Virus record (IMG/VR): IMGVR_UViG_3300025327_000013
Reading direction: 5' to 3' (one strand)
DNA length: 64,000 bases
Source: an uncultured virus (IMG/VR IMGVR_UViG_3300025327_000013)
Taxonomy: Duplodnaviria; Heunggongvirae; Uroviricota; Caudoviricetes
Part shown: positions 1 through 64,000 of the stretch, one piece after another
Layout of the letters: each line of letters begins with the position of its first letter
Position numbering within the stretch: the first letter of the stretch is position 1
The notes under the pieces: model-generated
The model's database searches: none
Told to the model about the DNA's origin: nothing
What the model saw: only the letters and a program-made list of their open reading frames with translations
Made by a program: the position numbers and the translations under genes

Positions 1-2399
1 CGAGGGCGAGGATATACCGTGCATCGCCGGCATTGTTGATTTTGTCGAACACGGAGACATAGTACGCCGCTTCCTGATAATGCCGATCGCCGCACTTACA
101 CCAGAGCCCGCGGAAAACATGTGGGCGGATCATGAAAGACGATTTTTCTCTAGCGCGCGGCGCACGCGCTCAGCCGCCTCGGCAGCGCAATGATCACAGT
201 AATACGGTAATTCTACTCCGAAGCGCCGATAGAGTGTTCCACATAGCATTGTGCCGCCGTTTGTGCCAATGACATAGGTGAGCTTGCCGCAACCTCCCAT
301 GTTCATCCTCTCGGCTCCTCATCCTTCCGCCCAGCCCACAGCCGATCCTTGCCATGCCGATGCTGACCGGGAAGGACACCGTAAGCGAGCAGGTATTCCC
401 TGAGCAAGTACGCGGCGTCCCTGCGCGTGGAGGCGCGGTCGATGACCTCGGGAGGCTTGCCTTCGTAGCGATACCAGATGGAGATCATACGTTCTCCTCA
501 ATCGTTTCGCCCATTTCGATCAGTTCTTGGTACCCGTCGCCTCCGTCTGCGGCCCAGCTGCAGAAACAGCGTGCCAAACCTCGATGATCGCCGCACTCGT
601 CGCAGACGTAGGCACCGCAATAGCGGCTCATCGCGTACTCATGTCTGTGGGTCATGGTCCTGATTCCTCTCTGTCATGGGTGGATCATAGCGATGCCACC
701 CCGTAGACATGCCACGTGTTTCCAAATGCCAATCGGCGTCAGGTTCAGTCTGACGATATTCACGGAGTATCTTGTAATGATAGGCAGTAATGGTGTCAGC
801 AAACCAAGCACCTCCATCTTCTTGAAGTCTGTTCCTCAATCTCAGTGTTATAAAAGCGGTCATGGTTTCTCTGTAGCCTCCTCCTCTGTCTGACTGTCAG
901 ACGCCTGTTGAAGATAGATCTCCGGTCTGTGCCACGGGCACTCGCATCCTGGACCGTGGAGCCTATCGCGTAGTTCCTTGGAAATTAGGGGTTCGGTCAT
1001 TGTTTACGAGTATTCATCGTCGGTATCTTCAGTGTTACCAGCGAGGAGTTGAGCAGGATCATCATCGGCAAGAAACACCGCAAGGATCTCTGCCGCTCCC
1101 ACTGTTACCAAGGCTAAGTCGGCTATGCGCCGACAACGGTCGCACCGCGATCCTCGTAAACAGTACCCAGTAAGCATGTGCGGATGTGATTTCCAGATGC
1201 AACGCTGGCACCAGGATTGGTGAAAGGTATTGTCTTGCAAGTGTACTGTTGTCATAGTTCTCCTTTATTTGATTGTCTGCTGACAATCAGCAGGTCGCGG
1301 ACCTACGAGCCAGACACCGCCGGCCTTTCCCTCGCGCGTCATGTCCTCTATCCTCGGCCGATCATCGTCAGCAATAAAATTCCAGCCGGTGACGGCGACC
1401 GAGAACGTGCGCGCATCGTCTCGCGTTGCGCCGTATGGATTCCAGTTTTCGATGGGCACCGAGCCAGCGGCGGTGAGCACGAGGCTATAGCCGGCGTGCT
1501 TGACGACGGCGATCGTTTCATTGCGGGTCATCGGATATAGACCATCCTATTCCGGCACTATGAAAGTCGTCATTCGTGACAAATTCTGTGCCGAGAGTAG
1601 GCTTTCCTTCTGCTTGATTACAGAGTCGGAAGTATGCGGCACGGGCGATCCCAGGGGTCAAGATGGTAGCACGCCTAGCTGTATACCACATGGACTCTCT
1701 GGGATCTGGAAATTTGAGCGCTGGTCCAATGACCAGCAAGAATGCGTAGGCGACAGCTTGTCGATGTGTCATGCGTCCTCCATGTTCGTGAGCAGGTCGA
1801 TCCTCTCTGTCTTGGCAATGTGGCATTTAGCTGGAGCGGAGCATCGCGTGTCTATGTCGTACACCAGTGCAGTCGAGTCCATATCCCGCTGGATCATGAG
1901 CGCTAGCTGCGCGGCTTCGCGCGGTGTCCGCGCGGTCAGGTCGATGGACCAGTGGACGGTGTAGTTAGGCATGGGTCGATCGGTCGGCGGATGGCTGTTC
2001 CTTTAGTGCCTCGACAACGGCAGGATGGATAAGCCAATCGTCAAATTCACATTGCGGGCAGCCTTTATTTGCATCGGCAAATTTACTTTGCCAATCGCAG
2101 TTTATGTCGTGACCTTGTATGCGCCATTGGATTAGTGTGTTCGCTAACCGGATTGCTTCGTACGCATTTTTGACTTCCTGATTAGGCATGTGCCCTCCGT
2201 TCTGACGATTCAGTGTGTTTGATTACGCGCAATTCGTGCCTCGCTACATAGTCAACGGGCGGTGTCGTGATACCGGGGCTGTACTCCCAGACCACAAGCA
2301 CCGTGTGCCGATTCCGGAACCCGGCCACCCTGCCTCTCATATCACGGAGCAGCGGAGAATGCCAACCGACCGTGTCGTTGAGACAGATCACTCGAGGGT

Positions 2400-3017
2400 T
2401 CACGCCGGCACCTCTTCCTTGACCCACTTCTCGACGAGCCAATCCGCCTCGGCGATGCCGTCCTTGAGTGACCACCAGGAATAGTCCGCATCGTCGTAGG
2501 ACTCCCACGCCGATTTGGCTTTCCCCTTGCGCATGACGAAGCCCTCGGCACCTAGGGCCAAGGCCACGCGGCCGAGATACTGGCCGTAGGTGACCGGCCG
2601 CCCGTGTTTGGTATCCATCGCGGCCATCTTGCGCTCGAGGACCTTGAACGTGCGGAGCATACGCTCGGCATCGGCCTGTTCTACACAGTGCGGCCGATAG
2701 TGGATCTCCCACGCGTACAGGTTCCGGCCGCGCTCGCTCGCGCGATCATCGTCCGATCCTTGGCTGGATATTTCCAGATCGTTGACGTACAGGCCCGCGT
2801 GGACCTCTGCGTTGCGCAGGCGTCCGAAAGGCCCGTCGGGATCGTGTGCAGGACGCACCTCGATCACGGTCGCGTTGAGATGATAGTAGCCGGATTCGCG
2901 AAGCTCTCGCAGGAGTAGGCGGATGGGGTGCTCGGGCGTCGGGGACTTGCCCATCACGCAGCCCGATACCGGCGGGTCAGATACCGGATATCCCATGACC
3001 GTCCCATGCCCATACAA
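2400..3017 (-). CDS. hypothetical phage protein (true start probably downstream of 3017)
   Basis: 205-aa ORF with protein-like composition in the leftward gene block; no recognisable motif. Confidence 0.5.
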   Translation of the reverse strand: MYGHGTVMGYPVSDPPVSGCVMGKSPTPEHPIRLLLRELRESGYYHLNATVIEVRPAHDPDGPFGRLRNAEVHAGLYVNDLEISSQGSDDDRASERGRNLYAWEIHYRPHCVEQADAERMLRTFKVLERKMAAMDTKHGRPVTYGQYLGRVALALGAEGFVMRKGKAKSAWESYDDADYSWWSLKDGIAEADWLVEKWVKEEVPA

Positions 3018-3390
3018 TCCACGGCTTGCAGGAACTCCGAGAACGTGATGGCGTCCACGTGGACATGTTGGCAGAGCGCGGTCAGGCGATCAATTGGATC
3101 AGTGGCCAGCATCGTGTCGCGGGTGATTTCCTCGTGTTGCTCTGGCGTGAGCAACACGCAATTCTGTAGCACGTCGAGCGCCTCAATCGGGATACGCTCC
3201 TGTGTGATCTTCTCGCGGAGCGGCTTGCGTGGTGGGACAGCGTGGGCAATCTCCAGAAGCGTATTCATGGCGTGTGCCTTTCTGGCGGACTTGTAGCCCG
3301 CCGGTATCACAGTAGATGCTGCGCATCGCTGGCGTGGGTTCCGCCAGGATTTTGGATTACAGAAGCGTTACGGGATCACATAGATAGGCT

Positions 3391-3816
3391 CTAGCGCGGT
3401 TCAAAGACTTCGCCAGTTTCTAGTTTGCACGCATAGCTGTCTTTGCCCTTGCGGTACACCCACTCAAGTTGGATATTCCCGTAAGCCTCGATGATGCCCT
3501 CGGCCCAGAGCTTGTCGCCCTCGGCCCGGAGCTTGTCGCCCTCGGCCCAGAGCTTGTCGCCCTCGGCCCAGAGCTTGTCGCCCTCGGCCCGGAGTTTGTC
3601 GCCCTCGGCCCAGAGCTTGCCGCCCTCGGCCCGGAGCTTGCCGCCCTCGGCCCGGAGCTTGCCGCCCTCGGCCCGGAGCTTGCCGCCCTCGGCCTGGAGT
3701 TTGTCGCCCTCGGCCTGGAGTTTGTCGCCCTCGGCCCGGAGCTTGTCGCCCTCGGCCCAGAGCTTGAGGCGAATCCCCCATACAAATGCAAGGCTAATAC
3801 TACCGGCATTCTTCAT
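3391..3816 (-). CDS. heptad-repeat coiled-coil protein, (KL[W/R/Q]AEG[D/G]) x13
   Basis: GAAAGG RBS upstream; repeat core flanked by unique N- and C-terminal sequence. Confidence 0.75.
3496..3765. repeat. 21-bp tandem repeat, about 13 copies
   Basis: unit gccctcggcc(c/t)(a/g)gag(c/t)ttg(t/c)c is directly visible. Confidence 0.95.
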
Positions 3817-5046
3817 TGACGTTTCCTTTCATCATTGTGCAACGGTAGAACTGCCGCGCATCGTCTGTCTGACAATCAGACAGATTCTGAATTACAGAAT
3901 GGTTACAGGCTCATGAGCCAGACAGCCAGTGCCCACATCACGAGGACCGTGCCGATTATGCCAAGGACCACGGTGGAGTAGTAGCACAGATCGGCCACGC
4001 GGTCGCGCCACGTGCTGGGCTTGGGCTGGAACTCGGGCGGTGGGAGTGGGGTCATGTACGGTTGGCATCGGAGCCAGGAAAAGTAGCTCATAGCGCCATT
4101 CGCTCGAGATTCGGTACAACACAGACTTTTTCGTGTTCGAGTGTTTGTTTTGGTGACACAGTTGGGCCAACAGGCTCTCCACAGAAAACGCAGTAGTAGG
4201 TGATTTTGATGAGCTTTTTGCTTGCATCCATGAGTGTAATCATGTAGAAGCCCCTTTCAGTCTGACTGTCAGACAATCCGGAACAGATACGCCAGTATGC
4301 CGAGCCCGGCCGCGGCGGCGAAGGCCTCGGTCATGTGTGCAGCCAGCCTCCGATGGCGCCGATCGCGGAGGATCCTCTGGCCAGAGGCTTCGATTTCTGT
4401 GAGCATGTAGTCTCTCGGTGGATGCGGTATGAGTTTCATGGGTGATCCTTTCTGGCTGTCTGACTGTCAGACACCCGTGGGAAGCCTGCGCATCGCGGCG
4501 GCCTATTCCGCCGGAATTCGTGTTAGGCTGTTCTCGTCGCGGATTTAGCGCGATTGAGAGATATAAGAATAGATTTGACCGAATGAGGGATGCACCGAGC
4601 AAGCGATGGATAACCGCCTGCGGATTATGCCGCCGTAGGCGGTTCCATTTTAGAGATAAAAACCGATCGCATGCCCAGCGCTATCGTAGACATTGGGATC
4701 GGGCCGATTCGGGCTGGCCGCGATGGCGTCCACGCGGTCCTCGGGCCTCGGCATCGTGACGACTTGGCCGTCACGGATTAGGATGCGCTCGCGTTTCGGG
4801 CAATGCTCGGAGTTCATGGCGTTACTCTGTCAAGACCAGCGCTAGCGCTGCGATTGTGATAGCCCACAGCCAGCGCAATCGGCGCATCGTCCACTCGATA
4901 TCCACCGCCCATTCGAGAAAGGTTTGCTCGTTCATGGCGCGTCCTCCGTGTTCTGTGGATCGGCCCGATCGCCGATCACTGGTGAATGGGATACTGACAT
5001 TTCTGCCGCGTGCGACGATACGTCCGTGCGGTCGCGGCAGGCGAAC

Positions 5047-5079
5047 AAAAAATTCGCCGGGAGCGTAGGCCTCCCGGCG
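5047..5079 (-). terminator. intrinsic terminator
   Basis: minus strand reads cgccgggag-loop-ctcccggcg then aattttttg, just after the stop of ORF 5095..5685. Confidence 0.65.
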
Positions 5080-6318
5080 TGGTGGATCGGTCGATCAACG
5101 TGTGGCGAGTTTCCAGCCCTTCGCGGCTATGGCCTGGGTGCTAACGGTGATGGCATGGCGACGCCGAACGATGGGCGCGCACTTGGCGATAGCAATCCGC
5201 ATGGCCCAGAGCACGGCTTGCGGGCTGGGCAACTGGCGAGGCAACTGCACGCCGATCTTGTGACGCGGTGCGTCCATCAAGCCACGGATTAGGCCATCGG
5301 TTGCGATTGGCGGCTGTGCTTTTAGCGGCAAACCGTCGATGCTGAATCCTGCTGCCGGCGGATTAGGGAGCACGCCAGGTTGCCTGGGCGGATCAAGCCG
5401 AACTATGGCTGGATTCAGGGCACGCTCGATTGCTGCCCTGCACTCGAGTACGAAACGCATCTCGTCCTCGGCATCGTACCATCGTCCCGGGCGGCGATGT
5501 TCCCAGATCGCCTGCGTGATGGCACGTTCCGGTGGAGCGCCACTCTTGGCGAGCATGACCGCGCGGTCGCGGATCAGGTTGCGCTGGCTTCGCATCACAC
5601 TACCCAGACTGCCGCTTGTTCTTGTGGCTCCGCTTGATCTTCGCGGAGCGCTTGGACTGGATGATCTGCATGGCCCGCATGACATTCGTGAACGGGTTGA
5701 GTACGGCTCCCTGGATGATCCACGGCTTCGTCATGTGATGATCCCTTTCTCTTTATTCAGTACGGGTTTACTTCTCCTCGTAATCCGCCACGCCCATCGG
5801 CCGGCGGCCTTTGGCGGCTTGCAGGGACAGCTCAACCTGACGCATTCCTGGGGCCATGCGCGAGACAATCACACCGGACGGTGGATCGAGCCCGATTGCG
5901 GTTCCTGGCTCCGCGTCACGCTGGCCTGTTCCTTCGGCCTCGAGGTGCCACGCATCGCCACGATATTCGTACAGGCGCCATTTTGGCCAGCCGTCCACTG
6001 TTCCACGTGGAACGACTTGCTGATACAGCCGACCGCGTGGACGCTTCGTCCACCATTGCCGTGGATCGGTCGATTGCCCGTCGATTCCGAATCCCCTGGG
6101 CGGGGGTTCCCGCTGATTCCCGATCATGGCTCCGGGTTCCTCCCATTCGGCGCGATAGGCCGATCCGGGGTGTACTCCAACCCGCCGATACTGAATCGTC
6201 AGTATGCTGGCGGCTTCCACGTCCATGCGGTCACAGTCTATGACCCTCGCCTGACGGCCTAACTGTGGTAACTGGACATACAAATAGCCGAGGGGTTTAC
6301 CTCGGCATCTTGTCTAAC

Positions 6319-6384
6319 GCTGGGGGTTGGGACCCAGCATCCGGTTTAGTTGCCGCCAGTACTGGCGCGGCAACCCCTCACCTA
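6319..6384 (-). ncRNA. twister-ribozyme-like motif, copy A (circularly permuted)
   Basis: minus strand: ggu GA-GGG [P1 guugccgc..gcggcaac] UAA acc GG au [P4 gcuggg] U-CCC-AA-CC [cccagc]. Confidence 0.55.
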
Positions 6385-6385
6385 A

Positions 6386-7156
6386 CTACGCGGCCACAAG
6401 CCTAGCGGCCTTGTCAGCCGCGTCCTTGACTCGCCATGCCTCGTTCACGAGCTCCGCCAGACTGGCCAGTTGCGCGGTAGACAGCTTGGGTAACCGCGCT
6501 TTGAGGTAGTTACTGATCTGCACGTCCAGAGCCTTAGGCTCTGGGGTACTGCCACCAGAACCACGGAGCTCTGCCCCGGCAAGCTTGGCGCCAACACGGC
6601 GCCGATAGTCGCGCGTATTGCGTGCGGCCTTCAACGCGGCCTTATCGCCTTCGGCCACGTTGAAGAGTATCGCCGTTGCGGCATCCATGGTCGGGAAACC
6701 GTGAATGGACTTGTATGCGGGTGGGCATCCGACACTTCCAATGTCGAAATACTCGAAAAACATCAGGAAATGCGGGCGGCACGTCTCGACCATCCCCGCC
6801 TCGGCGGTGTTCAGCGCATTGGTGGCAGTGCCGATAGACTCGGCAACAACCTTCCGTCGTGCCAGCATGGTCCCGAGCGCATCGGCCATGTCGTTGATGG
6901 TCGCGCCAGTCTTGAGAGGGTCAGAATCGCCGCTCGACTGAAGTGGCGCGGCCATGCGCCTGGCCTCTGCCTCAGCGTCCACGCGGGCGCGTTTGGCCTG
7001 CTCTGCTTTGGCCACACGATCCGCCTTTGCCTCAGCCTTAGCGGCCTTGACTGCCTCAGTCTTGGCCAGTAGCGCGTCAGCCTTAGCCGTGAGCGTAGCC
7101 GTGAGCGTATCCTCAGCGGCAAGGCTTGAACCATTCTCACTAATGAGAGTGTCCAT
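6386..7156 (-). CDS. Ala-rich 256-aa hypothetical protein lying between the two twister-like motifs
   Basis: long ORF; ATG at 7156 preceded by GGAG; helical Ala/Lys-rich N-terminal half. Confidence 0.75.
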   Translation of the reverse strand: MDTLISENGSSLAAEDTLTATLTAKADALLAKTEAVKAAKAEAKADRVAKAEQAKRARVDAEAEARRMAAPLQSSGDSDPLKTGATINDMADALGTMLARRKVVAESIGTATNALNTAEAGMVETCRPHFLMFFEYFDIGSVGCPPAYKSIHGFPTMDAATAILFNVAEGDKAALKAARNTRDYRRRVGAKLAGAELRGSGGSTPEPKALDVQISNYLKARLPKLSTAQLASLAELVNEAWRVKDAADKAARLVAA

Positions 7157-7342
7157 GATTGATTGATTCTCCAGGTTACTGAAACGTAAGAAAGGTTGAG
7201 ACCATTCTGAATGATTCAGTATGGTTCCACCTTTCAGTCTTGCGGCCCGACCCATCGGCCGCGCGTTAGGCAATGGCCCTATGCCAGTGTCGCGCCTTGC
7301 GTCATGCGTCATGCGTGTTCACCACCTTTCAGGGTCAAGTTA

Positions 7343-7411
7343 GGCTGGGGTTCGGACCAGCCATCCGGGTTACTGGTAGCGTCCATGTGGACGCATACCA
7401 GCCGTCACCTA
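7343..7411 (-). ncRNA. twister-ribozyme-like motif, copy B
   Basis: minus strand: ggu GA-CGG [P1 cuggua..uaccag] UAA ccc GG au [P4 ggcugg] U-CCG-AA-CC [ccagcc]; pseudoknot covaries with copy A. Confidence 0.55.
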
Positions 7412-8727
7412 GTGCCGCCCCATCGCCACAGCAAGCGCCGTACTGCCATCGTGGAGAGACTTGATGAGACGTAGGCACCGGACACACAGGATCATCCCAG
7501 CGTAGGAGCTACACTCCCGCTTGATCCCACACTGCCTGCACGGCTGAAGGTTGCGCGCCCCACATCCTGGCTTAGCATCCCGCATAGCGTCTTGCATGGC
7601 CCTATACTCTCGAGAAGTTTACGGGCAGACCCTGGCGAACCTGTGCCATGGCCCACGAGGCAAGGCGAGCGTAATGATGCGCGGCATACCAGGATGCCTT
7701 GAGGTAGTGCCCGTTGCGAGCTGCGCGTGCTTCACGAGAGTTTTGCATTGTCTCTCCTATTGCGAGCAGGGCTCGCGCTCAGACTGTGAGCCTACTAATC
7801 CGCCGCACAATACCGTTGCAAACGGTGTACCAGGTAAATGAACCGTTGTTCATTCTGTAAACTATTGAAAAAGTTAGTGTTTAGTTAGGGTATGTAAATT
7901 AGACATACTATACTTCCAGAATGGAAGTGGGTTAGGCTCGGGCAGAATGGGCGTCACGTAGTTGACATGCGGTGTAAGTGTGCGGAAAGAAACACTTGTC
8001 CGTTTTCAAGTGTCAATATCGTGACAGTGTGTAAAACTTACACCTGGTCAAGAATTGAATACACTAACAGTAGTGTCAGCTCGAGCATGACATACATCCT
8101 GCGGTAGTCAGACCTTGGAAAGCATACCTCGTGTGCGGCTCCAGGAGCACCGTACAGCGTACCTGTGTTGCTGGTAACCCTATCCTACGTGGACGTCAAC
8201 GGTAGCGTTACTTTTCAATGAGTTAGGCGTGTGTAGAGCTGAGGTATCAGGGGCCTGAAAGCCGCTTGACTGGTGACGAAAAGTGTCAGTCTGCCTAAGA
8301 ATTAGGCAACTTGTTAGACTGCGTGTAAAACTTACACAGTGTCAGTCTAAATATCAACTAGTTAGTCGAAATATCGACTGCTATGTAAATATTACACAGT
8401 GTCTCATAAATGAGACAGTCAAGGTTTCGTGCCAAAAAACCCTGACACTTGGCCTGGCGCAAGTGGCCCAGCAGAGGCAGACAAGTAGCAGTCATAGGCC
8501 AGCGCCATGCTGAGCTATAGGCTTTTCCTATGACACACAGCGTCAAGGGCCGTCTGAGCGCAGGGCGGCGCCCGGCTGTGCCCTGGCCGGCCCACTGACC
8601 TACGCTCGCATCGTGCCCCCCGCATTCAGCTGCATGAGTCCCACGAACAAGGTCCCTCTGCCGGCCGCACTGTACTCAAAGTTCACCGCAACAATTTCAG
8701 CAACATATGCCAAAATCCCAGCAATCC

Positions 8728-8756
8728 TTGACACACATAACGAAATAGGCTAAACA
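8728..8756 (+). promoter_or_regulatory. possible sigma70-type promoter for the rightward block
   Basis: TTGACA-17 bp-TAAACA just upstream of ORF 8763; the -10 match is imperfect. Confidence 0.35.
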
Positions 8757-9030
8757 CGAGGTATGTCAGGCGGGCCATTCACGCACACAAAGTTCTACAC
8801 GTGCTCAACCTGTGGATATTGTTACTGTAATCACGCACAGAAGGTTATGGACAATCGTGTCTTCTGGCTGTGTCCTGATCGGTCTGAGCGTCCTGATTTT
8901 GCAAAGCGGCTCAAGCTAGCGGTACCTGATCCGACTGGTGAGCTGGTGCCGCGCATTGGGAAGTGTAAACAGCCAATGGCTCGCATTTTATAAATGATGT
9001 ACGTGGACCATATTACTGAGGTCAGCGAAA

Positions 9031-9096
9031 TGGTCACAGACTGTAGCCACAATTCTCTTGACAAAGGGTTATCTGTAGCCACAGACTGTAGCCACA
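9031..9096. promoter_or_regulatory. putative operator repeats CTGTAGCCACA (9041, 9073, 9086) around TTGACA (9058-9063)
   Basis: three exact 11-bp quasi-palindromic copies, the last abutting the ATG of the RHH gene. Confidence 0.65.
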
Positions 9097-9486
9097 ATGG
9101 CAAAGGACGAATTGATCAGATTTCGTGTAACGAATGAAGAGAAACTATTGATCGAACAGGCAGCGAAAGGGCAGGATATTTCCGTGTCAGCGTGGATAGT
9201 AGTAACTCTGGTCGAAGCAGCACGACCTGGCGTACTTAATAAGGCGGCACAAGATTTAGTGGATCCAGTCGCTCCACTAGTGGCTGCGCGTCGGAAAGCA
9301 AGGCATATGGCCGCCGAGAAAGGCCTCCCGGAGCCAACGTTCAAGGGGCCAGCAGAAGGACACGCGCCGTCCTGCCAGTGTCTTAGTTGCCGTCAAGAGC
9401 GCTCGAGTTCAGTTGAGATTGAGGGAGCTATCACGCCGCGGTGTTCTAAGCACAAGTATCTCGTACCGTGCCCGCGGTGTAGCTAA
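9097..9486 (+). CDS. ribbon-helix-helix DNA-binding protein with Cys-rich C-terminus
   Basis: N-terminus ELIRFRVTNEEKLLIEQAAKGQDISVSAWI fits the MobC/DUF1778-like RHH pattern. Confidence 0.7.
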   Translation: MAKDELIRFRVTNEEKLLIEQAAKGQDISVSAWIVVTLVEAARPGVLNKAAQDLVDPVAPLVAARRKARHMAAEKGLPEPTFKGPAEGHAPSCQCLSCRQERSSSVEIEGAITPRCSKHKYLVPCPRCS

Positions 9487-10163
9487 TTGGTATACGAGGA
9501 AATAAATCCACGAAACCATAAACCTGATCGAGCCAAAACGGCTCGCGACGTGTGGGCTGCCTCCGCAGCCCGGTCCTAGCTAGGCCACGGCGGTCGGTGG
9601 CATACCGGCATTCCGGGAAAGAATCCGGCATCAGGTTGATTTTCTGGAGAAAAGATATGATTCAGGTAACAGAGCCCGCGTGGACGCGGTTAGAGGAAGC
9701 GCTGTGGGAGATGTACGCTCAAGCGTGTATGGATTGTGATACGAAGCCAACGCTCAAGGTAATCAGGGCTTGGATGGAATCAATCACGGAAGTAGAGGTC
9801 GTCGGTTCGTGATACGCCCCAGATGGTCGTGGAGTGGTGTCTCTGAGGAAGTTGTGAAGCTAGACCTACATTACGAATCCACCGGAATCCGTGACCATGC
9901 GGACGCTACCTGATAAAGAATATCGTGTCGTGTGGCAGCGGGCAGGGAATCGCCGTAAGGTGAAACGCTGAGATGGTGCTGTTCAGGGCGGGAGTGTGCC
10001 TGTGACGGTATTACTGTGAGGGAAGAAACAGCGCAACAGCGTGAAAAGATGCCAGAATTGCTCTATGCTAGGATTGATGACGACGTATCGGAAAGTGGGC
10101 AGTATTTCGTAGTTGACATCCGTCACGAAATAGCCTATTGACGTGGCAGGAGGTAATAACGAA

Positions 10164-10541
10164 ATGGATATCGTGACGTGTGGATATGTAGCGTGTGGGA
10201 AGGTGATTCCAGCGAGAATAGGGGTTGGGAGACCGGCGAAGTTCTGCAATGGGACGTGTCGGCAATTGGCGTATAGGGAGAGAAAGGTAGCAGCGAACGC
10301 GGCTCGAGGTTTCGTAAGCGAAGTGGCCAGTACAGTTCTTCAGGAGTCGGCCGCTGTGGTCGGGGAACAGATCATGGGGGCGTACGATGTGGCGAATATG
10401 ACGGAAGCTACTGAGATAACGTTGAGAGAACCGGATGATCTGCTTCAGTCAGTGCCGACCGCTGCGGACGCTGTTCCGGCGATTCTCGAGGGAGGTGCCA
10501 CAAATGGCGATAGGGCCGGGTCGCTCCCGGCAAACGCTTGA
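10164..10541 (+). CDS. zinc-finger protein
   Basis: CxxxxCG...GRPAKFCNGTCRQLAYRERK; GGAGG RBS. Confidence 0.6.
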   Translation: MDIVTCGYVACGKVIPARIGVGRPAKFCNGTCRQLAYRERKVAANAARGFVSEVASTVLQESAAVVGEQIMGAYDVANMTEATEITLREPDDLLQSVPTAADAVPAILEGGATNGDRAGSLPANA

Positions 10542-11434
10542 GGGATCGTCGTAGGCCATCAGTCTCCAGCGGGGCCAGGCGGACGTGGGGATACCCTTCA
10601 CCCACATATTCCAGGATGTAGGAGAGCGAAATGAAGCGGAAATGCCAACACACAAAATGCCCGCAGGGCTATCTTCAGTGGCACGACTGGGCTGAGCGAA
10701 AAAGTCGCCGGCACAAGCAAGTACGTTGTCCAGGCTGCGGTTTGTACGCAATATGGGTGCGGAAGCCATGAAACTGCAACGCACATCGCCTGAGCGTCAA
10801 GCGCAGAACGTCGCTGAAGCGAGGCTCATGTTTCCGCAGTCAACCCCATGGATTTCACCGAAATTAGCCTCGAAGAGATCGGCGAGCCGGAAACTCAGGA
10901 CCGTCCGCGCGGACGTCTGGGTGGAGGCCATTGCGATCGTCAATGTGGTGCTGGACGCTGAGCGGGATGATACGGTCATCCAGCGACTGCAGACGGTGAA
11001 GGATCGGTTACATGCGGCAGCGGAGAAGGGTGCGTGAATAAGGCGAGTGAAAGGGTGACACTCCAGCCGATGGCGAAGACGTTTGCCGTGATGGCGAGCC
11101 GCGTGCGAGCAGGCGAACCCTATCAGGAGGTGCTTGCCGATTACGGTTTTCGTGTGGGTGACGCCCCAGAAACGCCCCACTTGATCGACAACACCTACGT
11201 CAAGGCCAATGGAAATCGGATTTGCCGAACATGCGGGCGATTGGCGTGGAGAGCAAACACCGGAGGATGTCCCATGCCTGATCAATCCCCGACGCCCGAG
11301 GCGCCTGTTCGCGTTCGGCGCTGCCCTGTGTGCCACGAGCCATTGTTGCTTATCCAGCGCGACCCGCCATCGACTGCTGTTCAGACTGGGGCGTGGGTGC
11401 CCTACTGCCGGTTGTGCCAGATGGAGATAGCCCG

Positions 11435-11638
11435 ATGACCCCGACGCCCGAGGCGATGACAAAGTCCTGGGCAGTCTTACACGCCGCAGACGGCTGCGAT
11501 CATGCGGCCTGCGGTGCGCCGGCCGGGAATGCCGACCAGGAATGCCTGGCTCGCCGGGTCGCCCTCGCCCTCACCGAGCAGGCGCGGGAGATCGAGCGGC
11601 TGCGGATGGAACTTGCGAAGGAGCGGGCGAATGGCTGA
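11435..11638 (+). CDS. box-A/box-B modular small protein (MTPTPEA...ALTEQAREIER)
   Basis: ATGA overlap with the upstream gene; boxes shared with the genes at 13592, 14033 and 14688. Confidence 0.7.
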   Translation: MTPTPEAMTKSWAVLHAADGCDHAACGAPAGNADQECLARRVALALTEQAREIERLRMELAKERANG

Positions 11639-11873
11639 CGAGCCCAGAGAAGCCCTGGCGATTCATTCTGAAACCGACCCCTGGGGCGCGTTTATCAATG
11701 CCCGACTCCGCGTTATTTATTGGCTCAGTCAAAAGGGCCACTCTGACGAGTACATCGCCGACTGCTTGGCCATGTTCGATGTGCAGCAAGTGACCCTTAT
11801 ACGCATGACGGCGGAGGATTGGTTAGCCAAGGGGCAAGCTGCCCGAGCCGCTGCACAGGGAGGGAGGGAATGA
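11631..11873 (+). CDS. small protein ending in box C (RAAAQGG)
   Basis: overlaps both neighbours; box C carries the GGAGG RBS of the next gene. Confidence 0.65.
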   Translation: MADEPREALAIHSETDPWGAFINARLRVIYWLSQKGHSDEYIADCLAMFDVQQVTLIRMTAEDWLAKGQAARAAAQGGRE

Positions 11874-12390
11874 GTTACGACGACGAGATTTCGATGGCAC
11901 GGAATGAGGAACGGGCAGACGAGGAAGAACAGGAACGTGAACCTCGTTCTTGGCGATGCGGTGGTTGTGGAGAAGTATTTCGATATGACCAGGGCGGGAG
12001 CCATCCCGTGCATGATTCTCGGTGCGATGGGTCGTGCACAAGAGGCTGCCCCGTGGAGTGCGGCCCGGTGACGCCCCATGCCTAACGACACGATGCCGCC
12101 CCCGTTGGCCTCCATCGGCCACGAGTGCTTGACCTGCCACGACTTCGTGCCGTCAGGCATGCCGCACACCTGCTGGCAGGAACCGACGGCAGAGGAAATG
12201 GGCTGCTGCCCGCTCTGTGGGCGGGCGGACGGGGCGTCGTGAGCCAGTGCTTCCAATCCGGCAACCTGACAATTTGCCGCTCTCCCTATCAGCCCGCGGC
12301 CCGCTGTGATCGGTTGGGAGGCGGCTGGTACGATCCGCAGTTTTACTGCGCGCCGGGACATGGCTGTAGAGTTGCGCGCAGGAGTCGATG

Positions 12391-12501
12391 ATGCCCTGGT
12401 ACTGGTGGCTCCTCATCGTGCTCGGCGCATTCAACGCGGGCATCGTGCTCGGCGGCTGGCTGGCCCGCACGAAGCACGACACCTGGGCCCCGAAAGGCTG
12501 A
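12391..12501 (+). CDS. 36-aa single-TM peptide MPWYWWLL...WLARTKHDTWAPKG
   Basis: below the ORF-track cutoff; paralogue at 15353. Confidence 0.65.
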   Translation: MPWYWWLLIVLGAFNAGIVLGGWLARTKHDTWAPKG

Positions 12502-12512
12502 GGAGTCTATCC

Positions 12513-12802
12513 ATGGCGACCCAACACCCGCTCTTCATTCCCACGCCAGCCGGGGAGACGCCTGCCTCTCGATGGGCACCGCCGAGCGCCAAGACAGAGA
12601 CCTCACCGCGCATACCTGGAACCACTGGGACGACGAGGAGGGGGTCAACGCCGCGTGCAAACCCCTGCGGGATGGGTTGGTGGATGCCCGAGTGATCCAC
12701 TCTGATGCGGCGGACAGTGGGCATGTTTTCTCTTACGCTCAGATCGTGGATCGGGCCCGGCGTGGGGTCGAAATCACGGTTGAGCTTGGGGAGGGGCTAT
12801 GA
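12513..12802 (+). pseudogene. truncated or frameshifted RusA-like resolvase remnant
   Basis: C-terminal half WDDEEGVNAACKPLRDGLVDARVIHSD resembles the RusA acidic motif spacing; the upstream ATG at 12513 is in another frame. Confidence 0.35.
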
Positions 12803-13204
12803 GCAAGGCGAGTGATTGGGCGGCACGTCGAAAGCAAGTTGAGAGTGAGCGGCCAGCGCCACTCCTGGGCTTATCCAGTAAAGGACACGTGGATTGGGTT
12901 GGTATTCAGGTGACGGATGATGGGAAGGCGATGCTTAGTGCCGGCAATACAACAATCTGGCTCCAGCCCGAGGCAGCGTGCGCGATTGCCCGGTGGATTC
13001 TCGACACGCTTGGGGAGGCGGAGTCATGCTGATCCCCTCTGCGGCCATTGCGCTCGTGTGGGCTTTGCGGTCACAGGGGCAGCCCGACAAGGCCATCCTC
13101 GCGGTGCTCAAGCGGCCCTTGCCAACTCCTCCCTATCGGCCGAGCCGGTTCACTGCGATGGAGACGGAGCCGGTGTACGGGTGGTTTCACGCGCGGCGAA
13201 TCCG

Positions 13205-13516
13205 ATGAAGCGAAGCCGGCTCCGGCCTATCTCGAAAAAGACCGGCAGACGCCGCCCGGGTCGGGACGCCGCGAGGCGGCATGTGCTCGCCCGCACCACG
13301 ATGGCGCCCGTCGGGCATTGTGAGTACGCGGCTGGCGGCCCTGCTGCTCGGGAGCACTGGGGGCCGTTGGACATCCACCATGTGGCCAAGCGGAGCCAGA
13401 GGGGCACGGAGGAGCCGAGCAACCTGCTGAGGCTGTGCCGGCGCCATCACGACATTTCCGCATCCAGTACGATGGCCAGGCGAAGGGAGCGCGGGCACTG
13501 CTTACATACATGCTGA
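13205..13516 (+). CDS. HNH endonuclease-like protein
   Basis: DIHHVAKRSQRG...NLLRLCRRHHD. Confidence 0.65.
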   Translation: MKRSRLRPISKKTGRRRPGRDAARRHVLARTTMAPVGHCEYAAGGPAAREHWGPLDIHHVAKRSQRGTEEPSNLLRLCRRHHDISASSTMARRRERGHCLHTC

Positions 13517-13591
13517 GTGTGAGGACGAAGAATGTCGGAGAGCGCATGCCGCGTTGAGCGACAAGCAGCGCGCGGGGTTTCTTCGATGGCT

Positions 13592-13873
13592 ATGACCCCG
13601 ACGCCCGAGGCGCTGGCGACAGCACAGACAACCGCCGAGCGGGCTGTTCATACGTGGGAGGAGGCTGGCGTAGCTCATCGGGCGTGGTATGGACGCGCTC
13701 AACTGATTGAGGTCATTCGGTACGAATTGGCCGCTTATGCAGCAGAATATGCGCGGGAAATCGAGCGGGTGACCTGGGAGGCGGCGCTAAATGAACTGCC
13801 ATCTGGCAGTCTCTTTGAGCACTTACGAGAGACGTTCTACGCTCGCGCTACTGCGCGGGAACGGAGTGGGTGA
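13592..13873 (+). CDS. box-A/box-B modular small protein
   Basis: MTPTPEALA...AREIERVTWEAA. Confidence 0.7.
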   Translation: MTPTPEALATAQTTAERAVHTWEEAGVAHRAWYGRAQLIEVIRYELAAYAAEYAREIERVTWEAALNELPSGSLFEHLRETFYARATARERSG

Positions 13874-14032
13874 TGGGTGTCAAGAAAGGGACGATACTGC
13901 CTCGCGGGATATGCCCTGTGTGCGGGCAGGATCGCCCGCTGAACAAAGAGGGGGTGCTGATGGGCCACGGCGGCTGTCTTGGCGAACACGAACGGCCAAT
14001 AGTGCCCATTGCTGTTGAGCAGGGAGGGAGAG

Positions 14033-14695
14033 ATGGCTGAGACCCCAACGCCCGAGGCGGTGGCGGCCCAATCCGTTGTTATTTTGGGCTACTGTTCAAC
14101 GCATCCAGGTGTCCCGTTCATCGAGGACATGGCGGATCACACTGCCTTCTGCCCGCTGTGCGAGTATCTCGGAACTCGACGCGCCCTCACCGAGCAGGCG
14201 CGACGGATTACCGCGCCCATTGTTGTGATGTGTGGTTCGACGCGGTTCCGTTTTACCTGGATCGAGGAGTACGGAAGGTTGACCGACGAGGGCTTTATTG
14301 TGCTTTCAGTCGGTCGCATGCTCCCCAAGGTAACGGGGGCATTTGACCCCGTCCACAAAGCACGTCTTGATGAACTACACAAGCGGAAGATTGATCTCGC
14401 CGACTGGGTATGGGTGCTTGACGTAGGCGGCTACATCGGTGAGAGCACGAAGAGCGAGATCGCCTATGCGGAGACGCTAGGGCGACCCGTTCGCTTTTTG
14501 TCGCGCGAATATCCTCAGTACGTCGAGCCTCCTGACCCTTCCGTCGAGCAGGCGCGGGAGATCGAGCGGGCGACGTGGGAGGCGGCGGCAGACATGCTCG
14601 GAAGCTGGAACTGGGATACACAGGCACTCGGCCGCTTGGTCGCGCGATTTCGTGACCGCGCCCGTGCCGCTGCGCAGGGAGGGAGCGATGGCTGA
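14033..14695 (+). CDS. modular protein carrying a nucleoside 2-deoxyribosyltransferase-like (DUF4406-like) domain
   Basis: CGSTRF...LHKRKIDLADWVWVLDVGGYIGESTKSEIAYA between two EQAR boxes; boxes A and C at the ends. Confidence 0.7.
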   Translation: MAETPTPEAVAAQSVVILGYCSTHPGVPFIEDMADHTAFCPLCEYLGTRRALTEQARRITAPIVVMCGSTRFRFTWIEEYGRLTDEGFIVLSVGRMLPKVTGAFDPVHKARLDELHKRKIDLADWVWVLDVGGYIGESTKSEIAYAETLGRPVRFLSREYPQYVEPPDPSVEQAREIERATWEAAADMLGSWNWDTQALGRLVARFRDRARAAAQGGSDG

Positions 14696-15017
14696 GACCC
14701 CGACGCCCGAGGCGCTGGCTCAGGCGAGAAAAGCAGTAAGAGAGTGCTCGCACGTCGAGGTGATCCGGTTCCCACACAAGGTGATCCAGGCATTCCCATA
14801 CAAGGTGATCCAGGCATTCCCATACAAGGCGGCGTGTTGCCAATGCATCGCCCTCGTCCTCACCGAGCAGGCGCGGCAGATCGAGCCGCTGCGGGAGCTG
14901 TGGAAAGCAGTAAACGACACGCCTGAATTCGGTCTTCCAACGGAGTAACAATGGGAGCGCATCATCAGCATTCATGAGCTGGCCCGCGCCGCCGCGCAGG
15001 GAGGGGTGAGTGCCTAA
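14688..15017 (+). pseudogene. box-A/B/C modular gene interrupted by an in-frame TAA at 14946-14948
   Basis: the frame continues QWERIISIHELARAAAQGGVSA after the stop; contains a 24-bp tandem duplication (KVIQAFPY x2). Confidence 0.55.
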
Positions 15018-15352
15018 GCGGATACGGAAACCTTTAGAGAGTTGCGTGAATGGATGTGGCATCCCTCCGTCACCTCCGAGTTTGGTGATCTGCGGCCCAT
15101 GCCAGGACAAGATCACGGACTTCTTCAGGGGCGAGATTGCGCGATGGGATGCTGTCCTACAATACCGCGCCGCCGCGCAGGGAGGGACACCATGATCGAC
15201 GGCCCAGAAGATAACACTGACGAGCCATGCCCGGATTGCGATGGAGATGGTTTGATGCTGGCCGACTGTTTCGAGGACTCGTGTTGTTGCGCGGAGCCAG
15301 AAATGGAGCACGACCTGATTCTCTGCCCGAGTTGTGTGAGCAGGCCCCGCTG

Positions 15353-15472
15353 ATGCCTTGGTACTGGTGGCTCCTTTGCTGGATCCTCGGTTTTCTGGTC
15401 ATTGGTCTCGTGTGGTATGGCATGGCGTGGCTTGCACGTACGAAGCATGATGGATGGGCGCCGAAGGGCTGA
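15353..15472 (+). CDS. 39-aa single-TM peptide MPWYWWLL...WLARTKHDGWAPKG
   Basis: TGATG overlap with the upstream gene; paralogue of 12391. Confidence 0.65.
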   Translation: MPWYWWLLCWILGFLVIGLVWYGMAWLARTKHDGWAPKG

Positions 15473-16577
15473 TGATGCCTGACGCTTGGCCGATGATCAT
15501 GCGTTATCAAGTCAGACCGGACGGTGGATTTGCCTAAGGACGAAGCCAAGTGAACATCCCTAAACTGCTTACTTTATGTATCATCTAAGTCAGATTTACT
15601 CTTGTTTATCTCAGTTTTCCTTATCTTCTCTTCTACTTTGCTGAGTATGTCTTCGAGAGGAGGTGCAGTGAATAGCTAAGTCATTGATCCAGCGACGGAA
15701 CGAACCAAAGAGTTATCTATGCATGCATTTAGCAAATGATTGACGTTGGACTTGACGGTACTACGTGTGCTATGTTCTTGATATGCAGTATCGTCAAGCG
15801 TTGAACTAGAAAGGAGAAAAGAATGAATGTTCCAGAGACAATTGGTCCAGGAGAAGGTATAGCAAATCTGAAGGAAAGGGCTGCAGCCATGACTGTAGCG
15901 CCGCATGTGATGAATCCGGCCACTGAGGCTGCGGCGCAACAGGAAACCACTGTTGTTAGGGCTGAGGCCGACGCTACGAAGTAGTAGTATGGCGAAGGTG
16001 TCTCTGTGCGCTCGGTGTAAGGTCAATCCGCGCACGAAGACGCACCGTTGGTGCAGGTTCTGTCAGACGATGTGGCGGGCGGATCAGCGGCGGGAGGAGA
16101 AATCCGTCAGAGAATCACGGGTGCTTGTCTTTGGATCTCCGTTAGGAGAAGGATAAGGTGAGTACTGGCGTTGGCATGCGTGCCTTCTGGATGCTAGGTC
16201 GTGGTAAGGCTCTGGCTCCGCGTATCAGCCGGAATCGTGGTCGGCCCTACACACAGCGTTATGGGCAGTCGGGACGTGATAAGGCGCGCGAGGTTTCGTT
16301 GACTACGATTCACGGTCAGGAGAATACGAAGTGACACGTTCGTTTATTCTCCTGTGCGTACTCCTGATATTCGGGTGCGCGTCCGCATGGACACGGGTCC
16401 CCGGTGGTTGTGAAGGAATGTATCGTGGGCCTGATTCGGGTGACAGTCCATGCCCGCTGGGTCACCCACCGATCGTGCCTGACCGAGTGCAGGAGAAATG
16501 AGGCAGCTTTTCCGTCGGTTGTTCTCAAAAGTATGGCCGAGCGGTCTGCGTTATAGTGTGGAGCGACGGACAATACT

Positions 16578-16964
16578 GTGGGCTCCGTGGCGTCGTCGAG
16601 GTGGCTTGTCATGAGACAAGGAACGGCTCGCAGCACGAAAGGTTCAAGGGTCACTGACGGTTGGTGGCGCCACACGGGCCGTGAGTTCTGGCGCGTGCGC
16701 TGGCCCCTCGGTATCTCCATCGCGGTTGTGGTATTGCGGAGCCGCGGAATCATTCCGAAGGGGACAGACGAAAGCTTGGTGTTGTATAAGTGCGCGTTGG
16801 CGACCATCGGCTTCGTCTTGGCTCATATGACTCGCCAGCAGGCATTTCCGTACATCAATCTTGGAGAGCTGCTCCGGTCGCGGAGTCCGATGTTTGGCCC
16901 CGCTGTGGTGGGGATGGCGATCATCTATGCGGCCTTCGTATTAGGCATTACCTTGGGATTGTAA
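16578..16964 (+). CDS. putative holin (2/3-TM type; start may be downstream)
   Basis: three hydrophobic segments, LYK...R..FPY pattern, upstream of the endolysin. Confidence 0.65.
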   Translation: MGSVASSRWLVMRQGTARSTKGSRVTDGWWRHTGREFWRVRWPLGISIAVVVLRSRGIIPKGTDESLVLYKCALATIGFVLAHMTRQQAFPYINLGELLRSRSPMFGPAVVGMAIIYAAFVLGITLGL

Positions 16965-17383
16965 TGAGAAGGCGGGGAGGCGTGCGAGGTCGACGATCTC
17001 CTTTACGCGGTACAGGTGTCGTGGGTACCTTCCGTCATCTCGCCGATCGGGCGTCAACCTTCCAGAAACTCGGTGCCGCGATCATCGTGGCCGTGTCGTT
17101 GCTTGGGCTCATGGGGGCGGCGATTACTCGGTATGCGCCCTGGGCATGGGCGTCAGAAGTCAATAAGCGGCAGACAGCAATTGAATCGAAGGTCGACACA
17201 CTGTCGTCTGTCGTCCTGCAAAGTCAAGTTGCGGACGCGGAGAATAAAATCGCGACGCTCGAGGCTAAGGCAGCAGGGAAACAGGGGTTGACGGATGTCG
17301 AAGCGGAATATCTCCGTGGTCAGCGGCGACGGCTGAATGATCTGAATTTGCAGCTTCAGTTACTCAGTAAACCGAGGATGTGA
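16964..17383 (+). CDS. TM plus coiled-coil lysis-module protein
   Basis: single TM (LGAAIIVAVSLLGLMGAAI) followed by a heptad pattern. Confidence 0.5.
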   Translation: MRRRGGVRGRRSPLRGTGVVGTFRHLADRASTFQKLGAAIIVAVSLLGLMGAAITRYAPWAWASEVNKRQTAIESKVDTLSSVVLQSQVADAENKIATLEAKAAGKQGLTDVEAEYLRGQRRRLNDLNLQLQLLSKPRM

Positions 17384-17576
17384 CATGAACACGTCGACAG
17401 AGTACACGAGGCTCCAGGAAGAGAATACGCGTCTTCGGCTTGCACTGAATGCGATGCTTGTCTGGGATCAGGAAGAGCCTCGGTATAAGACGCGTAATGG
17501 TGTTCCCATGGACATGCCAAAGTCCGTCGCGAGACTTCTCAAGAAGGCCGTGGGACATGGATGACCTGATCCTACC

Positions 17577-18251
17577 ATGAGTGTACTGCACGCGATCGGG
17601 TGTTTTTTGTCGATTGTGTTCTGTCCGATAACGTCGGCCGTGCCAGCATCGTCGCCAGCGGTGCTTCCAACGCCGATAACGTCTGTCGTGGTCCCAGTGG
17701 ATCTGCCCAAAGAGATTCCGCGTGAGGTCTTGAAGTATCGGAACATGTTGATCCGGGAAATCCGTGTGATATGGGGAGATGGGGAACCGGCGGAGACGTT
17801 TTTCGGTCAAGTGCATGCCGAGAGCAGGTGGCAGACCGATGCGAAGAGCAAATATGCATCGGGACTTTCCCAATTTACTCCGGATACAGCGCGATGGATG
17901 AACGGACTCTATCCTGTGGACCTCGGGGAAATTTGCGAGGGGGCTGGTGGATGTCCCACTGATCCACGCTGGGCGTTGCGTGCTCTTGTTCGTTTTGATG
18001 ACAGGCTGTATCGAGCAATTACTGGGGCTGCGTCCAAAATAGAGACGTGGGCTTACACGCTGGCGTCATACAATAGTGGGCAGGGGTGGGTGACTCGTGA
18101 ACGGGCGATATCATCAGATCGCTCTCGGTGGTTCGGGGCAACGGAGAAAGTCTGTCTTCGTCGCGCTGACTTCTGTCGTGAGACCAAAAACTACGTGCAT
18201 TCTATAATTGAAAAATGGGCACCACTCTACCGGGCCTGGCTTGCGCGGTAG
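17577..18251 (+). CDS. SLT-family lytic transglycosylase endolysin with hydrophobic N-terminus
   Basis: motifs AES, GLSQF and SYNSG; next to the holin. Confidence 0.85.
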   Translation: MSVLHAIGCFLSIVFCPITSAVPASSPAVLPTPITSVVVPVDLPKEIPREVLKYRNMLIREIRVIWGDGEPAETFFGQVHAESRWQTDAKSKYASGLSQFTPDTARWMNGLYPVDLGEICEGAGGCPTDPRWALRALVRFDDRLYRAITGAASKIETWAYTLASYNSGQGWVTRERAISSDRSRWFGATEKVCLRRADFCRETKNYVHSIIEKWAPLYRAWLAR

Positions 18252-18263
18252 GAGGCTAAGTCA

Positions 18264-19466
18264 ATGCTGAGCCGCCTTGGTTTCCGTTATCGCATTTATC
18301 CGACGCTGGAGCAAGAGGCTAGGCTCTTGGATTGGGAGGATGCGCTTCGGGCGCTGTGGAATGCAGCCAATGAACAGCGTTTGGAGTACTTAAAGCGGCA
18401 CGCCAGCATGCCCAGTGCTTTTGATCAGAGTAACCAGTTGAAAGATCTTCGGGCTGACCTGCCATGGCAAGCCGATTTGCCGCGCCATAGTGCGGACAAG
18501 TTACTTGTGGATCTTGATGCGGCGTGGCAGCGATGTTTCATGAAGTTAGGACGGAAACCCAGATGGAAGAAAAAGGGGCGTGGTGCTATCTCCATAACGG
18601 AGCCGTACTCGAAGGGGTTCCGCTTGACCGCCACCGGCGTGGTCTTTCCGAAGCTCGGGGAGATTCGGGCTGTGTTCCATAGACCGATTCAGGGCATCCA
18701 GAAGATCTGTACCATCAGTCGCGAAGTTAACCAGTGGTTCGTTTCAATTCAGTGTGAGCAGGATGTTCCGGAGCCTGATAGGCGCACCGGCCCGGTGGTA
18801 GCCATCGATCGCGGCATCACAAATCTGCTGGCTGATTCGGATGGTGCGGTGATTAAGAATCCAAAATATCTAGAGGGCGCTATTAAGCGACTGGCACGAG
18901 CTCAGCGTGTAGTCGCAAGGCGGGAGAAAGGTTCTCGCCGACGGGAGCGAGCGAAATTTAAAGTTGCTGTGCTCCATCGAAAGGTTCGTCGGCGGCGCCA
19001 GCACACCCTGCATGTTCTCTCTTCTAACTACGCCAAGAGCCACGGTGTAGTAGTGCTGGAGAGGTTGAATGTGAAGGGAATGGTGCGGAGCAATCTTGGG
19101 CGGCAGATCAGCGATGCTGGATGGTCCACTTTCCGTTCGATGCTTCGCTATAAGCTGGAAGCCACTGGGGGCACGCTCGTTGAGATTCCGGCCCACTACT
19201 CCAGCCAAACCTGTATGGCTTGTGGCGTTGTCAATGCTGCTAATCGGTCGGGCGAGGTCTTCTCTTGTGTGACTTGCGGGTACACGGCGCACGCGGATCT
19301 GAACGCAGCGCAAGTACTCCTCAGCCGCCGAAACGGCGGTGGTGCTGGCCGTGGAGGCTTCCCCGAAGTAAGGGGGCCTGCGAAACGGCAACTCCGCGTT
19401 GTAAGGCGTGGGCGTTCGACTCGACAGTTTGGACTCCCCAAAAGTCCAGACTTTAAGGTCGGATGA
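18264..19466 (+). CDS. tnpB: IS200/IS605-family RNA-guided nuclease TnpB
   Basis: FRYRIYPT N-terminus; RuvC I (AIDRG), II (VLERL), CxxC..CxxC zinc finger, RuvC III (HADLNAA); D-E-D triad intact. Confidence 0.93.
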   Translation: MLSRLGFRYRIYPTLEQEARLLDWEDALRALWNAANEQRLEYLKRHASMPSAFDQSNQLKDLRADLPWQADLPRHSADKLLVDLDAAWQRCFMKLGRKPRWKKKGRGAISITEPYSKGFRLTATGVVFPKLGEIRAVFHRPIQGIQKICTISREVNQWFVSIQCEQDVPEPDRRTGPVVAIDRGITNLLADSDGAVIKNPKYLEGAIKRLARAQRVVARREKGSRRRERAKFKVAVLHRKVRRRRQHTLHVLSSNYAKSHGVVVLERLNVKGMVRSNLGRQISDAGWSTFRSMLRYKLEATGGTLVEIPAHYSSQTCMACGVVNAANRSGEVFSCVTCGYTAHADLNAAQVLLSRRNGGGAGRGGFPEVRGPAKRQLRVVRRGRSTRQFGLPKSPDFKVG

Positions 19467-19473
19467 TGTTTAC
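18266..19473 (+). mobile_element. tnpB-only element (no tnpA, no separate left end); right end ...agtccagactttaaggtcggatgatgtttac
   Basis: IS605-like subterminal hairpin and TTAC end; removing 18266-19473 restores RBS-ATG-GAA-TGG of the downstream gene. Confidence 0.65.
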
Positions 19474-19648
19474 GGAATGGTATTTTACGCTCTTACTCCT
19501 TACGTCTGATGGATCAATCACGAAGCACGAGAAGGCATTCCAGTCTGAAGACGCATGTGTCCGAGCCATGATCAAGGTGAGTGATCAGCCGATCAAGGTT
19601 GGTGAAGGTCGGATCTTATCGAGGTGCCGAACGCGGTCTACCGTGTAG
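19463..19648 (+). CDS. small protein whose start is supplied by the tnpB right end
   Basis: ATGA overlap with the tnpB stop; W.FTL..F.....C..IL..C pattern shared with ORF 63330. Confidence 0.6.
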   Translation: MMFTEWYFTLLLLTSDGSITKHEKAFQSEDACVRAMIKVSDQPIKVGEGRILSRCRTRSTV

Positions 19649-19809
19649 CCGAAGAGGAGGTTTAGCATGGGATTTCGTGGCTGGTTTGAGGTGGCACTGA
19701 TCCTCGTTGCGTTTGTAGGTTGGCGCCGGGAACTTAGCGGTCTGTGGAACACGGTTACACCGCGCTTTGGTGCGTGGCTCGAGACTTGGTTTGCAAAAAA
19801 GCCGCAGTA

Positions 19810-20229
19810 ATGCTCCCCTGGTGGCTCCTGTCGGCATTCAAGAACAAGTGGCTCTGGATTAGCTTGGGCGTTTGCGCGGTCGCGGCTGTTGTATACGTGG
19901 AGGTCGTACCTTGGGTGACGACCCGATATCTTCGTCAGCAGCAACAGGCGAACACGGAGTTTCTGAAAAAAGTCAAGACAGCGGAAACAGAGATCGCAGC
20001 TAAGGATCGAGCGATTCGGAATCTGAGTACGCAGATCCAGGCGCTGACGAAGAAGGCGGACATCGCCCATGCGCAATACCTTGTGATTGCGAAGGATCGC
20101 GATCGGCTCCGATCGCAGACTGAGTCGCTAGCGGTGAAGATCACGACGCTCGAGCGGGAGCGGGCGGAGCTCAAGAAGGTCGAGTCGCTGGGCGAGGCGC
20201 AGAAAGTATTGAATAAGGCGGGGTGGTGA
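19810..20229 (+). CDS. putative i-spanin-like protein
   Basis: N-terminal TM followed by a long coiled coil; in the lysis module. Confidence 0.5.
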   Translation: MLPWWLLSAFKNKWLWISLGVCAVAAVVYVEVVPWVTTRYLRQQQQANTEFLKKVKTAETEIAAKDRAIRNLSTQIQALTKKADIAHAQYLVIAKDRDRLRSQTESLAVKITTLERERAELKKVESLGEAQKVLNKAGW

Positions 20230-20740
20230 AGATGATGATACATGATCCAGTCGGAGGCGTGCCTCCGACATGGTCTTTATGGGTGCTTTTTACGGTTTCG
20301 TGCGTGCTTGGCCCCGCGCTCATACTATGGTTTTAACGTGAGCGATTCTGCGTTTGAGTCGATGGCGGTGGCTCGGGTGTTGCAGTTCTTGGTGTCTGAG
20401 GCTGAATCACTACTTCGTCAAGCCGCTCAGTATCGTCATGAGATGGACGCACTTCCCTCAACCTCCGACATCGAGTCGCTGCGGCGTCTATACGTACAGA
20501 TGATTCTGGATCTTCTTGACCGGTCACGTCGATTGTCGACAGCCGTAACGACGCTCGCTCCCTGTGATTAGTGGAGGGATACATGGTGACATGGACACAG
20601 CATGAAGCACTGGCCGACAGTATGCTTGCTCTTGTGCCCTATTCTGGGGTTGATCGTCCGCGCATCCGACAGGAGATCGTTGAATTGTTGCGTTCGCAGC
20701 ATTGCCAAGGGTGCCAGTGTACCGAAGTCGTGAGGTAAAT

Positions 20741-21259
20741 ATGTGGCTGTGCCATCGATCATTGCTGTGGCTGGTGATGTGGGTTGTTATATATGCGGTA
20801 AGTCTGCCTGCAACCGCTTGGGCCGTGACGTATGAGCTTGATGAGGGCCAAGCCGCGCCAGTGTCGGGGATTCTTCTGGATCAATCTGCCGCGGTGAAGG
20901 CAGTTGAAGCGATACGGGATGTGGAGTCGCTGGTGAAAGAGGTGGCGATACTCAAGCAGCAGGTGATTGCAAAGGGTGCTGAGATCGAGAACCTCGAGGC
21001 ACAGGTCGGTCAGTTGAGGCAGGAGGTCGCTGATCGGGCAACGGCGAATGCGATCAATGAAGACCGCTTCCAGCGCCAGCAGGAGATCGAGGCTCGGTAC
21101 CGGGCGCTGCTGGACGAAGGAGGGAAACTCCTCACGGCCTCGAACGTCGCGCTCAAGCGAGCGGATGAGCGGATTGAGAGCTTGGAAAAGCGGGCATTTT
21201 GGATGACAGTTTTGGCCCCCATCCTTGCGTTCGTGGGATTTCTTGCTGGGGGATTGTAG
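20741..21259 (+). CDS. exported coiled-coil protein with C-terminal TM (spanin-like)
   Basis: signal-peptide-like N-terminus ending AWA, coiled coil, C-terminal hydrophobic helix. Confidence 0.45.
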   Translation: MWLCHRSLLWLVMWVVIYAVSLPATAWAVTYELDEGQAAPVSGILLDQSAAVKAVEAIRDVESLVKEVAILKQQVIAKGAEIENLEAQVGQLRQEVADRATANAINEDRFQRQQEIEARYRALLDEGGKLLTASNVALKRADERIESLEKRAFWMTVLAPILAFVGFLAGGL

Positions 21260-22819
21260 TAGAATGGAGAAACCAGATGCCGTCGTTATTTGGTAATCGG
21301 CAGATAGAACTTCGATTGTCACGAGAGGATCGAGCCCTGCTCACGCGACTCGTGGCGGCGATAGAACGGCCTGTGCTTGAAATACATGTTATGCATCATG
21401 TGGTCGGGCCAATTCAGCTCGATCATTCCGGGTCGTTGACGCTGCGTCCCGGTGTCGGTCCAGCGGTGAGAGGCGTCCTCACCATTGATGGAAAGGATTG
21501 GCTGATCATGCAGACGATCAAGGATACGGAAACAAAGGTGGTGTCGGTACGCTGGATTGATGCTCTAGGGAATCCGGCGAAGCAGGACAGCATGACGTTT
21601 GAGTTGGCAGATGCGAATACGTGTACGCTCGAGGTGGCAGCGGATGGTCAGAGTGCCACGTTGAGGCCGATACAGGAAGCCGGGCATCTTGGCACTGGGC
21701 AAGTGAAGGTGACTGGGCATACGGAAGGCGAGACGGACGATGTCGCCCTGGGTGACTACGAGGTTGTGGGCGGTGAGGCGGTGACTGGCGTCGTCGTCTT
21801 TACGTAGTCAACGGTACGCCGGCGGCGGGGAATGAATCTCGCCGCCGGAGGAAGCCTTGACAGGAGACTCATGTCTAATAAACTTGTAGAGTTTGACGAC
21901 GTTGTGCGTCGTTGGATTGCCGCCGGAACCAAGAAGGATGACCTCGTGCGGTACATGGCCGATTGTATACTGGAAGGGCCACTCATTTGTGTACCGCCGA
22001 AGCTTCGAGAGATAGCTATGACTGTTCGGACGCTTCGCGCTGGTGTACGTCGGCGGACACGAAAAACAAGGAGGGTGTGATGGTGGGGCCGGAAGATGAG
22101 GATTGGGATGATGATGATTTCGACGAAGAGGATGAAGTGAGGCTTACGCGATGATTGGGTGGGAATGTTCAAAGTGCGGGGCTTGTTATGGACCGTTCGT
22201 CTCAGTGTGTTTCAATTGTGGGCCTAGAACGTATTCGTCTGGCACCGTGAATATTTCCTGTTCTGGATGCGGCAAGACACCGTGCGATGCGTCGTCAACT
22301 GGGTGCCCTATATTCAGGACACCGGATCTTACTGTCTGATGGTGCGTCCACGCGGACTCTGTATGGTGCCGTCCTGTGGAGTGTCAATTTCTGATAAGAA
22401 GGTCGCCTGTCCGTTTCATTGGTCCCTCGTGCCGACAATTCTGAAGGATCAGCTTTGGGAGCTCGCCAAGGAACCCTTGTACGAGGGTGGCTTATGGCAT
22501 GAGGCGACTCCGTGGAACGACGTCATTACGGCTGCGACGCAGGCTGCGCAGGCTGGGGAGCTGAAGTTGAAGGGTGGCTAAGTCCAAGACAGGAGGTTTT
22601 GAGTATGTTGGCGAGTCTAGAGGATACTGGGCGAAGCTTCGGGATGGGGCAGGGCGAGAGGTAACGTTGACCGAGTATCCGAGGTCGCTTCTCAGTATGC
22701 TTCGCGCTGGGGTCTTGGTAGGGCAAGCGAAAGAGGATGCGGAGGCGTTGAGTTCGGCTAATTAGTCTTGCGGACGTATTGCGGACGCTATTTATGCTCT
22801 GTTTACTTCTTGACTAGGG

Positions 22820-23878
22820 GTGGTGTCTCGATGTAGCGTAAGGTCCAAGAGACTACTACCTGTGCCACCTAAGCGCGGCAGGCCGCCACTGGTTCGACCA
22901 CTGGCTCCGGTCGTTTCTGATCCATCCAATCCTTACCAAGCTCTGTACCCACCGGATCTGACGAAGGTGGAATGCTGCCTTTGTCAAGAATCCATCGGGT
23001 CTATTGCTTCGCATCTACTCCAAAAACATCCAACTGTTCGACGCGAAGAATATTCCGAAATGTTTCCAAGTGCGCCACTTGTCGGCGAGATTGATCAGGT
23101 CAAAGAACCCGACCGCGCGGTCACGGTATCCAAAGACGAAGTGGAAGCGCATCCTGGTGGCCGGGAAGCGGCCCTCATTGAAAAGACGCTGGATAGTCGA
23201 GAGCGATCTGCCTATAGAGCCGACGTAGAATCGTTGTTGGGTCAAGGACACGCGCCAAGTCATCAGGTTGCATCCGTCGCGTATCTCATGACGCTGAGCC
23301 GCCGTGTCCGGCTTCGTATCGAGCAGACGCGAGACATTACCAAGGGGGAGGTGTTTCACTCGGAAGCGCTCGAGACCTTCCATGACCTTGAGGCGAAGAT
23401 CGGGAAGGGGATCGCTGACCTCGAGAAGATTCGTGCGCAGCGCGTGGAAGAGGCTGGCGAGGATCCGCTGGCGGTGGTGGAACAGGAACTCGAGGCTGCG
23501 GAGCTTTTCATTCAGTCGCGTATCGGTGAACATCTCTCGCGATGCCCTGGATGCGGACAGATGCTGACCGTTCCGGAGTTGCCGCATTGGGCGTATGAGC
23601 CGCTGCAGACCGATCAGGGGCTCCTGTGGCCTGTGTGGTCACCGGAGATGTGGAAGCTAGTACTGGGAGGAGAGATGCGTTTATCAGTTATGGCTTTCGC
23701 GCTCCGAACCAGCCCAGAAGGATTAAAGTACACCGCGGCTCGTCGCGGGGAACCGTGGCCGGATGATCTGGATCTTGGTGCAGCAGAGGCGGAATTGCGC
23801 GTGCGGTTGCTGGACGATGAACGCGTGAAGGCGTTGCCCGTCCATGCGGTCGTGGATGATGGAGGATCAATAGAGTGA
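22820..23878 (+). CDS. zinc-finger plus helical protein, possible terminase small subunit
   Basis: RGRP AT-hook-like motif, CxxC..H...H finger with EEY..FP..PL, coiled coil; function inferred only. Confidence 0.35.
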   Translation: MVSRCSVRSKRLLPVPPKRGRPPLVRPLAPVVSDPSNPYQALYPPDLTKVECCLCQESIGSIASHLLQKHPTVRREEYSEMFPSAPLVGEIDQVKEPDRAVTVSKDEVEAHPGGREAALIEKTLDSRERSAYRADVESLLGQGHAPSHQVASVAYLMTLSRRVRLRIEQTRDITKGEVFHSEALETFHDLEAKIGKGIADLEKIRAQRVEEAGEDPLAVVEQELEAAELFIQSRIGEHLSRCPGCGQMLTVPELPHWAYEPLQTDQGLLWPVWSPEMWKLVLGGEMRLSVMAFALRTSPEGLKYTAARRGEPWPDDLDLGAAEAELRVRLLDDERVKALPVHAVVDDGGSIE

Positions 23879-24120
23879 TGACCTTGATGAATCGTGGTGC
23901 CGTGACGATTGATGATCGTCCAGCGCATTCATGGGAAAAGAACGGTACGCAGTACGTGTCGTTTGATCCATGGGGGTGTTGGGGTGAAGGGGCGACGCTC
24001 GAGGCAGCGGTTGATGATCTCATTGATGCTGTACGCGAAATGCGTGGAGCGTTCCTCAATGAGGGTCAAATTGAGCCGTGGGAAGTTGATGGATGGGAGG
24101 ATACCCGTGGCCCCCTTTAG
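23875..24120 (+). CDS. HicB-like N-terminal domain protein
   Basis: GCWGEGATLEAAVDDLIDAV matches the HicB GCx(3)GxTxEEA pattern. Confidence 0.5.
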   Translation: MMTLMNRGAVTIDDRPAHSWEKNGTQYVSFDPWGCWGEGATLEAAVDDLIDAVREMRGAFLNEGQIEPWEVDGWEDTRGPL

Positions 24121-25004
24121 CGATAAAATAAATCCAGAAGATCATTTCTGGATGGGTCTCTCGCAAGCGCCGGATATTGAGCGGATGCCGGCAGTGGTGC
24201 TTTGTCCCGCAGGTCATCGAGCGTATCGGCTGATTCTCGAGTTGACGGCTGACTCTGAGCATGACCCTGTACGTGTTCCAGCCTACGGTTGTCAAGCCTG
24301 TCAGGTCCTTTATAGATATCAGGAATGTCCGCGCCTTCCACCAGGGGAAGAAGGCCTCCCTCCGTGTGACGAGACACCGGCATGACATGTCGAGATTTCT
24401 TTGCACGTTTTGCATGGCTTCCGTGTATGTCGGCAGGTGTAGTGCCACCGGAGATCGTGGATGGGTCGGCGTCCTTTGATGACAACGTGGAGGTCATGGT
24501 GCAGGCTGTGACGAAGACATTTGAGCGCGACGTCCGCCGCGGTCGCTTGCCGCAGGTGCTCAATGGGGGCCAGCGTGGCTGAGTATTCCCACGAAGGCGC
24601 ATCGATCTGGGGTTGGTCGACCTTCCGCGCGCTGGCGAAGCACTTTCGTCTGACGGTCTCTGCGCGCCTGACGCCGACGTCTGAACTCATGCTGACGCCC
24701 TATCGCACACAGATGATCGAAGAGGAGGAGCGGGCGCGGCACGAGATGGAAGGGGCGATCGGCGCGTGGCGCCAGGATCTGCTCGTCGGGACTCGGCAGT
24801 GTCCTGCCAAACATCCGGTGATTCCATATGAAATTCGCGTGTCTATGCCGGGGGCGAGTCGGCGCCGCTGGATCCAGTGTTTTCCGAGCATGGAAGGGAA
24901 TTCGGCGGGCTACGTGCCGGTACCAGTGTTTTTTTGTGCCGTGTGCGTTGGGGTATACCGGCCGCGTGAGGTCGAGGTCGTCAGCCAATCAAGCGAGGTG
25001 CCAC

Positions 25005-25562
25005 GTGTCTAGTAAGTACGAGATTGTTGATCGTATTTGTAAGATATGCGGGCAGGAGTACAAGACACAGTTTTGGCGTAATCTTTATTTCTGTAGCAGA
25101 TCCTGTTATCACGTATCTAAAGTCGGAGCGGGGAATCCAAAATGGCGGGGTGGTGAAGTGATCAACAAAGGTTATCGGTACATGTATAACCCGAGTCATC
25201 CAAATGCCACAAAGCAAGGATATGTATTAGAACACCGGCTTGTTATGGAAAGTGCCACTGGGCGGCTTTTGAGTCGTAAGGAAGTCGTGCATCATAAAAA
25301 CGAGAAAACGCTAGAGAATAATCAGGAAAATCTTCTTGTGTGCGAATCCAACGGTCATCATATTTCTGCACATCATCATCCTGATGGCGGCAAGTTTAAT
25401 AGAATGAAGACTCATTGTTTACGTGGGCATGAGTTCACGTTAGACAATACAGTTATACATGTTTGTTTGGGAGTTAGAAAACGTATGTGCAAGGCGTGCG
25501 AGAGCGATAGGAAGAAAAGGGTGTATTGGAATAGGAGGCAAGCAAGTGCGCAAGCCGTGTGA
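25005..25562 (+). CDS. HNH homing endonuclease
   Basis: NPKWRGG, YVLEHRLVME, VHHKNE..NN..NL, C-terminal HC..GH..C..C; AT-rich. Confidence 0.85.
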   Translation: MSSKYEIVDRICKICGQEYKTQFWRNLYFCSRSCYHVSKVGAGNPKWRGGEVINKGYRYMYNPSHPNATKQGYVLEHRLVMESATGRLLSRKEVVHHKNEKTLENNQENLLVCESNGHHISAHHHPDGGKFNRMKTHCLRGHEFTLDNTVIHVCLGVRKRMCKACESDRKKRVYWNRRQASAQAV

Positions 25563-26181
25563 GTCGTGTGAGAAATTACCTTGGAGTAAGACTGCGACTC
25601 GACGGTGTATTGAATTCGGTATGAATTTGGACGTTGGATCATCGTCTCATCCGCAGAAGGGATTCTTGGGCATGGATCGTCGCGAAGTGCCGAATGTAAG
25701 TTTCGTGTGGGATGTGATGTCTCCATCTGAGCCCCCGTGGTGGGCGCAGCAGCAGTTTGGGGCGAAGGCTATTCCTCTTCCATTCCCTAGCATGTGCGTA
25801 GACAAGCTCCTGATGTCGCATTTATTTGAACACATTGCACCTGAGGCCAGCATTGCAGTCATGGACGAAATTTGGCGTCTTATGAAGCCCGATGGTCAAG
25901 CGTTGATTGTGGTGCCACATGGGAATAGTCATGGGTACATGCAAGATCCAACACATCAATTGCCTTGTAATGAAAGTACCTTTGCATACTGGGATCCTGA
26001 ACATGCCTCTCAACTGTGGCAGGTTTATCGCCCTAAGCCGTGGAAGATCGCGAGAATGCATGCGAGTCCTCTTCACAATATAGAAGTGATACTTGAGCCG
26101 AGAAAAAAGGCTGACGGCAGCGTGATTGACATTACAATCGAGAAGCTCAAGCGAAAGCACACGAAGAGGAGAACGCGGTGA
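25546..26181 (+). CDS. class I SAM methyltransferase (type 11-like)
   Basis: LDVGS, SHLFEHI, EIWRLMKPDG, DPTH. Confidence 0.8.
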   Translation: MRKPCESCEKLPWSKTATRRCIEFGMNLDVGSSSHPQKGFLGMDRREVPNVSFVWDVMSPSEPPWWAQQQFGAKAIPLPFPSMCVDKLLMSHLFEHIAPEASIAVMDEIWRLMKPDGQALIVVPHGNSHGYMQDPTHQLPCNESTFAYWDPEHASQLWQVYRPKPWKIARMHASPLHNIEVILEPRKKADGSVIDITIEKLKRKHTKRRTR

Positions 26182-27095
26182 GCAGGACGAATGGAAACCG
26201 GATCAGTCAGGTGGCATCAATCGGCCTTCAGCCGCAAGCGAAAGGTCACAGGGAACTCAAGAAGCGCGCGACATTGAAACTCGGCAAGGATAAGATCATC
26301 CGCAATCTGGGCTTGCTGGGCCGCAAGGTACTTATCGGGACGCCTACTCTAGGGGTCATCAGAATTGAGGCCGCCATGCAGCGGCAGGGGCAGGTTGTGC
26401 CGATTAACTGGCAGGCGGGAAGCATAACAGCGTCCCATCAGCCACCTTCTGTGATCTCTGAGGGATATCATACTGCTGATGCTCAGAATATTATTGTGGA
26501 GCGTGCGGTTCTGGATGGTTACTCGTGGCTTCTCCTCATTGAGGATGATGTACTTCCACCATTCGACACGTTTATGAAATTCAATCAACATATGTTAGAT
26601 GTGACTGCGCCGATCATCTCTGGGCTCTATTTCTCTAAAGGGGAACCGTCGTGGCCACTGGTCTTTCGCGGTCGTGGCAACGGTGCTTATACGAATTTCG
26701 ACATTGGGGATCAGGTGTGGTGCGATGGTTTACCCACCGGCCTTCTAATAATCCACGGTTCGATACTCCAGTATATGTGGGCGAATTCTGAAGAATATCG
26801 GTTGCCGGATGGCCGGAAGTGTCGGCAGGTCTTCAAATTTCCACGTGAAAGTTGGTTCGACCCTGAAGCGGATCGGTTTTTTGCAACTGGCGGAACTTCT
26901 GATTTGTATTTCTGCGATAGAATTATGAAAGAAAACGTTTTCGCAAGGACGGGCTGGCCCAAGTTTTCTAAGATGAAATTTCCTTTTCTCTGCGATACAT
27001 CTATCAGCGCTCAGCAAATTGACTTAAGTGGCAAGTACTACCCAGCCGGCTGCACGAAGATCCTCGCCCCGCACCGAGAGAAGAAAGGGAGGTAG
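26178..27095 (+). CDS. GT-A fold glycosyltransferase
   Basis: WLLLIEDDVLPP (DxD-like), ISGLYF, SDLYFC. Confidence 0.7.
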   Translation: MSRTNGNRISQVASIGLQPQAKGHRELKKRATLKLGKDKIIRNLGLLGRKVLIGTPTLGVIRIEAAMQRQGQVVPINWQAGSITASHQPPSVISEGYHTADAQNIIVERAVLDGYSWLLLIEDDVLPPFDTFMKFNQHMLDVTAPIISGLYFSKGEPSWPLVFRGRGNGAYTNFDIGDQVWCDGLPTGLLIIHGSILQYMWANSEEYRLPDGRKCRQVFKFPRESWFDPEADRFFATGGTSDLYFCDRIMKENVFARTGWPKFSKMKFPFLCDTSISAQQIDLSGKYYPAGCTKILAPHREKKGR

Positions 27096-27098
27096 TCC

Positions 27099-27581
27099 AT
27101 GGCCCTGACACCAGCGCAAATTGCCACACTCGCAACGGACATCCAAACGCATCCCGAGTTAGCCGAGTTCTACGTCGGCGCAGCGAATGACAACGTGGCG
27201 GTGCGCGATTACTATAACGCTCCTGACCCGACGCTCGCGGATTGCTGGCGGACGTCTATGTCGATGGCCGAGGCGCTCAAATCGGTGAATTGGACCGAGT
27301 TCATCGGCCGGACGCAGGGGGAGCGCGATGCCTTCCGCATGATGTTCTCGCTTGGGTCCGTCGCGCCGTCCGATGCGAATATCAGGGCCGGGTTCACGGA
27401 CATCTTCAGTGGCCCGAGTGGCGTGACCACGCGGACGGCGTTGACGGCCGCGGCCAAGCGCAAGATGACGCGCGCGGAGCTGCTGTTCGCCACGGGACCG
27501 GCGACGTTTACTCTGACGCACGAGGGGGCGGTGTCCAGTACTGAAGTCAGCGCGGCGTTTGCGTTGATCCCAGGAGCGTAA
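27099..27581 (+). CDS. putative virion-associated protein
   Basis: GGGAGG RBS; first gene of the adhesin cluster. Confidence 0.5.
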   Translation: MALTPAQIATLATDIQTHPELAEFYVGAANDNVAVRDYYNAPDPTLADCWRTSMSMAEALKSVNWTEFIGRTQGERDAFRMMFSLGSVAPSDANIRAGFTDIFSGPSGVTTRTALTAAAKRKMTRAELLFATGPATFTLTHEGAVSSTEVSAAFALIPGA

Positions 27582-27584
27582 CCA

Positions 27585-28031
27585 ATGCCGAATGTCTTGC
27601 TGTGGGACGCGGCTCCGACCAGCGAAGGGACCATCCTGACGACGGAGCTGAACGCACTCGGGGACGCCGCGTGGACCGTAGCGGGCACCGAGTACGACAA
27701 CTCCACGGATCTCCGCCAGTTCTTCCAGGCCGTGGTGGCGGTAGACTTTGTCTCTGCCCCCACAGCCACAGGCTTCGTGAGCCTCTACGCGATCAAGGCC
27801 GTGGACGGCTCGAACTACGAGACGCTCGACTCAGACAACGATCCCCGTGCCGACAAGCTGGTCGCCGTGATCAGCCTGATCGACACGACGGCGGCGCAGA
27901 TCCGGGCCTCGGGCATCTTCACCTTGCCGGGGTGCAAGGTAAAGTTCATCCTGAAGAACTCCTCGGGGCAGGCGTTCCCGGCGACGGGATCGACGGTAAC
28001 GCTGTACTCGCAGGCGGATGAACTCCAATAA
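27585..28031 (+). CDS. putative beta-rich structural protein
   Basis: Thr/Ala-rich; coupled to the LamG-like gene. Confidence 0.5.
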   Translation: MPNVLLWDAAPTSEGTILTTELNALGDAAWTVAGTEYDNSTDLRQFFQAVVAVDFVSAPTATGFVSLYAIKAVDGSNYETLDSDNDPRADKLVAVISLIDTTAAQIRASGIFTLPGCKVKFILKNSSGQAFPATGSTVTLYSQADELQ

Positions 28032-28894
28032 TGCCGCGCTCGACGCTCTGGCCTGATCCCCGCGTCAAGCCGCCCTTCAGGTCGGTAGAGATCGACCGTG
28101 GGCGCCCGATCGGAGCCAGTATTCGGGTTGTCTGGCTGATGAATGAAGGGGCTGGCGTAGGGGTCTACAGCCTCGGTCTTCGTCACATGCTTGCGACCCG
28201 CCTGGTAATCAATAGCGGCTGGAGTGTAACGCCATTCGGGCCTGGTATGGTCTTTAGCAGCGCCAACGACGATCTCACGCTCGAAGGTATAGACAATCCC
28301 TTCTACACAATGACGGCGCCGTTTTCTCTTGAAGTGCTCTGCATGCTGCCCGCGACCGTCGTTGGCTACGGTGGGCTGCTAAGCTGTGTGCCGGCGTCTG
28401 GAGCCAACGGGGCGCACTTCTCTGATTCTGGGGGGTCCACCTCCGCGTTCCGACCCACGCTGGTGCTGCTGGCGGGTGGCACAGAGAGTGCGCTGTGGTA
28501 CGGCACGAGCACCATCACGCCACCCTTCGCGGGGCATCTCCTCGCGACCTATGACGGGACGACTGGGTACGTGTACGTCAATGGCGTAGACCAAGGCGCT
28601 ACGACGCACGGCGCCCTGGGGTACGGCGGTGGCCTCCAAAACCGGATCGGCAGAAACTTCTACGCACGGCAAAATGCGACCGTGGTCAAGACGGCCATCT
28701 ATAATCGCGCCCTGTCGTCTGGCGAGGCTCTCGAACTCGCGGCGAAACCCTACGCTGGGCTCCGCCCGATCCTCCGGCGGCGGTACTTCGTGCCGGCGGT
28801 GGGGCCAGGTACAAAGATCAGCGATGCCGCGGCCGTGGCCATGGCAGAGTCGGGCAAAGGGGTGAGTCTCTTGGTTTCCGAGGGGAGGAGATAG
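28031..28894 (+). CDS. LamG/concanavalin-A-like lectin domain protein
   Basis: W.MNEG, HLLATYDGT..YVYVNG, IYNRALS. Confidence 0.8.
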   Translation: MPRSTLWPDPRVKPPFRSVEIDRGRPIGASIRVVWLMNEGAGVGVYSLGLRHMLATRLVINSGWSVTPFGPGMVFSSANDDLTLEGIDNPFYTMTAPFSLEVLCMLPATVVGYGGLLSCVPASGANGAHFSDSGGSTSAFRPTLVLLAGGTESALWYGTSTITPPFAGHLLATYDGTTGYVYVNGVDQGATTHGALGYGGGLQNRIGRNFYARQNATVVKTAIYNRALSSGEALELAAKPYAGLRPILRRRYFVPAVGPGTKISDAAAVAMAESGKGVSLLVSEGRR

Positions 28895-28898
28895 GGCC

Positions 28899-30650
28899 AT
28901 GATTATTCTCAGCGCGGTTGCGGTGGCTGCAGATCGGATTAACCTATCCTGGACCGATGACTACGCATCCGGGCCAGGGTATCTCCTCGAGCGTGCGCCG
29001 TCGACCTCTGGTCCATGGGCCGTCGTCACGACGCTTGGAGGGACGGTGCGAGCGTATACTGATACCGGCCTCGCGCCCTCGACGGCGTACGCCTATCGGC
29101 TCTCTCGTGTCGCGGAAGCGGTGACGGCAAACGCGACGACGCCGAGCGGCGTGACGATGCCCTCTGCGCCGACGGGCTTGACCGCTATCGCAGTGTCTTC
29201 GAGTCAGATCAACTTAGCGTGGACCGATACGTCGACGAACGAACTTGGCTTTCGGATTGACCGCTGGGCCGGCGTCTGGGCTCCCCCGATCTTTGTCGGC
29301 GCGAATGTGACGACGTATGCGGATACCGGCCTCGCCGCTTCGACGGCCTACACCTATCAGGTACGTGCGTACAATACCGCTGGAGATTCGGCTACGACAC
29401 CGTATGCCAGCGCGACGACAGGGTCAACCGCAACGATGCCCACTGCTCCAAGTAATCTTGTGGCCAGTGCGGTCTCCGCCAGCCAGATCAACCTGGCCTG
29501 GACCGACAATGCCACCAACGAAACGGGGTTCAAGGTCGAGCGGGCCACCTCCTCGGCCGGCCCCTGGACTCAGATCGCGATTACGGGCACGAACATCGTC
29601 TCGTATTCGAGCACCGGCCTGAGTCCGTCCACGACCTACTTCTACCGCGTCCGCGCCACCAACGCGGCGGGTGATTCCGGGTACTCCAATACCGCCGGTG
29701 CTACAACTCAGGCCGGAGGTGTCCCCGGTGAGTTTCTGTGGGCGAAGCGCATTGGGGGAGTTGGCAGCGACGTTGGGTATGCCGTGGCGGTGGACGGGCT
29801 CGGCAATGTCGTGATGGTGGGCACCTTCCAGGGGACGGTGGATTTCTGGGGCGCGCCGCTCACCAGCGCCGGGACCACGGACATGTTCGTGGTGAAGTAC
29901 GCTCCGTCGGGGGAGCTTATATGGGCGAAACACTTGGGAGGAAGCGCGGGCACGGGCCGAGCGAACGCTGTCGCGGTAGACGCCGTCGGCGACGTGGTAG
30001 TGACCGGATACTTCCAGGGGACGGTGGACTTCGGAGGTACGCCACTCACCAGTGCCGGTGGGGCGGACGTCTTCGTAGCCAAGTACGCGGGACTCACTGG
30101 GGCGCACCTGTGGTCAGAACGCTTCGGGAGCACGGGCATTGACGTTCCCAATGCTGTCGCAGTAGACGCCGTCGGCGACGTGGTGGTGACCGGATACTTC
30201 CAGGGGACGGTGGACTTCGGAGGCGCGCTGCTGACCAGTGCCGGCGGGACCGACATCTTCGTCGCGAAGTACGCGGGACTCAATGGCACGCCCCTGTGGT
30301 CCGACAGCTTTGGCGGCGCTGTCGATGATTACGGTCAATCTGTTGCGGTCGATGGCAGCGGCAACGTCGTGGTGACGGGATATTTCCAGCAGACGGTCGA
30401 CTTCGGGGGCGGGCCGCTGACCAGCGCCGGAGATTACGACATCTTCGTCGCGAAGTACTCATCCACCGGCGGGCACCTATGGTCAAAGCGCTTCGGTGAC
30501 ATCGTGGCCCAGAAAGGCTTCGCTGTCGCGGCTGACGATAGCGGCAATATATTCGTGACGGGGTTCTTTCTGTACCGGACGGACCTTGGTGGTGGAATAC
30601 TCAGTAGTGCGGGCCAATCCGACGTCTTCCTCCTTAAACTTGGCCCGTAG
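28899..30650 (+). CDS. 3x fibronectin type III plus beta-propeller repeat protein
   Basis: INLAWTD..NE.GF, TGL..ST.Y.YRVRA.N..G.S; repeated AVAVD..G.VVVTGYFQGTVDFGG blades. Confidence 0.85.
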   Translation: MIILSAVAVAADRINLSWTDDYASGPGYLLERAPSTSGPWAVVTTLGGTVRAYTDTGLAPSTAYAYRLSRVAEAVTANATTPSGVTMPSAPTGLTAIAVSSSQINLAWTDTSTNELGFRIDRWAGVWAPPIFVGANVTTYADTGLAASTAYTYQVRAYNTAGDSATTPYASATTGSTATMPTAPSNLVASAVSASQINLAWTDNATNETGFKVERATSSAGPWTQIAITGTNIVSYSSTGLSPSTTYFYRVRATNAAGDSGYSNTAGATTQAGGVPGEFLWAKRIGGVGSDVGYAVAVDGLGNVVMVGTFQGTVDFWGAPLTSAGTTDMFVVKYAPSGELIWAKHLGGSAGTGRANAVAVDAVGDVVVTGYFQGTVDFGGTPLTSAGGADVFVAKYAGLTGAHLWSERFGSTGIDVPNAVAVDAVGDVVVTGYFQGTVDFGGALLTSAGGTDIFVAKYAGLNGTPLWSDSFGGAVDDYGQSVAVDGSGNVVVTGYFQQTVDFGGGPLTSAGDYDIFVAKYSSTGGHLWSKRFGDIVAQKGFAVAADDSGNIFVTGFFLYRTDLGGGILSSAGQSDVFLLKLGP

Positions 30651-30681
30651 CTCGGATCGGATAGCGAAAGGAGGGAGATAG

Positions 30682-33453
30682 ATGGCCCTGACGATTCTCG
30701 ACAACGACGAGGCGCTCGCGGCGAATCCCCAGTCGATATGGATGCAGACCGACATTGACGCCGTCATTGCGGGCTTCAACGGCACCTACGTTGTAAGCGG
30801 CGGTACGGTCACAGCCCAGAGCACACCGGATATGACTGTCGCCGTCGCCGCCGGGACGGTAGCGGTGGGCGGGGTCATTGCGGCGCTCGGCGCTGGGAAC
30901 GTGACGATCAGCGCCGCCGACGCGACGAACTCCCGTGTGGACTTGATCTGGTCCGACGAGACTGGGACGCGGGGGATCACCGCCGGGACCGCGGCGGCGA
31001 ACCCGAAGGCCCCGGCGCTCCCCGCGAGCAAGGTCCTCCTCGCTATGGTCTACGTCCCTACGAACGACACCGATATCGACGCTGACCAGATCACCGACAA
31101 GCGCGTGATCGTGCCGCACAACGGCACGGCCGGTACACTCGCCAAGTTCAGCAACGGGACGACCCTGGTAAACTCGATCCTCTCCGAGAGCGGGGCGGTG
31201 GCGACGGTGAATGGGTCGCTAAAACTGGCCGAGCTGGTCGGATCGGAACTGGTCACCAACGGAAATTTTGCGACCGGATCTGCCGATGGGTGGACGACAA
31301 CTGGGTGGACGGTGAACGTCGGTGTGGATGTCCAACATGACACGGGGAACACGACGGCGCTCACGCCCAGCACGCCGATTGTGCCTGTCATTGGCTTGCT
31401 GTACAAACTGGTCTATACCGTCTCTAGCCGGACGGCGGGGACGATCAGCGAGGGCTTCGGCGGCGGCGGGTCTGGCGCAGCCCGTTCCACCAACGCGACG
31501 TTCACCGTCTATTTTCGTACAACTTCGACAGCTAATTTGACATTCACCCCGACCACTGACTTCGATGGGCACATCGACGATGTCTCGCTCATCGAACAAA
31601 TCGGGGGCGTCCTTGTACCGCGAAGTTCTGGCGGCAGCCTTGCGTTCTTGCAGTGGAATGAGGGCACTGGCAGCGGCTCGAACGCCAGTGTCAGTGTCGG
31701 GCCGTTCGCTGGCGATATCCAAGCGTTACGGAACACGTGGATTGGCGGGCGAGCGGGTCCCACAAACAAACAATCGGTCGGCACGGACAATGCCGTAGTC
31801 GGCTATGGCTCGCTCGTAGGCACGACGAGCCAACAGGTCGGTTCTCGTAATCTCGTGATCGGCGCCGAGGGCATGAAGTCCTACGGTGGCGATGATGTGA
31901 TCGCATTCGGGAATCGCATCGGGTTTGACGTGACGAACACGATGGAACGCACGATCCTCATCGGCCACAATCGCGCAGCGGCGGCAAGTGTTGGTGACGT
32001 GGGGAGCACGGACGCAGTCATCATCGGCAACATCATTGCCGATTCGGACCCTGACCTACTGGACTTCAGTATCATCATTGGGGCTGAGGCGCTGGGCGGC
32101 GTGAATGCGGTCGGCATCGGCTATGACGTGAGCGCGATCGCCAATACGATTGCGATTGGCTACAAAGCATCCACGTCGGCGGCCAATGATCTGGTCATCG
32201 GGGGGAATGATGTCGCCGCTGGCGGCGTGACACAGGCCTATATCGGAGCCGGCAAAACGAAAGTCAGTCCAACCGCCGTCACATGGCAGACGACTGGTGG
32301 GAGCGGCACCGATAACGTCGGCGCCGATCTGACGCTGGCGCCGGGTCGCAGCACGGGGAATGCCGCGGCGGGGTCGCTCTTCTTCGCTACGTCGACGCCC
32401 GGCGCGTCCGGGGTGACGCTCCGCGCGCTGGCAAACCGCTGGAAGATCAGCGGGCCGATCCCGGCGAGCGGGAATCTGGGCGACCTCCTCGCCGCTACCG
32501 ATAACGCCGTCAACATTGGGGCTGATGCGGCGAACCGTCCGAAGACTGTGCACGTCGCGACGAGCGTCATCGTAGGCGGCAACACCGTCATCGGGAGCGT
32601 CGCGGGGAAGCTCAACGCGGCGCTCCTCGCCATCGCGTCGCAAGCGACCGGGGATCTGCTCTACGCGGACTCAACGAGTACCTTCGCTCGATTGGCCGCA
32701 GGCGCCACGGGCACCTATGTACGCGGGGCTGGGGCTGGCACAGCTCCGATCATGAGTACGCTCACTCTCCCGAACGCCGCAACGACCGGCGACACGTTTA
32801 TCGCGACGGGCACCAATGCGATGGGAGTCGTCGCAGCGGGGGCGACGGGCGCCTACTTCCGGGGTGCCGGTGCCGCGACCGCACCGATCTGGTCCACCTT
32901 GATCCTACCGAACGGGGCCACGACGGGCGACACATTCGTGGCCAGTGGCACGAACGTGATGGGCGTGGTGGCGGCGGGCGCGGTCGGCACGGTGTTCAGC
33001 GGCGGGGGGGCCGGGGTAGCCCCGTCGTGGCTGATCCCCGGCAATACAACGCTTGTGATTCCAGGCACGAACCTCACGGCGAGCGGTCCGCAAACGAGCG
33101 CGTTCCAGGCCGGGGGGACGATCACCGCGGGGGACCTGGTGATCCTCAACTCGTCGAGCCAGTGGGTGCAGACGGACGCCAACGCGGTGGCGACGTACAA
33201 TGGGCTACTTGGCATCTCGCTGGAGTCGAAAACAGTCGGTCAGGCGATGCTAGTCGCGCTCCCGGGCTCGCTCGTGCGGAATACGGCGTGGGCCTGGACA
33301 CCTGGCGCGACGCTCTACCTCTCGGAGACGGCGGCGACGATTACGGAAACCCAACCCGTGACGACAGACGCGGCGATCCGGGTCATTGGACATGCTGTAG
33401 ATGCAGATGATATTTATTTTGGGCCTGACGGTGCATGGATCACACATGTTTGA
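30682..33453 (+). CDS. mosaic tail-fibre/adhesin protein
   Basis: Gly/Thr/Ala-rich; carbohydrate-binding-like ELVTNGNF segment, YadA-like AVGIG/AIG repeats, internal ~44-aa repeats. Confidence 0.7.
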   Translation: MALTILDNDEALAANPQSIWMQTDIDAVIAGFNGTYVVSGGTVTAQSTPDMTVAVAAGTVAVGGVIAALGAGNVTISAADATNSRVDLIWSDETGTRGITAGTAAANPKAPALPASKVLLAMVYVPTNDTDIDADQITDKRVIVPHNGTAGTLAKFSNGTTLVNSILSESGAVATVNGSLKLAELVGSELVTNGNFATGSADGWTTTGWTVNVGVDVQHDTGNTTALTPSTPIVPVIGLLYKLVYTVSSRTAGTISEGFGGGGSGAARSTNATFTVYFRTTSTANLTFTPTTDFDGHIDDVSLIEQIGGVLVPRSSGGSLAFLQWNEGTGSGSNASVSVGPFAGDIQALRNTWIGGRAGPTNKQSVGTDNAVVGYGSLVGTTSQQVGSRNLVIGAEGMKSYGGDDVIAFGNRIGFDVTNTMERTILIGHNRAAAASVGDVGSTDAVIIGNIIADSDPDLLDFSIIIGAEALGGVNAVGIGYDVSAIANTIAIGYKASTSAANDLVIGGNDVAAGGVTQAYIGAGKTKVSPTAVTWQTTGGSGTDNVGADLTLAPGRSTGNAAAGSLFFATSTPGASGVTLRALANRWKISGPIPASGNLGDLLAATDNAVNIGADAANRPKTVHVATSVIVGGNTVIGSVAGKLNAALLAIASQATGDLLYADSTSTFARLAAGATGTYVRGAGAGTAPIMSTLTLPNAATTGDTFIATGTNAMGVVAAGATGAYFRGAGAATAPIWSTLILPNGATTGDTFVASGTNVMGVVAAGAVGTVFSGGGAGVAPSWLIPGNTTLVIPGTNLTASGPQTSAFQAGGTITAGDLVILNSSSQWVQTDANAVATYNGLLGISLESKTVGQAMLVALPGSLVRNTAWAWTPGATLYLSETAATITETQPVTTDAAIRVIGHAVDADDIYFGPDGAWITHV

Positions 33454-34087
33454 GCGTGGAGATCTGCGCTTTCACTGGTCACGACAACCGAATGCGGAAG
33501 AAATTCGGGCGAGGATTGCCGCTACTAACAAGGCACATTCTCCGCGGTACTGGCTTGGAAGGGTTCATTCTGAGGAAACGAAGCTCAAGGTTAGCCTGAC
33601 GAAAAAAGCAAGCGCAACGACGGTTCGTGGGACACGGCATCATAATTGGAAGGGCGGCGTAACATCGGAACATTCGATCGCACGTAAGAGTCTCCAATAT
33701 GTAACCTGGCGCGATGCTGTGTACCGCCGTGACGGATGGCGCTGTACTGTCTGCGGTGATCGACATGATCTTGTGGCACATCATATCAAGTCTTTCTCGG
33801 AGCATCGAGAGTTGCGCTTTGATATTGCGAACGCTCAAACGCTGTGTCGGGGCTGTCATGCAAAACATCACGGCGTAGCATATATACAGCCGAAGCGAAC
33901 ACCTCGATCTGAAAGTGATCCGATTGCTCGCATTGAACGTAAACGTGAATCGCGGCGACAGTACTATCTGCGTAACCGTGAGCGCTGTATAGCTCGTCAG
34001 ACGCAGCGCTACAAAAATGATCCAGAACGATTTCGGGCTTACGCCCGACAATATTATAAGCGCATGTCTAGCCAGCGTGTGGGGTGA
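33446..34087 (+). CDS. HNH homing endonuclease with NUMOD3-like motif
   Basis: HSEETKLKVS, HNWKGG, RDGWRCTVCG..L.AHHIK..N..TLCRGCH. Confidence 0.85.
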   Translation: MFERGDLRFHWSRQPNAEEIRARIAATNKAHSPRYWLGRVHSEETKLKVSLTKKASATTVRGTRHHNWKGGVTSEHSIARKSLQYVTWRDAVYRRDGWRCTVCGDRHDLVAHHIKSFSEHRELRFDIANAQTLCRGCHAKHHGVAYIQPKRTPRSESDPIARIERKRESRRQYYLRNRERCIARQTQRYKNDPERFRAYARQYYKRMSSQRVG

Positions 34088-34095
34088 GCTAACAC

Positions 34096-34899
34096 ATGGC
34101 AATTACGCCTATCGCGTCGGCTACTCCAACAGGAAACCCGACGACATCGTTTACGATTACGATCCCGACGGTCCTCGTTGGCGATCTCCTGATCGTAGAT
34201 GTCTTTCATGGTGGCACAGGAACGCCCACCGTCACGGATGATGATACGGGTGGCGAGACCTGGACGAAGAAGAACGAATTCGACGGGACGGCGTGCAGTC
34301 TCTCGACGTGGTACAAGAGGGCGACGTCGGCGACCTCCGCCAAGACGATTTCGGTGGGGAGTCTGACGGACTCCGGCTGCGGTGGACTCGAAGTCTATCG
34401 CGGTGTCGTGACTTCCGGGGATCCCTTCGACGGGACGCCGGTCGGCGAGTCGAACGCGTCCGGTAATGAAACCCAGGCGGAGATCACGACGCTCACCGAT
34501 GGGGCAATGGTTGTCTTGGTCGTCGGGGTGGATGTCAATAATGCGATCGACTCGCAGACGTGCACGAGTCCTGGCACGCTGACCGAATTGTGGCAGAAAC
34601 TCACGACAGGTGGCGCGAACTCAGGAATCGCGCATGCGAGTGCTGTGAAAGCAACGGCCGGTGCGACGGGCGCCTTTACGTGGGCGCATACCGATGTGCT
34701 TGGTGTGTCGGTGGCGTATGCGTTACGGCCGTCGATAGTTCTGACGGTGAATGATACGGATACGGCGACTGAATTGGTTACCGTGACCATTGGTTCGACG
34801 ACGGGCATTAAAACGGTAGATGCAGTGGATAAGGCGAGTGTAAAAACGATCAATAGCCTTATTATCGCGTCCGTCAAAACGTGGGGAGGCTTAGCATGA
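34096..34899 (+). CDS. putative virion fibre/appendage protein
   Basis: Thr/Gly-rich beta protein; one DTDTATELV repeat near the C-terminus. Confidence 0.55.
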   Translation: MAITPIASATPTGNPTTSFTITIPTVLVGDLLIVDVFHGGTGTPTVTDDDTGGETWTKKNEFDGTACSLSTWYKRATSATSAKTISVGSLTDSGCGGLEVYRGVVTSGDPFDGTPVGESNASGNETQAEITTLTDGAMVVLVVGVDVNNAIDSQTCTSPGTLTELWQKLTTGGANSGIAHASAVKATAGATGAFTWAHTDVLGVSVAYALRPSIVLTVNDTDTATELVTVTIGSTTGIKTVDAVDKASVKTINSLIIASVKTWGGLA

Positions 34900-35372
34900 G
34901 TGAGCACAAGGGAAAGAAGGTCCGGTCTCTCGTGGGCATCGCTCAGGAGGAGGCGCGTGAAATTGAGTTGGACTTTGGCACGCTGGATTACGTCATTTCT
35001 CCGGCGAATCGGAACGGGCTTCGGCAAAAGCCGGAGGGTGGCCTTCTGGACGATGAGGATGAGCCGGGGATCGCCGCTGCCGCGAGCCGCGTGCTCATTA
35101 CCCACATCGTCGAGGAACGTGCATTCGCGTCTCGGGGGCCTGGAGATCCCGGGGGTATGAAGCCGAGCGATAGGAAGATGTGGGCCGTCTGGCAGACGGC
35201 GCTGGACGGTTCGCCTGTCACGGTGAAACTGCCAAAGAATTACGTGACCTGGCTCATCCGTACAATGCGGGCGGATGATTTGAGGATTCCCGGTTCGCTT
35301 GCGCAGTGGTTCGAAACGCTGGTGTCGTATCTCGAGGATGCGGTGCTAACGAAGGAGAGCCCTACCCCATAG
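34896..35372 (+). CDS. hypothetical protein (possible fibre chaperone)
   Basis: ATGA-coupled between structural genes. Confidence 0.45.
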   Translation: MSEHKGKKVRSLVGIAQEEAREIELDFGTLDYVISPANRNGLRQKPEGGLLDDEDEPGIAAAASRVLITHIVEERAFASRGPGDPGGMKPSDRKMWAVWQTALDGSPVTVKLPKNYVTWLIRTMRADDLRIPGSLAQWFETLVSYLEDAVLTKESPTP

Positions 35373-35379
35373 GGATGTT

Positions 35380-38300
35380 ATGGCAAGCGCATTAGTCGGT
35401 CCGGGTGGTGGCTATGTAGGTCCTGGCGGAGGACTCGTCGGGCCTGCGAGTAGCGGTGCGCTGTCGCTATCAGTGTCGGATGTCATTACCTCCACAGAAG
35501 ACGTTCTCCTCGCGCTTCCACTCGCGCTGTCTGTCTCGGATGATACGACGGTTACGGAGTTTGTCCAACTGGCGCAGCAACCCCTGCTGGTAGACATCAC
35601 TGATACGCAAGCTATAGACGAGAGTGTGCAGGTTGTCGTCGCCATGATGCCGATGGTTGCTGATGACGTAACGGTGACTGAATTCATTGCGTTGTACCTG
35701 TCGCTGGCAGTGACAGACGATATTACCGTTACGGAGTTTGTTGCGCTCACCGTCCCGATGAGTCTTACGGTGTCCGATGACGCGAGTGTGACAGATGCGG
35801 CGGTGGTGGCACTGCCCATGGCGGTCGCGATTGCTGACGATAGTGGGGAGACGGACGCCGTTGTCGTTGCGTTCGGTCTCCCGGCGTCTGTATCCGATGA
35901 CGTAAGCGCGACTGAGTCCGTTGCGGTACTGATTCCCATGGCAGTATCCGCGGTTGACGATACGCTGGGGACGGACGTCGTGGTAGAGGTGACCACCGTT
36001 CCGTCGGATCAAGCGACTGTCCTTGACGAGGTTGGGGACAACATCGTCCCGGATGAATTCGTCTCGATTGTATTAGTGACGGCGGCCGGTCCAGTGTCGG
36101 TGTCCGTCTTTGATGATACGCAAGGGGTGGACAGTGTCACCGTTAGTCTTCCGTTGCAAGTCGTGGCGGCTGACGATGTTATAGCAACCGAGTCTGTGGT
36201 TGTTAGCCTGCCGCTGAGTGTGCTGGCGGCTGACGATGACAGTGTTACAGACGTCGTCACACTTGAGTTCTCGGTCCTCCTTCCGGACGTGTCGGATGAC
36301 GATCCCGCGAGTGAGAGTGCTGTTGCGCGGATGGTCATTCCGGCATCGGTATTTGATGACGACGTGCCCGGTGAGCAGGTGACGCTGACGCTCGGCGTCG
36401 TGCTCGTGACGGTGAGTGACGATGACAGCGGAGTTGAACAGGTAGACGTTGCGGTGCCGATGGAGGCGGTGGTCTCTGAAGACAGTATTGCATCAGAAGA
36501 TGTCATCATTGCGATCTCGCCGAGTCCGTTTGTCTTTGATGATGATGTCGTCGCAGATGTGATGGCTGTCAATCTGATCATTCCAGTCCTGGCTGTGGAG
36601 GATGTGTCTGAAACCGATCTCGTGATTGTGCAGACCGAAGCTGGCGTGCTGGCTGTTGATACGGTGTCGATCACGGAATCTGTTGAGATTGTAATGCAGC
36701 CGTTGCTGGCAACGGTGTCCGATGACGACGCGGCATCTGAAGAGGTCGTTGTTCAGGTGTCGATGGTTGTGGTCGTCGATGAGACGACCGTTACGGGCGA
36801 ACTGGTTGCGCTGACGCTGAACCCCGTCCTGGTGGCGGTGAGCGATGACACCGTTACGGATGAGGCGGTGACAGTTAGTCTGACGCCGCCAGTCTTTGTC
36901 GCCGATGATGTCACGGCGACTGATGTTGTCACTATTGCTCTCATAGTTCCTGTGTCGGTATTCGATGATGTCAATGAAACAGATGACGTTGTCATGGCAC
37001 CGGTTATTGCCATTGTGATTGCAGAAGATGACGTGGCCACGGAATCGCTCACGATTCAGACGGTCAGCGGTGTGGTGGTATCGGACGATGATCTCGCAAT
37101 GGAGTTTGTTGACATTGCGATGCAGCCGCTGTTGGTCTCTGTCGAGGATGACGGGCTCGAGACCGAGGTGGCCACGGTGGCTGTTGCAATGCAGGCGGGC
37201 GTATCGGATGACATGAGTGCCACGGAAGATGTAACCGCGACCCTGAACCCAGTTCTGGTGTCGGTGAGCGACGATGAGAGCGGAGTGGATGTCGTCGCGG
37301 TGGCTCTCCTTGTGCCGGTCACGGTTGACGATATCGCGACCGCTGTGGACGCCGTTCTGGTGTCGATGGTTCTGCAGCTCAGCGTTAGTGATGACGATGT
37401 TGTCACCGAGTCGGTTGCGCTTGACCTGAATCCGATCCTCATTGACGTGGCGGATGATGATACGGCGACAGATATTGTTGCTGTCAGTGCGAATCCGATC
37501 GTTATTGTCTCGGATGACGATGTAGTTCAGGAAGCGGTGTCTTTAGTCCTGAATCCGCTACTGGTCGTGACGGATGATACGGGTACTGGGACAGAGTCAG
37601 CCACTGTTAGCCTGCCGATGCAAGTGGTGGTGGCCGAGGTCGATGGTGCGGTGGAAGACGTGACGCTGTCGGTGTCGGCTGTTGCTGGTGTGCCGGTATC
37701 AGTGTTTGACGATGAGAGTGCCATTGACGTCGTAACGGTGGCGCTCCCACTCTTGCTGTCGGTGTCCGATGATGACACGGCTGCGGACGTGGTTCAGGTG
37801 ACGGTGTCGATTGATGTTCAAGCGAGTGACGATCTTACGCCCAGTGAGGTTGTCGAAGTTGTGTTCGGGGCAGTGTCCGGTGTCGCGGTGCTGGTTGCGG
37901 ATCCTGTCACGTCGAGTGACGTGGGTACCGTGGCACTGCCGCTCGTTCTCACGGTTGAGGATATGGTTCTGACTGCGGATGCCGTCAGTGTGGCTGTGCC
38001 CCTTGGGGTACATGCTGACGATGATCTTGTTCCGATAGACTTCACCAGTTCGTCGATTCCCATCGGCGTGACGGCGTCGGATCTGCAGCCGGTGATTGAC
38101 GGTGTTAGCTTGCTGTTGAATCCATACCTTGTGTTCGTAGCGGATGCGTCGCTAGTATCGGAACACATTACACTCGGTCTTTCTCAGGTCGGAGTCTCGG
38201 CTGATGTGTTCGATACGAGGAGCGTGGGAGAGCGGGCGCGGGCACAGAGCCGAAAGTTCCATTCTCTTCGGTTCATTCATGTCGGTACACATCCGGTGAC

Positions 38301-38388
38301 GGGCATCAGTACAAGTGTTCGTGTAGCGTCTGGTGTGACTGTAGCCGTGAGATCACCTGGATCTCGTGATGAGGAGACGATCCTATGA
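35380..38388 (+). CDS. 1002-aa acidic Val/Asp/Ser/Thr-rich repeat protein
   Basis: degenerate ~20-22-aa unit VSVSDDxxxT[E/D]xV; almost no Lys/Arg before the C-terminal ~50 aa. Confidence 0.85.
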   Translation: MASALVGPGGGYVGPGGGLVGPASSGALSLSVSDVITSTEDVLLALPLALSVSDDTTVTEFVQLAQQPLLVDITDTQAIDESVQVVVAMMPMVADDVTVTEFIALYLSLAVTDDITVTEFVALTVPMSLTVSDDASVTDAAVVALPMAVAIADDSGETDAVVVAFGLPASVSDDVSATESVAVLIPMAVSAVDDTLGTDVVVEVTTVPSDQATVLDEVGDNIVPDEFVSIVLVTAAGPVSVSVFDDTQGVDSVTVSLPLQVVAADDVIATESVVVSLPLSVLAADDDSVTDVVTLEFSVLLPDVSDDDPASESAVARMVIPASVFDDDVPGEQVTLTLGVVLVTVSDDDSGVEQVDVAVPMEAVVSEDSIASEDVIIAISPSPFVFDDDVVADVMAVNLIIPVLAVEDVSETDLVIVQTEAGVLAVDTVSITESVEIVMQPLLATVSDDDAASEEVVVQVSMVVVVDETTVTGELVALTLNPVLVAVSDDTVTDEAVTVSLTPPVFVADDVTATDVVTIALIVPVSVFDDVNETDDVVMAPVIAIVIAEDDVATESLTIQTVSGVVVSDDDLAMEFVDIAMQPLLVSVEDDGLETEVATVAVAMQAGVSDDMSATEDVTATLNPVLVSVSDDESGVDVVAVALLVPVTVDDIATAVDAVLVSMVLQLSVSDDDVVTESVALDLNPILIDVADDDTATDIVAVSANPIVIVSDDDVVQEAVSLVLNPLLVVTDDTGTGTESATVSLPMQVVVAEVDGAVEDVTLSVSAVAGVPVSVFDDESAIDVVTVALPLLLSVSDDDTAADVVQVTVSIDVQASDDLTPSEVVEVVFGAVSGVAVLVADPVTSSDVGTVALPLVLTVEDMVLTADAVSVAVPLGVHADDDLVPIDFTSSSIPIGVTASDLQPVIDGVSLLLNPYLVFVADASLVSEHITLGLSQVGVSADVFDTRSVGERARAQSRKFHSLRFIHVGTHPVTGISTSVRVASGVTVAVRSPGSRDEETIL

Positions 38389-38768
38389 GGCATGGCATTG
38401 ACGTTACGGTCACGACGCTGGACGAGGGAACGACACCGGAACTGACTGCGACGCTGGTGGACTTGGCGCAGGTGCCAGTGCCTGGATCAGCGCTGGATAC
38501 GCTTGCTCTCACGTATTACCAAGAATACACGTTGGCGATCATCAATAGTCGAGACATGCAGGACGTGCTGCAGACGAACGGGGTGACGGTGGATGAAGAT
38601 GGTGTACTGCTATGGAAGATGACGGTCCTCGATACCGTGATTCTCAATGATGCGCTCGAGACGGAGCCGCATATCGCGCATTTCGCGTTTTCCTATACCG
38701 ATGCTGGGGATACGAAGGTCGGGAGTATGACCATTCGGATTCCTATTGCGAATATTTTGCGAGATTAG
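38385..38768 (+). CDS. small acidic beta-sandwich-like structural protein
   Basis: coupled to the repeat protein, directly before TerL. Confidence 0.45.
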   Translation: MRHGIDVTVTTLDEGTTPELTATLVDLAQVPVPGSALDTLALTYYQEYTLAIINSRDMQDVLQTNGVTVDEDGVLLWKMTVLDTVILNDALETEPHIAHFAFSYTDAGDTKVGSMTIRIPIANILRD

Positions 38769-38771
38769 TTC

Positions 38772-41528
38772 GTGCCGATGGATACGCTTCTAAAGGGAAC
38801 ACGAGCATCGCAACAAGTATGCTTGCGATTTGTTATCCGTGATCCGCTCGCGTTTCGCGAGTACTGGGTGCCCCAGGTCTCGAAGCTCCGGTACTGGGGA
38901 CGGTATACCTTTGCGGTGCCGATCGCGGCATTGGATGATGGTGATACGCTTGTGCGGGCCGGGAGGGCAGGCGGGAAGTCGTACGCAATAATCCAGCCAG
39001 AACTTGTCCGCCATGCAATGAATCATCCTGGAGAGGAAACACTCCTGACGTCCCTGCGTTTTCTGCATATTATGGATCGCATGGAGCGCGTGATTGACTA
39101 TTTCAACTTGCCGTTTTTTAAGTTGTTCGTGAAGCGTATTATCCGGTCTCCGTATTCCATAGAACTCCGGACGGGGCATATCATTTACGGCCAAAGCGTT
39201 GGAGAAGATTACGATGCGCGCATGATTCAAGGCAAGCATGCATCGCTGCTCATCGTCGAAGAAGCGCAACAGTATCCCGAACGTGCCTGGATTAAGATAC
39301 AGGGCGCGAAGGATCCTCGAGGATCGAGGACGCTCATGGTTGGTGTGCCTGATGGGCGACTGGATACGCCATTCCGAAAGGCAGATTCGATCATTCAAAG
39401 TTTTGCTGATCGACGTTTCGAGATTTCGAGACGTCACGATCCGTTCTTTGATCAACGAACGAAGCGCGATCTTGCGGACAATCTTGACGGGGAAGATTCC
39501 GACATGTTCATTCAGGAGATCGACGCGAAGTGGGGGCATCCCGTGTGGTCCGCGTGGGATCTGGATGCGATCTACAAGTGCCGGGAATCGGCGTTGAGTC
39601 CAGAGTTCTTCGTCATATCCGGTAAGTTATATAAGCAAGCCGGGTTGACGCCATCAGGTGCATGTGGAGATCTTCCGCCGTGTCCGTATGACGGGAGAGT
39701 TCGGCTGGCTATGGACGTCGGGTACTCGCAGCCATCAGAGATACTCGCGTTTGTGTTCTGGGCCAGCCGGTGGCAGTTATTCACACGCGTGCGGCTTATC
39801 AATCGTATGGAGCACACAGATCAGGCGGATATCCTGCATGAGATCGGGAGAAAGTATGGAGCGGATTACATTGGGATTGACACGACAGAGGGTGAAGGTC
39901 GTGCAATTGCGCAAGACATGGAAAGCAAATACGGGTGGGGTGAACGTATTATTCGTGTCGCATTCACGGAAACTCTGCTTTCTGGATGGACGGCTGGGTC
40001 GGTGGACGCTGAGCCAGAAGAAGTCTGGGAACATGCGAAGTCCATCGGGACACGGACCTTGCGTACGATGTTTTCGAAGAGGAACATCGCGATCTCGCAT
40101 GATGAAAGCATTCCGACGGAATTCAATCGGGAGCGCGAGGTAAGGAACCAAGACGGGACAACACGTGTGATTACCCCCTTTGACGTGCATTGTGTTCGTC
40201 CAGATCAATGTGTAACGACTCGGCGAGGTCATATTCCTATCGCCAATATTGTAGTTGGTGATGAGGTCCTGACGCATCGGGGGCGGTGGTGTCGAGTACG
40301 TACTGTCTTATCAAGGCCATATGAAGGCGAAATGATTGGATTGAGGGCTGGATGTAATAATCATGCGTGGGTAACGCCAGAACATCCAGTTCTTGTGCTG
40401 AGAAGAAAGAAAGACTGGTGGACATCTACGAAAACATGTCAGCGCCATTACAAGATTAATCGTAAGGCTAAGCTGGGTCAGCCTGAATGGATTGTAGCCG
40501 GTAATGTAGAAGCTGGTGATTTGATACAAATGGTAGCGGACCATACGAATTACGAGGATCGTGTACCTATACTGCAGATCCTTGATGAATTAGGTAAGCC
40601 TTATGGGCGTCAGTGTGTGTCGAGGCGCGAATATAGGACGAATGTTACACATGTAGTTCCTGCCAAGGTTGAAGTAGATGAGGACCTCGCATACGTTATG
40701 GGCTTGTATCTAGCAGAAGGTTCGGTAGAGCGACAACCGAATGGAAATATTCGTACCTTTTCTTTTGGTTTTCATCAAAAAGAAATTGCATATATTGAGT
40801 GTGTACAGCGTGTGATGCGAGAGAAGTTTGGTCTTCCGTCATCAACTCGGAATGCACCAGGACTCGGTATGCAAGTTGACGTACATTCAGCTGCGGTAGG
40901 AGAAGCATTTGCGAGGGCCTTTGGTGTGCTGTCCGCCAATATAGGTCCACCTCGTTGGCTCCTTGAGGCTCCACGCCAAATAGTTGCGGCGTGGATTCGT
41001 GGATTATTCCAGGGTGATGGATCTAGGTGCACTAGAAATAAAACACCATACTGGAGACTACATACGATCTCGCACAATATGGCTTTGTTAACTGTAGACG
41101 CACTGCGTAGTCTGGGATTTCGGGCCATGGCTGGACTCTACGATAATAGTGTGCGTGGAAAATTCAATAGACAAGACGCGTGGACTCTCAATGTGTCAAC
41201 TGATGTAGCGCCGTTCGATGATTTCATGCGCACTGGTGTTCTGCCACTTCCATGGACATGGAATGAGTGGACGGTTGTACGGCAACCTATTGCGAGACAG
41301 CGGTATTCAGGACTCGTGTATAACCTCGAAGTTGAACACGATGAAACATTCACGGTGAGTGGAATAACTGTTCATAATTGCACTGATGCCTTCCGTGTCT
41401 TTGCTGTCATGGAATTCCTGGAGACGCCCCTGATACCGCCCGATGCAACGGAAGGCGGTGTGTTTGTGGAGTTGGAACATGGGGATCGTCCAAGCCCATG
41501 GGCGCCGGTGACGGCGTATCCATTTTAG
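38772..41528 (+). CDS. terL: terminase large subunit with intein
   Basis: Walker A RAGRAGGKS, Walker B LLIVEEAQ, nuclease MDVG..., IGIDTT, DVH|CTDAFR after splicing. Confidence 0.88.
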   Translation: MPMDTLLKGTRASQQVCLRFVIRDPLAFREYWVPQVSKLRYWGRYTFAVPIAALDDGDTLVRAGRAGGKSYAIIQPELVRHAMNHPGEETLLTSLRFLHIMDRMERVIDYFNLPFFKLFVKRIIRSPYSIELRTGHIIYGQSVGEDYDARMIQGKHASLLIVEEAQQYPERAWIKIQGAKDPRGSRTLMVGVPDGRLDTPFRKADSIIQSFADRRFEISRRHDPFFDQRTKRDLADNLDGEDSDMFIQEIDAKWGHPVWSAWDLDAIYKCRESALSPEFFVISGKLYKQAGLTPSGACGDLPPCPYDGRVRLAMDVGYSQPSEILAFVFWASRWQLFTRVRLINRMEHTDQADILHEIGRKYGADYIGIDTTEGEGRAIAQDMESKYGWGERIIRVAFTETLLSGWTAGSVDAEPEEVWEHAKSIGTRTLRTMFSKRNIAISHDESIPTEFNREREVRNQDGTTRVITPFDVHCVRPDQCVTTRRGHIPIANIVVGDEVLTHRGRWCRVRTVLSRPYEGEMIGLRAGCNNHAWVTPEHPVLVLRRKKDWWTSTKTCQRHYKINRKAKLGQPEWIVAGNVEAGDLIQMVADHTNYEDRVPILQILDELGKPYGRQCVSRREYRTNVTHVVPAKVEVDEDLAYVMGLYLAEGSVERQPNGNIRTFSFGFHQKEIAYIECVQRVMREKFGLPSSTRNAPGLGMQVDVHSAAVGEAFARAFGVLSANIGPPRWLLEAPRQIVAAWIRGLFQGDGSRCTRNKTPYWRLHTISHNMALLTVDALRSLGFRAMAGLYDNSVRGKFNRQDAWTLNVSTDVAPFDDFMRTGVLPLPWTWNEWTVVRQPIARQRYSGLVYNLEVEHDETFTVSGITVHNCTDAFRVFAVMEFLETPLIPPDATEGGVFVELEHGDRPSPWAPVTAYPF
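40191..41378 (+). mobile_element. 396-aa intein with LAGLIDADG endonuclease
   Basis: starts CVRPDQ, has TPEHP block B, LAGLIDADG helices GLYLAEGS and GLFQGDGS, ends VYNLEV..VHN followed by Cys; AT-richer than the exteins. Confidence 0.92.
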
Positions 41529-41549
41529 CAGTCAGGAGCGAGGACGATC

Positions 41550-43358
41550 ATGGCCAGAGCCCCGGCGAATGAATTGGCAACGTTGTACGCGGATATCGCG
41601 CCGCAGCGACAGGCGGATCTACTGGCGCAGCGGGATGATACCCTAATGCGGTTGCAGGCCTCAAGCCGACCTGACATGGCCGGCAACCCGATGAATCTGA
41701 CGTTCGTGCCGCAGACCTACCAACAGCGTGTCCTGCGTATGTGGGACGCCTATGGGTCGGACCCACTCTTCAAACGTTTGATCGACCGCACGGTTGAGTT
41801 TTGCGCCAATGGGTCACAGTGGGAACTGCCGGCGGATTCCAAAGGCGTATCGTGGCTGGAACAGTTGAAGAAAAAGGATTCCCCGCGAAATGATCGCCTG
41901 GAGCGCGAGGAAGATTTCTGGAACGAGTGGGCGGCGCAGATTAATACTGGCGTGCCGAACGTGCTTCCCGGTCTGGATCAGATTGTTGCGTGGGCGACCC
42001 GGCACATGCTGCTCTCTGGCATGTTCGTGCCGCACTGGCAACTCGGGATGATGGCCTTCGGCAAGCAGACGTATCTTGTGCCGAAGGCGATCACGTGTTA
42101 TCCGGCATCGTCCATTACGCTCCGGCGAGAGAACTCGCTCTTCATGAACGAAAACATTCTCTACTTTAAGCCGGTCAACTATGCGACGACGATGCAGGAA
42201 GGGCAATTTATTGAAGCACCGACGTACATGCCACATGTCGGAGTGCCGGCGAATATGGTGACGATTCCGCCGATGAGTGCGAAGGCGAGAGACGGAGATA
42301 CCGAAGGATATTGCGTGAAATTTGCCTGGAGCCCTGGCGACATTGTGAGTATTCGGCGTGGCATGGTGACGACGATGGGGCATGGCGTGTATCCGTTGCC
42401 GCCGTTTATTACGCTCTTGCCGCAGTTCATTATTCGCCAAAAGATGTTCCACGCTGATATTTCGCTGCTCGATGGCATCATAAACTACGTAATGGTGTTT
42501 AAAGTAGGCGACAAGGATCATCCTCCGAGGTCTCCGTCGAAAGATGCGAAGGGTAATGAAATTCCCGGTACGATTGCGACGGTACGCAAGTTGATCCAGG
42601 ATGGGCGTGTGGGTCCGGCCATGGAACTCTTTTTACCATATTACGTAGATCTCATCATCAAGCAGCCGGATCCGCAAACATTGCTCTCGGATCAGAAATA
42701 CGGTTCGAGTGCGAGTGAAATCATGGGGGCCTTTGGCATTTTTTGGCCCCGGACAACATCGGGCTCACGCGAGCGCTTTGACAAGTTCAACGTGAGCGGA
42801 TTCGAAGAATTCCTGAACGGTATTCGGCAACAGGTGAAATCATTCCTGCACATGCTGGCGCAGCACATCATGGATATCAATCACGGCAAACTCAGCGTGC
42901 GTCCGCAATGGTCGCCCAACCCTCTGAATACGAAGTCCGAGGCGTTCATGCAGGAGCTCCTCAAATTGAAGCAGATGGGCAGTATTTCACTCCGCACGTT
43001 GCTGCGCCATCACACCTTGGATGACGACGTGGAACTCCGGCGCATCGCGCAGGAGATTAGCCTTGACGTAGACGACCTGACAAACGAGAATGTACCGCTG
43101 ACATTCGTACAACAGACTGTCGACCCTGGGGCTGGAGAGGAGTTGGGTGTACCGGACGCAAGGCAGCCGAAAGGCGGTACCTATATGCCGAAGGCTCCCG
43201 GGAAGCCGAAGCCGGCGTCAGGTCCTAGCCGACAGCAGAACGCGCTACCTCCGACGAAGCAACCCGGTCGACCGCCTGGGGTCACCGGGAAGCCGCGGAG
43301 CGATAAGGGGACGGGGTATCAACCCGATGGCGGCGAGCGGACGCCGGAGAGGACATGA
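41550..43358 (+). CDS. probable portal protein
   Basis: 602 aa directly after TerL, low-complexity Pro/Gly C-terminal tail; call from synteny. Confidence 0.65.
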   Translation: MARAPANELATLYADIAPQRQADLLAQRDDTLMRLQASSRPDMAGNPMNLTFVPQTYQQRVLRMWDAYGSDPLFKRLIDRTVEFCANGSQWELPADSKGVSWLEQLKKKDSPRNDRLEREEDFWNEWAAQINTGVPNVLPGLDQIVAWATRHMLLSGMFVPHWQLGMMAFGKQTYLVPKAITCYPASSITLRRENSLFMNENILYFKPVNYATTMQEGQFIEAPTYMPHVGVPANMVTIPPMSAKARDGDTEGYCVKFAWSPGDIVSIRRGMVTTMGHGVYPLPPFITLLPQFIIRQKMFHADISLLDGIINYVMVFKVGDKDHPPRSPSKDAKGNEIPGTIATVRKLIQDGRVGPAMELFLPYYVDLIIKQPDPQTLLSDQKYGSSASEIMGAFGIFWPRTTSGSRERFDKFNVSGFEEFLNGIRQQVKSFLHMLAQHIMDINHGKLSVRPQWSPNPLNTKSEAFMQELLKLKQMGSISLRTLLRHHTLDDDVELRRIAQEISLDVDDLTNENVPLTFVQQTVDPGAGEELGVPDARQPKGGTYMPKAPGKPKPASGPSRQQNALPPTKQPGRPPGVTGKPRSDKGTGYQPDGGERTPERT

Positions 43359-43527
43359 AGGAGACACCCCGGATGGTGGAGATTGCTGCGCGGGTTGTCC
43401 GTGCCCTTGACGCGGTGCGGGATAAGTTACCAGATCGCGATGATATTGTGAAAGAATTCCACCGTCGTTCTATGGAGGACATTGTGTACTTGCTCGGTAA
43501 GCTCGGTGTTGTCGTGCGACCTAAGAC

Positions 43528-44178
43528 ATGAAGGAGACCATTTCGGTTGTGATTCCGTGTCGGACGACGGACGTTCCGAGAGAGACGATAGAATCCCTGT
43601 TTGCGCAGACCTATAAGCACCTCGAGTTTATTATCGTGGTGGACGCTGAGCAGCGTGGGCAAAGCTGGGCGCGAAATCAGGGGATTCAACGGTCGTCTTA
43701 TTCCCTTGATGAGATCGAAGCCAGCCGACTGATACTCTTTAGTGACTATGATTGTCGCTGGGAACCTGACGCCGTAGAGTGCCTCTACGATACGCTGTGC
43801 ACCGCACAGACAAAGCCACGTGATACCGATGATTGGGTAATAGGATATTCGTTCCCTAGCTACGTACAGTTATTGGACGGTGTGCCTGTGAAAACCTTTG
43901 GCCTCGAGCCGTGGAGTTGGCCACGCCTGACCTTTGGGAATTACATCACCATGATGAGTCTAGTGGATATTGATGTTTTGAAAGGTATCTTACATTTCGA
44001 CGAGCGCCTTCGGCGATTGGAAGACTGGGATTTGTGGCTTCGGTGTGGACAGCACGGCATTGCTGGAGTGGGCACGGGCAGGATTCTATTTACCACGGAC
44101 GTCAAGCCTGGGGTGAGTTACGGTGATCTGTCTCATGCGGAAGCGGAGATACAGGTGAGGAAACTGAGGGGGCTATGA
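43528..44178 (+). CDS. GT2 glycosyltransferase
   Basis: ISVVIP, ARNQG, FSDYD, FDE.L..EDWDLWLR. Confidence 0.88.
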   Translation: MKETISVVIPCRTTDVPRETIESLFAQTYKHLEFIIVVDAEQRGQSWARNQGIQRSSYSLDEIEASRLILFSDYDCRWEPDAVECLYDTLCTAQTKPRDTDDWVIGYSFPSYVQLLDGVPVKTFGLEPWSWPRLTFGNYITMMSLVDIDVLKGILHFDERLRRLEDWDLWLRCGQHGIAGVGTGRILFTTDVKPGVSYGDLSHAEAEIQVRKLRGL

Positions 44179-45116
44179 AGAATCTCGGCCCAGGTGATGT
44201 CGTACTTGTGACTGGTGGTAGCGGGTCACTTGCCAGGGCTCTGATTCCACAGATTCTTACTGCTGGTGTAGATGAATTACGTATCTTGTCTCGCGATGAA
44301 GTCAAGCAGGGGGAAATCCACACGCTGTATCCAAATGTCAGGTGTATCTTGGGAGATGTCCGCGATCTCCGGGCGTGTAAAGAAGCCGTGCGCGGGGCCA
44401 CGATTGTCTTGCATGCGGCCAGTCTCAAATTTATTGACGTCTCGGAACTCCAGCCGACAGAGTATGTCCTCACGAATGTCCTCGGCACGATTAATATGAT
44501 CCAAGCAGTCACGCAAGAGGGCGGCGTGGATAGAATGATCGGAATCAGTACTGATAAAGTGGCCAATGCTATTAATACATACGGATTGACTAAGGCGCTC
44601 CTTGAGAAGCTCTTCATGGAATCTCATACGCATCGTAAAAGAACAGGAACGACCTTCGTTGTCTGCCGCTATGGGAATGTCATCGCATCGCGTGGTTCGG
44701 TTCTGCTCAAGTGGGCGGAGGCACGGAAGACCGATGCTCCGTTACTCGTGACGGATCCTACTATGACACGCTTCTTCTTCACGTTGGACGAGGCCGTCGA
44801 TCTGATAGATCTGGCGCTGGTGCAGGAATCTGGGGTAATCGTCTCCAAGGCGATGTCCTCGACCACGCTAGGGGAGTTAGCGGAGGTGATGGCTGGGCCA
44901 GCCGGGGTGCGTATCATCGGGCGTCGTCCAGGAGAAAAGGTTCATGAGGATCTGTTGTCGGAACTGGAAATGCCGCGCGTGATACGGCAAGAAGGATTCT
45001 TCTTCTACCGACCCTTGTCAACACCACATGAGACGACGGAACCTGCGTATACGTCCTTCACCGCTCGCCGATTGACGCCGGATGAACTGATGGAGTTGAC
45101 GGAGCCATGGCGGTGA
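44175..45116 (+). CDS. NDP-sugar 4,6-dehydratase (PseB/CapD-like SDR)
   Basis: VTGGSGS, STDK, YGLTK, RYGNV..SRGSV, MTRF, RPGEK.HE. Confidence 0.9.
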   Translation: MKNLGPGDVVLVTGGSGSLARALIPQILTAGVDELRILSRDEVKQGEIHTLYPNVRCILGDVRDLRACKEAVRGATIVLHAASLKFIDVSELQPTEYVLTNVLGTINMIQAVTQEGGVDRMIGISTDKVANAINTYGLTKALLEKLFMESHTHRKRTGTTFVVCRYGNVIASRGSVLLKWAEARKTDAPLLVTDPTMTRFFFTLDEAVDLIDLALVQESGVIVSKAMSSTTLGELAEVMAGPAGVRIIGRRPGEKVHEDLLSELEMPRVIRQEGFFFYRPLSTPHETTEPAYTSFTARRLTPDELMELTEPWR

Positions 45117-46186
45117 CAGTCGGCATCTCTATCGTTTCGATGAATCGACCGCAGATCCTCCGTCAAACGATCTCGCGCCTGACCTGCAATCCACAGATCC
45201 CGCAGGATCGGATCGTGATCGTCGACAACGGGTCGACGGACCCTGAGACGCTGGCGCTGTTAGAGACGCAAGCGCGTGAGGGCTGGCACATCGTGCGCAA
45301 TGCGACGAACTTGGGTCTCTCGCGTGCGGTCAATCAGGGCTTGGCTGAGTTCGCGGCTGATTCGGATTTACTCCTCCATATGGACGATGATGCCCTCGTG
45401 CATCCTGCGGAGACGGACGATTGGTTGGCGCGCATGGTGGATACTATGGTCAACTGTCCGGAGCTCGGGCTCCTCTTGCCGAATACGGAGAACTATACAG
45501 AGTTTATTCAGCACGATCGGTATCGGGAACTGCGGTGGGGGCTCGGGATGATGTGGGTGCTTCGACGAGATGTGTACACCATTGTAGGGGGCTACGATCA
45601 GCAACTCCTACATCAAAATGAATGTGATCTCGCCTTACGTGTGCGCATGGCGGGATATACAGTGGGGGCAATGAACGTTAAGGTCATGCATAACGATCCT
45701 GGTGGTCCACGATCTGATCTATCATTAGCGCGAGAGCATTTAGGCACAGTGCAGTTCAATGATAAGCATTGTGGGTACTTTCGCGGACGAGCGTGGTCAT
45801 ACGGCACAGTTCCAGTATACAGAATGCAACAGTGGCCGCCGGATCAGGAATGGTACCGAAGATTCTCGAAAGCTAATGCCATCGAATTGAATCCTGCGCC
45901 ACCAGAGTATCGAGTAGAAAATGTGCAACCTGGTGAGCGTGTCATTGAAATTATTGAGGTGAGCGAGCAAGGGAAGATCGAAGGTAAGGCCCTGGCGCGC
46001 CGTATTTTCATTGCGGGGGCGTGGTATTTCTGTATCGTTGGGCTTACAAACGAATACGCGCACTGGGCACGTGGGACTGGATACCTCGATGACCGGGATC
46101 GTGCGATCGCCAAGTGGTTCGAGTTGACTGGTGAGAAGTACGAAGGGTACAAGTGGCCGTGTAATCTGCTTAAGCCGGCTGAATAA
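45107..46186 (+). CDS. GT2 glycosyltransferase
   Basis: IVDNGSTD, NLGLSRAVNQG, HMDDD, GGYD, ECDLALR. Confidence 0.88.
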   Translation: MAVTVGISIVSMNRPQILRQTISRLTCNPQIPQDRIVIVDNGSTDPETLALLETQAREGWHIVRNATNLGLSRAVNQGLAEFAADSDLLLHMDDDALVHPAETDDWLARMVDTMVNCPELGLLLPNTENYTEFIQHDRYRELRWGLGMMWVLRRDVYTIVGGYDQQLLHQNECDLALRVRMAGYTVGAMNVKVMHNDPGGPRSDLSLAREHLGTVQFNDKHCGYFRGRAWSYGTVPVYRMQQWPPDQEWYRRFSKANAIELNPAPPEYRVENVQPGERVIEIIEVSEQGKIEGKALARRIFIAGAWYFCIVGLTNEYAHWARGTGYLDDRDRAIAKWFELTGEKYEGYKWPCNLLKPAE

Positions 46187-46861
46187 ATGCGCTTAGGCTC
46201 GCATCATACCGAAGATTCTAAGGCTAAAATTGTAGCCGCTAATATTGGACGAGTTCCCAGTGCAGAAACACGCATGAAGATGTCGGCTGCTCACGCTGGG
46301 CAATGTCAGTTTAAGACTATTACTACTTGTGATCTTGAATGGACTGCTGGGTTTTTAGAGGGAGAAGGCACATTCGATTTTTCTAACGGTAGCCAAAATG
46401 TAGGAAAACTGGCTATAGCATGCGAGTAGGTGCGGTACAGGTACAGGCATGGCCCTTGTACAAACTAAAAGATATGTTTGGAGGCAGTATATCTTTTTAT
46501 CCCTCTAAAACCGACGGCGGCAGGTTTATCTATGACGCTTTATTCACTTTTATCTCCTCAGCGCCGGGATCAGGTTTTGAAGAAGTTGACTCTCTGGAAA
46601 TTGCGGCCTATGTCACATAAATTCCAAACGCATTGTTTCAATGGGCATTTATTATCTGGTGAAAATGTATCTGTGTATACGGGTATCAAGGGCAAGAGAC
46701 GGACTTGCTTAACGTGTCAGAGAAAGTACCGCAAGGATAGGCAGTCAGATATGAATCGCCCAATTTGTAAAATGTCAGAATGCGGAATTCCGGTGTTCGT
46801 TAAAGATGTGTGTAAAAAACATTATCAGCGCTATAGGCGTTCGTTGGGAAAAAGGGCCTAG
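46187..46861 (+). pseudogene. frameshifted NUMOD3/LAGLIDADG homing endonuclease
   Basis: three consecutive frames carry HTEDSK/SAETRMKMS, WTAGFLEGEG, LKDMFGG and THCFNGH..C..C. Confidence 0.7.
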
Positions 46862-46865
46862 AAGA

Positions 46866-48005
46866 ATGCACATTGTTGTTGATGGTAATGTGTACGAGCC
46901 AAATTCTTTCTGCGTTGTCAACCGCAATATTGTTTGCGCCATGCATCGTCTAGGCTATGACGTGCGCCTCGAGGCATGGGGACAGGGACGCGAGAAACCT
47001 CACCGCGAGTCGTTCATTGACCGCGATCTTCTGGACGAGCTTGCAGCGAAGCCAAAAGACTACGACAACGCGATCACGATCCGCCAAAGCTGGCCACGGT
47101 GCGAGCCGTACTACAGCCCTGCCTACAACTGGGATACCATCCAAGGGAAAATCAAAATAGGGCTCCTCCCATGGGAAAGCGAACATCTCCCGGCGACATG
47201 GCTGGACAATATACGGACGGTCGACGTCATCCTGACCATTTCCACGTTCTCTGCTGACCGTATAGAGCGGGAACTGTGCCGAGCGTCCGTTCCCACGCCA
47301 GTGTGGGGCGTCCCGTTAGGGGTGGATCGCCGGCTGTTCAATCCAGACCGCCCTCCGAGAGCCCTCGAAGGCGCCAGGGCCTTCCGATTCCTCCACATAG
47401 GCGTCGGGCAGCCCCGGAAGGGGTCGGATCTCGTGCGCCAAGCCTACCTGAACGAGTTCACGGACGCCGACGACGTGACTCTGGTGGTCAAGACAGGAGG
47501 ATGGGATGACGCGTCCGCGTGGACGGAGCATCTCGAGGCCAATGCCCCGCACATCCTGGTCGTGCATGATGATAATATCCCGGAAGCGGAGATGGGCGGG
47601 TTCTACACGGCCTGCCATTGCCTGGTCCATCCGGCGCGCCTAGAAGGGTTTGGTATGACGATGTTGGAAGCGATGTCGTGCGGGATCCCGGTGATCTGTA
47701 CGGAGCAGGGTGCGCACCGGGTCTTTGCCAACGCATCCAACTCGATATTGGTCCCGTGCGTGGAGGAACAGTTCGCGTACTTTCAGGACCTCGTGGGCAT
47801 AGCCCATCGCGTGGATCGCGAGGCCTTGCGCCGTGCCATGCGGACGGCGATGCTGGATGCCTCGTGGCCTATGGTCACGCGAACGAATGTACATTTACTG
47901 CTTCCTGGTCTCATAACAGCGCAAACGTTCTCATGGGCACGCACGGCGGTACAGATCGTAGACCACATAGAACGGATGTTCGGGCCGCTGGATAAAATAT
48001 CATGA
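46866..48005 (+). CDS. GT4 glycosyltransferase
   Basis: PRKGSD, HPARLEGFGMTMLEAMSCGIPVI. Confidence 0.9.
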   Translation: MHIVVDGNVYEPNSFCVVNRNIVCAMHRLGYDVRLEAWGQGREKPHRESFIDRDLLDELAAKPKDYDNAITIRQSWPRCEPYYSPAYNWDTIQGKIKIGLLPWESEHLPATWLDNIRTVDVILTISTFSADRIERELCRASVPTPVWGVPLGVDRRLFNPDRPPRALEGARAFRFLHIGVGQPRKGSDLVRQAYLNEFTDADDVTLVVKTGGWDDASAWTEHLEANAPHILVVHDDNIPEAEMGGFYTACHCLVHPARLEGFGMTMLEAMSCGIPVICTEQGAHRVFANASNSILVPCVEEQFAYFQDLVGIAHRVDREALRRAMRTAMLDASWPMVTRTNVHLLLPGLITAQTFSWARTAVQIVDHIERMFGPLDKIS

Positions 48006-48709
48006 CAGATTCCGAAGCGATTCAACGATTCCGTGCGCTGTATAGCGGTGGTCTGGCACAAAAGCGCCGTGATGCCGGAGACCCGAGTGCCCTAGCACCA
48101 TGGCAATCCACGTCGTGGATGGGGAAACCTGTGTCGAAGTGTCCCATGGATCTGTGGGTGTATCAGGAATTGCTGTATGAGACTCAGCCGGATGTGTTAC
48201 TTGAATGTGGGACGAGTGGAGCAGGGTCGGCGTTCTTCTTTGCCTCGATCTTCGATTTCATCGGAAAGGGCCACGTGGTCACGGTCGACGTCGATGTGTA
48301 TCTCCATCTCCGGCGAGAGCATCCGAGGATTACGTATCTAGTCGGCGATTGTCTCAGTGAGGAGATTATGTCTGTAATGCGAGAGTGCGCACGGGGGAAG
48401 GCGACCATGGTCTCGCTGGATTCTACGCATACCTACGTGCACGTGAAACAAGAACTGGCGGTCTATGCACCACTGGTGACGCCGGGGCAGTATTGTGTTG
48501 TCGAGGATATCGGGATATTTGACGAAGCGTCCGCCGAGCGCGGACCGCAGTTCACGCCAGCGATTCTTGCGGATCTCGACATCGGTGATCCGTACTGGGG
48601 GACGCTGGCGGTGGCAGAGTTTTGTCGCGAGCATCCTGAATTCGTGCAGGATGTGACGCGGGAGCGGCATCTCATGACGTCATTCGCGTGGCTTCGGAGG
48701 GATCGGTAA
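48002..48709 (+). CDS. CmcI/rhamnosyl O-methyltransferase family protein
   Basis: KCPMDLWVYQE..PD..ECGT, LDSTH..HV..EL..Y..LV..G.Y.VVED. Confidence 0.88.
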   Translation: MTDSEAIQRFRALYSGGLAQKRRDAGDPSALAPWQSTSWMGKPVSKCPMDLWVYQELLYETQPDVLLECGTSGAGSAFFFASIFDFIGKGHVVTVDVDVYLHLRREHPRITYLVGDCLSEEIMSVMRECARGKATMVSLDSTHTYVHVKQELAVYAPLVTPGQYCVVEDIGIFDEASAERGPQFTPAILADLDIGDPYWGTLAVAEFCREHPEFVQDVTRERHLMTSFAWLRRDR

Positions 48710-49398
48710 TGAGCTATGGTCGTGCACCGACGGTGGATTTAGCTGTCACCGTGAACTTGACCGAAGAGAACGTGATCGACGCATTCCACGGCGTCTATTA
48801 CTCCAGGCTCGACACGCTGCGATGGTTCGGGGTGCCCGTGCTCAAATCCCCTATTGATATGTGGATCTATCAGGAGATTCTGTGCCGAACACTGCCGGAT
48901 GTGATCATTGAAACCGGCACGGCTTTCGGTGGCTCGGCGTATTTTATGGCAGCAGTTTGTCAGTTGATCGGGAAGGGACGCATTCTTTCTATTGACATTG
49001 ATCCGACCACAGCGAATCTGATGGTGACCAGTCGACCCGTCCATCCCCGCGTGACGTATCTCACGGGCAGTTCAACGGACTCGGCGATACTTCGGCAGGT
49101 CAGAGAGCAGATCCAACCCAGCGAACGTGTGATGGTAATTCTGGATTCGGATCATCATGAGCCGCATGTGAGTGCGGAACTTGAAGCCTACGCTGGCTTG
49201 GTCTCGCCAGACTGCTACCTTATCGTGGAGGACACGAACCTGAACGGCCATCCCGTGGGGTCGGAGTTTGGGCCTGGTCCGTGGGAAGCTGTGGACAAAT
49301 GGCTGCCGGAGCATCCGGAGTTTGTGCTCGACTCGGTCCTCGAGCAGCGCTACGTCGTCACGTTTAACCCGCGTGGGTATTTTCGGAGACTGGCATGA
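48709..49398 (+). CDS. second CmcI-family O-methyltransferase
   Basis: KSPIDMWIYQE..PD..ETGT..GGS, LDSDH, YLIVEDT, GPWEAV. Confidence 0.9.
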   Translation: MSYGRAPTVDLAVTVNLTEENVIDAFHGVYYSRLDTLRWFGVPVLKSPIDMWIYQEILCRTLPDVIIETGTAFGGSAYFMAAVCQLIGKGRILSIDIDPTTANLMVTSRPVHPRVTYLTGSSTDSAILRQVREQIQPSERVMVILDSDHHEPHVSAELEAYAGLVSPDCYLIVEDTNLNGHPVGSEFGPGPWEAVDKWLPEHPEFVLDSVLEQRYVVTFNPRGYFRRLA

Positions 49399-50279
49399 TT
49401 GATTCGGCGGTGCGAGATCGGACGGCGTGCATGATGAGAGTGAGGAACGAAGAAAGATGGCTAAAAAGGTCACTTGAGCGGACTTACCAGGTGGCAAAGA
49501 CCGTTGTGCTGTTTGACGACGGATCTGAAGACAGAACTATACGTGAGGCGCTTGAGACCGTCCTGCCGAGTACGGATGTCATTGATCGCCTGCTGGCTGC
49601 GCCAGATCCCATTGCTGTGGCGTACAACGATCGGTGCTTGTATGTAATCCGTTCTCCGTTTCGGTACAATGTAGTGCGGCCACGAGAGTCAGTCAATGAA
49701 ATCGTGGATAAGGTGATACTCTGGCGGTTTGTTAAAGCGACCGTGGATTTTGACTACATACTCTGTCTTGATGGCGATGAAATTCTTACGCTGGCAGCCA
49801 TTCGTAATTGGTCGTCGGCTATCGAACAGATGCGCTCGGGCATTGACATCTTGCACATTCCGTTCCTTTACGCTTGGGATGCAGAAGATCGACGTCGCGT
49901 GGACGGTATTTACGGGGACATCCCTGGTAGTTCGTTCGCGAAGTTGAATTTCCCGAGGCTCTTTACCATTCTTCGACTGAACGAACATTCTTTGTACAAT
50001 TCTACCTTCCAGTGGCATGGCACACAATGGAGTCTTCACGGAGGCAGTGTGCCTCGCCAGAACTTTCGACCTCTCGGGGCTGAGCCGACGTCTGGGAATG
50101 CCCACCTTCCTGTTTTACACCTTGGATACGTGTCTGAAGAACTCCGGCAACGAAAGTTCATTTTTTATAATGCTCAGGATCCGGCCAACGACGCGGAAGG
50201 GCGGTACGAACATATTGTAGGAAGAAGTGATATTCATGCCCCTGGACCATTGGAATTTGTATCCTGGAGCGATACATGA
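49395..50279 (+). CDS. GT2-like glycosyltransferase
   Basis: RNEE..L, DDGSEDRT, LCLDGDE, HLGY. Confidence 0.85.
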   Translation: MIDSAVRDRTACMMRVRNEERWLKRSLERTYQVAKTVVLFDDGSEDRTIREALETVLPSTDVIDRLLAAPDPIAVAYNDRCLYVIRSPFRYNVVRPRESVNEIVDKVILWRFVKATVDFDYILCLDGDEILTLAAIRNWSSAIEQMRSGIDILHIPFLYAWDAEDRRRVDGIYGDIPGSSFAKLNFPRLFTILRLNEHSLYNSTFQWHGTQWSLHGGSVPRQNFRPLGAEPTSGNAHLPVLHLGYVSEELRQRKFIFYNAQDPANDAEGRYEHIVGRSDIHAPGPLEFVSWSDT

Positions 50280-50800
50280 ACGCGAGAACACGCCGACCTA
50301 TAATTATAAAAGACGGTATAGCGTATATAGATCTTGCCGGTAGAGACTGGGCACTTATTAACGAGGAAGATTTACCCTTAGTTAGTAATTGGCCGTGGCA
50401 TAGGATTAGAGGAAAGTATACTTGGTACGCCGCAACAAATATTAGAGTGCCAAGTCGTCAACAAGAATACATGCACAGAATGATTCTTGGTACATCTGGG
50501 AACAAATATACCGACCATATAAATGGTAATGGGCTTGATAACAGACTGATCAATTTAAGGGAATGTACTAATGGTCAGAATATGCGCAACGCTGAAAAGA
50601 GAAAACGTGGCAAAGTTTTATCTAGTAAATATAAAGGAGTATGTTGGTCTAAGAAATCTTCTTTATGGAGAGCAACGATTAAGGAGATGGGCATTCAAAG
50701 ACATATTGGACTTTTTAAGTCCGAGGTGGAAGCCGCTAGGGCTTATGATTCAGCAGCAATAAAAGCATTTGGCGAATTCGCAAGGCCAAACTTCGCATGA
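50276..50800 (+). CDS. HNH-AP2 homing endonuclease
   Basis: MHRMI..DHINGNGLDNR..NLR; AP2 SKYKGV..W.A.I..IG.F..E.EAARAYD; very AT-rich. Confidence 0.92.
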   Translation: MNARTRRPIIIKDGIAYIDLAGRDWALINEEDLPLVSNWPWHRIRGKYTWYAATNIRVPSRQQEYMHRMILGTSGNKYTDHINGNGLDNRLINLRECTNGQNMRNAEKRKRGKVLSSKYKGVCWSKKSSLWRATIKEMGIQRHIGLFKSEVEAARAYDSAAIKAFGEFARPNFA

Positions 50801-51531
50801 TCTACGCCGTCATCCCGTCCAGAACTGACGCCTACCTCGACGCGCTCCTGTCCTCCATGGAAGTCTCCGAGCCAGGCATGCTCGGGTATGCCGTGATCGC
50901 TGATAATGGGCTAAGTCAAGAGTTCAAAGATCGCTGGAAGATGATGTGTACGTTCGAACCGACGCCACAACCATTCGTATTCGCACAAGCCATCAACCTC
51001 GCGGTGGCCAAGATTCCAAAGAGCGCGGACATCCTCATCCTGAACGATGATACGACTATGGTGAGTACGTTCTGGCGTCAGCGTGCTGAGCGCCTACTCC
51101 GATCCCCAGATCTCGAGCGCTACGGCATGATCTCGCTGGCCATCGACGGAGGCGTGGGGAACCCGGAGCAGAAGCGCGTGTTCTGGCAGACACCGGACGT
51201 GGTCGAGGCCACGAAGACGCTGTGCTTCGTTGCAGTGATAATCCGGCGCACGGCGTGGGACGCAGTAGGGCCGATGGATGAACGGTTTCACGCGTACGGC
51301 CACGATGACGACGACGCAGTGCGTCGCATGAAGTTAGGTGGTTGGAAATGTGGCGTGACTCAGCGTATCGTGGTAACGCACGGCGCTGATGGTAGGCCGC
51401 ACAGCGCGTCATATCTTCGGTACCATAGCCAGGAAGAGGCCGATAGGCTCTTCCATGAAAACCAGAGGATCTACTTTAATAAGTGGGGAGGATCTCCTGG
51501 GTATGAAAGGTTAACGGTGCCCAATCCATGA
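50797..51531 (+). CDS. GT2 glycosyltransferase
   Basis: FAQAIN, ILNDD, VGPMDERF..YGHDDDD. Confidence 0.85.
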   Translation: MIYAVIPSRTDAYLDALLSSMEVSEPGMLGYAVIADNGLSQEFKDRWKMMCTFEPTPQPFVFAQAINLAVAKIPKSADILILNDDTTMVSTFWRQRAERLLRSPDLERYGMISLAIDGGVGNPEQKRVFWQTPDVVEATKTLCFVAVIIRRTAWDAVGPMDERFHAYGHDDDDAVRRMKLGGWKCGVTQRIVVTHGADGRPHSASYLRYHSQEEADRLFHENQRIYFNKWGGSPGYERLTVPNP

Positions 51532-52001
51532 ACGCCGTGGCCATGGTCAACATCTGCTTTCGTCATGCGTATCCGGAACTCTACGACCGCGACTGTGTCG
51601 AAGAGCCTGCGATCCCAGCGGACCTGCGTCATGGCGCTGGTGTCGGTGATATTCCAGTGGGTGCGGAGATTCCGGATGCCGTGACACTGATAGGCGACAC
51701 ACTGTCGGAGGCCGAACGCCTGCGGGCGCAGCAGGCATCATGCTAATCCGGTGCCCACAGTGTAAGCGGAAGAGCTTCGACCCCGTGGCTGGGGCCTGTG
51801 AACGACGTGCGTGTGGATATACCGCGTCATGAGGGTCTCTTCCCCGCATGTCCTGCCAAAGCGACGTGGTGCCGAACTTATATGTCCCGTGTGTGGTGGC
51901 AAGTTTTACGTGAAGCCCTCACTGGTGGCGAAAACAAGCACGTGCTCATTGTCTTGCAAGGCGGAGAGACAGCGGCGGCCACAACTTCGGTTGGATGAGA
52001 C

Positions 52002-52487
52002 ATGACTCGTGCTCTGAACCTCGGGTGCGGGACGAAGCTCAAGAAGCCTGGGGATGAGGGCTTCGATGAATGGATCAACGCGGATATTCGCGAGGATGTC
52101 GGGGCGGACATGACTTTCGATTGCATAATAGGTATTCCATTCCCTAATGGGTATTTTGATCATGCGGAGGCTGACAATTTCCTTGAGCACGTCAGATCGG
52201 AAAGCCTCCTCCCACTGATCAATGAACTCGATCGGGTGATCCGAGTTAACGGAACAGTGCGCATAATCGTGCCGCATTTCTTATCACAAGGCGCAGTCCA
52301 AGATCCCACTCACGTCGCGCTATTTTCACCGCGGACGTTCCTCTATCTCAATCAGCGCCAGACAATATTTGGTGGTCGCGCGATCGGCATTACCGCGAAC
52401 CTCATCGCCATCGAAGGCCCGACGGTCTATGGAGACATGGCCACGGAAGCGTTTATCACGGTGCTGCTGAGGAAGGAGCCACTGTAA
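52002..52487 (+). CDS. class I SAM methyltransferase (type 11-like)
   Basis: LNLGCG, NFLEHV, ELDRV...G, DPTH. Confidence 0.85.
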   Translation: MTRALNLGCGTKLKKPGDEGFDEWINADIREDVGADMTFDCIIGIPFPNGYFDHAEADNFLEHVRSESLLPLINELDRVIRVNGTVRIIVPHFLSQGAVQDPTHVALFSPRTFLYLNQRQTIFGGRAIGITANLIAIEGPTVYGDMATEAFITVLLRKEPL

Positions 52488-53094
52488 TGATCGGCGTCAG
52501 ACCTGAGAACGTACAACTGTACAAGAGTCTTGCCGCCTATCGTCGCGCGCTCATTACAATTGACGATATTCCGCCTGAGGTGCTCCGAGGTATAGCGTGG
52601 CATTTACTGGAAGTCTGTGAAGTGCTTGTACAAGGACTGGATACGTTCAGAACAACCGTGGAAGATGCAATGGCGAAGCGATGAAGGAGCCACTGTAATG
52701 TCTGCGTTCTCGTTCGATCGGTGGATGCCGGAACTTGCGCTGAATAACGAGTTCCTCTGTGTGCGATATCGACAAACCACCACGACCGTATCACGGGATG
52801 TCCATAGTCTACACGGGCAGCCGATATACTTCGACACACGATCAGCGGCGCGAGCACAGTGTGAACTCTTGAATGCGTCGGAGCGTGCAGCTGTAGTTTC
52901 AACACGGAGGTTCACCGCGTGATCGTAACCTGTTCTTCGTGCCAGCTAGAATACGACGATTTATATACGCTCACCTATTGCCCACATTTGCCATTCCAAA
53001 TGCATACGAAGGTCACCGTTAACGGCATCCAGCGCTGCTGTCATAGCATCGAAGAACTGCGCGAAGCGATGCTGGACAAGACGCAGAGTGAACG

Positions 53095-53730
53095 ATGACG
53101 TTGGGTGCTGAGAAAAGAGCCACCAGGATTTGGGAAAAAACATGCCCAGCGTGTGGAGAATCTTTTGCTGTTGGCGGTGCATGTGGACCAATGAGAAAGA
53201 AAAAGTATTGTTCTGTGAGATGCGCGGGATTTTCCCCGTCCTTTTCTTCACCACGTGGGGCAATGCCGTTAGAGATGAAAAAGGAAGACGCTGCTTGGTT
53301 AGCAGGCCTGTTCGATGGCGAAGGTTGCGTGATCATCTACAAAAGCTCAAGTAAGTATTCAGTCCGATATGCTATGAAGATAACATTGTCCAATACGAAC
53401 TCAGAAGCACTTGTAAGATGTAGGGATATTTCCGGGGTTGGCAATGTTGTTCTTGGCAGGGCAGGAACATATAAAAGTAAGCCGAGTTATTACTGGGTCG
53501 CCGGCAGTGAGACCGCTGCTGCTATTCTTCGTCAGATACTACAGTATTCTTTTATAAAGAAACCGCAGGTAGAACTTGCCCTGAAGTTTCAAGAAAAAAT
53601 GCTGACTGCGTCTTTGAGGGCTCAGCTTGGATGGCAATTAGAGATGAAAAATGAGCTGCATTTGTTGAATTATCGTGGACCTCGTATTATAACGCAGCGT
53701 CTTGGTCGCCCGAAGACAGAGGCTGTGTAA
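53095..53730 (+). CDS. LAGLIDADG homing endonuclease with N-terminal zinc finger
   Basis: AWLAGLFDGEGC; CPACG..YCS..C. Confidence 0.88.
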   Translation: MTLGAEKRATRIWEKTCPACGESFAVGGACGPMRKKKYCSVRCAGFSPSFSSPRGAMPLEMKKEDAAWLAGLFDGEGCVIIYKSSSKYSVRYAMKITLSNTNSEALVRCRDISGVGNVVLGRAGTYKSKPSYYWVAGSETAAAILRQILQYSFIKKPQVELALKFQEKMLTASLRAQLGWQLEMKNELHLLNYRGPRIITQRLGRPKTEAV

Positions 53731-54407
53731 TGCTACCCATCGTTATGCCGTGTGTGAATTGCGTTTCTTATAGTAAGCAAGCGGTCGCGTCCGCGCATCC
53801 TCGCAGCGATCTCTACTTCATCGACAACGCCTCGACAGACGGCACGCGCGAGTGGGCGCAGGCAGAGGCCAACGCTGGCAGACTTCGATATCTGCCCCAG
53901 AGGTATAATCTTGGCGTGGCGGCATCCTGGAACCTCGGGATCCGAAAAGCCTTTGCTGACGGCCATGACAGCGTACTAGTGAGCAATAACGATGTTGTGT
54001 ACGACGTGGATACGATCCCGAACCTCGAGCGCTGGCACGAGGAGACAGGGGGCTTTATCACCGTCCACTCGGTCGCGTACCTTGAAACGCTGCTGAAGCA
54101 AGCGCGGCGGCATGTGCTGGAGCAGCCACCGGATTTCGCGGGCTTTGTTATCTCACGGAAAATATTTGAGATGATTGGTCCGTTCGATGAAGGATTCCGT
54201 CAAGCGTATTTCGAAGATCTGGATTATGTCATCCGCATGAAAGACGCTGATATAGTTTACGGCCGTGCTATGAACTCCTTAGTGCTTCATTACCACTCGA
54301 GAACTGTACACGAGGGGGGAGTGAAGGCTTTCCCTCAGCAAGAGTTAAATCGTCGTCGCTTCATTGCCAAGTGGGGGCAACAGCGGCTACAGGAAGTCGG
54401 GCAATAG
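53730..54407 (+). CDS. GT2 glycosyltransferase
   Basis: IDNASTDGT, NLGVAASWN, NND, GPFDEGF..YFEDLD. Confidence 0.9.
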   Translation: MLPIVMPCVNCVSYSKQAVASAHPRSDLYFIDNASTDGTREWAQAEANAGRLRYLPQRYNLGVAASWNLGIRKAFADGHDSVLVSNNDVVYDVDTIPNLERWHEETGGFITVHSVAYLETLLKQARRHVLEQPPDFAGFVISRKIFEMIGPFDEGFRQAYFEDLDYVIRMKDADIVYGRAMNSLVLHYHSRTVHEGGVKAFPQQELNRRRFIAKWGQQRLQEVGQ

Positions 54408-55119
54408 TCAATCAAAGGAGGACATGGTAATGGGATCTAGGGGTGCATTCTACCGTACTCATGTCTGTCCCGGAGGAGAGAAGCCACCGGACACACGAGC
54501 GATGATCGTTGCAGTTGATAAAGATAACGCGTTGATTGCGAACGTCCACGTTGGGTGGTATCTCCAGCTTGACGTAGATTGCTACGATTGGATATCAACC
54601 GTGCACGTGTCGATCGTGTTCTGTCCGTGGTGTCGGGTCACGCTCGAATGAAAGATATTCCGTCTGACTGGATCCGAGACTATGTGGACAAGTTACTCAC
54701 ACTAGCTGGTCAGTTGCCGGAAGATGGGAAGATGCGCGAGGCTATGTTGCGAAACGTAGATTGTATTATGAATATGGTACAGGCGTGGAAAGATACTAAG
54801 GAGACGCAATGAACACTATATCAAACTATCGCTTCGACGGTGTCAAGACTGAGCCAGTGTATTTCTGCCGTTGTGGTGTTGAGCACACAGGAGATTACGC
54901 AATCTACGATTTCGGACATCATATGTGCTTTCACGATGGACCACTGTGGGATATCGGCTTAGGTCAATTTGTCTGCTCGGAGTGTGGGAAAGATTTCAGA
55001 GTTGAGGAGATGCGCTCAGAATATGATATTCGTCAAGGTGTACGAAGGAAGTATACTACCCGTTATCAGAAGCTCTCGTGGTGGCAGGAAATAGTCTTGT
55101 ATCTGCAGGCGCTCTACCG

Positions 55120-56232
55120 ATGATCCGCGTGGGGTATTCGTCGTTTCTAGCTGACAGTTCGGGCATGGGGGAAGCGGCTCGTCGAGTACTGACTGCGTTG
55201 TCACTTCTTGACGACGTCGAAGTCGGTCCAGCGATCCTCAAGGGCGGGAAGCGAATCATCAGTGACGGGGGCTGGCAAGTGCCGATCACGCCAGCGCTCA
55301 AAGCATTCATCGACTACGATCTCTCTGGCCCAGCCGACGTTCATATGATCCACTGCGCTGCGATGGATTTCGATAAGTTTCGGCCACCGTTCATGACAGC
55401 GAAGCGGATCGGCATGACTTGTGTAGAGGTCGATCGCCTACACCGTATCCAGATCGAAGGCTGTAAGTTCGTCGATCAGGTACTCGTACCATCCAAACAC
55501 AACCAGGAGGTCTTCGAACGAGCTGGCATAGCGACGACCGTGGTCCCGTATCCGCTGGTCATGCCACCGTATACAGATGAACGGAACATCCCGAACCGGC
55601 AGGCAATCGTCGGGGTCTTCGATAGCTCGTACGTATTTTATTGTGTAACCACCCTCCAAGAGCGCAAGAATATCATGGGTCTCGTGACCGCGTTCCTCCA
55701 TGCCTTTACGTGGCAGGATGACGTCGCGCTCCTGATCAAGGTTGCTGGTGTGGATCCTCAGCAGGCTGTCAAGGACGCCGCTCTTTTCGTCGGAGCTTTG
55801 TGCACGGACATGCAGATCCAGGATCCGCCAAAGATCCGTCTGCTCGGCGGGGAATGGACGGATCCCATGCTCTGGGGCCTCCATGCTCGAGGGGACTGCT
55901 ACGTGTCCTTATCCCGTGGGGAGGCCTTCGGAATTCCTTTGTTGGATGCCGCCGCCATGGGGAACCAGGTCATCGCGGTGCCGTACGGTGGCCACGTGGA
56001 CTTCTTGCCGGCTGAAAACACGCATTGGGTGAAATATAGGATGACGCCAGTTGTCCAGAGATACCCACATTTCAATGGCCAGCAACTCTGGGCCGACGCC
56101 GACATCCTTCAGGCCGCCAACCTCATGAAGGAGATCGCCAAGAAAGGACGAGGGCCGAAAGCTCTACCGAACCTCACAGCATTTTCTACTATAAAAATCG
56201 CGGAGTTACTGCACAAGGTGCTTACTGAATGA
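55120..56232 (+). CDS. GT4 glycosyltransferase
   Basis: ERKN, SRGEAFGIPLLDAAAMG. Confidence 0.85.
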   Translation: MIRVGYSSFLADSSGMGEAARRVLTALSLLDDVEVGPAILKGGKRIISDGGWQVPITPALKAFIDYDLSGPADVHMIHCAAMDFDKFRPPFMTAKRIGMTCVEVDRLHRIQIEGCKFVDQVLVPSKHNQEVFERAGIATTVVPYPLVMPPYTDERNIPNRQAIVGVFDSSYVFYCVTTLQERKNIMGLVTAFLHAFTWQDDVALLIKVAGVDPQQAVKDAALFVGALCTDMQIQDPPKIRLLGGEWTDPMLWGLHARGDCYVSLSRGEAFGIPLLDAAAMGNQVIAVPYGGHVDFLPAENTHWVKYRMTPVVQRYPHFNGQQLWADADILQAANLMKEIAKKGRGPKALPNLTAFSTIKIAELLHKVLTE

Positions 56233-56259
56233 CTCGACATGTGTTGAGATAAACCACTC

Positions 56260-56505
56260 ATGAGTATGCCAATCCAGCGATTGTTTTACCGTGTCGAAGA
56301 GGTGGCGACACTCCTTGAAATTTCGGTTCGAACGGCGTACCGCGCGATTGAAAAGGGAGACATTCCGAGCACGCGAGTACGCGGGTCACTGCGCATTCCC
56401 ATAGCGGAGTTTCACATACGGTTTGGGCTGTCTGGAACTGTCGCATCGACGTCGACGGACCGTTGCGCAGACCTGTCATGGATGACAAAGAAAAGAAAGG
56501 CCTGA
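56260..56505 (+). CDS. excisionase-like helix-turn-helix protein
   Basis: YRVEEVATLLEISVRTAYRAI..G.IP..R..G..RIP. Confidence 0.8.
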   Translation: MSMPIQRLFYRVEEVATLLEISVRTAYRAIEKGDIPSTRVRGSLRIPIAEFHIRFGLSGTVASTSTDRCADLSWMTKKRKA

Positions 56506-56556
56506 TCTGACGCAGACTTGACGTACAGGCGTTCATCTTGGTAGTGTTGTGGCGAA

Positions 56557-56745
56557 ATGGACACACCACAGGTAGTGCCATTGAGCGGATTCAAGCCTAA
56601 CGCACAACACCCGGTCGTAGCTGCACCTCCTGTTGAACTCACTCCCGATCAGCTCCCAATGCGGATCAATTTCAAGGGACGGAAGTATGTTCTGCTGATG
56701 ACAAAAAATATGAGGTTGGTCATGAATGGAGTCACTGACGAGTAA
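56557..56745 (+). CDS. small protein resembling the HemP/HmuP fold
   Basis: INFKGRKYVLLMTKNMRLVM resembles I.H.G..Y.L..T...KL.L. Confidence 0.4.
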   Translation: MDTPQVVPLSGFKPNAQHPVVAAPPVELTPDQLPMRINFKGRKYVLLMTKNMRLVMNGVTDE

Positions 56746-56795
56746 CTAATACTCCGGCCTTGCGCCGGTTGACATTCCACCAAGCGAGCGAGCCT

Positions 56796-56830
56796 AAAGC
56801 CAGCGAGCCCTCAGAGTCGTTGGCTTTTTT
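56796..56830 (+). terminator. intrinsic terminator upstream of the capsid genes
   Basis: aaagccagcga-10 nt-tcgttggcttt followed by a T run. Confidence 0.75.
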
Positions 56831-57189
56831 GCTGTGCACGTTCGAACGCGGGAGGGACGATAGATGGCAAATCAGTTGATCTGGATCATCATCGTTCTGG
56901 CGGTCCTTGCCGGCTTTGCATGGTTCGCAAAATGGATCATCGAGGGATTCTTCCCAGAGCCCATGCGGACGCCTGCCCTCATCCTCGTCGGCGTTGTTCT
57001 GTTGATCTTCCTCATTATCGCGGCCTCACAACTTCTCGGTGGCGGCTCAACGATTGGGCCATTCAAATTCGGCCGCGCTGCAGTTATCGAAGAACCATCA
57101 GGGCACACACACCTCACCGCGTGCTGCATCAAGCCGCATCGGCGTGATATGGCGGCGATCTAGATGTTCTCTTGCAGTGTGAATCAGTT

Positions 57190-59073
57190 ATGGAGAGCGG
57201 TCGCATGGTGAAATATCACACGGCGACGATGAGCCACGAGCAGATCCGTTCGACGGTTCAACGTGCACTCGATACAAAGTATCCGGGACCGATGCCAGAA
57301 CCCATGGATTACGCTTCCATGCCGTGGGCCATGGAGGTTTACGACGGTCACGTGATCCATTCCGGTGGTCCAGGGAAAGGTCTGTATAAGCAGAAATATA
57401 AACTCGGCAAAAACGGCGAATGTGAATTGCTAGGTGAACCGGAAGAGGTCGAGCCTGGCTATGTTACCAAGGTGGGGATGCAGTTAGCAGCGGCAAAAGT
57501 TACAACCGGGGACGAAGCGGACGCCCAGGCGCTAATGGCCGAGTTGTGCGAAAAAAATCCGCTCATGGCGTCCATCAAGGATTCTCCGAACACCCATCTG
57601 GTCATTTTCGATCTAACGTCCATCGGCAAGCCGAGCAATCACGAGGGTGAGTTCCATTATCAATTGGCGAAGGCCGGGTTGAAGGCGGCACTGCCCACGC
57701 TGATCAGCAAGCCTATTCACGTGACGGAGGGTTTCGACGGGCACTTTACGGCTGGGAAGGACCCCGTGGCGATTGGCGTGTTTCTGGGCGGCGTGGTCAT
57801 TGACCAAGCCGATGGGTCTCAGATTCTTCGCGCAGTTGGCACGCTCTGGGACAATGATTTCCCGGATATCGTCAACGAGATCAAAGAGAAGCGTGCGGAT
57901 CTCGGTGCCAGTTATGAAATCGCCTACCTCGCTGCCAGCGCGTCCCGCTTAGGAGGCAAGGTGATCGAGATCGGGCAATACGAGTTCTCCGGTGGGGCGC
58001 TTCTCTACAAATCTGCAGCGGCACATCACGAGACGCAATTGCTGATGGCGGATAAGGATGTTAGTCAGGCTTTCGATGTGCTGGACGACGAGCAGTACCC
58101 GCGGCTCCTTGCGTATCTCCGCGGTGGCACCAGCTTTACGCAGGCCGACACGTTGTCCTACAAGGCCCGTGAGAATCTGTCGGACAAGGATTTTGCGCTA
58201 ATCCAGCACGTCGATGGCCGTACGATTCGGCGGTTTCCGTTGCAGGACGAAGCACATCGCAAGAATGCATGGGCGCGATTGTCTCAGGCGAAGAACCTCT
58301 CCGACGCGGAACGCTCGGAGGTGGCAAACAAGATCATCTCGCGTGCGAAGGCAGCTGGGGATGACTGGGCAAAGCCGTACACGAAGTCCGGTGGTGACTG
58401 GACGAAGGGCACTCAGACCAAAGGAGGAGCATCCATGAAGTACAAGGGCATTCCGGAAGAGCTGGAGGCGGCGGTCGAGGCCCTGCTCAAGGACGCCACG
58501 GCCACAGTGACAGCGGAGTTCACCGACAAGATCGCAGCGCTCGAGGCCAAGCAGGCTAAGGCATTGGCGGCGATGGACGGTGAAGACGACAAGGACATGG
58601 AAAAGATGATGAAGAAGAAGATGGCGGAGACGACAGCCGAACTTGAGCGGATCAAGCCGTTCGAGGCCAAGGTCACGGAATTGACGGCTGCGCTGGACGT
58701 CACCAAGGACCAGTTGACAACTGAACTCAGCAAGACGACAGAGGAACTTGCGACCGCACGGGCGGAACTCGACAAGCTCGCTGGTGAGCAGAAGTTGGCT
58801 GCCACGATTGCCGCGCTCAAGGCCGACTATGGCTTGACCGACGAGCAGCTGAAGGAAGAAAAGCGTGCGGTCATCGTCGCCAAGCAGGCTGCCGGCAAGG
58901 AGCCGCTCACGATCGAGGAGTGGAAGCAGTTGATGACCGGCGCGCAAGTCCCTGGCGTTGCCGGAACCCGTGTGCCGTTGTTCGCGGGCGGTGGAGACCC
59001 GGGCCAGCAGGCGCCGGATTTGAAGGCGATTTCGAAGAATTTCCCCAACGCGACCAAAAAGGTGTTCAGGTAA
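57190..59073 (+). CDS. prohead protease-scaffold fusion (start uncertain)
   Basis: H..GASYE protease-like motif, DUF6582-like R..L.D.DFA..RRFP..D..H..NA..R segment, C-terminal coiled coil; upstream of the capsid genes. Confidence 0.7.
   Translation: MESGRMVKYHTATMSHEQIRSTVQRALDTKYPGPMPEPMDYASMPWAMEVYDGHVIHSGGPGKGLYKQKYKLGKNGECELLGEPEEVEPGYVTKVGMQLAAAKVTTGDEADAQALMAELCEKNPLMASIKDSPNTHLVIFDLTSIGKPSNHEGEFHYQLAKAGLKAALPTLISKPIHVTEGFDGHFTAGKDPVAIGVFLGGVVIDQADGSQILRAVGTLWDNDFPDIVNEIKEKRADLGASYEIAYLAASASRLGGKVIEIGQYEFSGGALLYKSAAAHHETQLLMADKDVSQAFDVLDDEQYPRLLAYLRGGTSFTQADTLSYKARENLSDKDFALIQHVDGRTIRRFPLQDEAHRKNAWARLSQAKNLSDAERSEVANKIISRAKAAGDDWAKPYTKSGGDWTKGTQTKGGASMKYKGIPEELEAAVEALLKDATATVTAEFTDKIAALEAKQAKALAAMDGEDDKDMEKMMKKKMAETTAELERIKPFEAKVTELTAALDVTKDQLTTELSKTTEELATARAELDKLAGEQKLAATIAALKADYGLTDEQLKEEKRAVIVAKQAAGKEPLTIEEWKQLMTGAQVPGVAGTRVPLFAGGGDPGQQAPDLKAISKNFPNATKKVFR
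58435..59073 (+). CDS. nested in-frame scaffolding protein
   Basis: AAGGAGGAG RBS directly before an internal ATG at the start of the coiled-coil region. Confidence 0.6.
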   Translation: MKYKGIPEELEAAVEALLKDATATVTAEFTDKIAALEAKQAKALAAMDGEDDKDMEKMMKKKMAETTAELERIKPFEAKVTELTAALDVTKDQLTTELSKTTEELATARAELDKLAGEQKLAATIAALKADYGLTDEQLKEEKRAVIVAKQAAGKEPLTIEEWKQLMTGAQVPGVAGTRVPLFAGGGDPGQQAPDLKAISKNFPNATKKVFR

Positions 59074-59102
59074 TCCCACGCACACAGGAGGAGTGATGAA
59101 TC

Positions 59103-59531
59103 ATGGCGAAGAAAATCGCAGCCTATAACACAAACTCCGTTATCGGGGCGCCGATCAAGGCGGCCGCGGCATCGACCATTCTTCAGGGAGTCTTCGTTGG
59201 GCTGGATGGGTCCGGCCTAATCCTCCCGGCGGATATGCGGTCCTCGGCCGGTCCGGTGCAGGCTCGGGGTGCGGCGCTACAAGATGCGCAGATGAAGGAT
59301 CCGAAGGGTAACGTGTTGGATACGATCGTGCAGGGTTCCTACACATTCGAAGGCAAAATCGCGGGGTTGTCCGGTCTCACGTCCGGCGCAACCTATTACC
59401 TGCTCTCTGGTGGTGCCATTCAATCAACGGCTCCTGCATCGGCGACGGGCGATATCGACCAGGAAGTCGGCTACGCACTCGACGACACAACCTTGGTCAT
59501 CATGATCGGACCAGCTGTCATCCACGCCTAA
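59103..59531 (+). CDS. capsid decoration/cement protein
   Basis: 142 aa, GL..GATYYL..G..Q..VG.A pattern; between scaffold and capsid genes. Confidence 0.65.
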   Translation: MAKKIAAYNTNSVIGAPIKAAAASTILQGVFVGLDGSGLILPADMRSSAGPVQARGAALQDAQMKDPKGNVLDTIVQGSYTFEGKIAGLSGLTSGATYYLLSGGAIQSTAPASATGDIDQEVGYALDDTTLVIMIGPAVIHA

Positions 59532-59563
59532 TGGCGTTGGCTGAGAAAGGGAGGAACTGAGCA

Positions 59564-60583
59564 ATGCCAAAAGGATATGTCACATCTGACATGATCGACC
59601 TCAATGAGCTGTGGTATGCAGGCGGTGGTATCGCCGCTGCCGTCGATCAGTATCAAGCGGTCGAGATGCCGCTACTAAACGCACTCGCATTGCCGTGGCC
59701 GGAAAACATCATGAAGTACGGCATCAGCGAACGGAACGGATTCCAGGTCCTCGGGCCTGGGGAACGGCCAGACCGCAAGTACGTCGTAGAAGCGACGATG
59801 TACCCCGTCGTGACGAAGTATGGCTACGGCGTGGGGACGGATCTCGATACCCTGCAACGCTCCAGCGCGCGGCAGATCATGCTCGCCATGAACCGGCCGA
59901 TGCTGGAGGATCCTGAGCACATCCTGACGCGCATTCTCAAACTTCTAATGACGAACCCAGGTACCAGTAATGCTGGGTACGGATTCTGGAACGGGCAGTA
60001 CGCGGCAGAGGAAATTATCACGCATCCGCCGGCCTATCAACAGCAGACGTTTGCGGCTGGCCACAACCACTTCTTGGTGTCGCTCACGGCCAGCACACTC
60101 GTGCTCAAAGACATCACCGCGATGAAGCAGACAATCCGGCATCACGGGGCCAAGGGCACACTGCTTGGTTTCATCAATTCCGATACCGCGATGGCGATCG
60201 AGAACCTTGCGCTCTTTACCGTCGGCAGCACGGCGCTGGTGCGTTCGCCTGTATCGGATACCGTTGCGGTCGACGGCTTCGGGGAAAGCTTCAGGCTGCT
60301 CGGTGTCGACTGGTACGTCACGGAACTCGTGCCGGCCAACTACGTCCTCATGGTCGAAGGCAATTCTGCCGAGACTGAGCGGCCGTTGATCATGTACGAG
60401 CCCGCCGCGATGCGGGGGCTCAGGCTGCATCCAGGGCCGATGAACGACTATCCGCTCATCGAGTCCTTCTGGGATCGGTGGTTTGGATTCAAGGTCGCCA
60501 GGCGCGGTTCCGGTGCTGCGCTCTGGTTTGGTGCGCACGTCGGGACGTATACGTCGCCGACATTCTCGTTCACGGCGTCGTAA
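59564..60583 (+). CDS. major capsid protein
   Basis: 339 aa, strong RBS, GE.P E-loop-like motif, canonical position, followed by a GC hairpin (60599-60625). Confidence 0.75.
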   Translation: MPKGYVTSDMIDLNELWYAGGGIAAAVDQYQAVEMPLLNALALPWPENIMKYGISERNGFQVLGPGERPDRKYVVEATMYPVVTKYGYGVGTDLDTLQRSSARQIMLAMNRPMLEDPEHILTRILKLLMTNPGTSNAGYGFWNGQYAAEEIITHPPAYQQQTFAAGHNHFLVSLTASTLVLKDITAMKQTIRHHGAKGTLLGFINSDTAMAIENLALFTVGSTALVRSPVSDTVAVDGFGESFRLLGVDWYVTELVPANYVLMVEGNSAETERPLIMYEPAAMRGLRLHPGPMNDYPLIESFWDRWFGFKVARRGSGAALWFGAHVGTYTSPTFSFTAS

Positions 60584-60659
60584 GGACTGACAACGGATGC
60601 CCCGGCGTGAGTAATCCGCCGGGGCCGTAAGATCAATCAAGCAATGAGAGGAGTGTGCG

Positions 60660-61010
60660 ATGAGAACACATCAGAGGGAGAGGGTGAAGGAGCATCTGAT
60701 CGATCCGCGTCAATGGCGTGTCATCGGTCAATTGCGGCACCATGACGTGACGTACGGCACGGCAGAACCGCTGCCGGATATCACGGTGACTGAAGCGGCG
60801 CTGTACGAAAAGCAAGGCACATTGATGCGGGTGAGCGATACGGCACTCGCAGAATCATATCTTGAAGGGCCTGATGTGGCGGTGCTGCAGACTGTGCTCG
60901 ACAAGAAACCGGATGAACGAGTGCTGAATCAGATGCTTACACTGGCGCAAAGGAATTCGCGATCCAAGGTGCTTGAATTGGCGCTGACCATTGCCAGGGG
61001 GAGTGCATAG
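60660..61010 (+). CDS. hypothetical protein after the capsid gene
   Basis: GAGGAG RBS; coupled to the GT fusion. Confidence 0.5.
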   Translation: MRTHQRERVKEHLIDPRQWRVIGQLRHHDVTYGTAEPLPDITVTEAALYEKQGTLMRVSDTALAESYLEGPDVAVLQTVLDKKPDERVLNQMLTLAQRNSRSKVLELALTIARGSA

Positions 61011-63322
61011 TGCCACGTGTGCTGATCGTCAGCGATAGCCCGGCGGTGAGTTCTGGCATGGGCCGCGTGGTGCGTGAACTCGCGCCGCGATTCACGGCCG
61101 ACGGATTTTCGGTCGGGGTCGCTGGGTGGTTTGACCTTGACGCTCCTGCCATGGACTTCGATTATCCAGTTTTCCCAATTCAGAAGCACGAACCGGCGAG
61201 CCTGCAACCGTATCTCGAGCACTTTGCGCCGGATCTCGTGGTGGCGATCGGGGATCCGTGGGACTGGGCGTGGCTTGTCAATCATCGGTTGCAGACCGGC
61301 GGATACAAGCTCGTCGGCTACCTAAATGTCGAAAGTGCTCCATTGCCCATGCTGTGTGAACGTATTCTCGACGGTTTCGATGCCGTGTGTACCTCTAGCC
61401 AGTACGGTGCCCGTGCGATCGGCCGGCCTGGCGTGACTGCGATTCATTACGGCGTCGATACGGAGACGTTCTTTCCCATGCCGCCACCGTCCAAGGTGTT
61501 GTTTGGGAAGCCATTGGATCAGACATTCACGGTGCTGATCAACGGGCAAAATACATTTCGAAAGAACTTGGGCGCATCCATGGCGGGATTCCTGCAGTTC
61601 GCTCGCGGGAAGCCGGATGTCCTGGCGTACTTCAATACCGTCGCTAGGCCAGGTCCGAACGATGCACCCGGGACGGACCTCGTGGATCTGTCTATTCAGC
61701 TCGAGGCTGAGAAACTCGTTTGGTTCAATCCAGACAACCATGGACCGATCAAGACCATTGACGATACGGCCTTGAACGGACTCTATGGGATTGCCTCCGT
61801 TCTGCTCTCAACTTCTGTCGGCGAAGGATTCGGGCTTCCGGTCCTCGAGGCGATGGCCTGTGGCGTTGTTCCGGTAGTTCCGCAAGATTTCAGTATGCCG
61901 GAAATCATCGGAACGGAACCGGGTCAGTACATCCAACACGCCCGCGGTATTGGGATCCCGGTGCATGCGTACATTCCGACGCTCCAGGGTCAGCGGGTGC
62001 CGGTGGTCGCTGACGCGGACATTGCGGATGCGCTCCAAGCTGCCTACGACGCATGGCGTCATATGCGCGCAATGTCCAATCTCGATGGGGATACGACCAG
62101 CTTCGGCGTGATGCGCACAAACGGTCTTGAATTCGCGCGGAGCAAGACCTGGGATCGGACGTATACGCAATTCGTTACTGTGTGCCTAGACTCCTTGCGG
62201 ACGCCGCGGTCGCGGATGGCGGTGGGCCGACCCATCGAGCCAGCTATCCGACTCTTTGGACGCCGGACAGCCAAACGGCATCCGGAGGCTTTTGGCGTGC
62301 TCAAGATGGGCGGGTTGGGTGACATGCTGCAGGCCACGGCCGTTATCCGGGCTGCGGCGCTCAAGTCAGGACGCAAGGCCGTAGTTTTCTGCAACGCCCA
62401 TGCGGACGTGTTTCTGGCCATGCCAGAGGTGGTTGAAACTGTGCAACTCGCTCCCATGCCCCAGCAAATGGCAGCAGACAGCCTAGCAGACGAGTTTCCG
62501 CTCTTCCTGGACGTCCGGTACGTCTCGAGGGCCTACGGCCTCTGGAAGCCCACGGCGTTCTTTGAGAAGCATCAGTGGTTTTATGACCACTGGACGCCGT
62601 CCTCAAATCGCCTGGCGACCCTTGGGATGCACAGTACGCAAATCATGCTGGATAGTTTGGGGCTCGAGGGGCCGATTTGGCCGGTCTATGAACCTCGGGC
62701 TGAGCCGTCGCTGGATCGCGCTGCGTGGCCAGTCGAGCCCTACGTGGTCTTGGCGACCGGTGTCGGTGCTATGGGAGGGCTCAAGCGCTGGCCGGCGGAG
62801 CGCTGGACCGCGCTCGCCCGTGCTCTTCACCTGGACGGACTTCACCTTGTGCATGTCGGCGGCACTGGGGATGACGCGGTGGATGGCATTGACTTTGATT
62901 ACCGTGGTGCAAGCCTACCTGAGACCGCGTGGATCCTTGAGCATGCGCAAGCGCTAATTGCCGTGGAAGGTGGGATTGCACACTTGGCCGCTGCGGTCAT
63001 GCGGCCTTTTTGGGGACCGGATGGGCAGAAGGTGCCCAACGGACAATTCATTGGAGTGATCTTCGGGCCAACGCCCACTAGGCCTTTTCTCTATCCAGGC
63101 CACACCGCTCTCGTACTCCCAGAATTCTGTACCCCATGCTGGCAGGTCGAACCGAATTGGAAGCACGCCAAATGCTCAATCGGAGCACCGAGTTGTGTGA
63201 ACTTCCCGTCGGTGGCGGATGTCCTCTCTACGGTAACGCTGTATCTGCCGCGTGTGACCCGAACATCCTTTTCTTCTCCCAGTACGGCGCATGCCCTGCA
63301 TATGGAAATGATACCGAAATGA
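61010..63322 (+). CDS. GT4 + GT9 (heptosyltransferase-like) fusion
   Basis: GT4: RKN, GEGFGLPVLEAMACG; GT9: GGLGDML, KRWP.ERW, EGG.AHLAAAV..IFGPT. Confidence 0.88.
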   Translation: MPRVLIVSDSPAVSSGMGRVVRELAPRFTADGFSVGVAGWFDLDAPAMDFDYPVFPIQKHEPASLQPYLEHFAPDLVVAIGDPWDWAWLVNHRLQTGGYKLVGYLNVESAPLPMLCERILDGFDAVCTSSQYGARAIGRPGVTAIHYGVDTETFFPMPPPSKVLFGKPLDQTFTVLINGQNTFRKNLGASMAGFLQFARGKPDVLAYFNTVARPGPNDAPGTDLVDLSIQLEAEKLVWFNPDNHGPIKTIDDTALNGLYGIASVLLSTSVGEGFGLPVLEAMACGVVPVVPQDFSMPEIIGTEPGQYIQHARGIGIPVHAYIPTLQGQRVPVVADADIADALQAAYDAWRHMRAMSNLDGDTTSFGVMRTNGLEFARSKTWDRTYTQFVTVCLDSLRTPRSRMAVGRPIEPAIRLFGRRTAKRHPEAFGVLKMGGLGDMLQATAVIRAAALKSGRKAVVFCNAHADVFLAMPEVVETVQLAPMPQQMAADSLADEFPLFLDVRYVSRAYGLWKPTAFFEKHQWFYDHWTPSSNRLATLGMHSTQIMLDSLGLEGPIWPVYEPRAEPSLDRAAWPVEPYVVLATGVGAMGGLKRWPAERWTALARALHLDGLHLVHVGGTGDDAVDGIDFDYRGASLPETAWILEHAQALIAVEGGIAHLAAAVMRPFWGPDGQKVPNGQFIGVIFGPTPTRPFLYPGHTALVLPEFCTPCWQVEPNWKHAKCSIGAPSCVNFPSVADVLSTVTLYLPRVTRTSFSSPSTAHALHMEMIPK

Positions 63323-63522
63323 TTTTGTCATGATACGACGGCTCAGTATCGCCTACCTCGTTGCCGTATTGACGTGGGGGTTTACGCTGTCCATTGGGGA
63401 TTCGACGTTTCGCGTGTGTGGATTTACAACACGCGATAAATGCTGGAGTGTACATAAGACGCTGACCGACGCATTCCCTGAATGGATCCTCGGTCACTGT
63501 GAACGTGAACCGCTGGTGCGAC

Positions 63523-63999
63523 GTGGCTAACACGGATCTGGGCAGCCTTGAGCCGCAATTGATTGAAGAACTCGGTGGCGAGGACCTGGCGCCCGGCGTC
63601 CTCCGTCGGATGAACCTCCTTATCCAGGCGGTACCGGATTTCAACGCCGCCACGCACGTAGCCTTTGGGTTGGCTGGTACAACGCTTGATCGCGAAGCCT
63701 CGCCCATGGAATCCCGCGCGATCGTGCTCTTTGCGGCACTGAAATATCTTCGCGGGATGGCCATTGTGTCTGCTGGCATGGCACTCAGTCACACGAACGT
63801 CGCCGGCCGTACGGACACCTCGGGTCAGCCGCGTGCGTACGAGCGGCGCATTGAATCGGTTGAGGCACGGTTGGCGGCGGTCATGGAACGTCTAACTGAC
63901 CACGCCATTGCTGGAGAAACCGTGGCGGCCGAGTTGGGAGAGACCAAAGACTTGCTTACGAGTCTCCCATCAACGTCGTGGTGGGATTGGCGCTGGTAA
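63523..63999 (+). CDS. putative head-tail adaptor
   Basis: helical ~158-aa protein downstream of the capsid gene; synteny only. Confidence 0.4.
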   Translation: MANTDLGSLEPQLIEELGGEDLAPGVLRRMNLLIQAVPDFNAATHVAFGLAGTTLDREASPMESRAIVLFAALKYLRGMAIVSAGMALSHTNVAGRTDTSGQPRAYERRIESVEARLAAVMERLTDHAIAGETVAAELGETKDLLTSLPSTSWWDWRW

Positions 64000-64000
64000 A

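Follow-up and report, generated by a model that had tools for sequence, protein, structure and literature searches.

Copies A and B, the two ribozyme motifs considered here, lie in the DNA of a large, uncultivated phage from soil or sediment with a genome of at least 129 kb, and both lie on a 128,929-bp contig. The stretch that we analysed, referred to below as the window, comprises 64,000 nucleotides (IMG/VR record IMGVR_UViG_3300025327_000013), and the presence within it of terminase, major head and tail genes establishes the phage context. Near-identical contigs were recovered from four low-coverage DNA runs over the covered parts of 6200-7500, no run spanning the whole interval, and neither ribozyme variants nor joints were detected in these parts. 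Among the sequencing runs listed for this DNA there is none of RNA. A megablast search of phage GenBank entries with positions 4000-10000 returned zero matches. The nearest virus record (G001) contains neither the region nor a twister match, an absence that is uninformative because this record is a fragment of only 35% completeness.

The motifs and their neighbours (Table 1) would form a leftward transcription unit consisting, in order, of a 48-codon ORF, a 62-codon ORF, ribozyme A, an ORF of 256 or 308 codons, ribozyme B and a terminator. The 48-codon ORF is the probable first gene of this unit. The 62-codon ORF has a poor codon score (-0.20), but ribozyme A begins with its stop codon, TAG 7411-7409, a placement shared with 58 of 66 related ribozymes. 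A sigma-70 scan gave a single match, on the other strand, against 4.0 expected, and a promoter for the leftward unit was not located. At the distal end, the hairpin beyond ribozyme B has a fold energy of -17.3 kcal/mol (z -3.7) and terminator-scan matches on both strands, and it is probably a bidirectional terminator between the leftward unit and a convergent ORF at 5339-6262 (+), which is covered by one public gene call with a self-match only. For the DNA occupied by this convergent ORF, codon scores of the plus-strand frame and of the minus-strand ORFs 5768-6283 and 5095-5685 are all near zero and offer no clear choice.

The ORF flanked by the ribozymes has two candidate start codons. The codon score (+0.19 for 7156-6386, -0.15 for 7312-7157) favours ATG 7156; ATG 7312 is the start used by a public gene call, is preceded by the Shine-Dalgarno-like sequence AAAGGTGG and lies 29 nt past the model match of ribozyme A, a spacing that agrees with the ribozyme-to-start rule in relatives. 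The protein is an ORFan, with a self-match only among 5.8 billion proteins, no relatives in IMG/VR and no match to Pfam or PHROG families, and in the ESM Atlas it matched unnamed viral clusters only (best 0.89).

Table 1. Features of the leftward unit and of the two ribozymes (window coordinates)
Feature	Coordinates	Strand	Description and basis
48-codon ORF	7602..7748	-	AGGAGAG before ATG; read by eye
62-codon ORF, upstream of ribozyme A	7409..7597	-	Two CxxC pairs; resembles a zinc ribbon by eye
Twister ribozyme A, type P5	7343..7411	-	Rfam RF02684, model R1, MFE fold
Ribozyme A, 5' part	7411-7402	-	TAG 7411-7409 overlapping P2 5' strand GGU 7409-7407; GA 7406-7405; T1 CGG 7404-7402
Ribozyme A, P1 hairpin	7401-7373	-	12 bp, one bulged U, loop ACAU
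Ribozyme A, scissile site and 3' core	7372-7365	-	Predicted site U7372^A7371; P2 3' strand CCC 7369-7367; T2 GG 7366-7365
Ribozyme A, P4	7362-7357 with 7348-7343	-	Loop UCCGAACC 7356-7349, containing T1 CCG and T2 CC
Flanked ORF	6386..7156	-	256 aa with ATG 7156 as start, 308 aa with ATG 7312; alanine-rich N-terminal part
Twister ribozyme B, type P5	6319..6384	-	Rfam RF02684, model R1, MFE fold
Ribozyme B, 5' part	6382-6349	-	P2 GGU 6382-6380; GA 6379-6378; T1 GGG 6377-6375; P1 hairpin 6374-6349
Ribozyme B, scissile site and 3' core	6348-6341	-	Predicted site U6348^A6347; P2 3' strand ACC 6345-6343; T2 GG 6342-6341
Ribozyme B, P4	6338-6333 with 6324-6319	-	Loop UCCCAACC 6332-6325
Predicted excised RNA, 1024 nt	6348..7371	-	Twister U^A rule (excerpt of PMC5408937) applied to the sequence
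Hairpin, GC-rich	6287..6306	.	T-runs on either strand; lies 13 nt downstream of ribozyme B

Anatomy and identity of the two ribozymes

The initial annotation had described two twister-like motifs on the minus strand, each beginning at or just after a stop codon and sharing the layout UAGGU-GA-NNN, P1 hairpin, UAA, NCC, GG, A and a 6-bp stem with the loop U-NNN-AA-CC. Both were found where they had been claimed (A at 7411-7343, B at 6384-6319) and with this layout, the stop codons being TAG 7411-7409 for ribozyme A and, for ribozyme B, TAG 6388-6386, which terminates the flanked ORF. The NNN triplets are indeed complementary within each copy, but the labels had been swapped: the pair is CGG/CCG in copy A and GGG/CCC in copy B. 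The further description as a P5-type variant, with GG/CC in place of GC/GC, a short P2 and no P5, is backed by the RF02684 scores and by the covariation given below. The order of elements is that of the P5 permutation in the RF02684 alignment, in which P1 is closed by its loop and the termini fall between P4 and P2, and MFE folding alone recovered P2, P1 and P4 in both copies (z -4.0 for A, -2.0 for B).

The twister class reportedly goes back to Roth et al. in 2014. With the type-P5 twisters of Rfam, copies A and B share the complete succession of P2 strand, GA and T1, closed P1, U^AA, P2 strand, T2, A, and P4 with its loop L4, as well as both pseudoknots, T1 (L1 with L4) and T2 (L2 with L4), and the conserved core letters (GA before T1, UAA and the loop GUCC-N-AA all agree with the family consensus). 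The G of the GA before T1 is presumably the catalytic guanine. The two copies differ from the family in that P2 has three positions, a consensus A-U pair being co-deleted and only two positions being always paired, in that P3 and P5 are absent from both, no ligand-binding or extra domain being present, and in that T2 is GG/CC. In the excerpted text of PMC5408937, by comparison, twisters have three stems that are essential (P1, P2 and P4) and an optional P5, and T2 has a 'conserved GC'. In ribozyme A, a U·C mismatch occupies the third P2 position, which leaves two Watson-Crick pairs in P2, and P1 carries a bulged U. The P2 mismatch may be tolerated, because a mismatch at this position is common to nine of 17 distinct relatives (alignment A4, copy A included).

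When the two copies were scored directly against the Twister-P5 model RF02684, for which the curated cut-off is 37.6 bits, copy B (6382..6321) reached 44.6 bits (E 1e-7) and so exceeded it, whereas copy A (7409..7345) remained below it at 26.3 bits, with an E value of 0.0048 on 1.3 kb and 0.24 on 64 kb. The low score of copy A is attributable to the model, which cannot score pseudoknots and penalises both the T1/T2 exchanges and the P1 bulge. Filtered Rfam scans of the whole window reported neither copy, and this miss reflects loss at the filter, because copy B exceeds the cut-off in direct scoring; since filtered scans overlook such twisters, they are probably under-annotated in phage genomes. 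A second model, R1, for which six sequences were used (copy A and five metagenome relatives, so that the score of copy A is that of a training row), gave 71.1 bits for A and 56.3 bits for B in the 64-kb window, the next match having 9.1. The pattern TAGGTGA-N20-45-TAANCCGGATG likewise occurred twice in the window, at A and B only, and in none of 100 shuffles. Elsewhere, pattern matches in a Planctomycetaceae MAG (L006/L022) and in a Nanopelagicales MAG (L023) lacked P1 and P4 pairing, scored 11 bits with R1 and were set aside as chance matches, as were three viral matches to a first core pattern, all without twister stems. Judged by pattern, model scores and fold, copies A and B are genuine type-P5 twister ribozymes.

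Comparison with relatives in 35 non-redundant phage-like loci allowed the pairing to be examined in alignments of 17 distinct relatives (A4) and of 53 distinct sequences from viral contigs (A5). In A4, 95.0% of the pair cells hold standard pairs, compared with 32-50% when the partners are slid, and in A5 98.3% are paired, compared with 30-55%, with 17 of 20 pairs changing on both sides. P1 covaries at 6/6 pairs and P4 at 5/6, and a closing G-C that extends P4 is present in 17/17 rows of A4 and 53/53 of A5. P2 covaries in A5 (GC/CG; UA/AU/GC), its third pair being open in the nine A4 rows with a mismatch there. The pseudoknots had been left out of the model, so the alignment is not fitted to them. 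T1 is nevertheless paired in 100% of cases, with GC/CG/UA exchanges in A4 and two of its three pairs changing on both sides, although in pattern-found rows only the first, covarying position was free and the other two were fixed as GG/CC. T2, which the search pattern fixed in many rows, is 94-96% paired; each of its two pairs varies on both sides, and it takes the forms GG/CC, AC/GU and GC/GC, found in viral contigs in one stretch (the rarest form), 15 and 20, respectively. UAA, the GA before T1 and G-UCC-N-AA-NN-C are invariant in alignment A2. Within these alignments, the covariation shows selection on a folded catalytic structure, beyond the mere conservation of a DNA repeat.

Ribozyme arrays in related phages

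The neighbourhoods of the relatives are phage-like, with terminase, sigma factor and GP88/DUF7227 genes. In 15 of the 35 loci there are between two and seven copies, always on one strand, with a median spacing of 673 nt (range 303-3892). Their placement relative to genes is strict: 58 of 66 ribozymes start between -3 and +12 from a stop codon that ends an open frame 40 codons or more in length, as against 11% for random positions, and the next ORF starts a median of 18.5 nt after the ribozyme, a spacing figure that has no control. Single genes are bracketed in L007 and L010 (94 aa), in L016 (118 aa) and in L011 (349 aa DUF932, and 118 aa). The pair A/B is one case of this common phage arrangement, in which two to seven ribozymes stand in a row between genes, and it is no new kind of element.

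Proposed processing of the phage message

We think it likely that copies A and B are active type-P5 twisters that trim a polycistronic message to a hairpin-ended, gene-length mRNA with decoupled stability and translation, although cleavage, ends and effects are all inferred. During transcription, each ribozyme would fold P2, P1 and P4, would be locked by T1 and T2, and would cleave between the U and the A of UAA. The predicted cuts, U7372^A7371 and U6348^A6347, are 1024 nt apart, and the predicted release of a 1024-nt RNA with the whole ORF, put forward in the initial annotation, follows from the anatomy. Cut A would detach the 256/308-aa cistron from the two small cistrons upstream of it and cut B would take off the terminator hairpin. 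The excised RNA would begin with a 5'-OH and the 3' half of ribozyme A with its P4 hairpin, followed by the Shine-Dalgarno-like site, and would end with the 5' half of ribozyme B, its P1 hairpin and a 2',3'-cyclic phosphate. With such ribozyme-made ends, each cistron should have a stability and a translation independent of those of its neighbours, as in engineered insulators. We assume that ends consisting of 5'-OH and cyclic phosphate would affect the life of this mRNA in the host. Copy B lies in the 3' UTR just before the terminator, where a cut separates no two cistrons; because cut B divides no cistrons, segmentation explains A better than B. As background to this reading, it was described in 2011 that multiple hammerheads flank single prophage genes and cut polycistronic transcripts of about 2 kb in vitro (excerpt of PMC3088659), and the available portion of PMC6765202, which describes the role of self-cleaving ribozymes in bacteria and phages as largely unknown, mentions a proposal that hammerhead and twister ribozymes process polycistronic transcripts.

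Cleavage might instead be conditional, tuned by the terminating ribosome at the stop codon that overlaps P2, by a factor or by an ion, so that the ribozymes would set expression of the flanked gene; ribozyme B, for example, might lower expression by removal of the terminator hairpin. Regulated cleavage was raised for phage hammerheads by Perreault et al. (PMC3088659, in part), and twisters in bacterial 3' UTRs are cited in an excerpt of PMC6765202 as altering reporter expression. The overlap of stop codon and 5' ribozyme edge in 58/66 cases is consistent with such control, yet genome economy explains the tight packing of stop, ribozyme and start equally well, and the copies possess neither P3 nor P5 nor any ligand-binding or other added domain. 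We regard conditional control as rather unlikely.

RtcB acts on substrates with 5'-OH and 2',3'-cyclic phosphate ends. The excised 1024-nt RNA would have precisely this end chemistry. Host RtcB could join these ends, or a hybrid core formed from the 5' half of B and the 3' half of A could do so by running the twister reaction in reverse; the product would be a circular, nuclease-resistant and translatable RNA. The P5 permutation would place complementary ribozyme halves on the two ends, a hybrid T1 would pair at 3/3 positions in 24 of 31 neighbour pairs of relatives, and RtcB is widespread in cells, being found in 10 of 14 control genomes. However, in the A/B pair itself the hybrid core is mismatched, with T1 and P2 each pairing at only two of three positions, and hybrid T1 is under a different constraint from own T1, because it is kept in 24/31 neighbours compared with 66/66 ribozymes. 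Nor is there an end-joining stem: the two 50-nt ends gain -6.7 kcal/mol by pairing, and 52 of 200 shuffles did as well or better. A scan of 115 ORFs of the window found no rtcB (PF01139), the nearest virus record likewise had none, and no natural twister-flanked circular mRNA of bacteria or phages appeared among the literature matches listed, which did not extend to subscription journals. For hammerhead-flanked prophage genes, circular or spliced products were sought by Perreault et al. and none was found, according to the accessible part of PMC3088659. The initial annotation's proposal of a special excision and circularisation system is unsupported on these grounds, the pair being ordinary among arrays, and transcript segmentation is the better-supported reading. 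Circularisation of this RNA is improbable. The broader proposition, that a hybrid twister core holds the 5'-OH by the 2',3'-cyclic phosphate and that the reverse ribozyme or host RtcB closes a translatable phage circle, is very improbable; if it were true, phage twister arrays would generally yield gene-length circles.

Alternatively, the ribozyme cores might serve mainly as module boundaries, at which recombination allows cassettes of gene plus ribozyme to be gained, lost or swapped among related phages. Among three related contigs the differences do consist of whole cassettes whose boundaries fall inside ribozymes (L018, X-[111 aa-90 aa]-Z; L007, X-[94 aa]-Y'-[111-90]-Z; L010, X-[94 aa]-Y/Z hybrid), the middle ribozyme of L007 is a chimera in which P4 and T2 are broken, and the gene flanked by A and B is an ORFan. 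As the main function this is highly improbable: the covariation points to selection on the catalytic fold, beyond a DNA repeat, and no cassette-less variant of the phage was detected in the four low-coverage runs, none of which spans all of 6200-7500. A boundary role is, moreover, compatible with segmentation and no replacement for it. The proposal that the copies are not ribozymes at all but chance likenesses, simple hairpins that serve as terminators or protein sites, or sites of RNase III-type processing, for which the sub-cut-off score of copy A and the empty gathering scan of the window could be cited, is close to refuted by two RF02684 matches (E 1e-7 and 0.0048), by pseudoknot covariation that no hairpin model predicts, by the mere 11 bits reached by pattern matches without paired stems, and by the score of copy B above the cut-off once the filter is bypassed.

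The locus is a clean minimal case of transcript segmentation as we propose it, comprising a single ORFan gene, a pair of ribozymes and a terminator. This two-ribozyme unit is small enough to clone and suited to testing whether ends made by ribozymes stabilise, insulate or circularise phage mRNA; the natural T2 variants (GG/CC, AC/GU and GC/GC) are available for direct testing. Among engineered counterparts, RiboJ is a ribozyme insulator and Tornado is a twister-flanked cassette for circular RNA. Retrozymes (PMC4918200 and PMC7229834, in part) and Tornado resemble the present unit in having two flanking ribozymes, whose cuts would give the excised RNA a 5'-OH and a 2',3'-cyclic phosphate; they differ in that the phage locus has no end-joining stem and no ligase gene in the parts searched and, with respect to retrozymes, no reverse transcriptase or retroelement repeat structure. 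Engineered insulators and pRAP (excerpt of PMC9872166) likewise place a self-cleaving ribozyme between cistrons and so give each message defined ends, whereas the present arrangement is natural and found in a phage. Also close are the prophage hammerheads of Perreault et al. (2011; PMC3088659, available in part), in which several same-strand ribozymes stand between phage genes of varying identity and for which cutting of long phage transcripts to gene-length mRNAs was proposed, circular or spliced products also being considered; the A/B pair and 15 of 35 loci likewise have at least two same-strand ribozymes around single genes or short blocks of phage DNA. Those hammerheads belong to another ribozyme class and cut in vitro, whereas cleavage by the present twisters is predicted from sequence. 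Placement also sets the two apart since, unlike in the prophage hammerheads, the stop codon here lies inside the first ribozyme bases and the next start follows about 18 nt behind, a rule that the locus and its relatives offer for testing.

Identity and anatomy of the paired elements

The minus strand of the window carries two 66–69-nt elements, copies A and B, which share one layout: a stop codon comes first, then GGU and GA, a word of three bases, a long hairpin, the letters UAA, NCC, GG and A-N, and lastly the loop U-CC-N-AA-CC on a 6-bp stem. A pattern of the shared letters matched at these two sites only in the 64-kb window, and in 0/100 shuffles. The hairpins of A and B differ in sequence with pairing intact in both, and each copy's three-base word is the complement of the word in its own loop (CGG/CCG in A, GGG/CCC in B). 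The initial annotation had described two such motifs on this strand, with stems unlike in sequence yet paired and each copy beginning at or just after a stop codon, and our reading of both sites agrees; its covarying words are also complementary in each copy, but it had assigned them to the wrong copies.

When positions 6200–7500 were scanned with all Rfam families, copy B matched Twister-P5 (RF02684; cut-off 37.6 bits) above the cut-off (44.6 bits, E 1e-7) and copy A below it (26.3 bits, E 0.0048). Copy B was absent from both Rfam scans of the whole window, and at gathering level both copies were missed there; the absence of copy B is filter loss, which is probably why such twisters go unannotated. 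The RF02684 alignment gives the order of the P5 permutation, namely the P2 3' strand, GA with pseudoknot T1 and a loop-closed P1, followed by U^AA, the P2 strand, pseudoknot T2, A, and P4 with its L4 loop. The window copies have lost both partners of the consensus A-U pair in P2, and T2 is GG/CC in place of the family's GC/GC. The catalytic guanine is presumably the G of the GA ahead of T1. Stems P2, P1 and P4 were recovered by MFE folding alone. Twisters have been defined by P1, P2, P4 and two pseudoknots, with P0, P3 and P5 optional, some ten conserved letters across L1 and L4, and a U-A cleavage site (PMC5408937), and every sequence-level feature of that definition was found in the window elements. 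As far as computation can tell, we regard twister identity as settled. The reading of a P5-type variant with a GG/CC T2 and short P2, for which a twister search of Rfam had been proposed, was right on alignment, folds and covariation, RF02684 being the match for both copies.

Covariation and gene placement in relatives

A 24-letter core pattern, in which P1, the outer four P4 pairs and both halves of the covarying first T1 pair were left free, matched one viral contig (RF02684 score there 36.7 bits), 17 metagenome stretches and two MAG stretches. Six of the 17 were the window's own phage with both copies identical, one of them on a 128,929-bp contig; the MAG matches and their metagenome duplicate (L006) lacked the stems and were rejected as chance. 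From copy A and five metagenome relatives, six sequences in register, we built a covariance model (R1) of nested pairs only, which found copies A and B alone in the window (71.1 and 56.3 bits; next best 9.1) and, at other loci, extra copies unseen by the pattern. R1 did not contain the pseudoknots, so that they had no influence on how the sequences were aligned. Among 17 distinct sequences, standard pairs filled 95.0% of pair cells, against 32–50% with partners slid, and 15 of 20 pairs had both-sided changes. T1 was 100% paired, with GC, CG and UA at the first position and a GC-to-UA exchange at the second; T2 was 94% paired (GG/CC, AC/GU and GC/GC). Two further scans of viral sequences, for T2 as AC/GU and as GC/GC, returned 15 and 20 stretches; searching 32 of these 35 loci with R1, three overlapping duplicates being left out, gave 63 matches. 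The 53 distinct viral sequences were paired in 98.3% of cells (30–55% when slid), with P2 covarying here as well and T2 in many rows fixed by the pattern that had fetched the locus. The pattern had left the covarying first position of T1 free and had set the other two to GG/CC in the rows it found. The covariance search suggested in the initial annotation therefore comes out in its favour, as both copies are specific in the window and the pseudoknots covary in relatives.

Placement was analysed at 35 loci, after removal of eight that were same-contig or near-identical. Arrays of 2–7 copies, always on one strand, were present at 15 of the 35 (median spacing 673 nt, range 303–3892), with seven ribozymes on one 7.5-kb stretch. 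Counting open frames of at least 40 codons, 58/66 ribozymes start at −3 to +12 nt of a stop codon (random positions, 11%), and the median distance to the next ORF start is 18.5 nt, a figure without a random-position control; AGGAG directly follows several ribozymes. Single genes are bracketed elsewhere (94 aa in L007 and L010; 118 aa in L016; in L011, a DUF932 protein of 349 aa and another protein of 118 aa), and the neighbouring genes are those of phages (small and large terminase, sigma factor, GP88/DUF7227).

One IMG/VR contig (L054, 47,721 bp) carries seven type-P5 twisters within 4.1 kb (1316–5442, minus strand), its operon mixing two P2 forms, GGUGA/ACC and the Rfam-consensus GCAGA/UGC. 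Whole gene cassettes differ among three related metagenome contigs, L007 (1583 nt), L010 (last 750 nt) and L018 (1166 nt), with the cassette edges inside ribozymes: L018 reads X-[111 aa, 90 aa]-Z, L007 has the same layout with [94 aa + ribozyme Y'] inserted after X, and L010 joins the 5' half of Y to the 3' half of Z. Y' of L007 is a chimeric ribozyme with P4 and T2 broken. These contigs suggest recombination at the conserved ribozyme cores.

The transcription unit and its phage genome

Features of the ribozyme unit and of the surrounding genome
Feature	Coordinates	Strand	Remarks
Ribozyme copy A	7411-7343	minus	sequence reading
Ribozyme copy B	6384-6319	minus	sequence reading
Small upstream ORF, 48 codons			5' of ribozyme A; AGGAGAG before its ATG
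Small upstream ORF, 62 codons			5' of ribozyme A; two CxxC pairs; ribozyme A begins with its TAG
GC-rich hairpin	6306-6287	both	T-runs on both strands; 13 bases past B
TnpB-like protein, 400 aa	18264-19466	+	OrfB_IS605, Cas12f1-like TNB, HTH_OrfB_IS605; PHROG 'transposase'
Large terminase, 918 aa	38772-41528	+	weak Hint, intein-splicing and LAGLIDADG matches, residues ~474-869
Five homing-endonuclease-type ORFs	24828-25562, 33401-34087, 46187-46429, 50276-50800, 53095-53730	+	

The hairpin beyond copy B faces a candidate convergent gene (5339–6262). With ORFs 5' of A and this hairpin 3' of B, ribozyme A would therefore lie between cistrons and B in the 3' UTR before the terminator. The flanked gene is an ORFan in protein, family and structure-atlas searches. 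Its start is ambiguous: ATG 7156 is preferred on codon usage, whereas ATG 7312, the start in a public gene call, has AAAGGTGG nine bases upstream and, in keeping with the placement rule, sits 29 nt past the model match of ribozyme A. By eye, CTGAAAGGTGG occurs twice between ribozyme A and ATG 7156 (minus strand, 7331–7321 and 7236–7226, about 95 nt apart), and after the second copy comes a nearly perfect palindrome of 12 bp, ACCATACTGAAT / ATTCAGAATGGT (7226–7198, minus); repeat and palindrome might serve as an operator, form a hairpin in the RNA or simply belong to the 308-aa reading frame. The low-coverage run X17 has A-to-T at 7331 and a C inserted after 7329, just past P4 of ribozyme A; four DNA runs compared with the window showed no variants inside either ribozyme.

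The window is phage DNA, with genes for a large terminase that probably bears an intein, for a major head protein and tail proteins, and for numerous glycosyltransferases. All but one of the intein-type matches in the terminase fall under Pfam cut-offs, and they suggest an intein with a homing endonuclease. HNH, HNH_3 with an AP2 domain, NUMOD3 and LAGLIDADG_1 domains occur among the five homing-endonuclease-type ORFs, three of which are scattered through a long gene cluster at 43.5–56 kb (glycosyltransferase, sugar epimerase, CmcI methyltransferase).

Proposed processing and its precedents

Excision of the flanked-gene mRNA can soundly be inferred from the arrangement. If both ribozymes cut during transcription, at U7372^A7371 and U6348^A6347, an mRNA of 1024 nt would come free; because of the P5 permutation, it would begin with 5'-OH-AA and the P4 hairpin, and would end in the P1 hairpin and a final U with a 2',3'-cyclic phosphate. 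Each piece of an array would therefore carry a stable hairpin cap and an unusual end group on either side, and the stability and translation of each cistron might be uncoupled from its neighbours, as with engineered ribozyme insulators. Self-cleavage, the chemistry of the ends in vivo and the uncoupling are all inferred.

The initial annotation had gone further, suggesting that the phage may make a stabilised or circular mRNA from the excised RNA. Ends with 5'-OH and 2',3'-cyclic phosphate would suit RtcB, and the termini of the excised RNA are complementary halves of ribozymes, from which a hybrid core could in principle be rebuilt. Hybrid T1 would pair fully in 24/31 neighbour pairs (unrelated pairs, 51%), so that it is often possible, yet it lacks the conservation expected of a functional contact, the ribozymes' own T1 being paired in 66/66. 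In the window pair the hybrid core is mismatched (T1 2/3 paired, P2 2/3), pairing between the 50-nt ends is no stronger than in shuffles (52/200 equal or better), and scans of 115 ORFs of the window and of the nearest virus record detected no RtcB domain. For hammerhead-flanked prophage genes, circular or spliced products are reported to have been sought and not found (Perreault et al., 2011; PMC3088659). A circular mRNA system is unsupported, and a circle closed by a host ligase is in our view very unlikely.

Processing into linear, gene-length mRNAs, the reading we prefer, is an idea already known for phages. Perreault et al. (2011; PMC3088659) described prophages in which multiple hammerheads flank single genes and cut ~2-kb polycistronic transcripts, and proposed processing into gene-length mRNAs; a 2019 review makes the same proposal for ribozymes of the hammerhead and twister classes and mentions the link to phage genes (PMC6765202). 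The window pair is a neat unit for experiments and implies no new mechanism: it belongs to the type-P5 twisters that punctuate phage operons, an arrangement of a known kind, and differs from the usual members in its T2, which has the rarer GG/CC form, and in its minimal P2.

What the first reader, a model, noticed from the sequence alone, without database searches (positions are those of the whole stretch)
18251..19500. Left-end-less tnpB inserted into a start codon, rebuilding it at its right end
Seen: tnpB starts 12 nt after the endolysin stop (ggaggctaagTCAAT|G), leaving no room for a left-end hairpin or tnpA. Its ORF runs through the presumed omegaRNA to a hairpin and ...ATGATGTTTAC|GGAATGGTAT. 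Joining the flanks gives ggaggctaagtcaATG GAA TGG TAT TTT, a normal RBS and start for the downstream gene (MEWYFTLL...). With the element present, tnpB uses that RBS and start, while the right end supplies an in-frame ATG ATG TTT AC|G coupled to the tnpB stop. Known: TnpB cuts TAM plus right-flank sequence at the empty allele, and the RuvC triad here is intact. Inference: this is a phenotypically silent RNA-guided homing element (TAM about TCAAT, guide about GGAATGGTATTTTACG) that spreads between co-infecting phages like the window's protein-guided homing endonucleases. The junction is ambiguous by one G.
Basis: partly seen in the sequence, partly recalled or inferred. Interest (0 to 1): 0.8.

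Follow-up and report, generated by a model that had tools for sequence, protein, structure and literature searches.

The report
Transposase-less TnpB cassette in phage lysis operon
An uncultured soil phage carries an intact RNA-guided nuclease gene (tnpB) with its guide-RNA scaffold, but no transposase and no left end, wedged between its endolysin gene and the next small gene so that both are still translated; it probably persists or spreads as an RNA-guided homing element, though no cutting or empty allele has been seen.

Summary
A 400-codon tnpB (18264-19466) starts 12 nt after the endolysin stop. It uses the AGGAGG at 18250-18255 and ends in ATGA overlap with a 61-codon gene.

Shown here:
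- It is an insertion. Two related phages (L013, L012) keep the flanking lysis genes in order without tnpB.
- The right end is real. A 70%-identical copy in an unrelated phage (L105) shares TGATGTTTACG and then diverges.
- The last ~175 nt fold into a shared structure, with 10 of 55 pairs compensatory, and synonymous sites there are frozen. This fits an omegaRNA scaffold.
- The RuvC triad (D182, E266, D345) and the CCCC zinc finger are intact.
- No left end or tnpA was found. Similarity to L105 begins at the start codon, and the first 25 codons show no extra nucleotide constraint.

Not shown:
- The exact junction. Three homologues of the downstream protein read M-x-E/A-W, not the predicted M-E-W.
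- The TAM.
- Any empty allele in near-identical genomes. All four runs laid on the window carry the insertion.
- Any cleavage.

L105 sits in an intergenic spacer, not at a start codon.

Verdict: a new variant of a known kind (TnpB homing), of moderate interest.

The parts
17577..18251 (+). SLT-type lytic transglycosylase (endolysin); native C-terminus, not altered by the insertion
   Evidence: Pfam SLT. The C-terminal W-L-x-R end is shared with homologues (alignment of 12 of 21 hits).
18250..18255 (+). Shine-Dalgarno AGGAGG overlapping the endolysin stop, 8 nt before the tnpB ATG; probably the former ribosome-binding site of the downstream small gene
   Evidence: Sequence. Its former role is inferred.
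18264..19466 (+). tnpB ORF, 400 aa; RuvC D182 (18807-18809), E266 (19059-19061), D345 (19296-19298); CCCC zinc finger C317/C320/C335/C338
18264..19474 (+). Inserted segment as delimited by similarity to the second copy L105. The left limit is uncertain within 18252-18270; the right limit is 19473 or 19474.
   Evidence: The segment is absent from L013 and L012.
19300..19473 (+). Predicted omegaRNA scaffold overlapping the last 55 codons of tnpB and the right end
   Evidence: RNAalifold with L105 gives 55 pairs, 10 of them compensatory. The single-sequence fold has z = -2.62. Synonymous third-position identity is 0.84 in codons 351-375, against 0.24-0.73 in the other 25-codon blocks.
19413..19465 (+). 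Long imperfect right-end hairpin (inner stem 19426-19434 / 19444-19452)
   Evidence: 7 of its 15 pairs change on both sides between the two copies and stay paired.
19464..19474 (+). Conserved right terminus TGATGTTTACG: the tnpB stop, an overlapping ATG, and the element end
   Evidence: Identical in the window and L105, after which the flanks diverge.
19474..19490 (+). Predicted guide template (the flank just 3' of the right end), equal to codons 2 onward of the ancestral small gene
   Evidence: Inferred from ISDra2 biology (passages of PMC13565253). The 16-mer is unique in the window.
19463..19648 (+). Small conserved gene (61 codons as read here). Its first 3-4 codons come from the element's right end. 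It overlaps the tnpB stop (ATGA).
   Evidence: The protein database holds only forms that start MFT.. or MMFT...
19667..20229 (+). Rest of the lysis cassette: a 47-aa membrane peptide (19667-19810) and a 161-aa protein with a transmembrane segment and coiled coil, spanin-like (19744-20229). Both are syntenic in L012 and L013.
   Evidence: The 'spanin-like' label is my reading of the sequence, not a tool result.

Best explanation
A tnpB-omegaRNA module of an ISDra2-like family lies between the endolysin gene and the next small gene. Its closest named relatives are from NC10/Methylomirabilota. It has no transposase and no left end.

It is read as part of the late lysis operon. tnpB takes over the AGGAGG and the start position that formerly served the small gene. 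The small gene is now translated from the ATG(s) in the element's conserved right terminus, coupled to the tnpB stop.

The transcript running through the last ~175 nt of tnpB and 16-20 nt into the small gene is processed into an omegaRNA. Its guide matches the uninterrupted junction. In a cell co-infected by a related phage that lacks the insertion, TnpB-omegaRNA cuts that junction. Repair from the carrier copies the cassette in, or the rival is simply excluded. This is free-standing, TnpA-independent 'non-restorative' homing.

Shown: the insertion, the right end, the conserved RNA structure, the intact catalytic residues, the absence of tnpA and left end, and long residence in the phage. Inferred: RNA production, the TAM, cleavage, and copying between phages.
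For: - Insertion. L013 (endolysin 69% identical) goes from the endolysin stop through 21 nt to the homologue of the small gene. L012 (64%) goes straight to the next gene. Downstream genes are 62-80% identical.
- Right end. TGATGTTTACG is shared with L105, which is 69% identical ungapped, in a phage that has no homologue of this endolysin.
- RNA. 55 consensus pairs, 10 compensatory. Synonymous-site identity is 0.84 in codons 351-375.
- Nuclease. D182/E266/D345 and the four zinc cysteines are invariant in 17 of 17 aligned sequences.
- No left end. The flanks upstream of the start codon are unrelated, 3 of 12 alike. Synonymous identity in codons 1-25 is 0.40, as elsewhere.
- No transposase. No Y1 TnpA (PF01797) in G001 and G008, which are fragments of the same phage, or in G007, the L105 contig. 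The control search rang in 6 of 14 genomes.
- Long residence. GC and GC3 of each copy match its own phage: 0.56/0.59 in the window and 0.65/0.78 in L105.
- Setting. Five protein-type homing endonuclease domains in the window.
- Precedent. TnpA-independent, TnpB-dependent drive of IS605 between plasmid copies (passages of 10.1101/2025.02.20.638934). Homing between co-infecting phages is named as a theoretical case in PMC13565253.
Against: - No empty allele among near-identical genomes. All 6 loci at 100% identity are filled. In 4 of 4 runs every contig bridging a junction is filled, and there are no joints. The protein collection holds only the right-end-initiated forms of the small protein.
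- The element looks fixed, so there may be nothing left to home into.
- The only tnpB-free relatives are too diverged to be targets: L013 matches 10 of 16 guide positions (my count).
- The TAM is unknown.
- No RNA data exist: no run listed as a holder is recorded as RNA.
- No promoter-like site in 16500-20500.
- With only two DNA copies, the absence of a left end in the family as a whole is not established.
Confidence: 0.5

Rival explanations
1. Stranded passenger. An IS605/IS1341-type element jumped in from the host with a host TnpA acting in trans, and later lost its left end. It now survives only because its position happens not to disturb the operon. TnpB does nothing useful or selfish in the phage.
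For: The family is abundant and multi-copy outside phages: 403 homologues at E<=1e-20, clusters of 23-46 members, and names NC10/Methylomirabilota. The element appears fixed with no empty allele. TnpB-like genes are common in phage records, 547 of 50,697.
Against: Both phage copies keep the catalytic triad, the zinc finger and a covarying RNA scaffold, although their composition is fully ameliorated to two different phages. That argues for long-term selection on function. Two unrelated phages would each have had to lose the left end exactly up to the start codon.
Confidence: 0.25
2. Domesticated weapon without copying. The phage keeps TnpB-omegaRNA to destroy related competitors, or some other target, during co-infection. 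It excludes the competitor's genome without inserting a copy of the cassette into it.
For: The anatomy is the same as for homing. The carrier is immune because the insertion separates the TAM from the target. The plasmid work reports protection against competing IS-minus plasmids (passages). The review cites killing of competitor phages by homing endonucleases as a benefit (passages).
Against: This cannot be told apart from homing with the present data. The guide 16-mer has no other match with up to 3 mismatches in the window, and no competitor allele carrying the target was found.
Confidence: 0.15
3. Ordinary non-autonomous IS whose left end is hidden inside the first codons of tnpB or in the 12-nt spacer. 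It would still be mobilisable by a host TnpA.
For: RNAalifold pairs the 12-nt left flank with codons 18-21 in both copies, with 5 'compensatory' pairs. A 6-bp hairpin lies at about codons 17-22 in both copies.
Against: The flank-to-interior pairing is not better than chance: 244 of 5000 shuffles and 431 of 5000 random 12-mer pairs reach it, and the single-copy duplex energies are unremarkable. Synonymous sites in codons 1-25 are as free as elsewhere (0.40). The candidate hairpin does not resemble the right-end hairpin, and its 3' arm is shifted by 2-3 nt between the copies.
Confidence: 0.1

Closest known systems
ISDra2 TnpB-omegaRNA (IS200/IS605 family, Deinococcus radiodurans)
   Same: Same three Pfam domains and a similar length (400 vs 408 aa). 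Alignable over residues 4-350, E 1.1e-34. Same catalytic triad and zinc finger. The ORF tail overlaps the guide-RNA scaffold at the right end.
   Different: No tnpA and no left end. The TAM-contact positions differ: K76/F77/Q80/T123/N124 correspond to R74/H75/D78/Y115/S116, so TTGAT cannot be assumed. The gene is embedded in a phage operon and uses a neighbour's ribosome-binding site.
TnpB-driven transposon homing and the plasmid 'gene drive' (Meers et al. 2023, PMC10055086, seen only as search listing and abstract start; Mears et al. preprint 10.1101/2025.02.20.638934, passages read)
   Same: The proposed logic is the same: the guide is templated by the right flank, the uninterrupted site is cut, and repair uses the carrier as template. 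In plasmids this works without active TnpA.
   Different: Those systems are complete IS605 elements in chromosomes or plasmids. Here the element has no ends for TnpA and sits in a lytic-type phage operon. The word 'phage' does not occur in that preprint's text.
Free-standing homing endonuclease genes of phages (T4 Seg/Mob; 'intronless homing')
   Same: A nuclease gene lies between two conserved phage genes. It is absent from relatives and is predicted to cut the allele that lacks it. The window also carries five domains of the HNH or LAGLIDADG type.
   Different: Recognition would be by RNA guide plus TAM, not by protein. Carrier and target are told apart by the presence or absence of the insertion itself.
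IS1341-type tnpB-only elements
   Same: tnpB without tnpA; the right end carries a structured RNA.
   Different: As described in the review (passages), IS200/IS605-family elements have hairpin-forming left and right ends. No left end is detectable here.
Phage-encoded TldR (nuclease-dead TnpB-like repressors; search listing only)
   Same: A phage-borne TnpB descendant with a fixed guide.
   Different: TldR proteins lack an active RuvC site. Here the triad is intact.

Membership tests
TnpB (RNA-guided nuclease of IS200/IS605/IS607 elements) | HTH + OrfB_IS605 (RuvC) + zinc-ribbon TNB domain architecture | tested here: met
   all three Pfam families score above their curated cut-offs.
TnpB (RNA-guided nuclease of IS200/IS605/IS607 elements) | RuvC D-E-D triad and CCCC zinc finger | tested here: met
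   D182/E266/D345 and C317/C320/C335/C338, by alignment to 8bf8, with residue numbers from PMC10097598. Invariant in 17 of 17 sequences.
TnpB (RNA-guided nuclease of IS200/IS605/IS607 elements) | Structured omegaRNA scaffold overlapping the 3' end of the gene and the right end | tested here: met
   In silico only: 55 pairs with 10 compensatory, z = -2.62, frozen synonymous sites. No Rfam family matched.
TnpB (RNA-guided nuclease of IS200/IS605/IS607 elements) | TAM-dependent, guide-dependent DNA cleavage | not testable with these tools
   Needs a biochemical or plasmid-interference assay.
IS200/IS605 insertion sequence (autonomous or IS1341-type) | Y1 transposase tnpA in the element, or at least in the genome | tested here: not met
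   No ORF lies between the endolysin and tnpB. PF01797 was not found in G001, G008 or G007, with the control ringing in 6 of 14 genomes. The 129-kb contig behind L010 is not held and was not searched.
IS200/IS605 insertion sequence (autonomous or IS1341-type) | Left end with a subterminal hairpin | tested here: not met
   Only 12 nt precede the ATG. They are unrelated to the L105 flank. There is no extra nucleotide constraint in codons 1-25, and the flank pairing is at chance level. Only two DNA copies were available.
IS200/IS605 insertion sequence (autonomous or IS1341-type) | Right end with a hairpin and a conserved terminus | tested here: met
IS200/IS605 insertion sequence (autonomous or IS1341-type) | Insertion 3' of a fixed 4-5-nt target, without duplication | tested here: inconclusive
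   The two left flanks share 2-3 of 5 positions in any register. No duplication abuts the ends.
Homing endonuclease gene (free-standing, phage) | Presence/absence between otherwise collinear relatives | tested here: met
   L013 and L012 lack it, but they are only 64-69% identical in the endolysin.
Homing endonuclease gene (free-standing, phage) | A cleavable empty allele exists in the population | tested here: not met
   None found: all 6 loci at 100% identity are filled, no joints in 4 runs, and no alternative N-terminus of the small protein in the collection. Contigs can hide rare variants.
IStron (group I intron fused to IS605/IS607) | Group I intron 5' of the transposon genes | tested here: not met
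   No room upstream (12 nt) and no Rfam intron match in 17000-21000.
TldR (nuclease-dead TnpB-like repressor) | Inactivated RuvC site | tested here: not met
   The triad is intact.

The most novel reading that the evidence does not exclude
Some TnpB lineages have given up transposition altogether. They live in phages as free-standing RNA-guided homing endonuclease genes: no TnpA, no left end, the ORF starting at the element boundary so that it borrows the ribosome-binding site of the gene it displaces, and a conserved right terminus (stop codon overlapping an ATG) that restarts translation of that gene. The cassette would then be phenotypically silent and would spread by cut-and-copy between co-infecting phages. 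The two copies seen here (window and L105), each long resident in an unrelated phage, would be members of such a lineage.
Probability: 0.3. Interest if true: 0.75.

Novelty: new variant of a known kind. Interest (0 to 1): 0.5.

Why it matters
TnpB is understood as a helper that keeps IS200/IS605 transposons from being lost. TnpA-independent drive has been shown only with engineered plasmids (passages). Spread between co-infecting phages is so far a theoretical row in a review table.

A natural phage cassette with no transposase and no left end, yet with an intact nuclease and a covarying guide scaffold, would show that the RNA-guided nuclease alone can be a self-sufficient selfish element. It would also be a step on the road from transposon helper to stand-alone guided nuclease.

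My literature searches listed no paper describing such a phage cassette. This scan's own unchecked notes list several look-alikes in other phages, so the pattern may be general.

This particular example is weakened by the lack of a near-identical empty allele.

Tried and rejected
- **Empty allele or near-identical relatives.** blastn against GenBank phages found nothing. Viral-contig scans with the endolysin, TnpB, the right-flank 26-mer, a scaffold 23-mer and the small-protein alignment returned only the window's own phage record plus L105 and distant hits.
- **Empty site for L105.** The terminase-like neighbour found only itself.
- **DNA of the 66-76% bacterial relatives.** Not obtainable. 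The genome-contig scan with the single protein reached only 37% identity or less. Five genomes reached through loci had at most 38%. Two blind phylum-wide searches (401 genomes each, around G002 and G003) had 0 matches at E<=1e-60. GenBank phages and plasmids had only hits under 60%.
- **Sequencing runs.** No run listed as a holder is recorded as RNA. The four runs laid gave no joints. The loose ends in X14 at 19357 and 19408 read, when translated, like a P0026-type paralogue from another genome, not like an empty site.
- **Left-flank pairing.** The pairing of the left flank with codons 18-21 was rejected as chance.
- **10-nt exact repeat** GTCAATGCTG at 18260 and 19230. About one such pair is expected by chance in 1.46 kb (my estimate).
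- **Rival junction.** I considered that the ATG CTG at 18264-18269 belonged to the small gene, because L013 and P0148 read L-E-W-Y-F. It is unlikely: 14 of 17 family members start M-L, and all 17 start at the same alignment column. It is not excluded.
- **IS607-type ends.** Considered because the review gives a CGG terminus for them. L105 does not end in CGG.
- **Signals.** No sigma-70-like promoter in 16500-20500 and no terminator-like site inside the element.
Full report
**What is there.** The window is a phage genome segment. Around the finding lies a lysis cassette on the + strand: an SLT-type endolysin (17577-18251), a 400-codon ORF (18264-19466), a 61-codon ORF (19463-19648), a 47-codon membrane peptide and a 161-codon protein with a transmembrane segment and coiled coil. 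The 400-codon ORF is a TnpB. Pfam gives HTH_OrfB_IS605, OrfB_IS605 and Cas12f1-like_TNB, all above their cut-offs. It aligns over residues 4-350 with ISDra2 TnpB (8bf8, E 1.1e-34). Using the residue numbers in the structure paper (passages of PMC10097598), D191/E278/D361 map to D182/E266/D345 and the four zinc cysteines to C317/C320/C335/C338. All are invariant in an alignment of the window protein with 16 of the 120 listed homologues.

**It is an insertion.**
- The endolysin's C-terminus (W-L-x-R, then stop) is shared with homologues (12 of 21 hits aligned), so nothing is missing from that gene.
- A metagenome scan with the endolysin alignment gave 57 loci. I compared the window's proteins with all 66 loci then held.
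- The six loci with a 100%-identical endolysin (L001, L002, L005, L006, L010, L011, from three records) all carry tnpB.
- Two related phages do not. In L013 (endolysin 69%, downstream genes 77-80%) the endolysin stop is followed by 21 nt and then GTG CTC GAA TGG.., which opens a 59-codon homologue (53-54% identical) of the small gene.
- In L012 (endolysin 64%) the endolysin is followed directly by the 47-codon gene, with neither tnpB nor the small gene.

**The right end.**
- One further DNA copy of this TnpB family could be obtained: L105, 69% identical ungapped (70% by tblastn), in an 88-kb viral contig. That contig has no homologue of this endolysin.
- The two copies share TGATGTTTACG at the end of the ORF and are unrelated after it.
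- The last ~175 nt fold into a common structure of 55 pairs. Ten of those pairs change on both sides and stay paired, and seven of the ten lie in the long hairpin at 19413-19465.
- The single-sequence fold has z = -2.62.
- Among codons with the same amino acid, third-position identity between the copies is 0.84 in codons 351-375 and 0.24-0.73 in the other 25-codon blocks.
- I take this as good in-silico evidence for an omegaRNA scaffold. No Rfam family matches.

**The left end.**
- Similarity between the copies begins at the start codon, which is ATG here and GTG in L105. The 12 nt before it agree at 3 of 12 positions.
- All 17 aligned family proteins start at the same column, and 14 of 17 start M-L.
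- Synonymous sites in codons 1-25 are as free as elsewhere (0.40).
- RNAalifold suggested pairing between the flank and codons 18-21. It is not better than chance: 244 of 5000 shuffles and 431 of 5000 random 12-mer pairs reach it.
- No Y1 transposase (PF01797) was found in two fragments of the same phage (G001, G008) or in the L105 contig (G007). The control search rang in 6 of 14 genomes.
- Both phage copies therefore lack a recognisable left end and a transposase. With two copies this is suggestive for the family, not proof.

- *The junction.* Splitting tnpB's own ATG between flank and element is a choice, not an observation. It predicts an ancestral M-E-W-Y-F start. A profile search of 1.84 billion representatives found 6 proteins at E<=0.001. 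Three of them are small proteins other than the window's own, and they begin M-L-E-W-Y-F (the L013 protein), M-M-H-A-T-I-L-E-W-Y-F and M-T-A-W-V-F. Each has one more residue before the conserved E/A-W. The true left limit can lie anywhere in 18252-18270.
The positions that contact the TAM in ISDra2 differ from ISDra2, and several also differ between the two copies. I infer that the TAMs differ and cannot be read off.
- *The start-codon idea as a family rule.* L105 sits in a spacer, 25 nt after one ORF and 38 nt before a 551-codon ORF. There the right-end ATG opens only a 10-codon reading frame that stops 6 nt before the next gene. The stop-overlapping ATG is thus a conserved feature of the right terminus. 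Its in-frame fusion to the small gene here is a one-in-three outcome that selection would favour.
- *Homing.* No empty allele was found. In the four runs laid, contigs bridge the left junction in 4 of 4 and the right junction in 3 of 4, always filled, with no joints. The protein collection holds only forms of the small protein that start MFT.. or MMFT... The element looks fixed.

**Origin and age.** The family is large: 403 proteins at E<=1e-20 among 8000 scored candidates. Apart from a 99% variant, the closest are 66-76% identical. Clusters have up to 46 members, and the only organism names given are NC10 and Methylomirabilota. GC and GC3 of each phage copy match its own phage: 0.56/0.59 against an endolysin GC3 of 0.56 here, and 0.65/0.78 against 0.78 in L105. 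Both copies are therefore old residents, yet both keep the catalytic residues and the RNA structure. That argues for continued selection on function.

**Mechanism I consider most likely (confidence 0.5).** The cassette is transcribed with the lysis operon; no promoter-like site and no terminator-like site lies in or at the element. tnpB is translated from the AGGAGG and ATG that formerly served the small gene. The small gene is translated from the right-end ATG(s), coupled to the tnpB stop. An omegaRNA ending in the first 16-20 nt of the small gene guides TnpB to the uninterrupted junction in related phages. The result is copying of the cassette into the rival phage, or its exclusion. The window also carries three HNH and two LAGLIDADG endonuclease domains, so co-infection and homing seem common in this phage's ecology. 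The rivals are a stranded passenger (0.25), a weapon without copying (0.15) and a hidden left end (0.1).

**Comparison with what is known.**
- TnpB genes are common in phages: 547 of 50,697 GenBank phage records match at E<=1e-5, all below 60% identity. A cyanophage tnpB identical to host copies has been described (passages of 10.64898/2026.02.14.705889).
- TnpB-driven homing is established for complete IS605 elements (Meers et al., PMC10055086, seen only as listing and abstract start).
- TnpA-independent drive has been shown for plasmids (passages).
- A 2026 review lists 'transposon non-restorative homing' between co-infecting phages or plasmids as theoretical (passages of PMC13565253).
- My four literature searches listed no description of a phage-borne tnpB cassette without a left end that is translationally spliced into an operon.
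- This scan's own unchecked notes list at least eight look-alikes in other phages. These are leads only.

I therefore rate this a new variant of a known kind. It is of moderate interest, and a weaker exemplar than one with a near-identical empty allele.

Noticed in passing
L013:4500-5140: In the tnpB-free relative, the endolysin gene carries an insertion of about 155 codons with no Pfam domain. GC falls from about 0.70 to about 0.48 across the insertion and the last ~45 endolysin codons, and rises again at the next gene. This looks like a foreign block that ends exactly at the same endolysin/next-gene junction. Another homologue (P0007) has a different insertion at the same position.
   Followed up: partly
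window 24828-25562, 33401-34087, 38772-41528, 50276-50800, 53095-53730: Five ORFs with homing-endonuclease-type domains: HNH_3, HNH, LAGLIDADG_3 inside a 918-aa protein (possibly an intein), HNH_3+AP2, and LAGLIDADG_1.
   Followed up: no
window 43528-63322: A long run of sugar-modification genes in a phage: several GT2 and GT4 glycosyltransferases, Polysacc_synt_2 (9.6e-66), two CmcI-type methyltransferases and a GT9-like domain.
   Followed up: no
G007:C1:73779-74885 (L113): The viral contig that holds L105 has a second, distant TnpB-like frame, 32% identical, with one in-frame TGA.
   Followed up: no
window 19357 and 19408 (run X14): Contigs in one soil run match the conserved scaffold region and then run on with unlike sequence. 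Translated, that sequence resembles the C-terminus of the P0026-type bacterial relatives. A paralogous copy of the family therefore lives in the same community.
   Followed up: partly
window 18870-19391 (- strand): A 173-codon open frame lies antisense to tnpB. A preprint reports a reverse-strand protein in a cyanophage/Anabaena tnpB. Here it may simply reflect base composition.
   Followed up: no
P0023: A 99%-identical TnpB variant of 397 aa lacks three residues (D-V-P) after C-E-Q, on a separate 2.7-kb contig. A closely related strain therefore carries the gene as well.
   Followed up: no
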